Below are positions 1 through 59,919 of a stretch of 59,919 nucleotides of DNA, in pieces. The notes under the pieces are model-generated. The model did not search any database, had not been told where the DNA came from, and was given only the letters and a program-made list of their open reading frames with translations. Made by a program: the position numbers and the translations under genes. Source of the stretch: an uncultured Methanospirillum sp. (GTDB taxonomy: Archaea > Halobacteriota > Methanomicrobia > Methanomicrobiales > Methanospirillaceae); NCBI GenBank assembly GCA_964637135.1, contig CAZWTX010000013.1:1-59919 (forward strand), read 5' to 3'. Positions within the stretch are counted from its first letter, which is position 1. Each line of letters starts with the position of its first letter.

Positions 1-747
1 GGGGACCGGGCCTCTGATCTCATCGCACAAAACCCGGGAATGGCAGGCAGGTTTGCCATGGCCCTCTACAAGACCGGTGATTACTACCGGGCGAGGATTG
101 CTCTCTCTGTCTACCTTGATGAACTCAGGGAGAAAGCCCCGTTATTCAGGTATATCTTTCCGGTCAGGACATACCATGACCCCGGGCAGCTCATCGAAGA
201 AGAAGAGTACAACGCGGCAACCTACCTCATGGCTGTCAGCGGTTTTTCCGATGATGACGAAGGCAGGCAGGGGCAGATCTCCGGAACAATGATCCAGCAG
301 ATCCTCACCAGAAAACCGGATCATGCTTACGCCCATGCCGCCCTCTCGGTCAGGAAGATCATGGATAAGGATACTGCCGGTGCCATTGCCTCAATCGACC
401 AGGCTCTCGCCATAGAATCTGACAACCCCCGGTTCCAGGTTGCCAAGGCCTTCTTCCTGGCAAAAGAGAACCCCGAACAGGCGATGGCGATGATAGCAGG
501 AGTCCTCCATGAACACCCGGCCCACCAGGGTGCCCTCTTCGGCCAGATCCTCCTTCTCAACCAGGCTGGCCAAAGAGATGAAGCCATCAGGAACCTCCGC
601 CGGCTTGCAAAGAAATATCCTGAACTCCATGAGGCATTCAGGGATATGATCACCGGGGAAGGGAAACGACGGGAGCCGACCGAACTCCGCCACATATCAG
701 AAGTCACCGGAGAAGACGGGATCAAACGATACGTCCCTGATAAGTAA
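1..747 (+). CDS. Tetratricopeptide repeat protein, 5'-partial
   Basis: Frame open from base 1; TPR-like helices (AIASIDQALAIESDNP, EAIRNLRRLAKKYPE). Confidence 0.75.
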   Translation, partial: GDRASDLIAQNPGMAGRFAMALYKTGDYYRARIALSVYLDELREKAPLFRYIFPVRTYHDPGQLIEEEEYNAATYLMAVSGFSDDDEGRQGQISGTMIQQILTRKPDHAYAHAALSVRKIMDKDTAGAIASIDQALAIESDNPRFQVAKAFFLAKENPEQAMAMIAGVLHEHPAHQGALFGQILLLNQAGQRDEAIRNLRRLAKKYPELHEAFRDMITGEGKRREPTELRHISEVTGEDGIKRYVPDK

Positions 748-748
748 G

Positions 749-2089
749 TCAGGGTTCCGGCCGGCTGATCGCGAGGACAGTCAGGTCATCAGAGACCGCA
801 CCTGACCCGCCATAGGCAGTCGCGATTCCGGTCACCTCCCTGACGGTCTCCGCGGGGTCAGGGGGATCCATCGCAGCCAGTCCGGAGACCAGCCCGTCGA
901 GACCGAGCATTTCCCCCTCCTCCCCGCACTCGGTTACCCCGTCGGTGATCAGGATCAGTTCCTCTCCGTCAGCAAGGGTGAACGTATCCTCCCGGTAGGT
1001 ATTCTCCTCGAAGGTTCCTGCCGGGATATCTGCAAAGACCGGGACCAGTACCGCTCCCTGCCGGGACCGGATAACCGGCGGCAGGTGGCCGGCATTCGCA
1101 TATCTTACCTCCCAGGTACCGGTATTCACCACCCCGAAGAAGATCGTTACAAACTGGACCTCCCGCATGCTCCGGATCAGTCCCTGGTTCACGAACCCAA
1201 GAACCTCTGAGGGGGAGGAGGAATACTCGAGGGCATTTCTGATCAGGGTCACCGCCGATGCCATCACGAAGGCAGCACTCACTCCTTTCCCGGCGACATC
1301 ACCGATACAGAAGTAGAAGGAGGACTCGGATACCCGGCCGTAATCATAGAAGTCTCCCCCGACCTCTATCATCGGGATCAGCGTCGCAGCAACCCGTGCC
1401 TGGCCGGGATCGAGCGGTGCCTCCGGCAGGTACTGTTCCTGGATCTCCCTCGCTGCCTGGATCTGACCTTCCAGCCGGGCTGCCCGTGTCTGCTGTTCCT
1501 TATCGGAAAGAACATTCTGGAAGATGAACGTGAACAGGGCCATCCCGACGGCGATCACGAATACTTCCAGGAAAGCCAGGTCGATAGCAGGGAGTATCCG
1601 GGAGATGGCTTCAGGATAGAAGAGGATCTCCAACAGTTCGTCCATTCCGACCAGGAGAACGCCGAGAACAAGGGCAGGGATGACCCTGATCAGCCTTTTC
1701 CCGTTCAGGAGAAAGACGAGACCGCAGATGAATCCGTCCAGCAGTTCGGTCAGGATGACCACCGGGGCAGGACCTTGTCCGGAGAGGGTCTGCAGCCCCA
1801 TGCCGACCACAGCCGCCCCGGCTCCTGCGAGGGGACCGGCAAGAAGCCCGGCCATGATCGGGCCAATCTTGCGGATACTGATGAACATCTCATCGGTCTC
1901 TACCCCGCTGACAAACCCGAAGAAATACAGGATACCAAAAAGAACCGCGATAAACAGGATATACCGCGAGGTTCCGGTCGTGCCGGTGAAGAGGCGGTAC
2001 TGTTTCGTTCTCGTGAGGAGGTATGCCACCAGGCAGACGGTTGCCATCTTCTCGAGAAGGTCTCCGAGGAGAGTTGATTCTATCAGCAT
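749..2089 (-). CDS. Membrane sensor phosphatase: 5TM-5TMR_LYT-like domain plus SpoIIE/PP2C phosphatase
   Basis: N-terminal TM helices with SIRKIGPIMAGLLAGPLAG (LytS-type); PP2C motifs GGDFYD, GDVAGKG, NAGH, TDGVTE, DDLT. Start at 2089 is assumed because the scaffold gap lies just upstream. Confidence 0.85.
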   Translation of the reverse strand: MLIESTLLGDLLEKMATVCLVAYLLTRTKQYRLFTGTTGTSRYILFIAVLFGILYFFGFVSGVETDEMFISIRKIGPIMAGLLAGPLAGAGAAVVGMGLQTLSGQGPAPVVILTELLDGFICGLVFLLNGKRLIRVIPALVLGVLLVGMDELLEILFYPEAISRILPAIDLAFLEVFVIAVGMALFTFIFQNVLSDKEQQTRAARLEGQIQAAREIQEQYLPEAPLDPGQARVAATLIPMIEVGGDFYDYGRVSESSFYFCIGDVAGKGVSAAFVMASAVTLIRNALEYSSSPSEVLGFVNQGLIRSMREVQFVTIFFGVVNTGTWEVRYANAGHLPPVIRSRQGAVLVPVFADIPAGTFEENTYREDTFTLADGEELILITDGVTECGEEGEMLGLDGLVSGLAAMDPPDPAETVREVTGIATAYGGSGAVSDDLTVLAISRPEP

Positions 2090-2095
2090 AGAGGA

Positions 2096-2195
2096 NNNNN
2101 NNNNNNNNNNNNNNNNNNNNNNNNNNNNNNNNNNNNNNNNNNNNNNNNNNNNNNNNNNNNNNNNNNNNNNNNNNNNNNNNNNNNNNNNNNNNNNN
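2096..2195. other. Assembly gap (100 N)
   Basis: Run of N. Confidence 1.
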
Positions 2196-2501
2196 CAGAT
2201 TGCATGCCGGAAAATATGATGATACCCTATCGATCTCATGGCATCAGAACCGCAATCCCTGCAAGGATTCCAGCTGGAACCCCTGTTCTATCTGATTTTT
2301 TAATATCCCCTCCAATGGACTGATTCCCGGATTTCCGGCATTCACCGGGAGGTCTCCCTGAAGACCTTACAGACGGTCCGGCCGGTACCCTCGACATACT
2401 TTTGCACGGGTTTTCGGACATAATTTGGAATTTGGGAGAGATATCCGGGAAATTTAGGGAGTGAGACACCCCCTTTCGGATCCCCCCGGTCAATACTGGT
2501 A

Positions 2502-2521
2502 TGCCCCTCAGGTCAGGGGCA
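2502..2521 (+). promoter_or_regulatory. GC-rich hairpin abutting the RBS of the 2533 gene
   Basis: TGCCCCT-CAGGTC-AGGGGCA perfect 7-bp stem, followed directly by GGAG and ATG at 2533. Confidence 0.45.
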
Positions 2522-2532
2522 GGAGTCCCGCA

Positions 2533-3036
2533 ATGGGAGACTTTGTAACAACCGGAACCACCAAAGCAGCAGCGAGAGAACTTGCCGTTCCTATCGCTGA
2601 CATGAGCAGTTTTCAGAGCATCATCCAGAATATCCTGGACACAAATCCGTGGGGATGTACCCCATACCTGTCAGCCGGGATCAGCCAGCCGGGGGTTGCC
2701 CGGACAAAGGAGTCTTATTCCGGGAAGGTCGTCTACCAGGACGCAGAGGCCAAGGTGATCGGGACCGTCACGATCCGGGCACCGGCATCGGCTGCCTTCG
2801 GAACCTGTGTAAACGCCGTTCTTGCCGATACGGCACTTGAAACCGCCATGGGAGGAACAGCCGCCCATGACGCATCAGGGGACAAGTTCAATTCCACCCT
2901 CCGTTGCCATAGCCCGGACGGGGAACTCTACTACGTGACGTTCTCACGCGAAAGGGTACGGATATCCTCCTTTGAGTCAGATGATGTGAGAACCGGTCTT
3001 GAATCCTGGGCTGATACCATACCGGCACTGGCGTAA
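2533..3036 (+). CDS. Hypothetical protein (MGDFVTTGTTK...WADTIPALA), resembles a Methanomicrobiales conserved family
   Basis: GGAG RBS before ATG 2533; 167 aa; family resemblance is from recollection. Confidence 0.75.
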   Translation: MGDFVTTGTTKAAARELAVPIADMSSFQSIIQNILDTNPWGCTPYLSAGISQPGVARTKESYSGKVVYQDAEAKVIGTVTIRAPASAAFGTCVNAVLADTALETAMGGTAAHDASGDKFNSTLRCHSPDGELYYVTFSRERVRISSFESDDVRTGLESWADTIPALA

Positions 3037-3058
3037 AGCAGTCGGAATCGCCAGTATC

Positions 3059-3598
3059 CTGAAGGATCTCTCGATTCTTTGTGTTCTCGCCCTGGGAATC
3101 GGAACAGCCGGGCTGGTGCCTGCCGATCAGGTCTCTTCCTCCTGGGAGGCAGACGGCATGATCGCGGACCGGTGTATCCTCACTGAACCGGGTCATATCA
3201 TCTCAGGCAGCCTGCTCACCTCAGGTCAAGCCAGGATGGACCGGGATATTCCCGGCAGGTCGGTATCAGATCTCCTCGTGGTAACCGGTTCAGGGCCGGT
3301 TCTCATCGACCGGGAGGCAACCCATATGGAACCGGGCCGGGGAGGCGGATCGGCCTGTCTCTTCGGGAACGGATCAGGATACCCGGAATCCATTGGGGCA
3401 GGAATGTCAGGAATATTCAGAAACGGAACCGTCATCACCGGCTACGATCTCTCCCGGGGTCTGTCATCCCAGATCTCCTTCAACGGGTCAGGGATGATGA
3501 ATCTCCACCATGAGAGCGGATATAACCGGTCAGTGTCAGGACGAACCTTCCTCTCCGGGAATATATCAGGTATGGAATACCTCTTCTTCCCAGGATAA
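3059..3598 (+). CDS. Putative secreted hypothetical protein, start uncertain
   Basis: Signal-like segment (LSILCVLALGIGTAGLVPA) and beta-rich body; no ATG before the signal peptide; T-tract after the stop. Confidence 0.5.
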   Translation: MKDLSILCVLALGIGTAGLVPADQVSSSWEADGMIADRCILTEPGHIISGSLLTSGQARMDRDIPGRSVSDLLVVTGSGPVLIDREATHMEPGRGGGSACLFGNGSGYPESIGAGMSGIFRNGTVITGYDLSRGLSSQISFNGSGMMNLHHESGYNRSVSGRTFLSGNISGMEYLFFPG

Positions 3599-3675
3599 GG
3601 GAATCCCTTTTTTCAAACCAGCGGCGATCCAGGAAAAACGGGAGGTTTTTCCTCCCGGCATGAGAGTATTGTGGG

Positions 3676-4137
3676 ATGGTTCAGGAGAATATTGCCCTGG
3701 AAAAATTCAGTGTCATCGGGATCAGCATCAGGACATCAAACAAGGAGGCATTAACCGATCTCCCAAAGGTATGGGAGCGGTTCTTTTCTGAAGCGATCAT
3801 GGAGAAAATCCCCGGACGCCTGAATTCCGACATCATTGCTGTATATACCCAATATGAAGGAGATCATACGAACCCGTACACGTTCATTCTTGGCTGCGAG
3901 GTCAGTCAGACAGGACCCGTTCCCGAAGGAATGCAATCAGTGACCATTCCCCCTGCCCGGTATACCGTATTCCCGGTCACGGGAAGTATTCCCGGGGGAG
4001 TCGCGGAAACCTGGTACACGATCTGGAATGATTCGGTCGGGAAGAAACGGGCATACATTGCAGATTTTGAACGGTACCGGTTCTTGTCCGGAAATGCACA
4101 ACCCCCTGATGTGAAGATCTATATCGGAACCACCTGA
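3676..4137 (+). CDS. GyrI-like / AraC effector-binding domain protein
   Basis: VIGISIRTSN, YTQYEGD, VPEGM...IPPARY, W..IW, RAY..DFERY, KIYI pattern. Confidence 0.9.
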   Translation: MVQENIALEKFSVIGISIRTSNKEALTDLPKVWERFFSEAIMEKIPGRLNSDIIAVYTQYEGDHTNPYTFILGCEVSQTGPVPEGMQSVTIPPARYTVFPVTGSIPGGVAETWYTIWNDSVGKKRAYIADFERYRFLSGNAQPPDVKIYIGTT

Positions 4138-4689
4138 ACCCCCCGGGCAGGCAGGATCATCCTGCCTTTCATGATACGCTCTCCGGATCAATCTCCTGAC
4201 AGGAGAGTGGGTGTTTCCCGGATACACCCTCACCGGCTCGCGCCGCAGGAAATCTGCCCGGAATAAAAATTTTCATGACGACGACTGATTCCTTTTTGCA
4301 GGATAATATTCCTTCTGGCACGGGACGGGATAATCACCGGGATCAGGATCATGGTTAAAAAGAGGCCATCCGTGGCAAGCATTCCGGAAAAATTGGGCAT
4401 TATAGGATTAATTTTGGATTCAAGCGCCTTAATGCAGGTTTTTCTGTCATCAGAGAGGGTATCAGGAAGAACATGACTGATCTCTGAAGGGAAACACCCG
4501 CCAGGTTAATTAGGCCGGTTAATTTCAGATTTCGAGCCGGAGATATTGAGGCGGGAAGAACTATCCGGGAAATAGCCTTTATTTTGAATTTTAAGGAAAT
4601 GCTTCTATTTATTAGATCATATCTAATTCGAAACATATAAGGTTCAGAATACTCACCCATCTATTGTATCATTGGATGTGGGGTTATCC

Positions 4690-4974
4690 ATGAACATACG
4701 AGATCTCGTCATCATCATCGCAGGGCTTTTTTTCGCCCTGAACGTGATGAGTTTCTGTACCGTCGCCGGGAATCTCACAGACACCCGATCGCCTATCGAT
4801 GCGGAGGATTCTGGAGATACCGGACCGGTCAGTGAAGAAACCGGACGGGTGACAGAGGGTACGGATTTGCAGTCAGAACCGTATAACCTGATCATCGGAC
4901 TTGTCCTCCATGGCATGCATCATGCGGTGGAACACTCAATCGAGGATACAGACCCGGAAGCGGGCAATCCCTGA
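4690..4974 (+). CDS. Small secreted/membrane hypothetical protein
   Basis: Hydrophobic N-terminus followed by an acidic linker; AT-rich promoter-like region upstream. Confidence 0.5.
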   Translation: MNIRDLVIIIAGLFFALNVMSFCTVAGNLTDTRSPIDAEDSGDTGPVSEETGRVTEGTDLQSEPYNLIIGLVLHGMHHAVEHSIEDTDPEAGNP

Positions 4975-5230
4975 GAACACGGCTCTCCAACCATGGGGAG
5001 CATTGCAGACCTGGATCTGCATATCTTATTTTATCAGGTAACCGTCCCGTCAATCCTGGGAGTATGATACCTTCTCATGTTCTGGTATCCTGAAAACCGG
5101 ATGACTGATCACGAGCCGGAATGAGAATCCTGGTTGCCCGGATCGGTGAACCTTACCTTGGGGGCGATATATATAGATCATTTTATTGTTTCACGAAATA
5201 TATATCTCGGCATACCAACGGGGGAGTCCA

Positions 5231-8200
5231 ATGAGAAACGGGGGTAAATATTACCAGGGTATCCTGTTCTGTATCCTCTTATCAGTGTTCATCGTTCCAA
5301 TAACCGGGAGTCTTATTCCTGGTGAACCGGAATCAACCGGAATTTTTACCGGGATTGTTGAATCAGGAACAGATATAGCAGACATATCCGCCATTGCTGC
5401 CTGGAAAGAGAATCTAAGCGATACAGACCGGAAGATCTCGTCAGATCTGCTCATGCTCATCAGCAGCCCGGAGAACCTGCCGGCCGGTATGGATACCGGG
5501 AGCCTGAAATTATCATTGAAGGAAGATGGTGTTCTCGGATACTCATCCGGAGAGGAGGGTGTTTCCACAGGGTCTGTGGAGAACGTGTATGTATACATCA
5601 ATCTCTTCCCGGGGAATGCGACCACGATAGCCGACCCCCTGGTCACCTCGGTTGCTGCGAGAGACGAAGAGAACCATATCATGGCTGCCTGGGTTCCCCT
5701 GTCAAATATCACGGCTATCAGCCGGTTGCCAGAAGTCCGGCTGATCACCCCGGTTTATCCGGCCGTCACAAACACGGGATCCGTGACGTCCGAAGGGGAT
5801 GCTATCCATATGGCTGATCAGACCCGGGTGCTTCCCGGCGGGATCAACGGGACCGGGATCACGGTAGGGGTCATCTCAGACGGTGTTGACAGCCGGAACA
5901 GTTCGATTGCCACAGGAGATCTTCCGGCTGATTTCCGGGTGCTCTCCAATGATCAGGGAGGGGATGAAGGGACCGCAATGGGAGAGATCGTCTACGATCT
6001 CGCCCCGGGAAGCGATCTCATCTTTGCCGATATGGCATCAGATCAGATCTCCTTTGCCCGGCACATGAAAGATCTCTCTGAAGCCGGCTGCCAGGTCATC
6101 GTGGACGATATCTACTATCCTGATGAACCGGCCTTCGAGGACGGAATCATCGCACAGGCAGCTGATATCCTCTATTACCGGAACAACACTCTCATGGTCT
6201 CTTCCGCCGGAAACTATGCCCAGCGGCATTTCATCGGCAATTTCTCGCCTTTCAACGGGACGGACTGGATGGACTTCAGCAGCGTCGGTAATGCATCCTA
6301 TGCTCCGACACCTGAATACCCGTATCTCTATGTCAATATCCTGCCAGCCTATCAGACACGAATCGCCCTACAATGGAATGATAAATGGGGATATTCGGAG
6401 AATGATTACGATCTGTATCTTTATAATTGGGGAGGAGATCTCCTTGCATCGAGTGTAGATTTCCAGGACGGGTCTGGAAATCCGTTTGAATGCATCCGGT
6501 ACACGAATACCGGATCTTCAGCCATCGTCGGAGTAATTAAAGTACGGTTATATGACGGGGTGAACAGGACTATCGCCGTTGATACCTTTGGCGCCCCCAC
6601 TTACACCAATAACCGGGTGAATACTTCCTCTAGCTGGGGCCATTCCTGCTCGGCCGGAACCCTCGGGGCAGCTGCGATCCCGTATGATGCAATCACCACC
6701 ATTGAATCCTTCTCATCTCACGGTCCGCGGCCTATCTTCTTCCCGTTTCAGGAGGTACGGCAGAAACCGGATATCAGCGGAATTGATGGCGTGAAGATCA
6801 CCGGGGCCGGTGACTTTGGTTCCTATGACGGGACGAACTGGCGGTTCTATGGTACCAGTGCCGCAGCTCCGCATATCGCCGGGCTCGGGGCTCTCCTCTG
6901 GAGTGCAAACCCGTCCCTAACCGCAGCAGAAGTACGCAGCCTGCTCACCTCTTCTGCCGTGGACCTTGGTGAACCGGGATATGATCCTGTCTTCGGGCAT
7001 GGCCGGGCAGATGTCCTTGCCGCATACCGGCAGCTTACCGCTGCACCCCCGGTGGTCACCGGGATCGTTCCGGACCAGGGGACCGCCGGATCATCCGTTC
7101 CGTTCACCATCTCTGGAACAAATCTGAAGAGCCAGGCGGTGATCAATCTGACGAGAGATGGATCAGGAAAGATCACCACGATTGGGACCGTTTCAGGACC
7201 AGACCTCGTCGGAACCTTCGCCCTGCCCCCAGGAGCAGCCACCGGAGCCTGGAACGTAAGTGTGAACGAAGGAGGAGGCATGAGCAATGACAATATCCTC
7301 TTTACCGTCCGATCTCCCAATCTGACGGCAGATTTCACGGCTGAACCCCGGGGAGGAACAGCACCGCTCCTCGTCAATTTCACCGATCTCTCTACCGGAA
7401 GCCCGGCCACCTGGGCCTGGACATTCGGGGACGGGGGCATCTCCTCCCTGCAGCACCCGTCCCATCTCTATACCAGTCCCGGATTATTCACGGTCAACCT
7501 TACCGTGACCAATTCTCAGGGTTCTGACACGAAGGTCGCTGAGCGGTACATCTACGTCGGGTATTCCTTCACCAGGACCATCACGGCTACCGCCGGTCCG
7601 GGAGGAATCATCGTTCCGAACGGATCGGTTCGTGTACTTATCGGACAGGATCAGACCTTTGCGATCACTCCGGACGATGGATACACCATATCATCGGTGC
7701 TCGTGGACGGGACCGGGGTTGGGCCGGTCAGTTCCTATACCTTCAATCAGGTAAGCGAAGATCATACGATCTCCGCCGCCTTTACCCGGGGATATACCCT
7801 CGCTTCGTCCACTGACGCATTCGGGTATATCATACCGGAGGGCGTGGTAACGAAACCGGAGGGGTCAGACCAGACCTATGATATCCGGTCCCTCCCCGGA
7901 GCGGAGATCGCCCGGCTCACCGACAACGATACACCGGTACCCGTCCCGGCCGGATCCGCGGCATTCACCTATCCCATCAGTAATATCGTTGACAACCATA
8001 CCGTCACTGCCACAAACGACGCCAAAGAGGGCGTGATCCTCGCGGCATTCACTGTGAACAAGACCTCAGGCCCTGCTCCGCTGACCGTGCTTTTCAATGA
8101 TACCTCTGCCGGCGGACCTGACCAGTGGTACTGGACCTTCGGGGACGGATCATCTTCGACGGATCGGAACATGACCCATACGTACCAGGTTCCGGGCGTC

Positions 8201-8278
8201 TACGATGTCAGTCTCTGGATCAGAAGCAGCCAGGCCACCGGGAGTATTGAGAAACCCGGGCTGATCACGGCCTCATAA
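5231..8278 (+). CDS. Secreted S53-like subtilase (Glu in place of catalytic His) with Ig-like, PKD and bacterial-repeat domains
   Basis: Signal peptide; GVISDG, GDEGTAMGEIVYDLAPG, SSAGN, YGTSAAAPH; PKD motifs WTFGDG (x2); GGGGAG RBS before ATG 5231. Confidence 0.9.
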   Translation: MRNGGKYYQGILFCILLSVFIVPITGSLIPGEPESTGIFTGIVESGTDIADISAIAAWKENLSDTDRKISSDLLMLISSPENLPAGMDTGSLKLSLKEDGVLGYSSGEEGVSTGSVENVYVYINLFPGNATTIADPLVTSVAARDEENHIMAAWVPLSNITAISRLPEVRLITPVYPAVTNTGSVTSEGDAIHMADQTRVLPGGINGTGITVGVISDGVDSRNSSIATGDLPADFRVLSNDQGGDEGTAMGEIVYDLAPGSDLIFADMASDQISFARHMKDLSEAGCQVIVDDIYYPDEPAFEDGIIAQAADILYYRNNTLMVSSAGNYAQRHFIGNFSPFNGTDWMDFSSVGNASYAPTPEYPYLYVNILPAYQTRIALQWNDKWGYSENDYDLYLYNWGGDLLASSVDFQDGSGNPFECIRYTNTGSSAIVGVIKVRLYDGVNRTIAVDTFGAPTYTNNRVNTSSSWGHSCSAGTLGAAAIPYDAITTIESFSSHGPRPIFFPFQEVRQKPDISGIDGVKITGAGDFGSYDGTNWRFYGTSAAAPHIAGLGALLWSANPSLTAAEVRSLLTSSAVDLGEPGYDPVFGHGRADVLAAYRQLTAAPPVVTGIVPDQGTAGSSVPFTISGTNLKSQAVINLTRDGSGKITTIGTVSGPDLVGTFALPPGAATGAWNVSVNEGGGMSNDNILFTVRSPNLTADFTAEPRGGTAPLLVNFTDLSTGSPATWAWTFGDGGISSLQHPSHLYTSPGLFTVNLTVTNSQGSDTKVAERYIYVGYSFTRTITATAGPGGIIVPNGSVRVLIGQDQTFAITPDDGYTISSVLVDGTGVGPVSSYTFNQVSEDHTISAAFTRGYTLASSTDAFGYIIPEGVVTKPEGSDQTYDIRSLPGAEIARLTDNDTPVPVPAGSAAFTYPISNIVDNHTVTATNDAKEGVILAAFTVNKTSGPAPLTVLFNDTSAGGPDQWYWTFGDGSSSTDRNMTHTYQVPGVYDVSLWIRSSQATGSIEKPGLITAS
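7793..8278 (+). repeat. 486-nt C-terminal module, copy 1 of 4
   Basis: YTL.SS.DAFGYI to stop codon; colinear and gap-free with 11665, 15606 and 19511. Confidence 0.95.
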
Positions 8279-8379
8279 TCACTTTTTACGCCGCAGGAAA
8301 AAAGGCACACAAATATTCAATTGGTAAAATATATTTTATCGCCGTCTAAATCACACAAATATATGGAGTACGGGGAGTA

Positions 8380-11300
8380 ATGAACAACAAAGGGGTTTCC
8401 CTGCTCATTCTCGGGATTCTTCTCCTGTGTACCATGGGGATCGGTGTCGCGACTGAATCTCCGGGTTCAGTATATTCGCCGGAACCGAACGGACAGGCTG
8501 ATACTCCGATGGATACCCCATTGGAAACCGGGCTGGTATTCGTCAGGTTCCACACCCCTGAATACACGGATGGATCGGCTGCCATCGTGAGTGATGACGA
8601 GATCGCTTCCATCCATGCATCGGTCGGAACAACCGTTATCAAGACCTTCTCCCCGGAATTTCTCCCCGGCCTCCAGGTGGTTGAGGTTCCCGACTCCATG
8701 ACCGTCAGTGAAGCGGTCGCCAAGTATACCCAATACCCGTCGGTCGAGTATGCGGTAGCCGATCACCTGATCCCAAGAGAACCTGATTTTTTCATCCCTG
8801 ATACTCTCAGTACGGGGAGCACCACCTTCCCGGACGATCCGCTCTATCCATCCCAGTGGAGCCTGAATAACACCGGCCAGTACGGGGGAACGCCCGGAGC
8901 TGACATCGATATCGAAGGGGCCTGGAACGTGACCATGAACGCTTCACCGGCCATCATCGTCGGTGTCACTGACAGCGGGATTGATTACCTCCATTCTGAC
9001 ATCAGGGAGAACATCTGGACCGATCCTGCCACCGGAGATCACGGGTATGACTTTTACGACGATGACCATGATCCGATGGATGATGATTATCACGGCACAT
9101 CCTGTGCCGGGGTCATCGGGGCGACAGTGAATAATGCGATCGGTATCGCCGGCATTTCAGGAGATACCGAGCTCATGGCCCTGAAAATTGACGGCCCGTA
9201 CGGGCAGTCAGACTACCTCGCGATACAGGCTATCGAGTACGCAACCCTTCACGGCGCAGATATCCTCTCAAACTCCTGGGAGGTGGCATACCAGGATGAA
9301 GCAATGTATGATGCCATCAGCGCATTTCCCGGGCTCTTTGTCTGGTCGGCAGCCAACGATAACATGGATCTTCAGATCGACGACATCCGGACGCCGGGTT
9401 TCCGCCTCCCAAACGTAATCGCGGTTATGGCGACCGATAAAAACGATAACCGGGCAAATTTCTCAAATTACGGGAGAAATGTCGTCCATCTCGGTGCTCC
9501 CGGGGATCTGATCCTCTCGACATATCCGGATCACAAAAGCCTCATCTGCGACCGGTTCAATTCCACGGAGAACTGGACCGGGGATGCGAACTGGTTCTGC
9601 ACGAATAAAACATATATCAGCCCCCCCACAAGCCTCGGTATCCGGATAAATGGTTCAGTCAGGACAACCACCATCACGCTGAACTACCCGGTCAACCTGA
9701 CCGGCCTTGAAAACCCGGTGGTCGGATTTAACATCGTCGGAAAAAGAAAAAACGGCATATTATACCTCCAGTACTCTCCTGACGGGATGGATTGGAAGAC
9801 AATACTCCGGGTCAGCACTATCGTGCCGGATGGCGTGTACTGGTGTACAGAACGCAGATCAGCCCTTGCTGAGACGAATACCACCTATTTCAGGTTCTTA
9901 TATGAGAATGCCGATCCTTCCGATGAATTCTATATCGACAACTTCCTTGTCGCCGGACAGGATCACGTCAATCCAGACTACTCCTACGGGGTCTATGGCG
10001 GAACCTCGGCGGCAGCACCTCATGTAGCCGGTGTCGCCGCCCTCGTGATGGCCGCCCACCCGGAGTACAACACCGCCCAGGTAAAGGCAGCCCTCATGAA
10101 CACGGTCGACCAGGTTTCCGCTCTGTCCGGGACCTGTATCACGAACGGCAGGCTGAACGCATCCGCGGCAGTCCGGTACCGCCTCCCTTCATATGATGCC
10201 ATCGGCAGCACCAACCTCACCATGAAGATCCCGGTGAAAGAACCGGTCAGTATCACTGCCAGGTTCGTGAACTCAGGCTCTGCTACCTGGCAGATCGGGG
10301 ACGGGATCGCTCTCCGGCCGGTCAGCGATGATGCACGGCTCCTCGGGCCGGAGACGATCCCGCTGACCGATTACCCGGTTGCCCCGGGAGAGGAGGTGAA
10401 CATCTCCTGGACCTTCTCTCCCCCGGACCGGTTTGGTACCATACATCCGGAATGGAGGCTGCAGCGGAACGGAACCGGGTTTGGCCAGGTGGTCGGAGGA
10501 ACCACGACCCTGACCACCTGGGAACGACTTCCGGATACATCAGGTACAGTAAATTATGCACTGGTTGCAAACGGGCCGTTCATTCACCACATCGGGGGCG
10601 GAACCTACTTTTCCCTGGAGAATAGCCATTACCGGTTCGATATCAGGAACCGTACCTGGACCCGGATGGCAGATCTTCCGGTGGTAATGGGGTACATCAA
10701 GGGAGCCTCGATAAACGGCAGGATCTACATCCCGGGAGGATACTCATCCACGGGGGTGACAAACACAACATACGTCTATGATCCGTCGACCGATTCCTGG
10801 TCACAAATCCCGGCAGGAGACGGCATCCCGGCACGATACTGGTACAGCACGGCCGTCCTCGCCGACCGGCTCTACGTGCTCGGCGGATATTCCGGGGGAA
10901 AAACGACCAGTCTTGTCTATTACCTGAACACCACGACCAGTACCTGGCACCAGGCCCCTTCGATGCACGAGAGCCGGTATAACTGCATGGTTTCCGCGGG
11001 AGACGGATCCATCCTGGCAGCCGGGGGATGGACCAATGCCACAACCCGCCTGAAGTCAGTTGAACGGTTTAACGGAACAGACTGGTCCTCTCTCGCCGAT
11101 ATTCCCGGATGTGACAGCTGGGCACATGCCGGGTATGCATCAGCACCGGACGGGTCCCTCTGGATCGCCGGCGGAGTCAGGATTATCAATGGAAAGGAGA
11201 TCCTGGAGGATACCGCAACCTGCAATCTCTCCACCGGAGCATGGATGATCACCCCTGATCTCCCGGTACTGGGTTCACCCCGGTCCCTCGCCGGGGGAGC

Positions 11301-12150
11301 AATCGCCCCTGACGGGTACTTCTACCTGGGAGGAGGCCTTTCCGAGACATACCCGTACGGAGCTTTTGAACGGCTGAACGTCTGGACTCCGCACATCTCC
11401 GGGGTGACCGGCCTCACCAACACCACATGGCTCCCTGATTCCATCACCTGGAACTGGACATGCCCGGATGATCCGGTCCTTGACCACGTGATGATCAGCC
11501 TGGATGGCGTCTTCCAGGCGAACCTCACCGGGGTGAACGCGTTTACGGCATCAGGCCTGATGCCACAGACCCCATACACCCTCTCGGTCCAGACCGTTGA
11601 TCTCTTCGGCAACCCGGGTACCCGTATCAGCCATACCGCGATGACAGCCCTGGCTCCACCGGTATATACCCTGAACTCGTCCTCCGATGCATTCGGGTAC
11701 ATCAGGCCGGAAGGAGTGATGACGAAGGATCCCGGGTCAAACCAGACCTATGACATCCGGTCCCTTCCCGGGGCGGAGATCGCCCGGCTCACCGATAACG
11801 AGACACCGGTATCTGTCCCGACAGGAGCCGCTTCATACACGTATCCCCTCACCAATATCGCCGACAACCACACGGTTACCGTCACGAACGATGCCAAAGA
11901 GGGCGTGATCCTTGCAGCATTCACCGCGAATCAGACTTCAGGTCAGGCCCCGTTGACCGTGCTCTTCACCGACACCTCTGCCGGCGGACCCGACCGGTGG
12001 TACTGGACGTTTGGGGACGGTATGTCTTCAATGGACCGGAACGCGACCCATACGTATTCTGAACCGGGCATCTACGATGTCAGCCTCTGGATCAGGAACG
12101 GTCAGGCAACCGGGAGCATTGAGAAGCCGGGGATGATATCAGTCCAATAA
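8380..12150 (+). CDS. Secreted S8 subtilase, intact triad, with beta-rich insert, Nbr1-FW Ig-like, Kelch, FN3, repeat and PKD domains
   Basis: D198 (VTDSG), H238 (HGTS), N326 (SAAN), S543 (GTSAAAP); Kelch repeats (IYIPGGY, LYVLGGY); WTFGDG. Confidence 0.92.
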   Translation: MNNKGVSLLILGILLLCTMGIGVATESPGSVYSPEPNGQADTPMDTPLETGLVFVRFHTPEYTDGSAAIVSDDEIASIHASVGTTVIKTFSPEFLPGLQVVEVPDSMTVSEAVAKYTQYPSVEYAVADHLIPREPDFFIPDTLSTGSTTFPDDPLYPSQWSLNNTGQYGGTPGADIDIEGAWNVTMNASPAIIVGVTDSGIDYLHSDIRENIWTDPATGDHGYDFYDDDHDPMDDDYHGTSCAGVIGATVNNAIGIAGISGDTELMALKIDGPYGQSDYLAIQAIEYATLHGADILSNSWEVAYQDEAMYDAISAFPGLFVWSAANDNMDLQIDDIRTPGFRLPNVIAVMATDKNDNRANFSNYGRNVVHLGAPGDLILSTYPDHKSLICDRFNSTENWTGDANWFCTNKTYISPPTSLGIRINGSVRTTTITLNYPVNLTGLENPVVGFNIVGKRKNGILYLQYSPDGMDWKTILRVSTIVPDGVYWCTERRSALAETNTTYFRFLYENADPSDEFYIDNFLVAGQDHVNPDYSYGVYGGTSAAAPHVAGVAALVMAAHPEYNTAQVKAALMNTVDQVSALSGTCITNGRLNASAAVRYRLPSYDAIGSTNLTMKIPVKEPVSITARFVNSGSATWQIGDGIALRPVSDDARLLGPETIPLTDYPVAPGEEVNISWTFSPPDRFGTIHPEWRLQRNGTGFGQVVGGTTTLTTWERLPDTSGTVNYALVANGPFIHHIGGGTYFSLENSHYRFDIRNRTWTRMADLPVVMGYIKGASINGRIYIPGGYSSTGVTNTTYVYDPSTDSWSQIPAGDGIPARYWYSTAVLADRLYVLGGYSGGKTTSLVYYLNTTTSTWHQAPSMHESRYNCMVSAGDGSILAAGGWTNATTRLKSVERFNGTDWSSLADIPGCDSWAHAGYASAPDGSLWIAGGVRIINGKEILEDTATCNLSTGAWMITPDLPVLGSPRSLAGGAIAPDGYFYLGGGLSETYPYGAFERLNVWTPHISGVTGLTNTTWLPDSITWNWTCPDDPVLDHVMISLDGVFQANLTGVNAFTASGLMPQTPYTLSVQTVDLFGNPGTRISHTAMTALAPPVYTLNSSSDAFGYIRPEGVMTKDPGSNQTYDIRSLPGAEIARLTDNETPVSVPTGAASYTYPLTNIADNHTVTVTNDAKEGVILAAFTANQTSGQAPLTVLFTDTSAGGPDRWYWTFGDGMSSMDRNATHTYSEPGIYDVSLWIRNGQATGSIEKPGMISVQ
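11665..12150 (+). repeat. 486-nt C-terminal module, copy 2 of 4
   Basis: Direct repeat of 7793-8278. Confidence 0.95.
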
Positions 12151-12233
12151 AGGACACATTAAAAACCGTGGAAAATGGATTTATTCTTTTTTAAATATTC
12201 AAATAACAACATATAATATCTCCCCCGGAGAAA

Positions 12234-12259
12234 CCTCACCAATATATAAACGGGTGAGG
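12234..12259 (+). promoter_or_regulatory. Inverted repeat enclosing a TATA-like box and overlapping the RBS
   Basis: CCTCACC-AATATATAAACG-GGTGAGG, ending 8 nt before ATG 12267. Confidence 0.45.
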
Positions 12260-12266
12260 GAGTGCA

Positions 12267-15200
12267 ATGCAGTTCAGGGGATGCATCATACTGATTGTCG
12301 GGATAATAATCTTCGGCAGCATGAATATCGGTTTTGCAGAAGCGGATCCGGTTCAAAAGTTCCTATCAGGAAATTCTCTTCCGGAAACCGCAATTGCGGA
12401 TGGACCGGGTGACACTGGATCAAACCCCGGGACGAACCTGATCCTTGTCAGGTATGCCACCCGGGAGGCCGTGAACGGATCAGACGCAGGGGTATCAGAT
12501 GAGCTCATGACCCGGATCAACGAGGAGGTCGGGACGACCGTTGTCGAGACCTTCTCCCCTGATTTCCTCCCCGGCCTGCAGGCGGTACAGATCCCGGCAG
12601 GCTCGGATCCCGACGAGATCATCGCCAGGTACAGGCAGTACCCGTCCGTGGTATACGCGGAACCTGACCGGATGGAACCGCAAAAATCCGTATCGCCCAT
12701 CACCATCCCAGTTCCATCCGAATCAGTCGCCAGCCAGGGTATCCCGAATGATCCGCTCTTTCCGCAGCAGTGGGCCCTGTTGAATACCGGGCAGACCGGC
12801 GGGACTCCCGGTGCCGACATCGATGCACTCAATGCCTGGAATATCACGAACGAATCGCCGGATATCGTCATCGGGCTGATCGACAGCGGGGTCGATTACA
12901 ACCATGAAGACCTGAAGGATTCCATCTGGACCGATCCCGTCACCGGGGAACACGGATACGACTTTACAAATGATGTTCCAGACCCGATGGACGACCAGTC
13001 GCACGGGACCCATGCTGCAGGCATCATTGCCGCAACCGGAAACAACCATCTCGGCGTGACCGGAGTGACCTGGAAGGCAAAGATCATGGCCCTGAAGATT
13101 CGCTGTGAGGGAGATTTCTCCGATTACGAGATTATCAGGGCTATCCGGTATGCAAAAGAGCACCATGCAGATATACTGGTCCTTCCCTGGGATAACCCGA
13201 TAACAAGCCAGGCAATGAAAGATGCAATCGAGGCATTTCAGGGACCGTTTATCTGGTCTACAGGTCATCAGGGCACGAACTACGATGAATTACCGGCTTT
13301 TGCCACCGGATATTCAGCTTCCAACGCAATCGTGGTTATGGCAACCGGAAAAAATGATACGAAAGCAGATTACTCAAATTACGGGAAGAACGTCGTGCAT
13401 CTCGCCGCACCGGGAGAGGAAATTATCAGCACGGTTCCCCAGCGGAAGATCCTCTTTTCAGATACCTTCACCACCGGTGCGAACTGGACGATCCCCTCCC
13501 TCGGAGGAATTTCACCAGACCGGTTTACCAGCGCTCCCTCAAGCCTGAAACTGGCAACTAACGAATCAACGGGAGACCGGTACTTCACCCTGAAATCCCC
13601 GGTAAACGTCTCTGGTGCTGAATATGTGGATGTCTCCTTCCAGGCAGACTACATGACCGGAGCCGCGAATCTGGAACTTGAATACTCCACCAGCGGGGAG
13701 GAATGGGAATCGGCTATGTCCCAGCAATATTTTGATGATCAGTTTTACCCGGTGAGAACCTGTCTTTTTGACAGAGGGGCAGACTCGCTCTATCTCAGGT
13801 TCAGGTATAGCGGGGATCCGGAGACACGGGCATACGTGGACGATCTCATGGTCACTGCTCTCAATCACACCGCCCCGGACATCTCCTATGGCTATCATAT
13901 CGAGCCGTATCTTGATCCTGTCTCACGCAGTGATCTCGATGCATCCCCGTTCGTTGCGGGTACGACTGCCCTCGTGATGGCAATCCATCCCTCGTACAAT
14001 ACGGCACAGATCACGTCGGCACTGCTTAACTCCGTCGATTCCATCCCTGACCTGGCTACATCCTGTAGGACCGGGGGACGACTGAATGCCTCTGCTGCCC
14101 TGACATGGAACGCTCCTGCGTATGATGCCATCACCGTTGCTGTCCCTCCCCTGAAATTCTCCGCCGGGAACCAGAGCGAGGTGACCATCAGGATGATCAA
14201 TGCAGGAACAGCAGACTGGAGCAATGCCGCAGGGATTGTTCTGAAACCGGATAACGAGGTGGCAACCGCCATCGGACCGTCTGTGATCCGGATCCCGGAG
14301 ACGATTACGATCCCGCCCGGGGGAGAGTACTCCTTCGCCATCCCGGTCACCGCACCGGGAGTATTTGGATCCTATGAACCACGATGGCGGATGTACCAGG
14401 GAACCCTCCCCTTTGGGGAGGCAGGTTCAAGGAAACTCGTGGTCACCACCTGGGAGATGATCCCCTCCCTCCCGGAACCAGCCATCCGGCAGGCAGTGAT
14501 CGCCGATGATGCCTATATCTACTCGATCGGGGGAATCAACGGTTCAGCGGTTACCGACCGGAATTGGCGGTATGATATCAGAAATGCATCGTGGAGCAGC
14601 CGGGCACCCCTTCCACGGCCCCTGTACTATGCAAGCGGAAATTCGGTAAACGGGAGGCTATACGTAACCGGGGGAACCGGAGGGGCCGGAAACTCGAACA
14701 TGACCTACATGTACGATCCCGGTACCGACTCCTGGTCATCAATCCCTTCCACCGGCGTTCCGGATCGTTTCATGCATCAGACCGGCGTCCTGGGTGAACG
14801 GCTCTATCTCCTCGGGGGAGAGGGAAGAAGCGGAGATCTCGACTCCGTGTATTACCTGAATACCTCGACCCTGACCTGGCATGAGGCCCCCCCGATGGGC
14901 ATCCCGCGACAATTATTTGCTGCTTCTTCAGGAGACGGCTCTATCCTGGTTGCCGGCGGTCTGTATGATTATAGAGGATTGAACAGCGGAGCCAGGTTTG
15001 ACGGGAATACCTGGTCAGCCATCCCGAATATCACCGGTACCTCATCATGGTTCGACCAGGCAGGGGCATCCTCCCCGGATGGGTCGCTCTGGATGGCCGG
15101 AGGGTACCGGATAATGCAGGAACAAGGTTCGGGATGGGAAGACCAGACCGCATCCTATAATTCCTCGACCAATACCTGGAAGATCACACCCGATCTTCCC

Positions 15201-16091
15201 AGGCTTCAGCTCGGTCGTGCGGAATGCGGAGGAGCCATGGGACTGGACGGGAAATTCTACGTTATCGGCGGACGGAACTCGGGAATTCGTACTGCCACCG
15301 CTGAACGCCTCCACGTCTATGATCCGGTCATTTCACCGGTGACCAGCCTGACGAATACCACGTATGCCACAGATCGCATCACCTGGACCTGGAATGAGCC
15401 GGAGGAGCGGGTTTATGGCTCGGTGATGATCTACCTCAACGGGATCTTCCAGGAGAACCTCACGAAGGGATCGTCGGCATTTTCGTCAATCAATCTCACA
15501 CCAGGGACCTCGTACACCCTCTCCACCCGGACAGTCGATCTCTTCGGGACACCTGATGATGCCTGGGCTAACCATACGGCGATGACGGCCCTTGTCCCGC
15601 CAGTCTATACCCTGCACTCCTCCTCGGACGCATTCGGGTACATCAGGCCGGAAGGGGTGGTAACGAAACCGGAGGGGTCAGACCAGACGTATGATATCCG
15701 GTCCCTCCCGGGAGCAGAGATCGCCCGGGTCACCGACAATGATACACCGGTATCCGTCCCGGCCGGGGTCGTTTCGTACACGTATCCGCTAACCGGTATC
15801 GCTGACAACCATACCGTGATCGTTGCGAACGATGCAAAAGACGGGGTTCTTCTCGCGGCATTCACCGTGAACACGACATCAGGCCCGGCCCCGCTGACCG
15901 TGCTCTTTACCGATGCCTCTGCCGGCGGGCCAGACCAGTGGTACTGGACGTTTGGGGACGACACGTCATCGATGGACCGGAACGTGAATCACACATATAC
16001 TACCCCGGGAGTCTATGATGTCAGTCTCTGGATCCGGAACAATCAGGCAACCGGGAGCATTGAAAAACCGGGAATTGTCGTCGTCAGGTGA
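12267..16091 (+). CDS. Secreted S8-family pseudoprotease (nucleophile Ser absent), same domain architecture as 8380
   Basis: D206 and H246 retained; oxyanion site WSTGH; GTSAAAP replaced by SDLDASP; Kelch, FN3 and PKD present. Confidence 0.88.
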   Translation: MQFRGCIILIVGIIIFGSMNIGFAEADPVQKFLSGNSLPETAIADGPGDTGSNPGTNLILVRYATREAVNGSDAGVSDELMTRINEEVGTTVVETFSPDFLPGLQAVQIPAGSDPDEIIARYRQYPSVVYAEPDRMEPQKSVSPITIPVPSESVASQGIPNDPLFPQQWALLNTGQTGGTPGADIDALNAWNITNESPDIVIGLIDSGVDYNHEDLKDSIWTDPVTGEHGYDFTNDVPDPMDDQSHGTHAAGIIAATGNNHLGVTGVTWKAKIMALKIRCEGDFSDYEIIRAIRYAKEHHADILVLPWDNPITSQAMKDAIEAFQGPFIWSTGHQGTNYDELPAFATGYSASNAIVVMATGKNDTKADYSNYGKNVVHLAAPGEEIISTVPQRKILFSDTFTTGANWTIPSLGGISPDRFTSAPSSLKLATNESTGDRYFTLKSPVNVSGAEYVDVSFQADYMTGAANLELEYSTSGEEWESAMSQQYFDDQFYPVRTCLFDRGADSLYLRFRYSGDPETRAYVDDLMVTALNHTAPDISYGYHIEPYLDPVSRSDLDASPFVAGTTALVMAIHPSYNTAQITSALLNSVDSIPDLATSCRTGGRLNASAALTWNAPAYDAITVAVPPLKFSAGNQSEVTIRMINAGTADWSNAAGIVLKPDNEVATAIGPSVIRIPETITIPPGGEYSFAIPVTAPGVFGSYEPRWRMYQGTLPFGEAGSRKLVVTTWEMIPSLPEPAIRQAVIADDAYIYSIGGINGSAVTDRNWRYDIRNASWSSRAPLPRPLYYASGNSVNGRLYVTGGTGGAGNSNMTYMYDPGTDSWSSIPSTGVPDRFMHQTGVLGERLYLLGGEGRSGDLDSVYYLNTSTLTWHEAPPMGIPRQLFAASSGDGSILVAGGLYDYRGLNSGARFDGNTWSAIPNITGTSSWFDQAGASSPDGSLWMAGGYRIMQEQGSGWEDQTASYNSSTNTWKITPDLPRLQLGRAECGGAMGLDGKFYVIGGRNSGIRTATAERLHVYDPVISPVTSLTNTTYATDRITWTWNEPEERVYGSVMIYLNGIFQENLTKGSSAFSSINLTPGTSYTLSTRTVDLFGTPDDAWANHTAMTALVPPVYTLHSSSDAFGYIRPEGVVTKPEGSDQTYDIRSLPGAEIARVTDNDTPVSVPAGVVSYTYPLTGIADNHTVIVANDAKDGVLLAAFTVNTTSGPAPLTVLFTDASAGGPDQWYWTFGDDTSSMDRNVNHTYTTPGVYDVSLWIRNNQATGSIEKPGIVVVR
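15606..16091 (+). repeat. 486-nt C-terminal module, copy 3 of 4
   Basis: Direct repeat; close similarity to copy 4 extends upstream through the FN3 domain (about 15320). Confidence 0.95.
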
Positions 16092-16195
16092 AAGGATTAA
16101 ACCCCTTCTAAAAATTATTTTGTCACACATATACAATACGGTAAATATATCATCTCCCCGTAGAAATTTCCTGACTATATATATTCGGGGGAGCG

Positions 16196-19100
16196 ATGCA
16201 AAACAGAGTCTTTTTTCTGCTAACGGTAGGGGTTCTTCTCTTCGGCAGCATCGTGCCGGGTGGAGCAGGAGAACTTTCAGTTCCGGATCCGGTTCCTGAT
16301 TTAATACAGGCTCCGGTTTCACCAGATGCAGGGGTCCAGGGAATTGAACCGGATGATTCTGGTTCCCTGGCTGAAACCAACCGTATTCTCGTCAGGTTCA
16401 GGATATCGTCAGACACCGGCGGATCGGCGGTAACTGCTTCGGAGGAGATCATCTCGGCGACCAATACCATGATCGGGGCTACGGTTGTACATGCCTTCTC
16501 GCCGGAGTTCCTTCCCGGCTTGCAGATCGTTGAGATTCCTGCCGGGGAGAATGTCGACGATGCAATTGCCCGGTACCGGATGTCTCCGTATGTCGAGTAC
16601 GCAGAACCGGATCAGGTGATATCTGTAGAACAACCATCACTCACCTCAATCCACGCCCCCTCCGAATCCGTCACACAGACGGTCCCGGATGATCCGCTCT
16701 TTCCGGAGCAGTGGGCCCTTGATAATACCGGGCAGTCAGGAGGGACGCCTGGTGCAGATATCGACGCAACGGGTGCCTGGAACATCACGAACGAATCCAC
16801 GGGTGTGATAATCGGGATCATCGGAACCGGGGTCGATTACACCCATCCTGATCTCAGCGAGAACATCTGGACCGATCCGATCACCGGAGAGCACGGGTAT
16901 GACCTTTTCCTTAATATCCCCGATCCGATGGACGAACAGGGAGATGGAACCCGTACCGCAGGAATTATCGCCGCTGCAGGGAACAACGGTATCGGTATTG
17001 CCGGTACCACCTGGAAGGCAGAGATCATGCCCATTAAGGCAACAGATCAATGGGGATCTATCCAGTACTCCTCCATTATCCAGGGCATTGAGTACGCTTC
17101 CCTGCACCAGGCAGACATCCTGGTGCTCCCAAAAAATCCCTCCCTTTCTGTTAAATATATCTGCACAAACGAGGCGTTTTATGAAGCCATCTCCCATTTT
17201 AGCGGTCTTGTCGTATGGTCAACCCAGGACCTGAAAGATGATCTGAACCAGATGACCAATAACGCAAACCCGATCCTCTTCACCTCCCCGAATCTCATCC
17301 TCGTGACCGCATCCGATAATCAGGATCATAAGGTGGATCTCTCCGCATACGGGAACCGGTGCGTTCATCTCGCAGCACCTGGGAAAAATATCATTACCAC
17401 TGCCATCGCCGGACGCGAGAATATCTTTTCTGATGATTTCTCCACGGCAGCCAACTGGACGATGGATCCGGCCTGGACGATCTCGGATGGCCTGAAAGCA
17501 AACGCGACCGGAAACTGCACGTTAAAGGCCCCGCTGAACCTTACCGGCATCGAACACCCTGAGTTAACCTTCCAGGTACTGAGCAGCCTGACTACCGGGG
17601 TGCTGTATCTTGAAGGATCTGTTGATGGAACCACCTGGTCTCCCATCGAACAGATACTCCCGTCACCGGATACAGGCTGGTATACCTCGCGATCGTCAAT
17701 GCAGGAATTTTCCGGGGAGAGAACCGTTTATTTCCGGTTCAGGCATGTTGCATCCGGGCCGGATGACCAGGTCTTCGTCGATGACGTCACGCTCAACGCA
17801 CTCAGTGATGTCTATTCTGCCGGCACCGGAGACCAGGCAGCATTCGTTGCCGGAACGGCATCACTCGTGAAGAAAATGCATCCTGACTATTCAGCCGTCC
17901 AGATCCGGTCGGCAGTCATGAACACGGTTGATCATATCCCCGGCCTTGACCTGTATTGTCGCTCCGGAGGGAGACTGAACGCCTCTGCGGCAGTACGGTT
18001 CCAGACCCGGCCATACGACGCAACCGGGGGGATGTCAGTCATCCCGAAGGCACATGGAGGGACAGAAGTCAGGGTCACCATCCGGATGATCAATGCCGGG
18101 ACATCAGACTGGACGAATGGTGCAGGGGTCAGCTTGAAACCGGAGAACGAAATTGCACGGATCATGGGACCTGCGGTAATTCCACTACCGGGTAATCAGA
18201 CCGTCCGACCAGGAGAAGGCTGCACGTTTGAGATTCCCGTCACCGTTCCAGCCGCTTTCGGAACCTACTGGCCGGAATGGCGGATGTACCGCGAGAATAT
18301 CCCGTTCGGGGAGTCCTATTATGTAAAAATCGAAAGCACCACCTGGGAGACGATTGCCCCGTTACCTGAGACCCAGTACTACCAGGCTGTGATCGCTGAT
18401 GGTGCGTATATCTACTCTATCAGCGGATCCAACGGAAGCACATCGACAGATTACACAGATCATACCTGGCGGTATGATATCCGTAACAACACCTGGAGTG
18501 CATGCTCCCCCCTGCCTGAGCCGCTCGTGTCATCAGACGGACAGGCGATCACCGGGAAACTGTATATTGCCGGTGGATTTGGGATAAACGGCCGGACAAA
18601 CCGGACCTATGTCTACGATCCTGCAGGTGACTCATGGACAGCCATTCCTGCCGGGGCAGGCACACCGGCAGTCTATGCGTATCGGACCGGGGTTATCGGG
18701 GATCGGTTGTACCGCATCGGGGGATCCAGCCAGGATGCATACCTGAACTCATTCGTCTGGGCCCTGAATACCACCACCAATACCTGGTCTCCGGCAGAGC
18801 CGATGCATGAAGGAAGAACCTTTTTTGCTTCATCTTCCGGGGACGGGAAGATCATTGTTGCCGGTACCTCAAACACAACAGAACTCTTCGACGGGAAGAA
18901 CTGGTCCTACCTTCAGGATATTCCGGGAACTAAAGAATGGATACAGACCACCGGAGGTTCTGCACCTGATGGATCGCTCTGGATGGCAGGGGGGTATCTA
19001 TACGGGCCGGACGATAAAAACCTTGGAAGTGATTATACCGGAACGTATAACCGGTCCACGGGGGAGTGGAGACTCACCCCGGCGTTGCCGAAAATGACAA

Positions 19101-19996
19101 GGCCACGGCATCTCCCCTTCGGGGTGATGGGCCTTGATGGAAACTTCTATCTCATCGGGGGACGCGGAACCCTCGCAAACGGATCTCTTGGAACTCTGTC
19201 TGAATGTGAACGCCTCCATGTCTTTGATCCGGTCATCTCCCCGGTGACCAACATGACGAACACCTCATATGCCACAGATCGCATCACCTGGACCTGGAAT
19301 GAGCCGGGGGATCGGGTCTATGGATCCGTTATGGTTTCCTTGAACGGGATCTTCCAGGGAAACCTGACGAAGGGATCGTCGGCATTCACGGCAACCGGCC
19401 TTGCACCGGGGACCTCGTACACCCTCTCCACCCGGACAGTCGATCTCTTCGGGACACCTGATGATGCCTGGGCCAACCATACCGCGATGACCGCCCCGAC
19501 TCCGCTGGTATATACCCTGAACTCGTCCTCGGATCCATTCGGGTACATCAGGCCGGAAGGGATGGTCACGAAATCGGCAGGGTCAGACCAGACGTATGAC
19601 ATCCGGTCCCTTCCGGGAGCGGAGATAGCCCGGCTCACCGACAATGATACACCGGTACCCGTCCCGGCCGGGGCTGTTTCATACACGTATCCGCTGACCG
19701 GTATCGCTGACAACCACACCGTCACCGTCACGAACGACGCCAAAGAGGGCGTGATCCTCGCGGCATTCACCGCGAACACAACATCCGGTCAGGCCCCGCT
19801 GACGGTGTTCTTTAATGATACCTCTGCCGGCGGACCTGACCAGTGGTACTGGACGTTTGGGGACGGAACATCTTCGATGGACCGGAACGTAACCCATACG
19901 TACCAGGCTCCTGGCGTCTACGATGTCAGCCTCTGGATCAGGAACAGCCAGGCCACCGGGAGTATTGAGAAACCCGGGCTGATCACGGTCACGTGA
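16196..19996 (+). CDS. Secreted S8-family pseudoprotease (entire triad absent), same domain architecture as 8380
   Basis: IIGTG (D to G210), DGTR (H to D250), WSTQD (N to D345), GTGDQAAF (S to G545). Confidence 0.88.
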   Translation: MQNRVFFLLTVGVLLFGSIVPGGAGELSVPDPVPDLIQAPVSPDAGVQGIEPDDSGSLAETNRILVRFRISSDTGGSAVTASEEIISATNTMIGATVVHAFSPEFLPGLQIVEIPAGENVDDAIARYRMSPYVEYAEPDQVISVEQPSLTSIHAPSESVTQTVPDDPLFPEQWALDNTGQSGGTPGADIDATGAWNITNESTGVIIGIIGTGVDYTHPDLSENIWTDPITGEHGYDLFLNIPDPMDEQGDGTRTAGIIAAAGNNGIGIAGTTWKAEIMPIKATDQWGSIQYSSIIQGIEYASLHQADILVLPKNPSLSVKYICTNEAFYEAISHFSGLVVWSTQDLKDDLNQMTNNANPILFTSPNLILVTASDNQDHKVDLSAYGNRCVHLAAPGKNIITTAIAGRENIFSDDFSTAANWTMDPAWTISDGLKANATGNCTLKAPLNLTGIEHPELTFQVLSSLTTGVLYLEGSVDGTTWSPIEQILPSPDTGWYTSRSSMQEFSGERTVYFRFRHVASGPDDQVFVDDVTLNALSDVYSAGTGDQAAFVAGTASLVKKMHPDYSAVQIRSAVMNTVDHIPGLDLYCRSGGRLNASAAVRFQTRPYDATGGMSVIPKAHGGTEVRVTIRMINAGTSDWTNGAGVSLKPENEIARIMGPAVIPLPGNQTVRPGEGCTFEIPVTVPAAFGTYWPEWRMYRENIPFGESYYVKIESTTWETIAPLPETQYYQAVIADGAYIYSISGSNGSTSTDYTDHTWRYDIRNNTWSACSPLPEPLVSSDGQAITGKLYIAGGFGINGRTNRTYVYDPAGDSWTAIPAGAGTPAVYAYRTGVIGDRLYRIGGSSQDAYLNSFVWALNTTTNTWSPAEPMHEGRTFFASSSGDGKIIVAGTSNTTELFDGKNWSYLQDIPGTKEWIQTTGGSAPDGSLWMAGGYLYGPDDKNLGSDYTGTYNRSTGEWRLTPALPKMTRPRHLPFGVMGLDGNFYLIGGRGTLANGSLGTLSECERLHVFDPVISPVTNMTNTSYATDRITWTWNEPGDRVYGSVMVSLNGIFQGNLTKGSSAFTATGLAPGTSYTLSTRTVDLFGTPDDAWANHTAMTAPTPLVYTLNSSSDPFGYIRPEGMVTKSAGSDQTYDIRSLPGAEIARLTDNDTPVPVPAGAVSYTYPLTGIADNHTVTVTNDAKEGVILAAFTANTTSGQAPLTVFFNDTSAGGPDQWYWTFGDGTSSMDRNVTHTYQAPGVYDVSLWIRNSQATGSIEKPGLITVT
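19511..19996 (+). repeat. 486-nt C-terminal module, copy 4 of 4
   Basis: Direct repeat of 7793-8278. Confidence 0.95.
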
Positions 19997-20011
19997 CCTC
20001 CTCCTTTTTTT
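19997..20011 (+). terminator. Oligo-T archaeal terminator after the protease array
   Basis: CCTCCTCCTTTTTTT immediately after the stop codon. Confidence 0.55.
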
Positions 20012-20065
20012 GGAAACCGGCGAATGAGAGATACTCATCCCGGTTCAACATGGTATTGAAGACCC

Positions 20066-20956
20066 ATGAAGATCCCGTTTTTCATCGTCGATGTCTTTGC
20101 CGGGAAGCGGTTCGCCGGAAACCAGCTTGCAGTCTTTCCGGATGCATCATCACTCTCCGCTGAACAGATGCAGGATATCGCCCGGGAGATGCACTTCTCG
20201 GAGACGACCTTTATCGATCCGGTGCCGGTTGCACTGGGGAAATATGCGGTCCGGATCTTCACGCCTGAACACGAGGTTCCCTTCGCCGGACATCCGGTAC
20301 TCGGAACGGCGTTCATTATCAGGGAGGAACTCATGGAGCAGCCGGAGAACGATATTGTGCTCTCCCTCTCCATCGGAGACATCCCGGTCACGTGGACACC
20401 GGGTATCGGAACCCCGCCGGTTCTCTGGATGAAACAGAACGAGCCGGCCTTTCTCGGAACCGTGGATCAGGGAATTGTTGCTGAGACGATCTCTCTTCCA
20501 ACTGATGCCATAGATACCCGGTATCCGGTGGAGGAGGTCTCTACCGGGCTGCCGTTCATCCTGGTCCCGGTCAGAACCCTGGCAGCAGTGAAGGCAGTCC
20601 GGATTAATACAGCCGCATACGAGGCCTTGATTCAAACTACAACCGCAAAGGCAGTTCATTGTTTCTGCCCGGAGACCAGAGAGAGCGGACATACCATTCA
20701 CGCCCGGATGTTCGGACCGTATTACGGGGTTACCGAAGACCCGGCTACCGGAAGTGCCAGCGGCTGCCTGGCCGGGTATATCGCGAAGAACCAGTACCTT
20801 ACACCCCTGCCAGAGGAGATCGTGATCGAACAGGGTTATGAGATCAACCGGCCATCGATCATCCGTTGCCGGGCATCCGGATCATCCGGGACGATCATGG
20901 TCGAAGTCGGGGGATCGGTGATCCTCATGGCACGGGGAGAGATGAATATCTCATAA
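20066..20956 (+). CDS. PhzF-family isomerase/epimerase
   Basis: VDVF...GNQLAV, SETTF, RIFTP.HEVPFAGHP, EDPATGSA, EQG. Confidence 0.93.
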   Translation: MKIPFFIVDVFAGKRFAGNQLAVFPDASSLSAEQMQDIAREMHFSETTFIDPVPVALGKYAVRIFTPEHEVPFAGHPVLGTAFIIREELMEQPENDIVLSLSIGDIPVTWTPGIGTPPVLWMKQNEPAFLGTVDQGIVAETISLPTDAIDTRYPVEEVSTGLPFILVPVRTLAAVKAVRINTAAYEALIQTTTAKAVHCFCPETRESGHTIHARMFGPYYGVTEDPATGSASGCLAGYIAKNQYLTPLPEEIVIEQGYEINRPSIIRCRASGSSGTIMVEVGGSVILMARGEMNIS

Positions 20957-21073
20957 CATCTCACCACAAAGAGTATCCATCAGGACTGTCAGGAGTGAGC
21001 CGGAAAAACCCGGGATTATGCTGGTATGTCAGATCCGATAGAAGATATATAGCTCACGTGAAAATACTCATCC

Positions 21074-21493
21074 ATGGATGAGGAACGCAGGCTTCGATAC
21101 CAGGGCAAGATCCACTGGATTCGTGGACGGGCCACCCTCATCTCGACCTGGACAGAAGGTGTTGAACTCAGGGAGATCGGAGAGGACCAAAAAACAACCC
21201 TCGCAATTTTCAAGGCATTTCAGGAGATCACCGAAGGCTGTATGGATCTCATCGCCATGTACCTCCGGGATCACCAGATCCCCTCCAGGGATGATTATTC
21301 AAATATCGAGCTGATCACAGGATTTTCTTCCGGACAGAAACAACTCCTTCGGGAGATGAACGGTCTTCGGAACCGGATTATTCACCGGTATAACGGAACA
21401 GATGAACGTCTTGCACTGGAAGGGATTATCCGATCGCTGCCAGAAATCCGGTCAATTATTCGGGAAGAAGAGAAATGGATCCTGAACGATTAA
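21074..21493 (+). CDS. hepT: HEPN (DUF86/HepT-like) RNase toxin
   Basis: RNRIIHRY = Rx4H HEPN motif followed by Tyr. Confidence 0.88.
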   Translation: MDEERRLRYQGKIHWIRGRATLISTWTEGVELREIGEDQKTTLAIFKAFQEITEGCMDLIAMYLRDHQIPSRDDYSNIELITGFSSGQKQLLREMNGLRNRIIHRYNGTDERLALEGIIRSLPEIRSIIREEEKWILND

Positions 21494-21852
21494 AATCTCT
21501 TATCCTCCAGGATCTTGCTGAAATCCTCAAAGAATGTGCAGGAGTATACCTCTATGGGTCGTATGCCTGGGGCCTGGCTGATGACCGGAGCGATATCGAT
21601 ATCTGTCTCGTGGCTGGAGAAAACCGGGATCCTGCTTCCCTCCAGTCTCTTGCATGGCGTCAGGTGAAGTCAGGAGCATATGACATCAGAATATTTGAAC
21701 ATCTCCCGTTGCATCTCCAGATCCGTATCATGGCCGGAGGTATTCTTCTCTATGCTCCAGACCCACCTGCCCTCGCCGAGTACCTCTATCCCTGGTGGAA
21801 ACAGTGGGATGACCAGCGGTGGTACCAGTCCCCTATTCCGGGTGCTCCGTAG
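21475..21852 (+). CDS. mntA: Minimal nucleotidyltransferase antitoxin (MNT)
   Basis: LYGSYAWG...SDIDI (GSx10DxD); overlaps the HEPN gene by 19 nt. Confidence 0.88.
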   Translation: MDPERLKSLILQDLAEILKECAGVYLYGSYAWGLADDRSDIDICLVAGENRDPASLQSLAWRQVKSGAYDIRIFEHLPLHLQIRIMAGGILLYAPDPPALAEYLYPWWKQWDDQRWYQSPIPGAP

Positions 21853-21989
21853 CCATTTTTAAAAAAGATCGGGCTGAGTGCCAGGGACGAAATATTCATT
21901 GTCAGACTGAATAGCCGGTTCCCAATCTCAAATGGGATCATATATCACCCCGGAGGCCCTGGTATCTCTCAATCAGGGAACAGATAACC

Positions 21990-23315
21990 ATGACGCGGGC
22001 AGCAGCGGTACTCACCATCACACTTCTTTTCCTCACCATATCCACCGTATCAGCAGGACCCGGGCCTGACATCGCGTGGGAGCGGTGCATGGGGGGGAGC
22101 AATGTGGATCTCCCGGCCTCAGAACTGCTCCAGACGAGCGATGACGGTTTTTTCATCGCTGGTAAGACCTCGTCAGAAAACGGGGACGTCCTCGGAAATC
22201 ATGGCGGGGATGACGTCTGGGTCGTCAAGCTTGACCGGAACGGCCATCCCGAGTGGCAGAAATGTTTCGGGGGACCAGGAGCCGACGAGGCTCATAGTGC
22301 CGTGCAGACACCGGACGGCGGGTACATCGTCGCGGGAGTGACAGAATCACATTCCGGTGATGTATTCGGCAACCACGGAAGTGCCGATGCCTGGGTCGTG
22401 AAGATCACCTCTTCCGGGAGTATCGAATGGAAACGGTGCTACGGAGGGAGCAGGTGGGACGGTGCCCACGATATCATTCAGACTGCTGATAACGGATACC
22501 TTGTAGCCGGAGAAACCATGTCAGATGACGGGGACGTCACCGGAAACCACGGTATGAGGGATATCTGGATGATCAAACTCACCTCCTCGGGAAACATCGA
22601 CTGGCAGAGATGCCTCGGGGGAAGCGACGATGACGGCTCATTCAGTACCACTGCCATCCAGACACCGGACGGGGGATACCTCGTTGCCGGGGAGACCGGA
22701 TCCGTAAACGGCGACATCTCCGGAAACCATGGAAGCCATGACATCTGGATCGTGAAACTGACCTCTTCAGGCAGCGTTGCCTGGCAGAGATGCTTCGGCG
22801 GTTCAGAATGGGACGGAACGTGGAATGGCTGCCTGATCCTGATGCCCGACGGGGGATACCTCGTCGCCGGGGAGACGACATCGGGTGACGGGGATGTGCA
22901 TGATGTCCATGGCGGTAAGGACATCTGGGTGATCAGGCTCACCTCCTCGGGAAATATCAACTGGCAGAAGACACTCGGCGGATCTGCAGATGAGCAGGTC
23001 TCCTCGGTTGCCGACCTCGGAAAAGACGGATTTTTCCTCACGGGCATGACCCGGTCAGATGACGGGGACGTCTCCAAAAACCACGGACTGGCCGATCTCT
23101 GGGTAGTACGCCTCGGTCGCGACGGGGGTATCATCTGGCAGAAATGCCTCGGGGGGAGCGATGACGACGGGGCATACAGTACCGGCGGCATCCCGGTAGA
23201 TGACCGGGATTTCCTTGTTTCCGGGGATTCGTGGTCAGATGACGGGGATGTCTCAGGAAATCACGGCATGGCTGATCTCTGGGTGATCCGGACTGACGAG
23301 AAATTCACCGCCTGA
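21990..23315 (+). CDS. Secreted protein made of seven ~60-aa repeats (probable beta-propeller)
   Basis: Signal peptide; seven units of W.+C.GGS..D...TPDGGY.VAG.T.S.DGDV.GNHG..D.W..KL...G. Confidence 0.85.
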   Translation: MTRAAAVLTITLLFLTISTVSAGPGPDIAWERCMGGSNVDLPASELLQTSDDGFFIAGKTSSENGDVLGNHGGDDVWVVKLDRNGHPEWQKCFGGPGADEAHSAVQTPDGGYIVAGVTESHSGDVFGNHGSADAWVVKITSSGSIEWKRCYGGSRWDGAHDIIQTADNGYLVAGETMSDDGDVTGNHGMRDIWMIKLTSSGNIDWQRCLGGSDDDGSFSTTAIQTPDGGYLVAGETGSVNGDISGNHGSHDIWIVKLTSSGSVAWQRCFGGSEWDGTWNGCLILMPDGGYLVAGETTSGDGDVHDVHGGKDIWVIRLTSSGNINWQKTLGGSADEQVSSVADLGKDGFFLTGMTRSDDGDVSKNHGLADLWVVRLGRDGGIIWQKCLGGSDDDGAYSTGGIPVDDRDFLVSGDSWSDDGDVSGNHGMADLWVIRTDEKFTA

Positions 23316-23397
23316 ACGATCCCCGAAGCCCTCCCGGGGTGACGGGGGAGATAGCGTGTGAAGTAAAAAAAAGCCAGGAGAGGCCCCTCCGGTTCGT

Positions 23398-24399
23398 TCA
23401 AGGGGCGATATTCTTCCAGAAGGAGGTGTCAAACAGGTCAGATTCAAAGACCGGCTTCTTCAGGTACCCGAGTTCAGTCTGCTGCTCTGCAAATGCATCC
23501 ACCGATGCAATGATGGCGGTCGGATCGACCTCGAACGAGCCGTCCCATTCATCAAGAGACATGATGATGATATCGGTCTCAAGCCCGGTCAATTCCTTCA
23601 TGTATCCGGCAGCTTCCTCACTGTTATCCTGGTTATACCCGGTCGCCTTCTGATGGATCTTCAGAACTGCCTCGACGATATCCGGATGATTCCTGATCAT
23701 ATCACCGCTCGCGACGAGGACACAGCAGGAGTGACCGGCTTCCATCTCACCGGAATGCACAATAACTCTCCCTGCTCCCTCCTTCTCAACAGTCACCGGT
23801 GATGGATGCGGCAGGAAGACAGCATCCACCTTTCCGGCAAGGATGGCCGTGGTTGCGTCTCCCGGACCCATGGCGACAATCTCAACATCGGTATCAGGGT
23901 TCAGATCGTTCTTCTTCAGCCATTCGCGAAGGATAGTATCCTGGATCGTACCAGCCGGAAAGGTTGCAATCTTGAGACCGTTTAGATCGGCAGGTTTCTC
24001 GTACGGGATATCATTCGCCAGAACCAGGTCAGAACCCTGGATATTTGCGGATGCAATGATCTTTGCATCAAGCCCGGTTGAGACCGCAGTTACAAACGGA
24101 GCCGAACCAACATAGGCAAAGTCGAGATCCCCGGCGAGCATCGCCTGCATCTCAGGAGCCCCGGTCGGGAAACTGAACGATTTCACCCCGGAGATCCCCA
24201 AGGGAGAGAGGCTTTCATTATACCAGTCTTTCTGGTTCGCAGTCATGAACGCCATCTGATGGGTACTCGGCTGGTACCCGATCGAGATAGAGGTTGTCTT
24301 CTCCTCTTCGGCAAAAACCGGAGAGATCCCGCTGAGCAGCATCATGGTGCCGACCAGCAGGATGATCATGCCAGAGATACGGTTTGTATGCATATACAT
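23398..24399 (-). CDS. SsuA/NMT1-family ABC substrate-binding protein
   Basis: Signal peptide; IGYQPSTHQ, FPTGAPEMQAMLAGDLD.AYVG, HSCCVL. Confidence 0.88.
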   Translation of the reverse strand: MYMHTNRISGMIILLVGTMMLLSGISPVFAEEEKTTSISIGYQPSTHQMAFMTANQKDWYNESLSPLGISGVKSFSFPTGAPEMQAMLAGDLDFAYVGSAPFVTAVSTGLDAKIIASANIQGSDLVLANDIPYEKPADLNGLKIATFPAGTIQDTILREWLKKNDLNPDTDVEIVAMGPGDATTAILAGKVDAVFLPHPSPVTVEKEGAGRVIVHSGEMEAGHSCCVLVASGDMIRNHPDIVEAVLKIHQKATGYNQDNSEEAAGYMKELTGLETDIIIMSLDEWDGSFEVDPTAIIASVDAFAEQQTELGYLKKPVFESDLFDTSFWKNIAP

Positions 24400-24664
24400 C
24401 TCCACTCCGTTGTAGGAAGAGACCGGGGATAAAATATCCCCATCCGGCAACATTTATAGACTCATAGGGTTATTTGTATGAAAATTTTAGCCTTTTAAGG
24501 GATATTTTGTCCGGAATAAAGATCTCAATCCGGCAATACCTGCCGTCTTCAGAGGTATGAGATGTACCAGGAAACCATCGTTTCCGTATGAACCGGAATA
24601 TGTCCCGTCAGGGTACAGATACAGACAATCGAACCAGTATCAGGGATCACGGGGACGATGAAAT

Positions 24665-25477
24665 ATGAGCCAGGGAACAGAACCGGCATTCACCATTGTG
24701 AATGGGCCTTCCTCTCCTGGCCACTACACTGAACCGGGGAGCGCTTCCTCTCTCTCCCCTGACGAACAGGAACGGTACCTCCGCCAGCTCCTCATCTTTG
24801 GAGAGGCCGGACAGCAAAAACTGAAGAATGCATCCATATTCATCGCGGGAACCGGTGGTCTCGGTTCACCGGTTGCGTACTACCTTGCTGCGGCCGGGGT
24901 GGGACATCTGACAATCGTTGATCACGACGAGGTCGCCCTCTCCAACATGAACCGGCAGATTCTCCATTTTACCACTGATATCGGACGCAAGAAGATCGAT
25001 TCTGCAACGCAGAAACTCAGGGCATTAAATCCGGAGATCGAGGTGACCGGGCACGCGGTACAGATAACCCCTGAGAACATCGAAATGCTTGCTGCCGGGG
25101 CTGACCTCATTATTGATGCGGTTGATAACTATGAGGCACGGTATATCCTCAACGCCTATGCAGTCAGGGCCGGCATACCCTTCTTCCATGGAGCAGTCAG
25201 GGGAATCTCCGGGCAGATGCTGATCGTCATCCCGGGAGAGACTCCATGCCTGCGGTGTCTTATCGGGGATTGCCTGGTTAACGGACCAGTCCCGGTCCTC
25301 GGAATAGCACCGGGGATTATCGGATTGATGCAGGCAAACGAGGCTGTCAAATACCTGACCGGTACAGGAACGGTAGCAGCAGGACAACTTCACCTCTGGG
25401 ATGGGGAACGGACCGTCCTTGAGTCATTCACCGTGAAAAAAGATCATACCTGCCCGGTCTGCAAAAACCGGGGATGA
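24665..25477 (+). CDS. moeB: MoeB/ThiF/HesA (E1-like) sulfur-carrier adenylyltransferase
   Basis: RY.RQ, G.GGLG, D.V..SN.NRQ, PC.RC, CPVC. Confidence 0.92.
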   Translation: MSQGTEPAFTIVNGPSSPGHYTEPGSASSLSPDEQERYLRQLLIFGEAGQQKLKNASIFIAGTGGLGSPVAYYLAAAGVGHLTIVDHDEVALSNMNRQILHFTTDIGRKKIDSATQKLRALNPEIEVTGHAVQITPENIEMLAAGADLIIDAVDNYEARYILNAYAVRAGIPFFHGAVRGISGQMLIVIPGETPCLRCLIGDCLVNGPVPVLGIAPGIIGLMQANEAVKYLTGTGTVAAGQLHLWDGERTVLESFTVKKDHTCPVCKNRG

Positions 25478-25482
25478 GAACC

Positions 25483-25758
25483 ATGAATGTGAATTACACA
25501 ACATATGCACGATTTGCAGAGGTCTTTGGGAAAGACGGAAATCTTACCCTGGAAGATACCACAACCCTTGGGGAAGCTCTCCAGACCCTCTGTGGAACAG
25601 ACCAGACAAAACGGGGAATGCTCTTTGATGCGGATGGTTCTGTAAGAAAATATGTTATCCTGATGGTGAACCGCGAACGGATCACTGCTGATGAGCTAGA
25701 CCTGGCTCTCCATGACGGCGATGAGATCGTTCTCTACCCGCCGGTCTCAGGAGGATAG
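25483..25758 (+). CDS. moaD: MoaD/SAMP ubiquitin-like sulfur carrier
   Basis: C-terminal PPVSGG; size fits a beta-grasp fold. Confidence 0.9.
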   Translation: MNVNYTTYARFAEVFGKDGNLTLEDTTTLGEALQTLCGTDQTKRGMLFDADGSVRKYVILMVNRERITADELDLALHDGDEIVLYPPVSGG

Positions 25759-26175
25759 ATGATCAGGATCCAGAAAGAACCTATCGGAAATTCAGACATT
25801 ACGGCGTTTATCGCAGACATTCGTCCGGAATTCGGTGGATCAGTCCTCTTTTCCGGGTATGTCAGGGACGAGGGGATGGACCACCTCGTCTTTGAGGCTG
25901 ATATCGTCGAGGCAGAGAAAGAACTCGCCAGGATCGTTGCCGAGGCTGAAACGGCACACGGACCGCTCGCAGTCAGGATCATCCACCGGTACGGCGAGAT
26001 GCATATCGGGGAGATGATCGTGCTGATCTCGGTCGCCGCCGGACATCGCGATGCAGCATATGCCGCATCCCGATACATCATCGATGAACTCAAGGTCAGG
26101 GTTCCGATCTGGAAAGCAGATGTATTTGGCGATTCAGTCTCCTGGATCCCGGGTGAGAAAGAGCATTCATCGTGA
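25759..26175 (+). CDS. moaE: Molybdopterin synthase catalytic subunit
   Basis: GG.V.F.G.VR, HR.G...GE, HR..AY, IDELK..VPIWK. Confidence 0.92.
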   Translation: MIRIQKEPIGNSDITAFIADIRPEFGGSVLFSGYVRDEGMDHLVFEADIVEAEKELARIVAEAETAHGPLAVRIIHRYGEMHIGEMIVLISVAAGHRDAAYAASRYIIDELKVRVPIWKADVFGDSVSWIPGEKEHSS

Positions 26176-26293
26176 GTCAGAGGATCATACCAGGATCTCT
26201 ATGGCCCGGAGCAGAATATCTCTTCCAGGCATCCGTGCGGCTGGTTGATAACAGCCGGGCCTTCAGACTCCCCGGCATCTGCCCGGAGAGGGC

Positions 26294-26722
26294 ATGATCC
26301 ATACGATAACGCTGCACCGGGGATCAAAGACCTGTGCAAGCGGGAATATCATCAGGGAATGCACCGTCACCCCGGCCCCCGGCGAAGACTTTGTCAGCTA
26401 CCTCAGGACCCAGGGAGAGGTGAGCATCACCCCGATCGGGGATCTCATCTTCTTTCGGATCGAATGGGGTGAGGAACTCCTGGTGAAGGGAATGATCGGG
26501 GACGAGATCGTCTATGTCTCGCATGCCCGGAAGTTCTCCGGTAATATCGAAGCATACCTGGCCGCCCTGCTGCAGGCCTTTGAGGAGAACGATCCGGCAG
26601 GTGCTGCCCGGGCATACCGGATCCTCCATGATCCCGGTACCCGGGAGGAGGCCGGGGATGTATCACTTCCTGACCGAGAAGAGCCGGGCAGAGAAGAGGA
26701 TCATGGCGAGGGCAAACCCTGA
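26294..26722 (+). CDS. Hypothetical protein
   Basis: GGAGAGG RBS; globular-looking alpha/beta sequence; 3' end overlaps the convergent permease. Confidence 0.6.
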   Translation: MIHTITLHRGSKTCASGNIIRECTVTPAPGEDFVSYLRTQGEVSITPIGDLIFFRIEWGEELLVKGMIGDEIVYVSHARKFSGNIEAYLAALLQAFEENDPAGAARAYRILHDPGTREEAGDVSLPDREEPGREEDHGEGKP

Positions 26723-27418
26723 TACCACGAGGAGATCGATCTCCAGGGGAACCCGCCCCTCGTTCAGGATCACGTGACGCATTGCATCGATCCCATAGGT
26801 AAGCGGATTGACGGCACTGATCACCTGTAGCCATCCGGGTGCATTCGTCAGTGGCCAGAGCGCCCCGCTTAAAAAGAACGTGGGCATGATGATGAAACTC
26901 ATGACCCCCTGGAATCCCTCGAAACTCTCCATAAGCGAGGCGAACGAGAGCCCGAATCCGTTATACCCGAGTGATATGAGGAACATCAGCGGGATCAGGA
27001 GGAAGACCTGAACCGGGGTAATCGTGACACCGACGACAAAGGAGAGAAGGAGGATGATCACCCCCTCAAGGATCGCGGTCGTTGCCCCGCCGAAGGCCTT
27101 TCCGAGCACAATCGAGATCCGTGATACCGGAGCAACCAGGATCTCTTTCAGGAACCCGAAATCCCGGTCCCACATAACCGAAATCCCGGACCGCATCGAG
27201 GTGAAAAGGAGTGTCATTCCTACGATCCCGGGGAATATAAACGCAGAATAACCAGTTCCAATCGTACCCATGCGGATGTTGATCCCCATTCCCCCGCCGA
27301 AGACAAAGAGCCAGAGCACCGGCGTCATCATCGAACTGATAATGCCAGTCCGTTCCCGGGAGAACTTGGTCAGTTCCCGTAGCCATATCGTATATACCGC
27401 TTTTATCTCCTTGTTCAT
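26663..27418 (-). CDS. ABC-2 (DrrB-type) exporter permease
   Basis: Six TM helices; FPGIVGM, DRDFGFLKEILVAP, NPLTY. Confidence 0.92.
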   Translation of the reverse strand: MNKEIKAVYTIWLRELTKFSRERTGIISSMMTPVLWLFVFGGGMGINIRMGTIGTGYSAFIFPGIVGMTLLFTSMRSGISVMWDRDFGFLKEILVAPVSRISIVLGKAFGGATTAILEGVIILLLSFVVGVTITPVQVFLLIPLMFLISLGYNGFGLSFASLMESFEGFQGVMSFIIMPTFFLSGALWPLTNAPGWLQVISAVNPLTYGIDAMRHVILNEGRVPLEIDLLVVSGFALAMILFSARLFSVRK

Positions 27419-28404
27419 CGCCGTCTCCGCTGCCGCCGGTACTGCCGGGTGAATTGCTCCCCGTCTTCTGTTCGCATCTTCTTTCCCGTATGATGGAGAA
27501 AAACGTCGTTTAACGTAGGTTCCCGGATGGTGACATGGGTAACCTCGATCCCGGCATCGCGGGCTGCGGTAAGGATCCCGGTGACATCCTGTCCGGCATG
27601 CCTGACCGAGAGGATGACCTGCCCGTTCTCAACGCGGGTCTCCCTGATTGCCGGATGACCGTCAAGAACCCGGGCGATGAGAACAGGAGACGGACTCCGG
27701 ATCGCTACCTGTTCCCCGTCAAGGGATCGTTTCAGGTTCTCCGGGGTGTCCTGGATCGTGATCCGTCCATGGTCGATGATCGCGATCTCGTCGCAGAGAA
27801 GATCTGCCTCGTCCATGTAATGAGTCGTGAGGAGGATCGTCAGATCCCCGCCTTTTGTTCTCGTCAGGTCACGGATGTATTCCCAGATGTGCTCCCTTGT
27901 CTGGGGATCGAGACCGATAGTCGGCTCGTCGAGAAAAAGAATCCGGGGATGGTGCACAAGCCCCCTGGCCATCTCCAGGCGGCGGATCATTCCCCCCGAA
28001 TAGGTCCTGACCAGATCGTCAGCCCGGTCATCAAGTTCGAGGAGCCGGAGCATGGTATCGATCCGGTCATCAATCTCCCCGTCCGGTACATCGTAAAGCA
28101 TGGCATGGAATTTCAGATTCTCCCGGCCGGTGAGGCGGTCATCCACCGAGATACTCTGGAAGACGATCCCGATACTGCTCCTGACCTCTTCTGACTGGTG
28201 GAGAATGTCATACCCGTTGACCGTTGCCGTTCCAAAGCTCGGGATCATGACCGTACAGAGCATCGAGAGAAGGGTACTTTTCCCTGCTCCGTTCGGCCCG
28301 AGCAGACCGAATATCTTCCCCTTCGCCACCCTGATATCCAGGGAGTCGACAGCAGTCAGCGTTCCGAATTTTTTCGTTAATTGACAGGTTTCAATCGCAT
28401 ACAT
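27415..28404 (-). CDS. DrrA-type ABC exporter ATPase
   Basis: GPNGAGKS, YSGGM, LFLDEPT.GLDPQ, TTHYMDEAD, C-terminal PTLNDVFL. Confidence 0.93.
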   Translation of the reverse strand: MYAIETCQLTKKFGTLTAVDSLDIRVAKGKIFGLLGPNGAGKSTLLSMLCTVMIPSFGTATVNGYDILHQSEEVRSSIGIVFQSISVDDRLTGRENLKFHAMLYDVPDGEIDDRIDTMLRLLELDDRADDLVRTYSGGMIRRLEMARGLVHHPRILFLDEPTIGLDPQTREHIWEYIRDLTRTKGGDLTILLTTHYMDEADLLCDEIAIIDHGRITIQDTPENLKRSLDGEQVAIRSPSPVLIARVLDGHPAIRETRVENGQVILSVRHAGQDVTGILTAARDAGIEVTHVTIREPTLNDVFLHHTGKKMRTEDGEQFTRQYRRQRRRR

Positions 28405-28542
28405 GGAAGGAGAGATCCTCGCCGGGAATTCAATGGCGATAAGGGAGAGAGTTCCTATGCCGGATACCACCGGGTATCCCGAGTATATTATATTCTGATT
28501 ACAATGCTGAAAAGTATTCTGAAACTGGTTATCTCATCACTA

Positions 28543-28731
28543 TGCGATGTCCTCTTCAATGTCCTCTGCCAGATGAACATCTACCCTGATATCAGGGTCA
28601 GGGAACTGGAGCAGACAAAGATCTTTTCCACCCTTACCGAGGCGGTTGAGGATACCCGGCGCCAGCTTAGGTGTACTCCTGACCACGATGACCTCATCAG
28701 GGATTTCCTCGCCGGCGAACTGGTCAGAAAG
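28543..28731 (+). pseudogene. Remnant C-terminal fragment of a class I SAM methyltransferase
   Basis: DVLFNVLCQMNIYPDI...FSTLTEAV...LIRDFLAGEL aligns with LVILHVLHDLGIYANV...YDDLDEAV...ILREYLAETL of 30725-31540; no SAM-binding half. Confidence 0.65.
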
Positions 28732-28758
28732 TCACGGGACCATTCTAAGAAGAGGGAT

Positions 28759-29610
28759 TCACCCCTCCACCGGGGTACTCTCATCCCCGACGTGTACCGG
28801 TTCATAACCAGAAGGAACCAGGCATTCATGCTCAAAGAGCTGGTGGAGGGGAATGATCACCGGATTCCCGCTCACGTGGTCCCTCACCTCGGCCTCGACC
28901 CCGTAGACCTCGGCGATATGCTCAGGAGTGAGAACCTCACGTGGAGAGCCTGCAACATGTATCTCTCCTTTCTTCATTAGGACAATGAGATCAGAGTACC
29001 GCGAGGCCATGTTCAGGTCATGGACCGCCATGAGTGCGGTGATCCCCTGTTTTTCCACGAGGCCGGAAACAATTCGCATCACGTCAAGCTGGTGCCAGAT
29101 GTCCAGGTTCGAGGTCGGTTCGTCAAGGAGCATCATGTCGGTATCCTGGACTAGTGACCGGGCAATCAGCACTTTCTGTTGCTGCCCCCCGGAGAGCTCG
29201 TTAAACTGGTTCAGGGCGATATCCTCAAGGCCGAGGAGATCTATCACGTCCCAGACCCGTTCTTCGTCCTCTCCCGAACTCGCCCAGCCGAGATGGGGCC
29301 TTCTGCCCATCAGGATCATATCAAAAACCGAGTGGGGAAAGACCCTGACAGAACTCTGCGGGACATACGAAATCTTCCTTGCCAGACTCTTCCGGTCCAG
29401 GGCGGAGATATTCTCATCATCAATAACAATCTCTCCCCCCTGGGGGGTAAGGATCCGGTCGACACATTTCAGGAACGTGGACTTTCCGGATCCATTCGGC
29501 CCGAGGATCGCCACAAGCGCTCCCTTCGGGATGTCCATGCACATACGGGAGAAGATCTGCCGGGAGGGATAGGAAAAATCCAGATCCCGGACGCCAAGCT
29601 TGATGTTCAT
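28759..29610 (-). CDS. FecE/BtuD-type ABC importer ATPase
   Basis: GPNGSGKS, LSGGQQQK, LLDEPTSNLD, HDLN. Confidence 0.93.
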   Translation of the reverse strand: MNIKLGVRDLDFSYPSRQIFSRMCMDIPKGALVAILGPNGSGKSTFLKCVDRILTPQGGEIVIDDENISALDRKSLARKISYVPQSSVRVFPHSVFDMILMGRRPHLGWASSGEDEERVWDVIDLLGLEDIALNQFNELSGGQQQKVLIARSLVQDTDMMLLDEPTSNLDIWHQLDVMRIVSGLVEKQGITALMAVHDLNMASRYSDLIVLMKKGEIHVAGSPREVLTPEHIAEVYGVEAEVRDHVSGNPVIIPLHQLFEHECLVPSGYEPVHVGDESTPVEG

Positions 29611-30728
29611 TGCCAGAACTCCTTTCTTTTTCCTTTCAGCACGAGGTAGAGGAAGAACGGAACCCCGAGCAGGGCAGTCATGATACCGGTCGGGATGATC
29701 GTCGGGCCGATGATGTTCATCGCAACGGCATCGGCGGCAATCAGGAGAACGGCTCCGAGAATGCCGGCTGCCGGGATGAGGATCCGGTGATCGGTTCCGA
29801 TCAGCATCCGGGCGATATGCGGTGAGACAAGCCCGATAAACCCGATGGTCCCGGTGAAACAGACGATGGTCGCAACAAGTACCGAGGCGACCATCATGGT
29901 CAGCATCCTGACCCGGTTTGCATCCACGCCGAGGCTCTTTGCCGAGTCATCCCCGATGGTCATGAGATTGAGATCCTGCGCCTTCGCGAGAAGGATCGGC
30001 GTGCATATGGCGAATATCGCGATGAACAAGCCGAACTTCCCCCAGGAGAACGCTGAGAGATCGCCCATCCCCCACAGGGTCATCAGCCTGAGTTGTTCAT
30101 CGCTGGCAAAGTACGCCATGAGCTGCGAAAGCGAAGAGAAGAGGTAGTTCACCGCTATGCCGGCCAGGATCAGTGTTTCTGATGTCGCCCCCTTCCATGC
30201 CGCAAGCGATACGATGAAGAGGGAACAAAGCATCGCAAAGAGGAACGCATTCGCGATAAGGAGATATGCCCCGCCGATAACAGAAATCCCGAAGACGGCC
30301 GCGATGGCAACCCCGAAATGGGCACCTGATGAAATGCCGAGGGTAAACGGGCTTGCAAGCGGGTTTTTCAGCACCGCCTGCATCACACAACCACATATCC
30401 CAAAGCCGAAACCGGCAAAGATCCCCCCGATGATCCGGGGGAACCGGATGTTCCAGACCACCTGTTCAAACACCGGGTCCATGGTCAGGTACCCCGGCAG
30501 GTACCGTGCGAGGAGGGTCACATATACCTGGGGAATGGTCAGGCCGAGCGGACCAAGGGTGATGATATATCCGACGGCAAGGATAATCAGCCCGATAATT
30601 ACGCAGATGAACAGGACCTTGCGTCCCATGAGCTGCCGGTACTCGCTCCGGACAGCTTCGAGTTTCTCCTGCCGCTGCTCCCGATGCCTGATGGCTGCGT
30701 CTGATACCGGTTCGTAGCGGGAACTCAT
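29607..30728 (-). CDS. FecCD/BtuC-family permease
   Basis: IRFPR, QAVLKNPLASPFTLG.SSGA, G.IGFIGL..PH.AR; 4-nt stop/start overlaps on both sides. Confidence 0.93.
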   Translation of the reverse strand: MSSRYEPVSDAAIRHREQRQEKLEAVRSEYRQLMGRKVLFICVIIGLIILAVGYIITLGPLGLTIPQVYVTLLARYLPGYLTMDPVFEQVVWNIRFPRIIGGIFAGFGFGICGCVMQAVLKNPLASPFTLGISSGAHFGVAIAAVFGISVIGGAYLLIANAFLFAMLCSLFIVSLAAWKGATSETLILAGIAVNYLFSSLSQLMAYFASDEQLRLMTLWGMGDLSAFSWGKFGLFIAIFAICTPILLAKAQDLNLMTIGDDSAKSLGVDANRVRMLTMMVASVLVATIVCFTGTIGFIGLVSPHIARMLIGTDHRILIPAAGILGAVLLIAADAVAMNIIGPTIIPTGIMTALLGVPFFLYLVLKGKRKEFWQ

Positions 30729-31540
30729 GCGGCAGAAGGCTCCTTTTCCCACCAGATTCGTGCCCGCCATCCTCCACGGGTCAGGGAGAGTCTTCCATCC
30801 CCGACGGGAATGAGGGTCTCTGCGAGGTACTCCCTGAGTATCGGGATCTCATCCTCGCTGAGAGCATACCGCTCACCCCACCAGGAAACTGCTTCATCCA
30901 GATCATCGTAGGTGTGGGTATTCTTCACCGGTTCCACCATGACATTCGCATAGATCCCGAGATCATGGAGCACATGGAGGATGACGAGATAATCAGCCCA
31001 GACACCCTCCTGGTTCTCCCGGCCAAGCCGTTCTGCGAGTCCGTGATCCATCGGGTGCCGGGTTTTGCCCGCAAACCAGAGGATGTGAACCGATCGCCGG
31101 GCTGCCTCGTCCAGTTTTTTCAGGCCAGCCGCGATATCAGGAAACCCGAGCGAGTTTGAGGCAAAGACGACATCGTGCACAGGAATATCCCGGCCGATCT
31201 CAATATCCTCCCACCGCTTCCTGATCCACGAGTAGTTCGATAACCCGGCCTCCTGCATGCCTTTTTCCAGATATGAACCCATTCCGGTGGATGGCTCAAG
31301 GGCGGTCAGGTGGGAGACCTCCCTGGCCATCGGAACGGCAAACCGCCCGGTACCGGCTCCCATGTCAAGAACCATATCAGTTGCCCGGAGACCGAGGAGT
31401 GGGATCACCCGGCCTGCTTCTTCCGAACCGGAAACAGCACGGAAAAAGGAATGGGCACGCTTGTCCCATTCAACGCCCCCGGAATGGTTCCGCTGGTGGA
31501 GGAGACGCCAGAGCTCGTTGTAATTGATTATGCCGTTCAT
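30725..31540 (-). CDS. Class I SAM-dependent methyltransferase
   Basis: VLDMGAGTG motif I, LEPS..M, RWEDI; translationally coupled inside the importer operon. Confidence 0.9.
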   Translation of the reverse strand: MNGIINYNELWRLLHQRNHSGGVEWDKRAHSFFRAVSGSEEAGRVIPLLGLRATDMVLDMGAGTGRFAVPMAREVSHLTALEPSTGMGSYLEKGMQEAGLSNYSWIRKRWEDIEIGRDIPVHDVVFASNSLGFPDIAAGLKKLDEAARRSVHILWFAGKTRHPMDHGLAERLGRENQEGVWADYLVILHVLHDLGIYANVMVEPVKNTHTYDDLDEAVSWWGERYALSEDEIPILREYLAETLIPVGDGRLSLTRGGWRARIWWEKEPSAA

Positions 31541-32667
31541 GCAAACTGTCTGGCCGGATATTCAAGGTAATCCATGTACTCGGAGAATACCCCGTCAACA
31601 CCGAGGAATTTCTTCATGATCGCATTCCCTTCCGCCTCGAGATCGATGCCGCTGAATTTATCCGGGTAGAGGAGCTTACCGAGGTAGAACATGTTGATCA
31701 GGTTCCGGTCATGGGGTGATCCCCGACAGTTCGGGTAAAGTGCGTTGAAGACCTGTTTTTCCTGTACTGCTTTGATGGACTGGAGTTCTGGTGCCTCAAG
31801 GATGAAATCAACCCCTGAATCTTCAGGAGTTGAAGCGGCAACCAGGATGACATCCGGGTTCCAGGCGATGATCTGCTCGATGGCGACATTCACGTTTCCA
31901 TCTGCCGCTTCCCGTGCGACATTGATCCCGCCGGCAAGGGTGAGGGGCTCATATTTGTTATCTGTACGGGTGAAATCCCGCCCTTCTTTTGCATCGTAGA
32001 ACCCCTTCATTGCCCCGCGGGTTGCATAGTAAACCCGTTTCTTCTCGTTTTCAGGGATGGTCGAAGAGATATCAGTGACCTTCTTCACTTCCTGATCGAT
32101 GAATGCAGTCAGTTCGGCTGCCTTCGCCTCTTTTCCGAGCACCTCCCCGACGGCAGTGATGTGCTTCTTCATATCATCGATATTGTAACCGGATGCGGCA
32201 ACAAAGACGGGAACTCCGACATGCTCCTGGACCTCCTCGGCATCCTTATCTGAGGACATGAGGATCAGGTCAGGCTTGAGCGAAGCCATCAGTTCCTGGT
32301 TCATGGTATACCGGGTATTGGTCATCGGGAGGTTGTTCAGGCCACCGGAAACAACACCTTCCCAGCAGGCATCGCAGATCGTCTCGTTGTTCGAGTCGAG
32401 GAAACAGACACACCCGGAGCAGCCTGCACCGGTAGAGCATTCGTCAGAGGCAACCAGCTTTGCCCCGTCTCCGAGCGCGATCACAATCCTCGTGTTATCA
32501 GGGTTGTTCGTGATGATCCGCTCGATAGGCTTCTCGATGGTAACCGTCCGTCCGGCAAGATCGGTCACGGTCCGGGGATATGAATCATCAGCTGAAACCG
32601 GGAGAACAAGCAACCCGATCACCAGAATCAGTAATAATGAAAGAAAAATTCCAAATTTTTTATACAT
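31537..32667 (-). CDS. Class III (BtuF/FhuD-like) metal-chelate binding protein with Cys-rich insert
   Basis: Signal peptide; TVTD.AGRTVTI, LKPDLI, EQIIAWNPDVI, GKLLYP. Confidence 0.9.
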   Translation of the reverse strand: MYKKFGIFLSLLLILVIGLLVLPVSADDSYPRTVTDLAGRTVTIEKPIERIITNNPDNTRIVIALGDGAKLVASDECSTGAGCSGCVCFLDSNNETICDACWEGVVSGGLNNLPMTNTRYTMNQELMASLKPDLILMSSDKDAEEVQEHVGVPVFVAASGYNIDDMKKHITAVGEVLGKEAKAAELTAFIDQEVKKVTDISSTIPENEKKRVYYATRGAMKGFYDAKEGRDFTRTDNKYEPLTLAGGINVAREAADGNVNVAIEQIIAWNPDVILVAASTPEDSGVDFILEAPELQSIKAVQEKQVFNALYPNCRGSPHDRNLINMFYLGKLLYPDKFSGIDLEAEGNAIMKKFLGVDGVFSEYMDYLEYPARQFA

Positions 32668-32726
32668 GATGCACCAGAATTCAGACTTTTTACATTTTCA
32701 TCACATGCAACAGTGATGATACAGAG

Positions 32727-32762
32727 AAAAGTATTACCACAACATCAATAAGAGTTACTTTT
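32727..32762. promoter_or_regulatory. Putative NikR-like operator
   Basis: AAAA-GTATTA-N16-AGTTAC-TTTT; 28-bp core at 32731-32758, about 64 nt upstream of the binding-protein start. Confidence 0.5.
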
Positions 32763-32940
32763 TAGAACATTCGTAACAATTGTAAAGAAATAATCATTGC
32801 CAGGTACCTGTCAGGATGCCTGAAACCCGGATGAATTGCCTGGATAAAATCCGGATATCCGGGTTAAAACTGCGATGGGAAGTCATTCCTGGAATCCTGG
32901 AAGATCCTGGATCGCTCTGCCATCGTCCGTATCCGGTTTT

Positions 32941-33777
32941 TTACGTGACCTCTGCCGTCTCAATCGTACGGAGAGCCGCGTAAAAAGCGATTGCCGCAAT
33001 GAGGCACAGGTACCCGAAGGAGAGGAGGATCTCACCGGCTGAATACTGGAACTCCATCCCGATAGCACTGAAATGACTTCCCACGGTGCAGAACCTGACC
33101 CCGGTTGTCAAATGGGTCAGGGGATTGACAATGGCTAACTGCTGAAGAATCACCGGGAGCCCTTCCATCGGGTAGAGAGAGTTTGACATGAAGAAGAGCG
33201 GCATGGTCAGGAGGGTTGCAACTCCCTGGAACCCCTCCGGGGAATCGATCTTCAGGGCAAGCGTGAGCGAGATGCAGATGAAGCCTGCCGAGAAGATCCC
33301 GACAAAGGCAAGCAGTCCGGCAAGGGAAAGGAGGATAGTGAGGGGATCGGCTCCCGGGAAAAAGTCTACCCCGAGTACAAGCCCGAAGACGAGAATGATA
33401 ACGGCCTGGATCCAGGCTTTCGTCACCCCTGAAAAGGCAAGTCCGGAGATGATATTCCTGCGCCGGATGGGGCTTGCCATCACCTCGCGCATAAGCCCCC
33501 AGTTTTTATCGAAAAGGACGAAAAACCCCCCGAATATGCTCGTAAAGAGCACGGTGGCCGAGATGATCCCGGCACACATGAATGTCAGGTAATCCACCGC
33601 CAGAACACCCGGAAACGAGACATCGCCGCCAAGAATCCGGTCAAAGTTCCCTGCCATCGCCATCCCGAAGAAGGCCAGCCATAACACCGGCTGGAGGAGA
33701 GAAGAGAGGAGTTGATGTTTGAACTTGACGAACCGACGCATGTCGCGTTTATAAATGGTAAAGAAACCGTTTGCCAT
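32941..33777 (-). CDS. ABC-2 (DrrB-type) exporter permease
   Basis: TM helices; DKNWGLMREVMASP, NPLTH. Confidence 0.9.
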   Translation of the reverse strand: MANGFFTIYKRDMRRFVKFKHQLLSSLLQPVLWLAFFGMAMAGNFDRILGGDVSFPGVLAVDYLTFMCAGIISATVLFTSIFGGFFVLFDKNWGLMREVMASPIRRRNIISGLAFSGVTKAWIQAVIILVFGLVLGVDFFPGADPLTILLSLAGLLAFVGIFSAGFICISLTLALKIDSPEGFQGVATLLTMPLFFMSNSLYPMEGLPVILQQLAIVNPLTHLTTGVRFCTVGSHFSAIGMEFQYSAGEILLSFGYLCLIAAIAFYAALRTIETAEVT

Positions 33778-33785
33778 GATTCACC

Positions 33786-34727
33786 TCAGCCACGCAGGGC
33801 CCGGCCCGTGTAATGGAGAAATACATCATCCATGGTTGGCTTTTTCAGATTCACTGATTTCACCGGGATACCGGCTTCATCCAGGCAAAGGATCAGCCGG
33901 GGAAGGATCTTCCGGCCGTCCTCCTTCGTCATTACAAGAATCCCTCCCTCACGCTGCCTGATCTCCCCGATTCCGGGTAGGTCGGCGATCAGGGCAGATG
34001 CCTGTCCGTTGTCCTCCGTCTCGAGGTACATGATATCGGTGCCAAGACTGTTCTTCAATTCCCAGGGAGTTCCCTCTATGATGATCTCCCCGTGATCGAC
34101 GATTGATATCCGGTCTGAGAGGAGATCGGCTTCGTCCATGTAATGGGTCGTCAGGAAGATCGTCGTTCCTTCTTCGTTGACAGACCGGAGATACTCCCAG
34201 GTCCTCCGCCGGGTCTGGGGATCAAGCCCAATCGTCGGCTCGTCAAGGAAGAGAATTTCAGGCCGTGTCATAAGCCCCCGGGCGATCTCAAGTCTCCGTT
34301 TCATCCCGCCCGAGAGATCGTGGGTTAGGGTATCTGCCTTTTCAGTGAGTTCCACGAGGGAAAGGAGTTCATCGATCCGCTTTTCTTTCTCCCGCCGGTC
34401 CATCCCGTAGAGGTCACCGTGGAAATCGAGGATTTCACGGACCGTCATGTCCTTGTCAAGCGTGATCGCCTGGAAGACAATCCCGATCGCCTCACGGACC
34501 TGCTGACGCCCGGTCCGGAGATCATGGCCGGCAACGCTCACCTCCCCTTCCTGGAGGGGGAGGAGGGTGATCAGCACATTAATGGCAGTGCTTTTCCCGG
34601 CCCCGTTCGGACCAAGAAGGGAGAATATCTCCCCTTTGCGGACGATCAGGCTGACATCCCTGACCGCCTTCACCTCCCCGTACGCATGCGAGAGGCGGGA
34701 TACTGTAAGTATTGGAGGTTCATTCAT
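33786..34727 (-). CDS. DrrA-type ABC exporter ATPase
   Basis: GPNGAGKS, LSGGMKRR, LFLDEPT, TTHYMDEAD. Confidence 0.93.
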   Translation of the reverse strand: MNEPPILTVSRLSHAYGEVKAVRDVSLIVRKGEIFSLLGPNGAGKSTAINVLITLLPLQEGEVSVAGHDLRTGRQQVREAIGIVFQAITLDKDMTVREILDFHGDLYGMDRREKEKRIDELLSLVELTEKADTLTHDLSGGMKRRLEIARGLMTRPEILFLDEPTIGLDPQTRRRTWEYLRSVNEEGTTIFLTTHYMDEADLLSDRISIVDHGEIIIEGTPWELKNSLGTDIMYLETEDNGQASALIADLPGIGEIRQREGGILVMTKEDGRKILPRLILCLDEAGIPVKSVNLKKPTMDDVFLHYTGRALRG

Positions 34728-34823
34728 GGGTTCACCCGCAGGGAATTTCTCCGGTTTCCAGTTTTTCGCTAGTATCGGCTGTAATCCGTTTCCGACAGGT
34801 GATCAAGGCCTGTTCAGCCCGTG

Positions 34824-36269
34824 TTATTCACCGGAGCACGAGTCCGGATCCCGGCCGCTCCGGGTATCAGAGTACTCATAATGCTTCCTGAGGAAATTGA
34901 GGATCTTCTCTGATTCCGCCCAGCGCCGGTCAATCTGGGTCACCATTTTATCGATCTCTCCTACCTGTTCACGAATCCTGGCGGTGAGATCCGGATCACC
35001 GGAGAGCTCAACGTATCCTGATATCACCATGAGGGGATTTCTGATCCCGTCGTTCAGGATGGCAAGCTGGGCAAGGTTCTGTTGGATCTGATTTCCGGCA
35101 GCGTCCCGTTCCTGGATCAGCCTGAGCCGGCCGGTGATATCCTGCCCCTGGGCTATAGTAGCGACCGGGTGAAGTCCGTCCCGCTCGTACAGGGTTGCGA
35201 GGTTCCACTGGACTGTCCTGACTGAACCATCCGCATGGAGAATGTCGACTTCGACGGCCTCACGGCATTGCCGGGTGGAGACTTCCTCGATCAGCGCCAT
35301 CGACTCATCTGCCTTCGCGGGAGGGAAGAGAAGACGAAGATTCCTGCCGATGACCTCTTCGGCACTTCTCCCGATAAGGTTCTCACCGGTCCGGTTCATC
35401 CGGGTGATGTGGAATTCAGGATCCCAGATGAGGATCGGAACCGAGGCGATCGATATGAGGTTCTCAAGGTAAAGGTTTGTCTCGCGGACCCGCTCTTCGA
35501 TTGCTTTCCGTTCGGTGATATCAAGATCCGTCCCGAAGACGAGATTTCGCCCCTCATAGTCGCCGATAATACGCTGTGCCTGTGACTGGATGTACCGAAG
35601 CTCACCACTGTCAGCCTTAAAAATCCGCATATCGATATTGAATGGCTCTCCATTTGCTAAGAGCCGGTCAAACATCTTTTTTGCGAGCTCCAGATCATCA
35701 GGGTGGATACGAGCCGCAACCTCCTCCAGGGAAACCTGTTGTCCGGGAGCATACCCGTGGATCCGGTGGATCTCTTCTGACCCGGTGAACTTTTTGGTAT
35801 CAATATTATAGGTCCAGCTCCCGATATGGGCAACCTTCTGGCTTCGTTTCAGGTAGGCAAGGATTCGTTTCAGGGCCCGCTCCGATTTTCTCCGTGATAC
35901 GGCATACCGGATCTTGCTTGCAAGATCGGTGAACTCAACCCGGGGTTTCCCGGATTTCTGGATATAAAAGTCAGCCCCCTTGTTGAGGGCATCGATGACC
36001 ACCTCCTCGCGTCCCCTCCCGGTATAGATAATAAACGGGGTGGTATCCCCTTTTGACTTAAGAATGGTGAGGAGTTCTATCCCGTCCATCTCAGGCATGA
36101 AATAATCAGAGACGATGGCATCGAATGTGGTATTCTCAAGGAGAATGAGTGCCTCGCTAACCCCTAGGGCAGTGGTAACGATGAACCCTGTTCCTTCCAG
36201 GAATGATTTCCCCAGATTGAGGAGATCGGGCTCATCATCAATGAACAGTACATGAACCATATCAGCCAT
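34824..36269 (-). CDS. REC-PAS-PAS signalling protein with degenerate HisKA tail
   Basis: IDDE, SDYFMP, YTGRG, YIQK receiver; PAS/PAC motifs (IHPDD, DITERK); LNDGIRNPL with no ATPase domain. Confidence 0.88.
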   Translation of the reverse strand: MADMVHVLFIDDEPDLLNLGKSFLEGTGFIVTTALGVSEALILLENTTFDAIVSDYFMPEMDGIELLTILKSKGDTTPFIIYTGRGREEVVIDALNKGADFYIQKSGKPRVEFTDLASKIRYAVSRRKSERALKRILAYLKRSQKVAHIGSWTYNIDTKKFTGSEEIHRIHGYAPGQQVSLEEVAARIHPDDLELAKKMFDRLLANGEPFNIDMRIFKADSGELRYIQSQAQRIIGDYEGRNLVFGTDLDITERKAIEERVRETNLYLENLISIASVPILIWDPEFHITRMNRTGENLIGRSAEEVIGRNLRLLFPPAKADESMALIEEVSTRQCREAVEVDILHADGSVRTVQWNLATLYERDGLHPVATIAQGQDITGRLRLIQERDAAGNQIQQNLAQLAILNDGIRNPLMVISGYVELSGDPDLTARIREQVGEIDKMVTQIDRRWAESEKILNFLRKHYEYSDTRSGRDPDSCSGE

Positions 36270-36520
36270 AATCCAACCATTCGATGCCACGGGGCCCCAC
36301 TGGTGATACCCCCGCTGTGAAGGGCCCTGCCAGGGTAAGTCCGCTCCTGAGAGTGGATCAGGAACGATCATGATAGTATTGTTCTGATATGAAAGATACA
36401 TTCTTTTAGTATCTGCCGGGATATCCCTGACTCAGGACGGAAAAACCACCGGCACATTCAGGATATGCTGATCCGGAGAATCCCGGGTGAAAAAAGAAGG
36501 GAAACTGTGAATCCCCGGAA

Positions 36521-37153
36521 TCAGGACTCCTCCATGGTGCCATACTGGCTGTTTGCTTCATCAAGGCCGTCGAGCAGGGCCTGGTATGCCTCCTCGTCGT
36601 CGGCACCGGAGTTCTCATAACTCGTGATCGCTTTTTCAAAGAGTCCGATTGCCTCTTTAAACTGGTTCAGTTCAAGAGAACAGCGGGCCTTTCCCCCGTA
36701 CGCCATCCAGACTCCCTCGCTGGTCGATCGGTATCCAAGAGCCGTATCATACGCATCAATGGCGCTCTGGTACCGTTTCAGTCCCTCAAGAGCCTGTGCT
36801 TTTCCGAGCCATCCGTCAAATGATTTCGGTTTTATGGCAATCGCACTCTCGTATGCCTTGATCGCTTCACGGTATGCACCACCTGAAAGGGCGGTATTGC
36901 CCTCATCGATGTAATTCGCATACGTCGGGTCAGGAGTCACGGTCGGAAGCGGTCCGCCGATAACATCTGACATGAGGAAGGTGTCCGTTGCTCCTTCGGC
37001 AACCCGCTTATTATACAACCAGGTTGGCATATGCATGAAACCGCCGGTCATACCGTCTTCATCAGCCGTGGCGGCAACTACCAGGAATGATAACCCGGAG
37101 ACGAGGAGGACCATGAGAACCAGCCCGTACCGGAATGGGGTATCTGGATACAT
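36521..37153 (-). CDS. Secreted TPR protein
   Basis: Signal peptide; three TPR motifs. Confidence 0.8.
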   Translation of the reverse strand: MYPDTPFRYGLVLMVLLVSGLSFLVVAATADEDGMTGGFMHMPTWLYNKRVAEGATDTFLMSDVIGGPLPTVTPDPTYANYIDEGNTALSGGAYREAIKAYESAIAIKPKSFDGWLGKAQALEGLKRYQSAIDAYDTALGYRSTSEGVWMAYGGKARCSLELNQFKEAIGLFEKAITSYENSGADDEEAYQALLDGLDEANSQYGTMEES

Positions 37154-37267
37154 AGTCTAATCTCGCTTTCCTCAAAGACAAGGTTTCTCCTCCCGGACAG
37201 GAGCGGTAGGAAAGAAAGGACCGGAAGAAGGCTGAATGCATCTCCCGGCGCAGGATATATCAGGGAT

Positions 37268-39133
37268 CTATGTGTTCTTTCCGTTCTTCTGTTCATCCTC
37301 GAAACGGCGCATTTCACGTTCACGTAGTTCCTTACGCCTGATCTTCCCGGATATGGTCTTCGGCAGCTCGGTAACAAACTCGACTCTCCGGGGGTACTTG
37401 TAGGGAGCGGTAACCGCCTTGACATGTTCCTGAATCTCCCGTGCCAGTTTTTCACCAGGCTCAAATCCCGGCTTGAGAACGATGAACGCCTTGATCACGA
37501 ATCCCCGGATGATATCCGGCGACCCGACAACCGCAGATTCGAGGACTGCCTGATGCTCGGAAAGGGCATTTTCAACCTCGAACGGACCGATACGGTACCC
37601 GGATGCCTTGATGACATCATCATCCCTGCCGACGAACCAGAGGTATCCGTCCTCGTCCATCCGACCACGGTCGCCGGTATAGTAAAATCCGTTCCTGAAA
37701 GAGGATTCATTTGCATCTGGATTATCAAAGTACTCGACGAAGAGGCCGACCGGGCGGGGATCCACCTTAATTGCGATGGAACCCTCTTCTCCCGGCTTGA
37801 CCGGCCGGCTGGCATCGTCGTGGAGCTCAACCACCCAGCCGGGGGCGGGCTTGCCCATTGATCCGTACTTCGGTTTCATACAGGGGAAGGTTCCGACACA
37901 GAGGGTCGTCTCAGTCTGACCGTACCCCTCGAAAATCTCAAGGCCGGTCATATCCTTCCATGCCTTGATCACCTCAGGGTTGATCAGTTCACCGGCACTC
38001 ACGCAATGGCGAAGTTCTGAAAAATCGTACTTACGCAGGTCAGCCATGATGAGCATCCGGTAGATCGTCGGCGGGGCACAGAAGGTCGTGACCCCGTACT
38101 TCTCGATCAGCGGGAGGAGTTCGGTTGCATTGAACCGACTCCGGTAATCATAGACGAAGATGGCTGTTCCCTCGATCCACTGACCGAAGAGTTTGCCCCA
38201 TGCAGACTTCCCCCAGCCGGTATCGGAGACCGTGAAATGGAGATCGTTCGGTTTGAGATCATGCCAGAACCGGGCCGTCACAATATGGCCGAGGGCATAA
38301 CTCTGGGAATGAACGACCATCTTCGGCTCGCCGGTCGTTCCCGATGAGAAGAAGATAAGCATCGGATCGGTTGACCGTGTCTTGCGCATTCCCCGCAGAT
38401 TCGTGATCCGCGAAGATACCGGGGCAGGGTAATCAAGTTCGGTGATATAGGAGATCCACCCGTCCCGCTTCGTGTCGGTGATCATCCGTGTCGCAACGGT
38501 CGGACATGAGGCTCTGACCGCATCGACCTTCTCGGCATTCTCCGCGTTCGTGATCACCATCTTGACCTCCGCGGCATTGATCCGGTACTCAAGATCCTTG
38601 GTGGTCAGCATGGTCGGCGCAGGGATATAAACCGCCCCGATCTTCATCAGAGCTATTGCGATAAACCACCATTCCGGCACCCGGGGAAGCATGAGGAGCA
38701 CCCGGTCACCCTTACTGATCTTGTACTTGATCAACATGTTCACGATCTGGTTGGATCGCTGTGAAATGTCGCGGAACGTGAAGAAATGTTCCTCTCCGGC
38801 CTGGTTGGTCCAGACCATGGCAAGTTTGTTCCGGTCTTTGCGGGCCCAGGCATCGATCACGTCAAACCCGAAATTGAAGTACTCCGGCACCTCGATCCTG
38901 AAGTTACGATAGGTCTCCTCATAACTCTGCATGTTATGCCTGATCGTTGGTGGGGAATCGTCGATGATCGGGCTTGATTCGCCACAGGGGTAAATCCCGA
39001 ATCCGGATAGTTTCTTGAGCTGTTTCGTGCAGGCTTCACTGATCCAGTCAGAACGGGAGAGCTGTCGTGCGGTGCACTCCTGATCAATCCGTCCGGTCAG
39101 ATCATCGTCCATCGTGATCGAGTACCGTACCAT
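37268..39133 (-). CDS. Medium-chain acyl-CoA synthetase with N-terminal ribbon-helix-helix domain
   Basis: SSGTTGEPK, DTGWGK, YGQTET, GD, GR.DD, PKTISGKIRR; N-terminus MVRYSITMDDDL...SRSDWISEA. Confidence 0.9.
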   Translation of the reverse strand: MVRYSITMDDDLTGRIDQECTARQLSRSDWISEACTKQLKKLSGFGIYPCGESSPIIDDSPPTIRHNMQSYEETYRNFRIEVPEYFNFGFDVIDAWARKDRNKLAMVWTNQAGEEHFFTFRDISQRSNQIVNMLIKYKISKGDRVLLMLPRVPEWWFIAIALMKIGAVYIPAPTMLTTKDLEYRINAAEVKMVITNAENAEKVDAVRASCPTVATRMITDTKRDGWISYITELDYPAPVSSRITNLRGMRKTRSTDPMLIFFSSGTTGEPKMVVHSQSYALGHIVTARFWHDLKPNDLHFTVSDTGWGKSAWGKLFGQWIEGTAIFVYDYRSRFNATELLPLIEKYGVTTFCAPPTIYRMLIMADLRKYDFSELRHCVSAGELINPEVIKAWKDMTGLEIFEGYGQTETTLCVGTFPCMKPKYGSMGKPAPGWVVELHDDASRPVKPGEEGSIAIKVDPRPVGLFVEYFDNPDANESSFRNGFYYTGDRGRMDEDGYLWFVGRDDDVIKASGYRIGPFEVENALSEHQAVLESAVVGSPDIIRGFVIKAFIVLKPGFEPGEKLAREIQEHVKAVTAPYKYPRRVEFVTELPKTISGKIRRKELREREMRRFEDEQKNGKNT

Positions 39134-39212
39134 TAGTACGATAAGGTGCACCAAAAGAGAAAAGGGTTGGTGTAACGATACCGGCTCAAGGACCGGCATC
39201 TGAAAAGTGCGG

Positions 39213-39467
39213 TCAGCTTTCGAGTCCGGACTCTTCAACCATCCGGATCGCTTTCTTCGGGCATTCGTTGGCGCAGATGCCACATCCCTTGCAGTACTCG
39301 AGATCAATCTCGTAGCTGCTGTCGATCACGCCGTCCGGACAGTACATCGCACACATCCCGCATGAGTTACATTTTTCCCGGTCGACCACCGGTCGGAAAA
39401 CCCGCCAGGTTCCGGTCGGACCGGCGCAACCCTCCGTGGGCCGGGATATTGCCAGTCGCTCCCTCAT
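39213..39467 (-). CDS. porD: 2-oxoacid:ferredoxin oxidoreductase delta subunit (2x4Fe-4S)
   Basis: TGTWR..RP, two CxxCxxCxxxCP motifs. Confidence 0.9.
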   Translation of the reverse strand: MRERLAISRPTEGCAGPTGTWRVFRPVVDREKCNSCGMCAMYCPDGVIDSSYEIDLEYCKGCGICANECPKKAIRMVEESGLES

Positions 39468-39994
39468 ATCTTCATCTCCTCGTAGGCCATCATTGCTGCA
39501 TTCAGGTTCCGCTCGTCGGCAAACATCTCGGATATCGCCGCCCGGGCAGATTCACGTGAGAACAGCCCGAGTCGTGCCAGTGCACCGATCACCGGGGTAT
39601 TCAGGATCGGGCTTCCGGCAACCCGGAGATTGTTCCTGAGGGCGATCCCGGTAAGGTCAACGGAGTACGCCTCGTACTGCCCTGCAGATACGGGAATCTC
39701 CGGTGCATTGATCAGTACCCGTCCACCCGGCCTGAGTCCTTCGTAGACATTGACAAGGTCGAGGATGCTCGGATCCAGCACCACGATCATATCCGGCTGG
39801 TGTATCTGTGAGTACACCCGGATCGGCTGATCGTCAATCCGGATGAACGAGACGATCGGAGCACCCCGCCGTTCGGCGCCATAGAACGGAGCGGCGGTCG
39901 CATATTTGCCATCCCTGAACGCTGCAAGGGCAACCAGCTTTGCGGCGGTCACCCCGCCCTGTCCTCCCCGGGAATGAAGCCTGATCTCGTACAT
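39464..39994 (-). CDS. porG: 2-oxoacid:ferredoxin oxidoreductase gamma subunit
   Basis: RGGQGGVTAA, YGAERRGAP. Confidence 0.92.
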   Translation of the reverse strand: MYEIRLHSRGGQGGVTAAKLVALAAFRDGKYATAAPFYGAERRGAPIVSFIRIDDQPIRVYSQIHQPDMIVVLDPSILDLVNVYEGLRPGGRVLINAPEIPVSAGQYEAYSVDLTGIALRNNLRVAGSPILNTPVIGALARLGLFSRESARAAISEMFADERNLNAAMMAYEEMKI

Positions 39995-41100
39995 CAGTCA
40001 GTCACCCCGAACCAGTGCTCTTCCCCGATACGACGGTTTCTGACAAAGGAAGCGATATCGTGGTAGGTAACCTCCTGGCCGCCGAGCCCGGCGATCACAC
40101 TGTAACAGTCCATGCCAGTCTTCGCCTTAATAGACGCAGCGGTTATCCCGCCAAACCCGAACGAATAATTCCGGTCGATGACCACGAGTTCACGTCCTTT
40201 CAGGTCAAGATCCGGGAACGGACGTACCCAGCGGAGCCGCATCGAACCGGCTTTTACGCCCTCTTTCCTGAGAAGATCGACCGCGACCTCGGCCTCTTTT
40301 CCAAGAGTTCCCATTGCGATCACGAGAACCTCCGCGTCCTCGCAGCGGTAATCCTCCGTCCAGGAATAGGACCGCCCGAACCGCCTGGCAAACTCGCTCT
40401 CCGTCTCCCTGATGACGGCAATAGAATCCCGCATCGACCGCTCGATATCATACCGGATCCTGAAATAATCAGCCGCAGAGGTCATGCACCCGTATCCTCC
40501 CGGGTTTGCCGGATCAATTTTATGATCGAGAACAAGCGGCGGGATGAAGTCTCCTGCCTCGACCTCCTCCAGCTGCTGGGAGATGTGGGAGAGGGTGAAC
40601 CCGTCGAGGTTCACCATCACGGGGAGATACACCCGGCGGTCCTCGGCGATCCTGAACGCCATGAGTGTCGCATCGTATGCCTCCTGGACGGTCGAGACAT
40701 AGACCTGGAGCCAGCCGGTGTCCCGGGCCTGGAGGGAATCGGTATGCTCGGCCCAGATATTCCAGCCTGGCCCGAGTGCCCGGTTCACGTTTGCCATGAC
40801 AATCGGGAGCCGTGCCCCGACCGCCCAGTTCACCATCTCATGCATGTAGAGCAGACCGTGAGAACTGGTCGCGGTGAACGTCCGTGAACCGGTGATACTT
40901 GCCCCGATACAGGCGGCCATCGCAGAGTGCTCGCTCTCGACCGGGATGTACTGGGCTTTCAGTGCCCCTGCGGTGACATAATTGGCGATCTGCTCGACGA
41001 TCTCGGTCTGGGGAGTGATCGGGTACGCCGCGACCACCTTCGGCCTGGCTTCCTTCACGGCTGCCGCAACCGCATTGTTCCCGGTAGATATGCTCAGCAT
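39994..41100 (-). CDS. porA: 2-oxoacid:ferredoxin oxidoreductase alpha subunit
   Basis: AYPITPQT, ESEHSA, TATSS.GL, NR. Confidence 0.92.
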   Translation of the reverse strand: MLSISTGNNAVAAAVKEARPKVVAAYPITPQTEIVEQIANYVTAGALKAQYIPVESEHSAMAACIGASITGSRTFTATSSHGLLYMHEMVNWAVGARLPIVMANVNRALGPGWNIWAEHTDSLQARDTGWLQVYVSTVQEAYDATLMAFRIAEDRRVYLPVMVNLDGFTLSHISQQLEEVEAGDFIPPLVLDHKIDPANPGGYGCMTSAADYFRIRYDIERSMRDSIAVIRETESEFARRFGRSYSWTEDYRCEDAEVLVIAMGTLGKEAEVAVDLLRKEGVKAGSMRLRWVRPFPDLDLKGRELVVIDRNYSFGFGGITAASIKAKTGMDCYSVIAGLGGQEVTYHDIASFVRNRRIGEEHWFGVTD

Positions 41101-41987
41101 GACTGGTCTGCCTCCCGTTTCAACAGTCTCAGGTTCCGCTCAAGATCCTGCTGCATTCTCGTGACCTGTTCCTCCGTGAGGGTGGAAAATCTCCCTTGTA
41201 TCTTCAGGTAATCCGTGAGCGGGGCTGGTTTGAGCATTGCTGCTTTTGTCGGTCCGGAAAGAGTGAGAGCATCATATTCACGCTCGTACATGGCCCACAT
41301 TCCGGTCTTGACGGCAAGTTTTCCGACTTCTATCGTCTTCTCGGTGGAGTACCGCCACCCTGGCGGGCAGGGGGCAAGCACATGCATGAACTTCGGACCC
41401 CTGACAGAGAGGGCCTTCTGCACCTTCCTGGCCAGATCCTGTGGATAGGCACTGCAGGCGGTTGCCATGTACGGCAGGTTATGAGCGGCGATGATCCGGT
41501 CGAGATCCTTCTTGACATGGATCTTCCCTCCCGGTGTCGTCGTCGTCTTCGCCCCGAGCGGGGTGGAGCCGGATCGCTGCATCCCGGTGTTCCCGTAGGC
41601 CTCGTTGTCATAACAGATATACAGGAAGTTGGTACCCCGTTCAAGTGCACCGGAGAGCGCCTGTATCCCGATATCAACCGTACCTCCGTCGCCGGCATAC
41701 GCGATCACATTCGTATTCTTCCCCTGCTCCTCAAACGCCGCAGCCATACCTGACGCAACTGCAGCAGCCGCAGCAAACGCCACATTATACACCGGAATGT
41801 TAAACGAGGTGTTCGGGTACACACCCTGAAGAACACTGGTGCAGCAGGCCGGAACCACAAGGACGGTATCAGGTCCGGCTGCATTCAGAACATGCCTGAG
41901 AATCAGGGATGAACTGCAGCCGGCACAGGCCGTAGAGCACTTGTGGATATATTCAGTCTCTACCCCGGTCATGACGGTCGGTACCAT
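41094..41987 (-). CDS. porB: 2-oxoacid:ferredoxin oxidoreductase beta subunit
   Basis: ACAGC, GDG...DNEAY.NTG TPP motif, PCP.GW. Confidence 0.92.
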   Translation of the reverse strand: MVPTVMTGVETEYIHKCSTACAGCSSSLILRHVLNAAGPDTVLVVPACCTSVLQGVYPNTSFNIPVYNVAFAAAAAVASGMAAAFEEQGKNTNVIAYAGDGGTVDIGIQALSGALERGTNFLYICYDNEAYGNTGMQRSGSTPLGAKTTTTPGGKIHVKKDLDRIIAAHNLPYMATACSAYPQDLARKVQKALSVRGPKFMHVLAPCPPGWRYSTEKTIEVGKLAVKTGMWAMYEREYDALTLSGPTKAAMLKPAPLTDYLKIQGRFSTLTEEQVTRMQQDLERNLRLLKREADQSC

Positions 41988-42056
41988 TTGTTCTTCATGA
42001 TAAATAATGATGATTTGATCTGTTTTTCTTCCGGAAAACATCCCTATCCAGGGATA

Positions 42057-42347
42057 TTACGGGAATCGTTTGCAGAAAAATGACCTGCAGTGTGCCGGCC
42101 GGGAGGAATATGCCGCACAGGTATACTGATCGCCCGGCCCGATCCTGAGAAACGGGCAGGCATCCGGATGGGTGGATCGGAGGGCATCATCAGCCTCTCC
42201 ATCATGAACCGGGGCTGTGCGGGCGAAGAACCGGTCTTTTGAGAGCGTGCACCGGCAGTGATGTTCACGGCCTGATATCGATCGCTCGATGATGATGTAC
42301 GGCTTCATGTGAAAACAGCACCGCCCGCACCGGGTACAGTTGCTCAT
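42057..42347 (-). CDS. YkgJ-family cysteine cluster protein
   Basis: CxxCGxCC, CPFL, C..Y..RP..CR.F.C. Confidence 0.85.
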   Translation of the reverse strand: MSNCTRCGRCCFHMKPYIIIERSISGREHHCRCTLSKDRFFARTAPVHDGEADDALRSTHPDACPFLRIGPGDQYTCAAYSSRPAHCRSFFCKRFP

Positions 42348-44152
42348 ACCCGCTCCCGATCGGTATACCCGGTGATCGCCTCAAGAAACTGCAGGCCGTA
42401 TCGTTTCAGCTTGTGTTCCCCGACTCCGTAGACAACGAGCAGCTCGGGGAGGGTCCTTGGCATCTGCTTTGCCATCTCCTTCAGGGTCCGGTTCGGGAAT
42501 ATCTGAAACGGCGGAACGTCCTCTTCGTCGGCAATTATTTTCCTGACATCGCGGAGAATCTCGTAGAGATTGGAGATATCCGCCTCATCAGCCGCCTCCT
42601 CTTGGACCTGCCCGAGTGTTGCCTGGAACTCCGGTTCAGCAATCCGGACCGGGATCGATCCTGACAGGGCACTGGTAGTTCTCGCGTTTTTCCGGACCGT
42701 CGGGTACCGGTTTCCATGACTTGTCAGAAACCCGCAGAAGACCAGTTCCCTGATCCAGAAGATCCACTGGGCACGCCGATACTGTTTTCCTGCCCCGAAA
42801 CTCGCGATCCGGTCATGTCCGTTCCGCCTGACCTTTTCATCAGCGGTTCCGGAGAGGATGTCGGCAACATAGGAGACCCCGAACCGCTCCTCGATCTCGT
42901 CAAGACACCGTGTTATCATGGTGAGTACGCCCCTTCCGTCGATCGTCTTCCTGCCGGTCTCACATGCATCGCAGCCGTTGCAGGATGGTTCGTCATACGG
43001 TTCGCCAAAGTAGTTGAGCAGGACGGTTCTCCGGCAGGCCTTCGTCTCGCAGAACCCAATAATATCATGGAGCTTGCGGAGCGCCACCTGTCGTTCAATC
43101 CCGTCTCCCATCTGCTCGATAAGGTACTCTATCTTCCTGAAGTCCTTGCGTGAATAGAGAAGGAGACATTCAGCCGGATCCCCGTCACGTCCGGCCCTGC
43201 CGGTCTCCTGGTAATAATGCTCAATATTCTTTGGCAGGTCATAATGGATGACATATCTGACGTCAGGCTTGTTTATCCCCATTCCAAAGGCAACGGTGGC
43301 AACAATGATCCTGACCTCATCGCGGAGAAACTTCTCCTGCACATCATTCCTGCGTGCAGGAGGGAGATCGGCATGGTATGGATGCGCATCAAACCCGTTC
43401 TGCCGGAGCAGGGCTGCAAGATCCTCGACCTGTTTCTTTGAAAAACAGTAGATAATCCCCGATTCGTCCCGGTGCCGGTCAAGGAAGTCGATAACCTGGA
43501 TTTCAGGGGTTTTCTTCTCCTCGATCCGGTAGAAGAGATTGGCACGGTTGAAACTCCCGATAAAAACCGCCGGGTCGCGGAGGGAGAGCTCGGTGATGAT
43601 ATCTGACCTGACCGACGGGGTTGCTGTCGCGGTGAGGGCAATGATCGGAACATCGGGAAGTTCGCGCCTAATCACCGATAACTGGCGGTATTCCGGCCTG
43701 AACTCGTGTCCCCACTGGGAAATACAGTGGGCCTCGTCGATCGCTACCAGGCTGATCGGGATGCTGGCAATCGACGAAAGGAAGGAGGGCTGGACGAGCC
43801 GTTCGGGCGAAAGATAGAGGATCCTGAGCGTCCCCGACCGGATCGCCGCATCGATCTCCTTCTTCTCGGCGTATCCGAGCGTGCTGTTCAGGTAGGCTGC
43901 AGGGATACCTGCTTCTTTGAGGCCGTCAACCTGGTCTTTCATGAGGGCGATAAGCGGGGAGACGACAATGCCCATCCCTTCGCGGATCATCGCCGGAATC
44001 TGGTAACAGACCGATTTTCCGCCACCGGTAGCGATAACCGCGAGAACATCCCGCCCCCCGGTGATTGCCGTAATGATCTCCTCCTGCTGCGGCCGGAATG
44101 AGGGGTACCCGAACCATTGTTTGAGGATGGAAGCAGGAGAGGAAGCCGGCAT
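42344..44152 (-). CDS. recQ: ATP-dependent DNA helicase RecQ
   Basis: TGGGKS.CYQ, DEAHC.SQWGH.FRP, QETGRAGRDG, RQC Zn site, HRDC. Confidence 0.96.
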   Translation of the reverse strand: MPASSPASILKQWFGYPSFRPQQEEIITAITGGRDVLAVIATGGGKSVCYQIPAMIREGMGIVVSPLIALMKDQVDGLKEAGIPAAYLNSTLGYAEKKEIDAAIRSGTLRILYLSPERLVQPSFLSSIASIPISLVAIDEAHCISQWGHEFRPEYRQLSVIRRELPDVPIIALTATATPSVRSDIITELSLRDPAVFIGSFNRANLFYRIEEKKTPEIQVIDFLDRHRDESGIIYCFSKKQVEDLAALLRQNGFDAHPYHADLPPARRNDVQEKFLRDEVRIIVATVAFGMGINKPDVRYVIHYDLPKNIEHYYQETGRAGRDGDPAECLLLYSRKDFRKIEYLIEQMGDGIERQVALRKLHDIIGFCETKACRRTVLLNYFGEPYDEPSCNGCDACETGRKTIDGRGVLTMITRCLDEIEERFGVSYVADILSGTADEKVRRNGHDRIASFGAGKQYRRAQWIFWIRELVFCGFLTSHGNRYPTVRKNARTTSALSGSIPVRIAEPEFQATLGQVQEEAADEADISNLYEILRDVRKIIADEEDVPPFQIFPNRTLKEMAKQMPRTLPELLVVYGVGEHKLKRYGLQFLEAITGYTDRERV

Positions 44153-44334
44153 GATAATAGAGATTGGTCAGGAAATGAGAAAAGGAGGTAGGACGATTCC
44201 TCCTGCAATAGAATGAGTGAACTGGTGGCCCGGACGGAATCATCCGAAAGGTTCATCAACAAGAACCCTGATACGTGAGTATCTGTATCGCACTCTGCCA
44301 GGGAGTAATCCCGGGAGTGAAGGAGGGTGAAATT

Positions 44335-44901
44335 ATGGGGACATTTCTCGTTGAACATAACGCTGAAGATATTTCTCTTGAACCGGAATCCGCAGTGCAG
44401 ACGATTAATAAGGCACGGAAAGGGGCACGGGTCGCAGGCAACCTGCAGGTCGTCGAGTTTATCCTCGGAAACGAACTCTTCGCCATCGATCTGTTTGACA
44501 CCCGCGAAGTGATCAACTCGACTGAGATCACCCCCCTTCCCAATACACCCTCTTTTATCAAGGGAATCATCGATCTGAGGGGGATAATCACCACCATCAT
44601 TGACCTCAAGGAGATGATGCATATCACCCAGGAGGCGGGCGGGAAAAAGAAATCCCGGATCATCGTGCTGGATCACAATGTATCTGAGAAGATGATCGGG
44701 GTTCTTGTTGATGATGTCCTTGCCGTCACGACCTTTACCGACGATGATATCGACAAGGATGCCCACGCCTCGAAGAATACCGATCGGGACATCCTTGGTA
44801 TCATCAGGAAGAAAGTAAAGACCGGCGAGCGGGAGCGGAGCGAACTGATCATCTGGCTCGATATAAAAACGATGATCAAGAAGATCGAACTGGATCTGTA
44901 A
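44335..44901 (+). CDS. cheW: Chemotaxis adaptor CheW
   Basis: VVEF.LG.E.FAI, ITPLP..P.FIKGIIDLRG, GVLVD.V. Confidence 0.92.
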   Translation: MGTFLVEHNAEDISLEPESAVQTINKARKGARVAGNLQVVEFILGNELFAIDLFDTREVINSTEITPLPNTPSFIKGIIDLRGIITTIIDLKEMMHITQEAGGKKKSRIIVLDHNVSEKMIGVLVDDVLAVTTFTDDDIDKDAHASKNTDRDILGIIRKKVKTGERERSELIIWLDIKTMIKKIELDL

Positions 44902-45246
44902 TCAGATCCACCCTTTTTTTGCACAATCCGTTGCTGGTATGATAGATCGATAGTATGAACATGGAGCTCCGGCAGGGTCGAAACCGGGAATCACGAAAAG
45001 GTAAATAATCCCCATTATCAATACTAGTTAAGTGATCTAAAATGATTACAATCATCCGGTAGATTTCGCCCGATGACAATCATTTTTCTACGTGTGTGTA
45101 ATATGAAGGATGAACTACGTGTCACAAGGTATGCATAAACCGGAATATTATTCGGCATAGTACTCTCAATATTCTATTGAGGTATTAGTGCCAGGTTTGA
45201 TGATGGTTCTTTGGAACATACCTATTTCGATTCATTCAGAGGTTTT

Positions 45247-46260
45247 ATGAATTCTAAAATATGTGTCATTCTGATCCTGTTTCTCTTTGGCATGACCCTG
45301 CTTGCCGGCTGCACCACAGCAGAGCAGAAAGCTTCCGAACTAAAACCATCTCCCACGACCAGGGGCGATAATCCGGCAGATGGGTCTCAAAAGGACACGA
45401 AGACCGGGGAAGTGAAAACAACTACCACAGAACCGGGAACTGGTAATGACGAGAAATATTACTACAATATCAGGATCATCCCCCCGGCAACACTCGAAGA
45501 CATGGAGCGTGAGATCGGAACCGGCGAGTACGTGATCCGGAACGAGGATGGTGATCTGATCGGTATTGTCTCTCCCCGCAGTCTCGCCATCCGGGGTGAT
45601 CTGGTCAGGCTTGCAGAGGAGTCTGAAACAGGCGGAAAGGTCTTTGACAAAACCGACATTGCAACCCATCTCGTCGATGTTGCCTTCGGTATCGATAATG
45701 CCAAGCTCCAGCTCTTCAAGTCAAACAAGGACTACCAGTTCTGGTTTGACGCATATTACACCGAGGATGATGTGAAGTACATCCTTGAGATGGCGAAGTA
45801 CCTGAACACGCTCTCCGATACAACCCAGTTCGAGGATGAAGAGGTCGCCCGGGGCTTTTTAAAGAGTAATTACGAGGAGATCCCGTACAACTACTACAAC
45901 ATCAAGATCATCCCCGAGAATATGCTCGAGGATTTCAAGGATGAACGCAAGCCTGAGGAACACCTCATGAAGGATCCGGAAGGAAACCTGATCGGCATGG
46001 TGGCACCCGATCACCTCTACCTCCTTGAAACCCTCTCAGATGAAGACCGGAATTATTACATCAGGAGAGGAATCTTCTACAGCATGGGCCTGCACGGAAC
46101 CACGTACTCAGAGCAGGACAGTTTCTTTGTCAAGGAGATCGGAAAGAACACCGAGCTCAGCTCGCTCGACGAGGAAGCAGTCAAACTCCTCTACGGTGGA
46201 CGGCTGACCACCGGCATGAGCCTTGAAGAGACGAGAAAGACCCTCGGACTTGACAAGTAA
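45247..46260 (+). CDS. Lipoprotein of unknown function with internal duplication
   Basis: Lipobox LLAGC; repeated YYNI.IIP...G.LIG.V.P segment. Confidence 0.75.
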   Translation: MNSKICVILILFLFGMTLLAGCTTAEQKASELKPSPTTRGDNPADGSQKDTKTGEVKTTTTEPGTGNDEKYYYNIRIIPPATLEDMEREIGTGEYVIRNEDGDLIGIVSPRSLAIRGDLVRLAEESETGGKVFDKTDIATHLVDVAFGIDNAKLQLFKSNKDYQFWFDAYYTEDDVKYILEMAKYLNTLSDTTQFEDEEVARGFLKSNYEEIPYNYYNIKIIPENMLEDFKDERKPEEHLMKDPEGNLIGMVAPDHLYLLETLSDEDRNYYIRRGIFYSMGLHGTTYSEQDSFFVKEIGKNTELSSLDEEAVKLLYGGRLTTGMSLEETRKTLGLDK

Positions 46261-46270
46261 CCAAAGACCC

Positions 46271-47095
46271 TTACTCTTTTTTCGCCAGGTGACGGTATAC
46301 CCTGGCCATGAGATCATGCTCTCTGATCCCTTTTTCAAGACCTGCCCGGGTCCGTGCTGATCGCTCAAGGGGGATCCAGGAACAATCACAATCCGCATCC
46401 CAGAGAATGAGCCCGTCAGGCGGGGCAGGTTTCACCTTGTTCCTGCATGATCCTGAAAGCATGACACGGATCCCGTCACCGGTAATCTTCCCTTCTGCCG
46501 CCAGTCTGAGGGCGCCGGCGATGCATCTCACCTGATGCCAGAGGAAACTCTCCGCCGAGATCTCAAGCCACCAGCCTGCGGCATCCCCGTAGAGACGGAT
46601 ATCCCGGATTGTCCTGACCGGGTTTTTTCCCGGTTCAAGGCGGGCAAAACAGGTGAAATCATGTCTTCCGAGGAAGAGATCCCGGCAGGCTGCGGCAAGG
46701 GAGGGATCCCCGTCAAAGGAGTCATAGTAGTACCGGTATGTCCGGTTCGAGACCGCAAAACGGGGGTAGAATGCTTCATCAACGACCGCGTAGCGGTCTG
46801 CCCAGATATCAGGCGGTAACTGTCCGTTCAGTGCCCTGACAGCCCGGCCGGGATGATCTGTCGTGAATGCAAGGATCTGAGTCCTGGCGTGCACCCCCCG
46901 GTCGGTCCGTCCAGCAAGGGAGAGCCGTGATTCCTGCCGGTCACGAATCAATCCTGCACGCAGGCATGCTGCACCGATCTCTCCCTCCACCGTCCGCTGG
47001 TCTGGCTGGAACTGGGATCCGGCAAATCCCCCCCCGAGGTACCCGATCTGAAATGCGAGCCTTACCGGTGTATTCTCCGCCGTATCTTCCGCCAT
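46271..47095 (-). CDS. truA: tRNA pseudouridine(38-40) synthase
   Basis: Y.G..F.G.Q.QP..RTV, AGRTDRGVHA, FLWHQVR. Confidence 0.95.
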   Translation of the reverse strand: MAEDTAENTPVRLAFQIGYLGGGFAGSQFQPDQRTVEGEIGAACLRAGLIRDRQESRLSLAGRTDRGVHARTQILAFTTDHPGRAVRALNGQLPPDIWADRYAVVDEAFYPRFAVSNRTYRYYYDSFDGDPSLAAACRDLFLGRHDFTCFARLEPGKNPVRTIRDIRLYGDAAGWWLEISAESFLWHQVRCIAGALRLAAEGKITGDGIRVMLSGSCRNKVKPAPPDGLILWDADCDCSWIPLERSARTRAGLEKGIREHDLMARVYRHLAKKE

Positions 47096-47727
47096 GAGTT
47101 CCGGAGCGATTGTCTCGCATATATCCTGACCGGGGTCTTTCGTCCGGCTGGCCGTGTTTTTCCGGCACCGATAGCTGCAAGAACCGAAGGCACGTTCTTT
47201 TCAGCATCGATATACGTCAGGCCGTACCCGACAAACCGAGCATGATGGGCATCACTCCCGGCAACCATCGGCTTTTTCAGCCTTCGTGCAATCTTCGCCG
47301 CTTTCCGGTTTGCACTCCCGAAGATGTACCGGCTGTTATAGACCTCGATGGCATCCACCGCAGCAAGCACCTCCCGGCACCTGATGGCAGCCCCGTGCCG
47401 GTACCGGTGATAGGGGTGGGGAAGAATCGCGATCCCTCCCGCAGCATGGATCATCCGGATCGTCTCAAGGATCCCCGCTCCCGGTGGCAGGGCGGTGGTA
47501 ATTCCGAGCGCAACCAGGTGTCCCTCTGCCGTTGAGATCTCGATCCCCGGGATCACGAGGACCCGGGCCGGGATGGTCTCTGCCTCCTTCCATCCGGTGA
47601 TGGTGTCATGATCCGTGATTGCTATCACGTCAAGTCCGGCGTGTTCGGCCGCGTGCAGGATATCCCTGACCCGGCTCTCCCCGTCCTTTGAGTGTGCCGT
47701 ATGGATATGCAGGTCTGCAGAGAGCAT
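47062..47727 (-). CDS. PHP-domain metallophosphoesterase
   Basis: DLHIHT, AITDHD, G.EIS, HP, GSDAH. Confidence 0.92.
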   Translation of the reverse strand: MLSADLHIHTAHSKDGESRVRDILHAAEHAGLDVIAITDHDTITGWKEAETIPARVLVIPGIEISTAEGHLVALGITTALPPGAGILETIRMIHAAGGIAILPHPYHRYRHGAAIRCREVLAAVDAIEVYNSRYIFGSANRKAAKIARRLKKPMVAGSDAHHARFVGYGLTYIDAEKNVPSVLAAIGAGKTRPAGRKTPVRIYARQSLRNSWRKIRRRIHR

Positions 47728-47765
47728 TATACATTGTTTTATTCTTCCCCATATAATGAAAATTC

Positions 47766-49181
47766 ATGAAATTGCTTCTCCCCACCGGCAGGGTCACCGC
47801 TGATATCGTTCGGGAGGCTGCCGCCGGGAGAGACGCCGAAGTGGTTATCACCGGAGAACTTGCCTCCTTTCTCACCCCGGCCAGCCTGCGGGATCTGCTC
47901 AGGACAAGAACCCCGGAGATGGTGATCGTCTCCGGGATGTGCACCGCTTCCTTTGCTGCGATCGAAGAGGAGAACGGCATTCCGGTCTTTCTTGGACCGC
48001 GTCATGCCGCCGACCTGAAGATGGTTCTCGAGAACCTGGGCCCCGATACCCTCTCCCGGGAGATCCCGGCGGATGAGTTTCTGGGTGCCCGGCGGAGGGA
48101 TGAAGCCTACCGGATCATCGCAGAACGGGAGGATGAGGCAACAGCTGCCTTTACAATCCGGGGATGCAGGATCGGGGGGAACAGCCGGATCAAGGTTCTT
48201 GCCGAGATCATGGATGCCCACCGGCATCCCGATATCAGGGGAACCGTTATCGCATCCTTTGAGCGCGGTGCCGATATCGTGGATCTCGGGTTCGGGTTTG
48301 ATGCAACCGCTGACGATGTCAGGAGGGTCTTCTCCCTGCTCACCGATATCCCCGGACCGCTTGCAGCAGATACACAGGATCCTGACCTCATTCTGGCAGC
48401 CCTCGGCAGGGCAGACCTCATCCTCTCCCTTCATGCAGGCAACCTCGTAGCAGCAGGCCCAGCAGTCGCTGCTGCAGGCGCTGCAGCGGTGATCCTCCCT
48501 GAGGGCGGGGATATCCAGGCAAACCTTGCGGCAGCATATGCTGCCGGGGTACGCAGATGCATCATCGATCCAATCCTCGATCCCGCCGGTATGGGTCTCG
48601 TCAGGTCATTGATGCGATTTTCGAACCTCCCAAACGTTCCGGTCTTTTTCGGGGCAGGCAATGTCATCGAACTCATCGACGCCGATTCGGTCGGAATCAC
48701 CGCCCTCCTTGCCGCGATGGCATACGAGACCGGTGCATCTGTTATCTTCTGCAGTGAGCACAGCGACAAGACGACCGGATGTATCGCCGAGATGCGCCGG
48801 GCAAGCGAGATGATGGCGCTTATGAAGGGCAGGCCCTATCCCAAGGATCTCGGGATTGATCTCTTCTCGATCAAGGAGAAACGCCGGCGAAGAGAGCCCC
48901 CGCTTGAATATCACACGCTCATCGAAGCAGGGAAACCGGAGGGGGAACTCATCTATGATCCCTGCGGCAACTTCAGGATTGGAATCGAGGGACCATACAT
49001 CGTGGCGGTAAAAAACGGAGTCGCCGTTAAGGGACGCCGGTGGATCGACGTGATGCAGACCCTCATTGAACGGGGGGATCTCTCCCGCCTTGACCATGCC
49101 GCATACCTTGGTCAGGAACTCGCGAAAGCCGAACTCGCGATACGATTTAACCGGAGTTTTGAGCAGGATGGCCCGTTCTGA
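47766..49181 (+). CDS. Dihydropteroate synthase-like protein with C-terminal DUF4346-like domain
   Basis: IKVLAEI.DA, GADIVDLG, GN..ELIDADS.G, DP.G.F.I, DHAAYLG.EL.KA. Confidence 0.88.
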   Translation: MKLLLPTGRVTADIVREAAAGRDAEVVITGELASFLTPASLRDLLRTRTPEMVIVSGMCTASFAAIEEENGIPVFLGPRHAADLKMVLENLGPDTLSREIPADEFLGARRRDEAYRIIAEREDEATAAFTIRGCRIGGNSRIKVLAEIMDAHRHPDIRGTVIASFERGADIVDLGFGFDATADDVRRVFSLLTDIPGPLAADTQDPDLILAALGRADLILSLHAGNLVAAGPAVAAAGAAAVILPEGGDIQANLAAAYAAGVRRCIIDPILDPAGMGLVRSLMRFSNLPNVPVFFGAGNVIELIDADSVGITALLAAMAYETGASVIFCSEHSDKTTGCIAEMRRASEMMALMKGRPYPKDLGIDLFSIKEKRRRREPPLEYHTLIEAGKPEGELIYDPCGNFRIGIEGPYIVAVKNGVAVKGRRWIDVMQTLIERGDLSRLDHAAYLGQELAKAELAIRFNRSFEQDGPF

Positions 49182-49233
49182 CCCCCGGGTATGATGAGGG
49201 ATCAGGAGAAAACAGGTATACATAGCAGCCGGT

Positions 49234-49608
49234 ATGACCATCAGAGCGATTGACAGCAGCCTGCTCGAACTTCTCCTTTTCATGGGGCAGGAAGCGCATC
49301 CAAAAGAATTTGCAGCATTTCTCATCGAACAGGACGGGGTACTTGCCGAACTCACCCTCATTCCCGGGACGATCGGGGGAACCGGGAGTGCGACTATTCC
49401 CCTGGACATGATCCCGACCGGTCTGTCGGTTGCCGGCAGCGCCCACAGCCATCCGAACGGGATAACCAGTCCGTCCGACGCTGACATCTCCTTCTTCTCC
49501 CAGAGCGGCGCCAGTTGCCACATCATCGTCGGCTTCCCGTACGAACCGGAGTGTTACTCGGCATTCCACCCGGACGGTTCGGTCTTCGATCTTGAGGTGA
49601 CCGGATGA
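49234..49608 (+). CDS. JAMM/MPN+ metalloprotease
   Basis: Upstream Glu plus HSHPNGITSPSDAD (HxH-x7-S-x2-D). Confidence 0.9.
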   Translation: MTIRAIDSSLLELLLFMGQEAHPKEFAAFLIEQDGVLAELTLIPGTIGGTGSATIPLDMIPTGLSVAGSAHSHPNGITSPSDADISFFSQSGASCHIIVGFPYEPECYSAFHPDGSVFDLEVTG

Positions 49609-50036
49609 GGCGGGTGGTTGCAACCGGAACCTTTGACATCCTTCACCCCGGCCATCTCTGGTACCTTGAGAAGTCTGCTGAACTCGGGGACGAACTCTTC
49701 GTGATCGTTGCCCGTGACCGGAACGTGAAACACAAGCCGAGGCCGCTCATTCCCGAGCAGCAGCGTCTTACCATGATCCAGGCCTTAAAACCGGTCACGA
49801 AAGCCGTGCTAGGGGATCGGGAAGACATGTTCCGCCCGATCAGGGAGATACGCCCGGATGTCATCACGCTCGGGTTTAACCAGCATTTCGATGAGACGCA
49901 GCTCGGGACAGCACTTGCCAGCCAGGGCATCAACGCCGGGGTGATCCGGATCGGAGAATATACCGGCTCGCCGTTCACCAGTTCAAGCAGTATATGTGAG
50001 GCAATTCTCCGGGAGAGATCACTCCCGGGAACCTGA
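49605..50036 (+). CDS. ribL: Archaeal FAD synthase
   Basis: ATGTFDILHPGH, VARD, PDVITLG..Q; typical gene context. Confidence 0.85.
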   Translation: MRRVVATGTFDILHPGHLWYLEKSAELGDELFVIVARDRNVKHKPRPLIPEQQRLTMIQALKPVTKAVLGDREDMFRPIREIRPDVITLGFNQHFDETQLGTALASQGINAGVIRIGEYTGSPFTSSSSICEAILRERSLPGT

Positions 50037-50885
50037 CGGCAGGATCCTGACCGGGCAGGGGAGGGCGTCGATAAGGTTCCCGGCGGTGCGGACAACGACC
50101 GATGCCTCCTCAAGCATCAGGTTGACAAGCTCAGCAGAACCAACCTGCCTGAAATCGGTCCGGAGTGCGATCACGGGAATTCCCCGGGCGTACGCATACC
50201 CGATCTCAAAGGCGGTCCCCGAATCGGCATCAGGACCATCGATGATGGCAACAACGAGGTCTGCCCGATCAAGGGCCGCAAGGTTTTCCCTGAAGATCTC
50301 CGCGTGCACGTCATGTGTCCGGGACGCGTCGGTGTCCCCGATCTCCTGGGGAAGGTGAACAGCATATGCCTGTTCTTCAAGAAGTCCTGCAATGAACCGG
50401 TTGTACCGCTGTTCGGCCTCGCTGAAGAGTGGCGCAGCGAGATAGACCTCGTACGCGGCAAAGGCATATACGTCGTATGCCGGAATCCCGGGAAAACGGG
50501 AGAGAAACACGCCACGCCCGGGACGTTTCGGATCACTGCCGTTTACCGGACCGTAATATGTCTGTGTGACACCGCAGACCGGCGAAGAATCAACACCGAT
50601 GATCGCTGCCGGAAGACCTTCGGCAGAGAAGAGATCCCTCATGGCGGTTTCCTCACGGTCAAGGAGGGCCGTAAAAGCCGGGGTATCGAGCCGGTCAAGG
50701 AAATACCCGGGGGGATGATCCCTCCCGAAGTACATGGTCTCTAGGCAGGGGAGATCCCGGACCGTGATACCGAAGCGTTTGCACCGCTCACCAGCCTTCC
50801 TGAAGGCTGCCAGATCGCGTTCATGGGTGATGCCCGTTGCACGCAGGGAGGGATCATGGATACAGGGGCAGAAGAGGACGTACAT
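50019..50885 (-). CDS. Fusion of DUF523/TudS-like Fe-S domain and nucleoside 2-deoxyribosyltransferase-family domain
   Basis: FCPC, LPCLE, GVDSSPVCG; then YLAAPLFS, PQ, D.DSGTAFE.GYA, NLML. Confidence 0.8.
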   Translation of the reverse strand: MYVLFCPCIHDPSLRATGITHERDLAAFRKAGERCKRFGITVRDLPCLETMYFGRDHPPGYFLDRLDTPAFTALLDREETAMRDLFSAEGLPAAIIGVDSSPVCGVTQTYYGPVNGSDPKRPGRGVFLSRFPGIPAYDVYAFAAYEVYLAAPLFSEAEQRYNRFIAGLLEEQAYAVHLPQEIGDTDASRTHDVHAEIFRENLAALDRADLVVAIIDGPDADSGTAFEIGYAYARGIPVIALRTDFRQVGSAELVNLMLEEASVVVRTAGNLIDALPCPVRILPSGSRE

Positions 50886-50916
50886 TCTTATCAGATCTCA
50901 GGTGGAGTGATGATAG

Positions 50917-51423
50917 ATGATTCCGCTCCTCGCCTACCGGGACAACACCTGTGATCCCCGGAAATGCACGATAAAAAAACTGGAGCGGGCAGGATTTGTC
51001 AGGATATTTCCCCGGCTCTCAGCTATCCCGAAGACGAGCCTGATCCTCGATCCGACTGCCGAACAGGCACTCTCTCCTGCCGACCGGGATCGGACGAAGA
51101 GTATTACCGCCCTTGACTGCTCCTGGGCTGTTCTCGACACGAGCATCGTGAAGAACTGGCGGTACCGCCGTGCCCTCCCGTTCCTCGTCGCGGCGAACCC
51201 GGTCAACTTTGGCAAGCCCTTCAAACTCACCTCAGCGGAAGCGATCGCTGCTGCCCTGTACATTCTCGGGGAGAAGGAACAGGCAACCGCCCTCCTTGCA
51301 AAACTCTCCTGGGGACTGCGGTTCCTCCAGCTGAACGAGGAGCCCCTTGATGCATACGCAGGGGCACCGGACAGTGCCGGTGTCATCGCCATTCAGGCCG
51401 AGTTCATCGATCTGCCAGAATAG
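50917..51423 (+). CDS. tsr3: 16S rRNA aminocarboxypropyltransferase (DUF367)
   Basis: CDPRKCT..KL, LDCSW, RALPFLVAANPVNFG, EA.AAAL. Confidence 0.93.
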   Translation: MIPLLAYRDNTCDPRKCTIKKLERAGFVRIFPRLSAIPKTSLILDPTAEQALSPADRDRTKSITALDCSWAVLDTSIVKNWRYRRALPFLVAANPVNFGKPFKLTSAEAIAAALYILGEKEQATALLAKLSWGLRFLQLNEEPLDAYAGAPDSAGVIAIQAEFIDLPE

Positions 51424-51483
51424 CCCGGGGTACATCATTATCCGTTCATGAAGCGATAGGATCCTGTTGTATAGTGGTATAGA

Positions 51484-52797
51484 ATGGGACTGTTAGATCG
51501 TCTCTCCGGACAGGATGCAAGTCCTGCAGAACCATACTGCCAGAAAGGGGCCACACTTCTGGCGAAGGAGCGGTACGAGGATGCCATACAGGCCTTTAAC
51601 CGTGGCATAGAACTTGACCGGAGCCATACTGCCTGCTGGATCGGTATGGGGAAGGCATATGCTGCCCAGGGAAGAAACGAACGGTCAGAAGAGTGCTTTA
51701 ACCGGGCCATTGATACGAATCCCGAACTCCCGGAGGCACTTGCCATGAAAGCATCAGCTCTCCGGGTGACCGCTCTTCAGAAGCAGGATGCCCTGAAAGG
51801 GCTTGAGGCAATCGAGTTCTGTAACCGGGCGATCAGGATCGATCCTGACTGTGCGATCGCCCTCCATGAGAAAGGAATGGCACTCTGGACTCTCGGCAAA
51901 CGGGATGAGGCCATCGCTCTCTTTGAAAAAGCGAAGAAACTTGACTCCTCGTACGAGTACCCCTGGGCTCTGAAAGGGCGCTACCTCTTTGCGCAACGCC
52001 GGTACCAGGAGGCCTCCGATGCCTTTGAACAGGCCCTGAAGAGAAGACCGGATGATCCGGATACCCTCTTCAACCTGGGACGCTGCCTGATGAAGAACGG
52101 GGCATATCATCATGCAATAACCCATTTCAAGCATACATTAAAGATCAAACCGGATTTTCCCGCAGCCTGGATCCTCATCGGTAACTCCTTCAAGGTGATT
52201 CACCGGTACGAAGAGGCAATTGAGGCATACGAGACGGCAATGGAGCATGATCCCGGGAGTACCAAGTACTGGAAGAACATCGCGGATGTCTACCAGGTGA
52301 TGGGGAACCATGCCCTCTACAAGGAAGGGAAGTACCAGCAGGCGATCGGGTATTATGACCGGGTACTGAAGATGATCCCAAGAAGCGTGACGGCATGGTA
52401 CTCCCGGGGAATGGCATACAAGAAACTCGGTGCAACGAGAAATGCCATCGCCTGTTTCCTGAAGGTAGTCGAGATCGATCAGCAGAACGCCCATGCATAC
52501 TTTGAGATGGCCCTCCTCCTTGAGAAGACAAAAAACAACGAGGAGGCAATCCGGTGTTACATTGAGGCGGTCAGGTGTGATCCCTCCCATTATGACGCAA
52601 TGTACCGGCTTGGCAACCTCCTCACCGAGGCAGGTGACTACAAGGGAGCAATCGCGTACTTTGACCGGATCCTCGAGAAAAGGCCGGAACAGTCCACCGC
52701 CTGGTACGCAAAAGGGAAAGCCCTCCAGCGGCGTGGACAGACCGACGATGCTGAGCGCTGCTTTGAACGGGCTTCGAGAATCGCTGCTTCGCGGTGA
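51484..52797 (+). CDS. Tetratricopeptide repeat protein
   Basis: About 12 consecutive 34-aa TPRs. Confidence 0.92.
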   Translation: MGLLDRLSGQDASPAEPYCQKGATLLAKERYEDAIQAFNRGIELDRSHTACWIGMGKAYAAQGRNERSEECFNRAIDTNPELPEALAMKASALRVTALQKQDALKGLEAIEFCNRAIRIDPDCAIALHEKGMALWTLGKRDEAIALFEKAKKLDSSYEYPWALKGRYLFAQRRYQEASDAFEQALKRRPDDPDTLFNLGRCLMKNGAYHHAITHFKHTLKIKPDFPAAWILIGNSFKVIHRYEEAIEAYETAMEHDPGSTKYWKNIADVYQVMGNHALYKEGKYQQAIGYYDRVLKMIPRSVTAWYSRGMAYKKLGATRNAIACFLKVVEIDQQNAHAYFEMALLLEKTKNNEEAIRCYIEAVRCDPSHYDAMYRLGNLLTEAGDYKGAIAYFDRILEKRPEQSTAWYAKGKALQRRGQTDDAERCFERASRIAASR

Positions 52798-52814
52798 GCC
52801 GGCCGGGGCAGCAG

Positions 52815-53396
52815 TCAGACGTCAAACCCGAGTTTGTTCGGAGCAGGAACCACCTGCGGTCCGTTGAACTCCGGGTTTCCAAGGATATACTCGACGATCA
52901 GCTCGGCGAACCGCTTTGCATCGTTCGGATCCCTGACGGTAACGATCCGATCGAGGAAGACCACGGGCTTATCCTGGTACTTGACGTCCATCTTCATCAG
53001 TTCCCGGATTGGGGGCCCTGATATCACGGTTGCCGGGCGTTTCTTCAGGATACCTGCCCGTGCCATTACAACCGGGGCCGTGCTGATTCCACCGATCACT
53101 TTCTTATGCATCCGGAAGATTTTGACGAGTTCCTGGAGATCCTTGCTGTTCCAGAAGTGTGATGTGGCACCATTGCCGCCAAGGATGGCAATGGCATCGA
53201 ACTCTTCCTCCTTTGAGAGGATGACATCCTCAAAACTGAGGGTAATATTGACTCTCCCCCCGAAGGATCCCTTCGCATACCCGGTCTGGTTGGAGGCAAA
53301 CTCATACTGGGCTTTATTCAGGTCGAAGACCGCCAAAGACTGGCTCAGCTCCTTGTCATGGTAGCCGGTCATCGGAATGGCGATCAGGATCTTCAT
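52815..53396 (-). CDS. DJ-1/PfpI-family protein with Ser at the nucleophile Cys position
   Basis: D.E, FDAI..LGG.G, GGISTAP, AGIL, V..DRIVT. Confidence 0.82.
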   Translation of the reverse strand: MKILIAIPMTGYHDKELSQSLAVFDLNKAQYEFASNQTGYAKGSFGGRVNITLSFEDVILSKEEEFDAIAILGGNGATSHFWNSKDLQELVKIFRMHKKVIGGISTAPVVMARAGILKKRPATVISGPPIRELMKMDVKYQDKPVVFLDRIVTVRDPNDAKRFAELIVEYILGNPEFNGPQVVPAPNKLGFDV

Positions 53397-53534
53397 AGAC
53401 TGATAACCTGTTGAACCCTGAAGTATTTGAGTACCCCGGTATTTAGGCATCCTATGCCTGGAAAAACACGGATTTCAGGCATTGAAATAAAAAAAATGCA
53501 GAGCATTCATCTCAAACGGCATCCGGATATGCAG

Positions 53535-54077
53535 TCAGGAGACCTCTGTAACCTTCTTCCAGGGGAGCACCGACAGATTGTCAGCATCCATCGCCGGAAG
53601 CGTCCAGGGACTGAGATCGGGGTAGGTTCCGGTGAGGTTCTTCCAGGCGGAGAGGGCGGCAGTGTGATACGCCAGAGCCGCGTCATAACGATCAGATTCC
53701 CGGCCGGTGATCACAAGCATATCCCTCAGGTCACGGTACCCCTCGTATGACTTTCCTGCCATGGCCGTGTAATAGAGATACCCGATGATATCACCTGCCG
53801 TCGGATAGAGGTCAGGGCTGACATTCTTCTGCCGCAGGCGGAGATACGCCCCGTACACCTCTGCCCGGTCCATCCCCACCGGCACGGTGCGGCCGGATAT
53901 TTTTTTGATGATCGTCCCGGCATCGTCCATGAATGCGTCGTCAGTATACGGGATCGACGGGTCAGGACTCTTCAGATCCACAGGAATACCAGGCAGTCCG
54001 GTGTCAGCAACAACCATTCCGCAGAGCAGACAGGCGAGGATGGACGTCCCAAAGAGGATATGTGATATCAGGTTCAT
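53535..54077 (-). CDS. Secreted hypothetical protein, single copy of a ~150-aa helical domain
   Basis: Signal peptide; paralogous to 54141-55217. Confidence 0.75.
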   Translation of the reverse strand: MNLISHILFGTSILACLLCGMVVADTGLPGIPVDLKSPDPSIPYTDDAFMDDAGTIIKKISGRTVPVGMDRAEVYGAYLRLRQKNVSPDLYPTAGDIIGYLYYTAMAGKSYEGYRDLRDMLVITGRESDRYDAALAYHTAALSAWKNLTGTYPDLSPWTLPAMDADNLSVLPWKKVTEVS

Positions 54078-54140
54078 CGTGAATGCTCCCATGACATGCA
54101 TGCATCACCGATCCCTGGCATGAAAGGAGAGGATCTCTCC

Positions 54141-55217
54141 CTACTGCCAACCGCCTTCCCAGGCCTTCAGCCCTTCCTTGAGGATATCCTCGTAGTTACC
54201 CACGACCTCATCAATTTTCGGATACTCGGGGAATGACGCTTCGGTCAGGTTCGGAATCCGCCCTTTTAGGATGCCAAGGGTCTTGTTTGCTTCGTTGAAG
54301 TACTTCTCAGACTCGGCATAGTTCTTCTCACCGGTGGTCGTCGATGAGACTGATGTCCGATCCTGGATATAATCATCATAATACTTCTTTGCCTGGCTGA
54401 GGTAGTAGAAGAACGCCCCGATGTAATTTGCAGTATCATAGAAGTCAGGATCAACGTTCTCAGAGATGACCTCCTTCCAGGTTGCCCGGGCATGCTCGAC
54501 TCCGTCGTTGTTCATGAAGTTGGTACCGTTCGACAGGCCACCGGCTTCCTCTCCTGTCGGAACATATTCCACGTAGTCCTCAACCCAGCGGGTGAAGAGG
54601 GTCTGTACCTTCTCGCTCGCATACGGGGAGGCGGGATTGGGATCCTTCTGGGCCATCGCTATCGGGAGATCAAGCCCGGGAAGGACTGTTCCGCTGACGC
54701 TCGTCTCGGTCTCTTCGAGGAGGGTCATCTCATCCGGGAGGTACCAGGGGCTCATATTCGGGAACTGGTCCTGGATGTTCTTCCAGAACCAGGCTGCCGC
54801 GGTGTGGTAGTCCTGTGCCTGCTTATAATAGTCTGATCCGTCAGAGGTGGAGCTCAGCTGGTTTTTTGCCTGGACAAACGCCTCCGCAGACTCACCGGCT
54901 TTTGCCGTGTAGAAGAGGTAGGCAACGATGTTGAGACCGGCCGGATGGAGACCGGGGCTGACGTTCTTGTCACGCAGGCGGATATATGCCCCGTAGATCT
55001 GGTTCCGTTCCGCCCGCATCGGGACACTCATGTTAGATATCTGGCCAATCATCGAAGTGGCATCAGACATGAACGCATCATCGGCATACGGGGAGGCGGG
55101 ATCAGGATCCTTGAGATCCACCGGGATCTTCTCAAGGCCGAGATCTGCCGTGGCAACCCAGCAGATACTGCAGCAGACCGCCATAATGGCTATGAGGATA
55201 GTGCAGGCACGTACCAT
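54141..55217 (-). CDS. Secreted hypothetical protein, two copies of the same domain
   Basis: Signal peptide; KDPDPASPYA / KDPNPASPYA repeats. Confidence 0.78.
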   Translation of the reverse strand: MVRACTILIAIMAVCCSICWVATADLGLEKIPVDLKDPDPASPYADDAFMSDATSMIGQISNMSVPMRAERNQIYGAYIRLRDKNVSPGLHPAGLNIVAYLFYTAKAGESAEAFVQAKNQLSSTSDGSDYYKQAQDYHTAAAWFWKNIQDQFPNMSPWYLPDEMTLLEETETSVSGTVLPGLDLPIAMAQKDPNPASPYASEKVQTLFTRWVEDYVEYVPTGEEAGGLSNGTNFMNNDGVEHARATWKEVISENVDPDFYDTANYIGAFFYYLSQAKKYYDDYIQDRTSVSSTTTGEKNYAESEKYFNEANKTLGILKGRIPNLTEASFPEYPKIDEVVGNYEDILKEGLKAWEGGWQ

Positions 55218-55283
55218 GACACACAGGTTCAGAAGCTCCGGGCAAATAGTTTGCGGTACCCCCGGCAGCACGGAAAAAGAATG

Positions 55284-55619
55284 TTACCCGACAGAAGGAC
55301 TGTCCCAGGCTTTTTTCGCAACCGGGAGGCACCGGGCTACTCCAGACAGTCCGCTGACGGTAAGGGTGATCATGATGGCGTCCCTGACTTCGTTCCATGA
55401 GGCGCCTGCCGCCCGGGCCATCGGAACGTGATACATAACCGCAATCTCATTTCCGAGTGCAGCGACAATTCCGATATACACCAGGTGACGGGTTTTTTCA
55501 TCAAGCCCGTCAAGTGCCTGGATACTTTCAATGAGGGCATTATATGATGCTGCTACCCCGGGCGCCTCACTGGCAAAGAGGAGAAGCGGGTTCTCTGTGG
55601 ATGGGGGATTGGTCTCCAT
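55284..55619 (-). CDS. Carboxymuconolactone decarboxylase/AhpD-family protein
   Basis: LDEKTRHL, H...A..AGAS..E. Confidence 0.85.
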   Translation of the reverse strand: METNPPSTENPLLLFASEAPGVAASYNALIESIQALDGLDEKTRHLVYIGIVAALGNEIAVMYHVPMARAAGASWNEVRDAIMITLTVSGLSGVARCLPVAKKAWDSPSVG

Positions 55620-55711
55620 GGTGACAGCGTCTGCACCGGGATTACAGATACCTTTGCATGCATTACACAACCCATATCCCTCTGGCTGTGATAATGCTGA
55701 GAGAGGGGTAT

Positions 55712-56083
55712 ATGGCTGATGAAGAACAACTGAAGGCAATTCTCAGTGGTGTTGATGCCTGGAACCAGTGGAAGGCAGATAACCCGAGAAAGCGGCCCGA
55801 TCTCAGGGGAGCCCACCTGAGCGGGCTCAACCTTGAAGGGATCAACCTGAACGGGGCAAAACTGGACGAGGTTGATTTTGAGGCAAGCAACCTGAAACGG
55901 GCCAACATGGCCGGGGCAAGCCTGATGAAGGCCAACCTGTCACGGGCAAACCTGACTGACGCCATCATGGTAAACGTCAACCTGCAGGGAGCACGCCTTA
56001 CCGGGGCAAATGTCACCCGGACCGATCTGCGGGGTGCCAATATCGCCGGTGCCGATATCAGGAATATAAAAAAGGGACTCTGA
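55712..56083 (+). CDS. Pentapeptide repeat protein
   Basis: GVDAWNQW leader and A(N/D)Lxx repeats. Confidence 0.92.
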   Translation: MADEEQLKAILSGVDAWNQWKADNPRKRPDLRGAHLSGLNLEGINLNGAKLDEVDFEASNLKRANMAGASLMKANLSRANLTDAIMVNVNLQGARLTGANVTRTDLRGANIAGADIRNIKKGL

Positions 56084-56085
56084 AT

Positions 56086-57165
56086 TCAGAGGAGCCTGTA
56101 GAGTGTGCTCCGCTCACGCAGCTCCCTACCGAGTTCACTCGTGATATAGGCCATCTCTTCCGGATCCAAAAACTCAATGGATGCCCCGGCATCCCCGGTC
56201 ACGGCATCCACGTACATCGTTCCCGAGAGATCGTCAGCACCGGTAACAAGCGCCATCTGGCTGAGCTTGACCCCTATTTTCGGCCATGAGATCTGGATAT
56301 GATCAAAATTGTCAAGATATAACCGGCTCACCGCGGTGGTGATGAGATCGTCAGCACCGGTCGGCCCGAACCTGACCATTCCTTTCTCGTAGAGCGGGGT
56401 CTTCTGGTGGACAAACGGGAGATGGACCATCTCGGTAAATCCCCCCGTCTCATCCTGGATTGATCTGAGCACTTCCAGGTGGGCGGCCCGGTCAGCCGGG
56501 GTCTCACAGGATCCGTACATGAGTGTCGCGGTACTGGATAGTCCCATCCGGTGAGCTTCTGTTATGATTCTCGCCCATTCGGCAGTCCGGATCTTGACCG
56601 GGCAGATCGTATCCCTGACGGCATCAACCAGGATCTCGGCAGCAGTTCCCTGCATTGATCCCAGTCCGCCATCCATGAGCCGCCGAATCACCTCCGCCGT
56701 CTCAAGCCCGTCTTTTTCTGCAACCCAGGCAACTTCATCGGGAGAGAAAGCATGGATATGGACATCAGGCAGGATCTCGTGAACCCATTCCATGAACAAA
56801 AGATAATGCTCAATGGTAAAATCAGGGTGAACACCGGAGAGAAAACAGATCTCGGTCACCTTCCGCTTCTGTGCCTGGCGGATCTGGTACTGTATCTCCT
56901 CTTTTCCAAAACAGTATGCCCCCTCACTTCCCTTCTTTCGCCCAAACCCGCAAAAATTGCAGAGGTTTTTGCAGATATTCGTGATGTGGACATTCTGGTT
57001 GCGGACAAAGGTCACTGTATTGCCTGCTTTACGCTCCCTGAGTTCGTCAGCAGCCATGAACAGGTGGTGGATATCCCGGCCCTTGACCTGGTAGAGCGAG
57101 GTTGCCTCTTCAGGGCTGAGCCGGTGACCGGCAAGGGTGTCTGCAAGAAGCTCCCTGATATCCAT
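56086..57165 (-). CDS. cofH: FO synthase subunit 2 (radical SAM, F420 biosynthesis)
   Basis: TNICKNLCNFCGF, GTAAEIL, AH..G...TAT.MYG, Q.SW.K.G. Confidence 0.92.
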   Translation of the reverse strand: MDIRELLADTLAGHRLSPEEATSLYQVKGRDIHHLFMAADELRERKAGNTVTFVRNQNVHITNICKNLCNFCGFGRKKGSEGAYCFGKEEIQYQIRQAQKRKVTEICFLSGVHPDFTIEHYLLFMEWVHEILPDVHIHAFSPDEVAWVAEKDGLETAEVIRRLMDGGLGSMQGTAAEILVDAVRDTICPVKIRTAEWARIITEAHRMGLSSTATLMYGSCETPADRAAHLEVLRSIQDETGGFTEMVHLPFVHQKTPLYEKGMVRFGPTGADDLITTAVSRLYLDNFDHIQISWPKIGVKLSQMALVTGADDLSGTMYVDAVTGDAGASIEFLDPEEMAYITSELGRELRERSTLYRLL

Positions 57166-57873
57166 CTACTTCCGCCTCTTCTTCTTTGAACCCTGTTCTT
57201 TCTGTTCCCGGGAGCGGAGGTAGAGTTCGTGCAGGATCATGATCACGATGACGATGACGATCACCGGTCCGATATTGAGCGGGAGGTACCCGACGAGCGG
57301 TACGCTGTACAGCGCCTTGCCAATCACCCATTCGCGTTTAATCGGTTCGATGGGACCTCCGAGACCGCGGTAATTTGTCCAGCCGATCTGATCGATAACC
57401 GGGTTGTTGTCACCTTTCGTGATGTATCCCTCGTGGGGGGCAGTGTACTGGATCTGCCTGGTCCCCTGCATCATCGGGACTTCATCCCCTTCTTCCACCC
57501 AGTACAGCGCACGGTGGATGATCGGGTGGAGGGAATTATCGCCGTTTGGCTTGTAGATGATCACGTCGCCGGCCATCCCGAACATCGTGCGATTACTCCC
57601 CTCACCCTCACGGTACGTCTGGAGACCCCCGAACCGGTCGGGAGCCACCACAAGGACAAGATCGCCGACGTTCATGTGCGGAACCATGCTTTCTGACTCG
57701 ATGGTGACGATCGCCGGCCAGGTACCACAGACCAGAAGAAGGATCGCGACGATGACCCCGACCGTGACCAGGACCGAGACAATCTCCCGCACTACCGAGG
57801 GTATCTGTTCCTCGCTCCGCCAGAAAGCCAGTATCCTGTCTTTCATCCCGGATGGACCGGACTCTGCTGCCAT
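57166..57873 (-). CDS. Archaeal signal peptidase I (S26)
   Basis: TM helix plus SESM.P, GDVI, IIHR, TKGDNN. Confidence 0.92.
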   Translation of the reverse strand: MAAESGPSGMKDRILAFWRSEEQIPSVVREIVSVLVTVGVIVAILLLVCGTWPAIVTIESESMVPHMNVGDLVLVVAPDRFGGLQTYREGEGSNRTMFGMAGDVIIYKPNGDNSLHPIIHRALYWVEEGDEVPMMQGTRQIQYTAPHEGYITKGDNNPVIDQIGWTNYRGLGGPIEPIKREWVIGKALYSVPLVGYLPLNIGPVIVIVIVIMILHELYLRSREQKEQGSKKKRRK

Positions 57874-57988
57874 GCTGTCTCTATAGGTATCCAAAGAAGG
57901 GTCATAAGTGTTCAGGTACGGTGATCAGTTCCCCGGACAACCGGATACAAGATCCAATAACTCATCGATCCCAATACTTCTCAGCAAC

Positions 57989-59413
57989 ATGCTCGATACC
58001 CCCGGAATCGTTGAGCGGTTTCTTGAGACAAAACTCCAGGTCCATCCTGACGTGGTCAGTTACATCAGGGAACAGAACGACGATACCCTCATCGATCGGA
58101 TCATCTCGGCTGTTCCGGGTGACTGTCTCGTTGTCTCACTTCACCATGTTCCCGGGGTTACCGCGAGAAAGGACGGAATCCGGTTCCTCGGGGATCCTTC
58201 CGTCGAAGTCGTTGCCGGCAGGCCGGGCACGGCAAAGCCCATCGGCAGGGTCGAGGATTATGTCTCCTACTTCCATGACCGATACAGCCGGCTCTCCTCA
58301 ATGATACGGGGCCGGTGCAGCCCGGTTCCCATCGAAGCACTCAGGCGCAACAGCCGGTACCGATCAGAAGAATTTGCCATTACCGGCATGGTCATGGAGG
58401 TCAGGAGCACGACCAAGGGTCACCGGATGGCCGAGATAGAAGATACCACGGGAAGTGTGAACATCCTCTTCAACAAGGACCGGGATGACTTCGGGGAAGC
58501 AGAGCGTCTCGTCCCTGATGAGGTAATCGGTGTCAGGGGTACCCTCTCCTCTGAAGGAACCCTTGTCTTTGCCGAACAGATCTTCCGGCCTGACATCCCC
58601 TTTACCTATGCCCCGTACACGAGCGACCGGAAAGGAGCAGCTGCCCTGATCTCTGACATTCATGTCGGAAGCGACACGTTCCTCAAAGATGCATGGAACC
58701 GGTTCGCCGAATGGCTTGGAGAGAGCGAGATCTCATACCTTCTCGTCGCCGGCGATCTCGTGGACGGTATCGGTATCTACCCCGGACAGGAGAAAGAACT
58801 GACAATCCCGAACATCTACGAACAGTACGCGGTTCTCGGCGAGATGCTGTCAGAACTCCCCTCCGGAATGGAGATCATCCTTGCACCCGGTAACCATGAT
58901 GTCGTCAGGGGAGCTGAGCCGCAGCCGGTGATTCCTGAAAAGTTCACCGCTTCCTATCCAAAAAACTGTACCTTTGTTGAGAACCCGGCGCTCGTCAACC
59001 TCCAGGGAGTCAGGGTGCTGATGTACCATGGGCGATCCTTCGATGACCTCATCGGGATGATGCCGGGTGCAAGTTACGAACAGGCACACGAGGTGATCCC
59101 CGAGATGCTCAAACGCCGCCACCTTGCTCCCTGTTACGGGAAGAGAACTCCTATCGCTGCAGATACCCTCGACCGGCTGATCATCGATCCGATCCCCGAG
59201 GTTGTCCATACCGGGCATGTCCATATCATGGGAATCACCCGGTACCGAGGCGTGCTCGGCGTCAATGCAGGCACCTGGCAGAGCCAGACCGCGTTTCAGA
59301 AGCAGATGAATATCCAGCCGACACCGGCCCGGGTAATTGTCCTCGATCTCATGACCCTCCAGCCGGAGGTCTACACATTCCTTGATACCAGTCCCGAGCC
59401 CCGGGCCCTCTGA
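57989..59413 (+). CDS. polB: DNA polymerase D small subunit DP1 (3'-5' exonuclease)
   Basis: OB fold; SDIHVGS, AGDLVDG.G.YPGQ, PGNHD, YHG, GHVH. Confidence 0.95.
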   Translation: MLDTPGIVERFLETKLQVHPDVVSYIREQNDDTLIDRIISAVPGDCLVVSLHHVPGVTARKDGIRFLGDPSVEVVAGRPGTAKPIGRVEDYVSYFHDRYSRLSSMIRGRCSPVPIEALRRNSRYRSEEFAITGMVMEVRSTTKGHRMAEIEDTTGSVNILFNKDRDDFGEAERLVPDEVIGVRGTLSSEGTLVFAEQIFRPDIPFTYAPYTSDRKGAAALISDIHVGSDTFLKDAWNRFAEWLGESEISYLLVAGDLVDGIGIYPGQEKELTIPNIYEQYAVLGEMLSELPSGMEIILAPGNHDVVRGAEPQPVIPEKFTASYPKNCTFVENPALVNLQGVRVLMYHGRSFDDLIGMMPGASYEQAHEVIPEMLKRRHLAPCYGKRTPIAADTLDRLIIDPIPEVVHTGHVHIMGITRYRGVLGVNAGTWQSQTAFQKQMNIQPTPARVIVLDLMTLQPEVYTFLDTSPEPRAL

Positions 59414-59414
59414 T

Positions 59415-59919
59415 TCAGTACGGTTTCACTGCGTGTTCTTTCCGGATATACCGTTCAAGCAGGACTGCATGCACGTTCTTCTCGGCAGCGATGAGATCAG
59501 GTTCGCCCGGCGTCAGGGCAAGGGCCTGCCTGAGGGCAGCGGCAGCTTCCGGGTAGCGTTTGAGGGAAGTGAGGACTTTTGCATACCCGCATATCCCGGG
59601 AATATAGGAGGGATCCTGCAGGACCGCTCGCTGGTACCAGTCCTGGGCCAGTTCAAGCTCTCCAAGACCGAAATAGGCATCACCGAGATGACCGGCCACC
59701 TCCTCGTCAGCAGGAACCCCCCGGAGTGCCCGCTTCAGGTAGTCAAGGGCTGCGGCATACTCGCCCCGTCCGATGAGGATTGCCCCCATGGTGTCAAGGG
59801 ACGCGGCATGGTCGGGATTGGCAGCAAGAACCTCCCTGACCTCCTTCTCCGCGGTATCGAGATCTCCCTGCAGGTACAGCGTGTATGCATGGGCATTGAT
59901 GAGGTCAGGGTTCCCGGGA
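59415..59919 (-). CDS. Tetratricopeptide repeat protein, 5'-partial
   Basis: Frame open to the window end; TPR motifs. Confidence 0.8.
   Translation of the reverse strand, partial: PGNPDLINAHAYTLYLQGDLDTAEKEVREVLAANPDHAASLDTMGAILIGRGEYAAALDYLKRALRGVPADEEVAGHLGDAYFGLGELELAQDWYQRAVLQDPSYIPGICGYAKVLTSLKRYPEAAAALRQALALTPGEPDLIAAEKNVHAVLLERYIRKEHAVKPY

Follow-up and report, generated by a model that had tools for sequence, protein, structure and literature searches.

Pseudo-subtilases have demonstrated roles in the spores of Clostridioides. In Clostridioides difficile the gene for the active subtilase CspB lies beside those for two pseudoproteases, CspA and CspC, whose folds and prodomains are intact, as in the array described here. 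Published excerpts describe a solved CspC:CspA heterodimer that binds taurocholate (PMC12880746; PMC13434707). The deseasin MCP-01 is a multidomain subtilase that is secreted and ends in a binding domain, a description that genes 2 and 3 of the array appear to fit; the C-terminal domain of MCP-01 binds collagen according to extracts of PMC9549277. Also related are the single-copy S8-Ig-Kelch-FN3 proteases of Methanospirillum, which have the domain order of genes 2–4 but lack their large insert and their InlB-like plus PKD tail. Members of this genus grow on H2/CO2 and formate within a protease-resistant amyloid sheath, and literature searches yielded no account of pseudo-subtilases in methanogens. 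PKD-domain proteins co-purify with M. hungatei sheaths, as stated in excerpts of PMC6242892.

Layout and catalytic states of the array

The window, the whole 59,919-nt stretch that was analysed, comprises positions 1 to 59,919 of contig CAZWTX010000013.1 from an uncultured Methanospirillum sp. (GCA_964637135.1). It encodes four subtilases in the same orientation, with uninterrupted open reading frames of 1015, 1256, 1274 and 1266 aa (Table 1). PF00082 matched all four genes, genes 2–4 scoring 83-141 bits against a cut-off of 21.8, and automated annotation will miscount the dead copies as active proteases. Gene 1 has Glu246 at the His position, together with Asn328 and Ser543, while gene 2 has a full triad and oxyanion Asn (Asp198, His238, Asn326 and Ser543). 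In gene 3 Asp206 and His246 are retained, the oxyanion Asn is replaced by His334 and the Ser by Leu557; there is also a 9-residue insertion ahead of the Ser helix, and the SNSW strand reads VLPW. All four catalytic positions are replaced in gene 4 (Asp to Gly210, His to Asp250, Asn to Asp345 and Ser to Gly545). Gene 2 thus passes the active S8A signature, Asp-His-Ser plus the oxyanion Asn, which genes 3 (D-H-H-L) and 4 (G-D-D-G) fail. Contigs from three other studies span all four catalytic sites of gene 3, with no listed change and no coding indel, and three of the four in gene 4, again unchanged (the Asn site of gene 4 is in no listed piece), showing that the dead alleles are not assembly errors. 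The graded catalytic states that the earlier note ascribed to four co-oriented subtilase genes are therefore upheld by the reading frames, the residues, PF00082 and the independent contigs.

GC3 and codon use of the four genes are ordinary for the host genome. Each product has a hydrophobic N-terminal segment, identified from hydropathy alone and thus a putative signal peptide, and a hydropathy scan found no further transmembrane-like stretch; all four proteins are likely secreted. A TATA-like motif, ATATA-N1-4-ATCKC, precedes each gene, an arrangement that gives no hint of a single operon. Since these four regions served to define the motif, its count of 7, against 0.62 expected by chance, is circular. 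A scan for sigma-70 promoters and terminators, a model unsuited to archaea, gave matches at chance level only.

Table 1. Positions of the array and its features within the window.
Feature	Position	Strand	Remark
Array	5231..19996		genes 1–4
Upstream motif, gene 1	5198..5208	+	TATA-like
Gene 1	5231..8278	+	Glu-type subtilase, predicted active
Jelly-roll insert, gene 1	6218..6655	+	after oxyanion Asn; position and predicted fold as Csp insert
Upstream motif, gene 2	8329..8342	+	same motif
Gene 2	8380..12150	+	MCP-01-like subtilase, intact D/H/N/S, predicted active
Upstream motif, gene 3	12211..12222	+	same motif
Gene 3	12267..16091	+	predicted pseudoprotease, same architecture as gene 2
Insert, gene 3	13434..13901	+	predicted carbohydrate-binding/cleaved-adhesin-type beta sandwich
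Counterpart inserts	9517-9975 (gene 2), 17414-17815 (gene 4)	+	just ahead of catalytic Ser position
Ig and Kelch region, gene 3	14109..15326	+	counterparts 10183-11391 (gene 2), 18005-19231 (gene 4)
Upstream motif, gene 4	16145..16156	+	same motif
Gene 4	16196..19996	+	predicted pseudoprotease, same architecture as gene 2
InlB-B-like and PKD tail, gene 4	19502..19993	+	counterparts 7793-8275 (gene 1), 11656-12147 (gene 2), 15597-16088 (gene 3)

Structural relationships of the four genes

Gene 1 encodes a subtilase domain with a jelly-roll insert like those of Csp and Tk-SP, followed by TIG, PKD, InlB-B-like repeats and a further PKD domain. A Foldseek search with the gene 1 model returned CspA, CspC and CspB chains in all of the top ten places, at 14-15% identity. 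The model aligned with CspB (4i0w) over 368 of 416 residues (Z 31.0, rmsd 3.7), compared with 241-269 residues for the remaining 49 listed structures, and its insert, at the Csp position, superimposed on that of CspB. The jelly-roll insert of which the earlier note spoke is of two sorts in the array: that of gene 1 is Csp-like, whereas the insert of genes 2–4 is, by the gene 3 model, of the carbohydrate-binding or cleaved-adhesin type and precedes the Ser. Indeed, the gene 3 model aligned with CspB over 275 residues, as do insert-less subtilases. Genes 2–4 scored 12-17 bits against the NCBIfam CspC and CspBA models, for which the cut-offs are 675 and 1250, and gene 1 had no listed match to these models. 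The view that the dead copies are themselves Csp-like proteins was rejected because the Csp models failed and the insert differs in both type and site; in the predicted structures, Csp-like architecture is a property of gene 1 and not of the dead copies. These copies also differ from Csp proteins in being MCP-01-like, in their signal-peptide-like N-termini and in carrying ~650 aa of Ig, Kelch, FN3, InlB-like and PKD domains, and the array, present in one species, contains no CspBA-type fusion. Furthermore, the CspC:CspA complex has been solved and binds a ligand, whereas the array is known here from sequence and predicted structure, and a common fold is no proof of common function.

The set E-D-N-S is retained in 59 of 60 Glu-type sequences, with the invariant Asp in the IVDD strand, while the classical Asp32 position is variable (D in 22 of the 60). 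In S53 sedolisins proper, Glu and Asp lie on one helix, in the motif E-x-x-x-D. Gene 1 failed as an S53 sedolisin, as it reads EGTAM, lacks this helix motif and has its invariant Asp on a strand. Siezen et al. 2007 reportedly defined a sedolisin-like Glu/Asp/Ser subset of subtilases in which the Asp is on a beta strand. Gene 1 is like this subset in the Glu at the His position, the invariant IVDD Asp, the Asn and the Ser, and activity is predicted for both.

Gene 2 comprises a prodomain, a subtilase domain with the insert, an NBR1-type Ig domain, a Kelch propeller, FN3, an InlB-B-like region and PKD. MCP-01 (PDB 3vv3), the nearest relative of solved structure, was the best match of the gene 2 and gene 3 cores both in sequence (E 1e-44) and in structure. 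The gene 3 model is well folded (pLDDT 89, with residues 492-498 of the model at low confidence) and superimposed on MCP-01 with Z 45.3 and rmsd 1.7, pointing to a subtilisin fold. Relative to MCP-01, genes 2–4 have additional Ig, Kelch and FN3 domains and an internal insert of the beta-sandwich type; the catalytic residues are lost in genes 3 and 4. Pfam gave no name to the inserts, whose fold was assigned from the gene 3 model, those of genes 2 and 4 being taken as counterparts. VIA-align matched the modelled gene 3 insert to CBM61 (Z 15.2), the gingipain K1 cleaved adhesin (14.9) and CBM16 (14.5), with an atlas lead of 0.85-0.86. At 27-33% mutual identity the inserts are among the least conserved domains of genes 2–4.

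The tails within the array are 80-85% identical to that of gene 2, whereas five further tails encoded elsewhere in the genome reach 42-48%; this homogenisation is a sign of gene conversion. The same tail type also terminates papain-like proteins elsewhere in the host genome. In two runs the tail of gene 1 contains a tract of gene 4 type, all 26 of the listed letters matching gene 4. Its reading as a conversion polymorphism was rejected, since identical stretches of 38 and 44 nt flank the tract and could give rise to an assembly chimera.

Paralogy, selection and distribution in the genus

Genes 2–4 go back to old tandem duplications of one S8-Ig-Kelch gene whose product is likely secreted. They form one clade with six single-copy relatives (support 0.999), and trees of the core (UFBoot 88), Ig plus Kelch (100) and prodomain (90), as well as a 101-sequence tree (0.98), pair gene 3 with gene 4. 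Mainly from the VLP and WST changes common to both, we infer that their ancestor was probably already dead, although the Asn and the Ser are replaced differently in the two. Several catalytic codons of the dead copies are 2-3 bases away from those of gene 2, which suggests early loss.

In a branch model of the protease core, omega was 0.29 on the gene 3 and gene 4 branches against 0.17 in the background, a mild rise (2dL 4.8), and omega=1 was rejected (2dL 53). For Ig plus Kelch the values were 0.22 and 0.32, respectively (2dL 102 against omega=1), with no relaxed selection in the dead copies, and the prodomain gave 0.18 for genes 3 and 4; these estimates come from a custom codon-model script, and pairwise dS is at least 1.9 for most domains, near saturation. 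Pairwise dS values above ~3 were saturated and set aside. Neutral drift at a dS of 0.7 should have introduced ~95-98 stops into each gene; genes 3 and 4 contain none and, despite ~50% divergence from each other, no indels. Family-conserved columns are retained at 35 of 46 positions in gene 3 and 34 of 46 in gene 4, most losses falling within active-site motifs. The claim that the dead copies are not decaying thus withstood the dN/dS check, and with folds predicted to be intact the two genes appear as maintained pseudoproteases. Eight of the 11 listed gene 3 strain variants are non-synonymous, six of the 11 lying in one contig of depth 3.5 (40 of 85 variants are listed). Strain-level pN/pS was discarded as uninformative, as the strains are nearly identical, the contigs shallow and only those 40 variants listed. 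Another S8 gene of the host genome, on contig C32, has a frameshift.

The expectation that related genomes would hold the same active-plus-dead array was not borne out: it is present in one of 25 genus genomes, in a genus with 7-15 subtilases per genome surveyed, and the S8-Ig-Kelch gene is single-copy and intact in four of the 24 others, so the array is lineage-specific. Among genomes at least 90% complete, four of 13 have the Kelch-type gene (G000 included). D/H/N/S is intact in all six single-copy relatives (L002-L005, P0123 and P0130), and no S8 neighbour was present in the three 20-kb regions read around such genes. The genes flanking the array are non-syntenic in the relatives checked. 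Protein, GTDB and representative searches, the last dominated by Kelch repeats, and a metagenome scan gave, among the matches listed, no close relative of genes 3 and 4 outside the host genome. A metagenome census of S8 genes was set aside because its motif patterns were loose.

Active-plus-dead neighbours nevertheless recur independently. A core-genome subtilase is dead in eight of the 24 genomes with an orthologue and intact in 16 species representatives, the dead orthologues forming one clade (UFBoot 100) with omega of 0.06-0.23 among six of them. A Glu-type subtilase gene directly precedes the dead gene, at a distance of 57 nt in the five genomes of the dead clade for which this gap was parsed. 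The C-terminal half of the partner gene is at the locus in all eight, and intact partner motifs were read in six. All eight have the same replacements, Y, D and G, and the Gly codon varies only synonymously (six checked), suggesting a selected pocket. Methanospirillum has thus disarmed yet kept at least two subtilase lineages. The second is a natural experiment, one gene intact in 16 and dead in a clade of eight under strong constraint, that allows a direct test of the role of a secreted protease fold without catalysis and of whether Csp-type signalling occurs outside spores.

Possible roles of the dead copies

The reading we favour, to which we give an even chance, is that genes 3 and 4 encode putative non-cutting envelope-binding proteins beside the predicted-active products of genes 1 and 2, derived from old tandem paralogues under purifying selection. 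The dead core would serve as a folded scaffold; being incapable of self-processing, it would probably keep its prodomain, and it would present the diverged carbohydrate-binding or adhesin-type insert, the Ig domain and the Kelch propeller. The common InlB-like plus PKD tail would take all four proteins to the same envelope or sheath sites, where the dead copies may bind glycans, proteins or partner cells; they could also hold substrate for the active enzymes, a stable complex being unnecessary. Such binding is consistent with the match of the modelled insert to ligand-binding beta sandwiches, and in these archaea disarmed proteases have likely been put to new use as putative cell-surface binding proteins. 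A pure binding role leaves the retention of the whole protease core unexplained.

Control of the Csp type, in which dead subtilases bind a small ligand or signal, associate among themselves or with an active enzyme and thereby gate envelope proteolysis, is a tentative proposal that we consider rather improbable. The Csp-like architecture of gene 1 is in keeping with it, as are the recurrence of the order Glu-type then His-type gene in the core-genome pair, with the second gene dead in eight of 24, and the possible pocket of invariant Y, D and G. N>D and S>G are common to gene 4 and the dead core-genome clade, and extracts of PMC6636752 give S>G for CspC also. An intact S8 gene adjoins three of the four independent inactivations; however, by hand count some 25% of all S8 genes in the best-assembled genomes adjoin another S8 gene in any case, and loss of activity is made easier by duplication as such. 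Against this proposal, the Csp insert is absent from the dead proteins, which fall below the Csp family cut-offs, the array is in one genome while its single-copy relatives do without a dead partner, and each gene has a separate upstream motif. In its boldest form, which is equally speculative, an archaeal counterpart of the Csp germinosome would have arisen at least twice in Methanospirillum, secreted pseudo-subtilase receptors for ligands, with a selected, non-catalytic N>D, S>G pocket in both lineages, gating the adjoining Csp-fold Glu-type protease and thereby sheath remodelling or the response to partners.

It is unlikely that the dead copies are inhibitors or decoys, restraining the active enzymes in trans through their prodomains or absorbing inhibitors or foreign proteases in a biofilm. 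Their prodomains are under selection and, without the Ser, not self-cleavable, prodomain self-cleavage in subtilase maturation requiring this residue according to excerpts of PMC3567191. However, folding also requires prodomains, which is enough to explain their retention, the altered substrate-binding strand (SNSW>VLP) should weaken binding of canonical inhibitors, and the large binding domains would be superfluous. Slow decay of redundant duplicates, with activity lost recently and deletion still to come, has yet less to commend it. It would fit an array confined to one species with non-syntenic flanks, the mildly raised core omega and the mostly non-synonymous listed variants of gene 3, but neutrality is rejected on both branches, no stops or indels accompany the divergence of genes 3 and 4, and the damage centres on the active site, with multiple changes per catalytic codon; the upstream motifs are retained and, by contrast, the C32 gene is frameshifted. 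Weak or altered catalysis by gene 3, through its unchanged Asp206 and His246 and another nucleophile such as the serines in the remodelled low-confidence loop of the model, is very improbable given the lost oxyanion Asn and a modelled nucleophile helix that starts Asp556-Leu557, with Leu at the Ser position, and is inapplicable to gene 4.

Architecture of the array and its relation to Csp proteins

The four tandem subtilase (S8) genes, g1 to g4, are uninterrupted and share one orientation, with intergenic gaps of 101–116 nt, and their catalytic states are those assigned in the earlier note. Glu replaces His in g1, whereas the other genes, in the order Asp/His/oxyanion Asn/Ser, read D/H/N/S (g2), D/H/H/L (g3) and G/D/D/G (g4). 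Hydropathy reveals a hydrophobic N-terminus on all four proteins and indicates no membrane anchor. A TATA-like motif, defined after the fact, lies upstream of each gene. The window, whole or in part, was present in 20 runs from 11 studies (one possibly the source run), and contigs from 4 of the 24 listed runs displayed no coding indel and no listed change at the catalytic sites covered (4/4 in g3, 3/4 in g4).

The g2–g4 proteins comprise, in common order, a prodomain, an S8 core with a ∼150-residue insert, an NBR1-type Ig domain, a Kelch propeller, FN3, an InlB-B-like repeat and PKD, with deseasin MCP-01 the closest match to the core; g1 belongs to a different subfamily. The array had been likened to CspA, CspB and CspC, germination subtilases of Clostridioides difficile (PMC6636752, PMC3567191, PMC12880746 and PMC13434707), a likeness that, at the level of family, did not hold for g3 and g4. 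The top ten Foldseek matches to the g1 model are all CspA, CspC and CspB, and 368 of 416 residues align with CspB, compared with 241–269 for the other subtilases listed. In contrast, NCBIfam Csp models scored only 12–17 bits against g2–g4 (cut-offs 675 and 1250), and the insert in the confident g3 model (pLDDT 89) matches CBM61, the gingipain K1 cleaved adhesin and CBM16 (Z 14.5–15.2), giving no alignment when superposed on the Csp insert. As g1 aligns to CspB and the g3 insert does not align to that of Csp, the models place the Csp-like architecture in the predicted-active g1, not in the dead genes.

Two subtilases, g3 and g4, are disarmed but retain their folds and their domains of binding type; the two neighbouring enzymes, predicted to be active, end in the same tail. 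We consider it about an even call that they are non-cutting envelope binding proteins, in which the diverged inserts and Kelch propellers would do the binding and the PKD tail would place the dead proteins near the active enzymes. According to PMC6242892 and PMC9549277, respectively, PKD proteins co-purify with Methanospirillum hungatei sheaths and the MCP-01 C-terminal domain binds collagen. Csp-like gating of proteolysis, for which dead and active genes stand side by side but the dead ones lie outside the Csp family, is unlikely, and a function as inhibitor or decoy is distinctly improbable.

Literature searches on Methanospirillum subtilases (judged by title and opening of the abstract) or S8 peptidases, on M. 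hungatei sheath serine proteases and on archaeal or methanogen pseudoenzyme or inactive subtilases returned nothing on such pseudo-subtilases, subscription journals being mostly outside the coverage. Among the 30 of 74 matches listed, work on pseudoproteases and subtilisin concerns mostly Clostridia and apicomplexan parasites, and none archaea by title. The main texts of PMC11641113, PMC4704411 and PMC10787695 do not contain 'peptidase', 'protease' or 'subtil'; their supplements may hold expression data.

Maintenance of g3 and g4

The view that the dead copies are not decaying was upheld by dN/dS (omega), estimated with our own GY94 implementation on the g3 and g4 terminal branches versus background. 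Omega for the protease core was 0.29 on these branches and 0.17 on the background (2dL 4.8), omega = 1 being rejected (2dL 53); the Ig and Kelch region gave 0.22 and 0.32, respectively. At a neutral dS of 0.7, ∼95–98 stops would be expected per gene. Among 46 columns kept in ≥90% of 79 intact relatives, g3 retains 35, g4 34 and g2 42 (range in intact relatives, 33–46), and the g3 and g4 losses fall mostly in active-site motifs. Several catalytic codons differ at two or three bases, which fits an early loss of activity. Counting against maintenance are a nearly saturated dS, the replacement of Asn and Ser by residues that differ between g3 and g4, and the strain variants listed for g3, which come from shallow contigs and of which 8 out of 11 are non-synonymous. 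Decay is nevertheless very improbable in view of the rejected neutrality and the location of the losses, and residual catalysis in g3, which keeps Asp and His but neither Asn nor Ser, is scarcely credible. As judged from sequence, g3 and g4 are real, maintained pseudoproteases outside the Csp family.

Origin of the array

The nearest S8-Kelch relatives are in Methanospirillum-titled records and same-genus genomes, on which basis the window is assigned to this genus. The active-plus-dead array sought in related genomes was not found there; the Ig and Kelch region occurs in 4 of 24 other genus genomes, one copy each, in genes with intact triads that lack the large insert and PKD tail, and no S8 neighbour was present in three 20-kb contexts read. 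Two more database relatives of S8-Kelch type are likewise intact. As these relatives are single-copy and g3 and g4 are sister genes in trees, ∼50% identical, the array is a lineage-specific yet old expansion. The tails are homogenised, with 80–85% identity to the g2 tail inside the array and 42–48% for five other tails of the genome, and g1 and g4 tails share identical runs of 38–44 nt. The same tail closes papain-like proteins (family read from motifs) on other contigs of this genome.

Features in the window and in genus genomes (G000, the window's own genome; L, excerpted loci)
Feature	Location	Remark
Short ORF	window 4690-4974	Signal-peptide-like start, acidic body; 250 nt upstream of g1; no credible Pfam match
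g1	window 5231-8278 (+)	
g4-type tract in g1 PKD tail	window 8053-8226	g4 letters in contigs of two studies (26/26 listed sites in one, 16 in the second); due to gene conversion, or to a chimeric assembly, across identical runs of 38 and 44 nt
g2	window 8380-12150 (+)	
g3	window 12267-16091 (+)	
g4	window 16196-19996 (+)	
HepT-like ribonuclease and nucleotidyltransferase genes	window 21074-21852	Toxin-antitoxin-type pair (HEPN-MNT); lies 1 kb downstream of array
Repeat beta-propeller protein	window 21990-23315	Likely secreted; SBBP-like (below cut-off); near the array
Dead core-genome gene	L155:871-2694 (G013)	Orthologues L324, L321, L243, L269, L296, L349, L360
Intact core-genome gene (its pair also intact)	G000 C5:91974-93785	
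Glu-type subtilase	L196:571-2913 (G022)	Catalytic Ser>Asn; tandem with intact paralogue; 81% identical to intact orthologue L163
His-type subtilase	L318:700-2796 (G002)	Asp>Ala is the sole catalytic substitution; no neighbouring S8 gene among those listed for its contig
Genus-wide insert-bearing subtilase	L197, G000 C32:15861-18270 (−)	Frameshifted, ORFs 521 + 326 aa; similar break in G011; either a genuine lesion or an artefact of assembly
Tandem papain-like cysteine protease genes	L199:1219-5033 (G000 C42); L200:1580-3433 (G000 C71)	InlB-like + PKD tail as in the array; a subtilase gene comes next on C42

Subtilases of the genus and a second dead lineage

A PF00082 search covered 17 genus genomes (up to 30 loci per query, ∼16 candidates per genome), plus single loci from four further genomes, one from another family. 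Among the matches listed, 141 of 152 His-type sequences are intact, with 9 carrying substitutions and 2 truncated before the Ser, and 59 of 60 Glu-type sequences are intact, a census that leaves out a few divergent S8 matches of neither class (such as L162) and that heavily decayed copies may escape. The Glu-type alignment is variable at the classical position of Asp32 (D in 22/60, N in 36) and almost without variation at Glu, the strand Asp, Asn and Ser, which supports a putative Ser-Glu-Asp relay. Siezen et al. reportedly described a Glu/Asp/Ser subtilase subset in 2007. In each genome read, three to four Glu-type genes carry a Csp-like insert.

Six of the nine substituted His-type sequences are orthologues of one core-genome gene, found genus-wide in 24 of 25 genomes. 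Sixteen copies are intact and eight, from species representatives that form one clade (UFBoot 100), have S/N-Y-D-G at D-H-N-S, with Y, D and G invariant. Omega was 0.056–0.233 across all 15 pairs of the six dead copies tested (dS 0.26–2.1), a sign of strong purifying selection. The gene lies ∼57 nt downstream of a Glu-type subtilase gene, whose catalytic motifs are intact in six genomes read, and adjoins what we take from its sequence to be groEL. Trees place this lineage apart from g3 and g4, yet N>D and S>G are common to it and g4. The genus has, on these predictions, produced pseudoproteases repeatedly, and experiments would be better directed at the conserved core-genome pair than at the array. 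For a hydrogenotrophic methanogen, the window's own genome also encodes an extensive set of proteases that are likely secreted.
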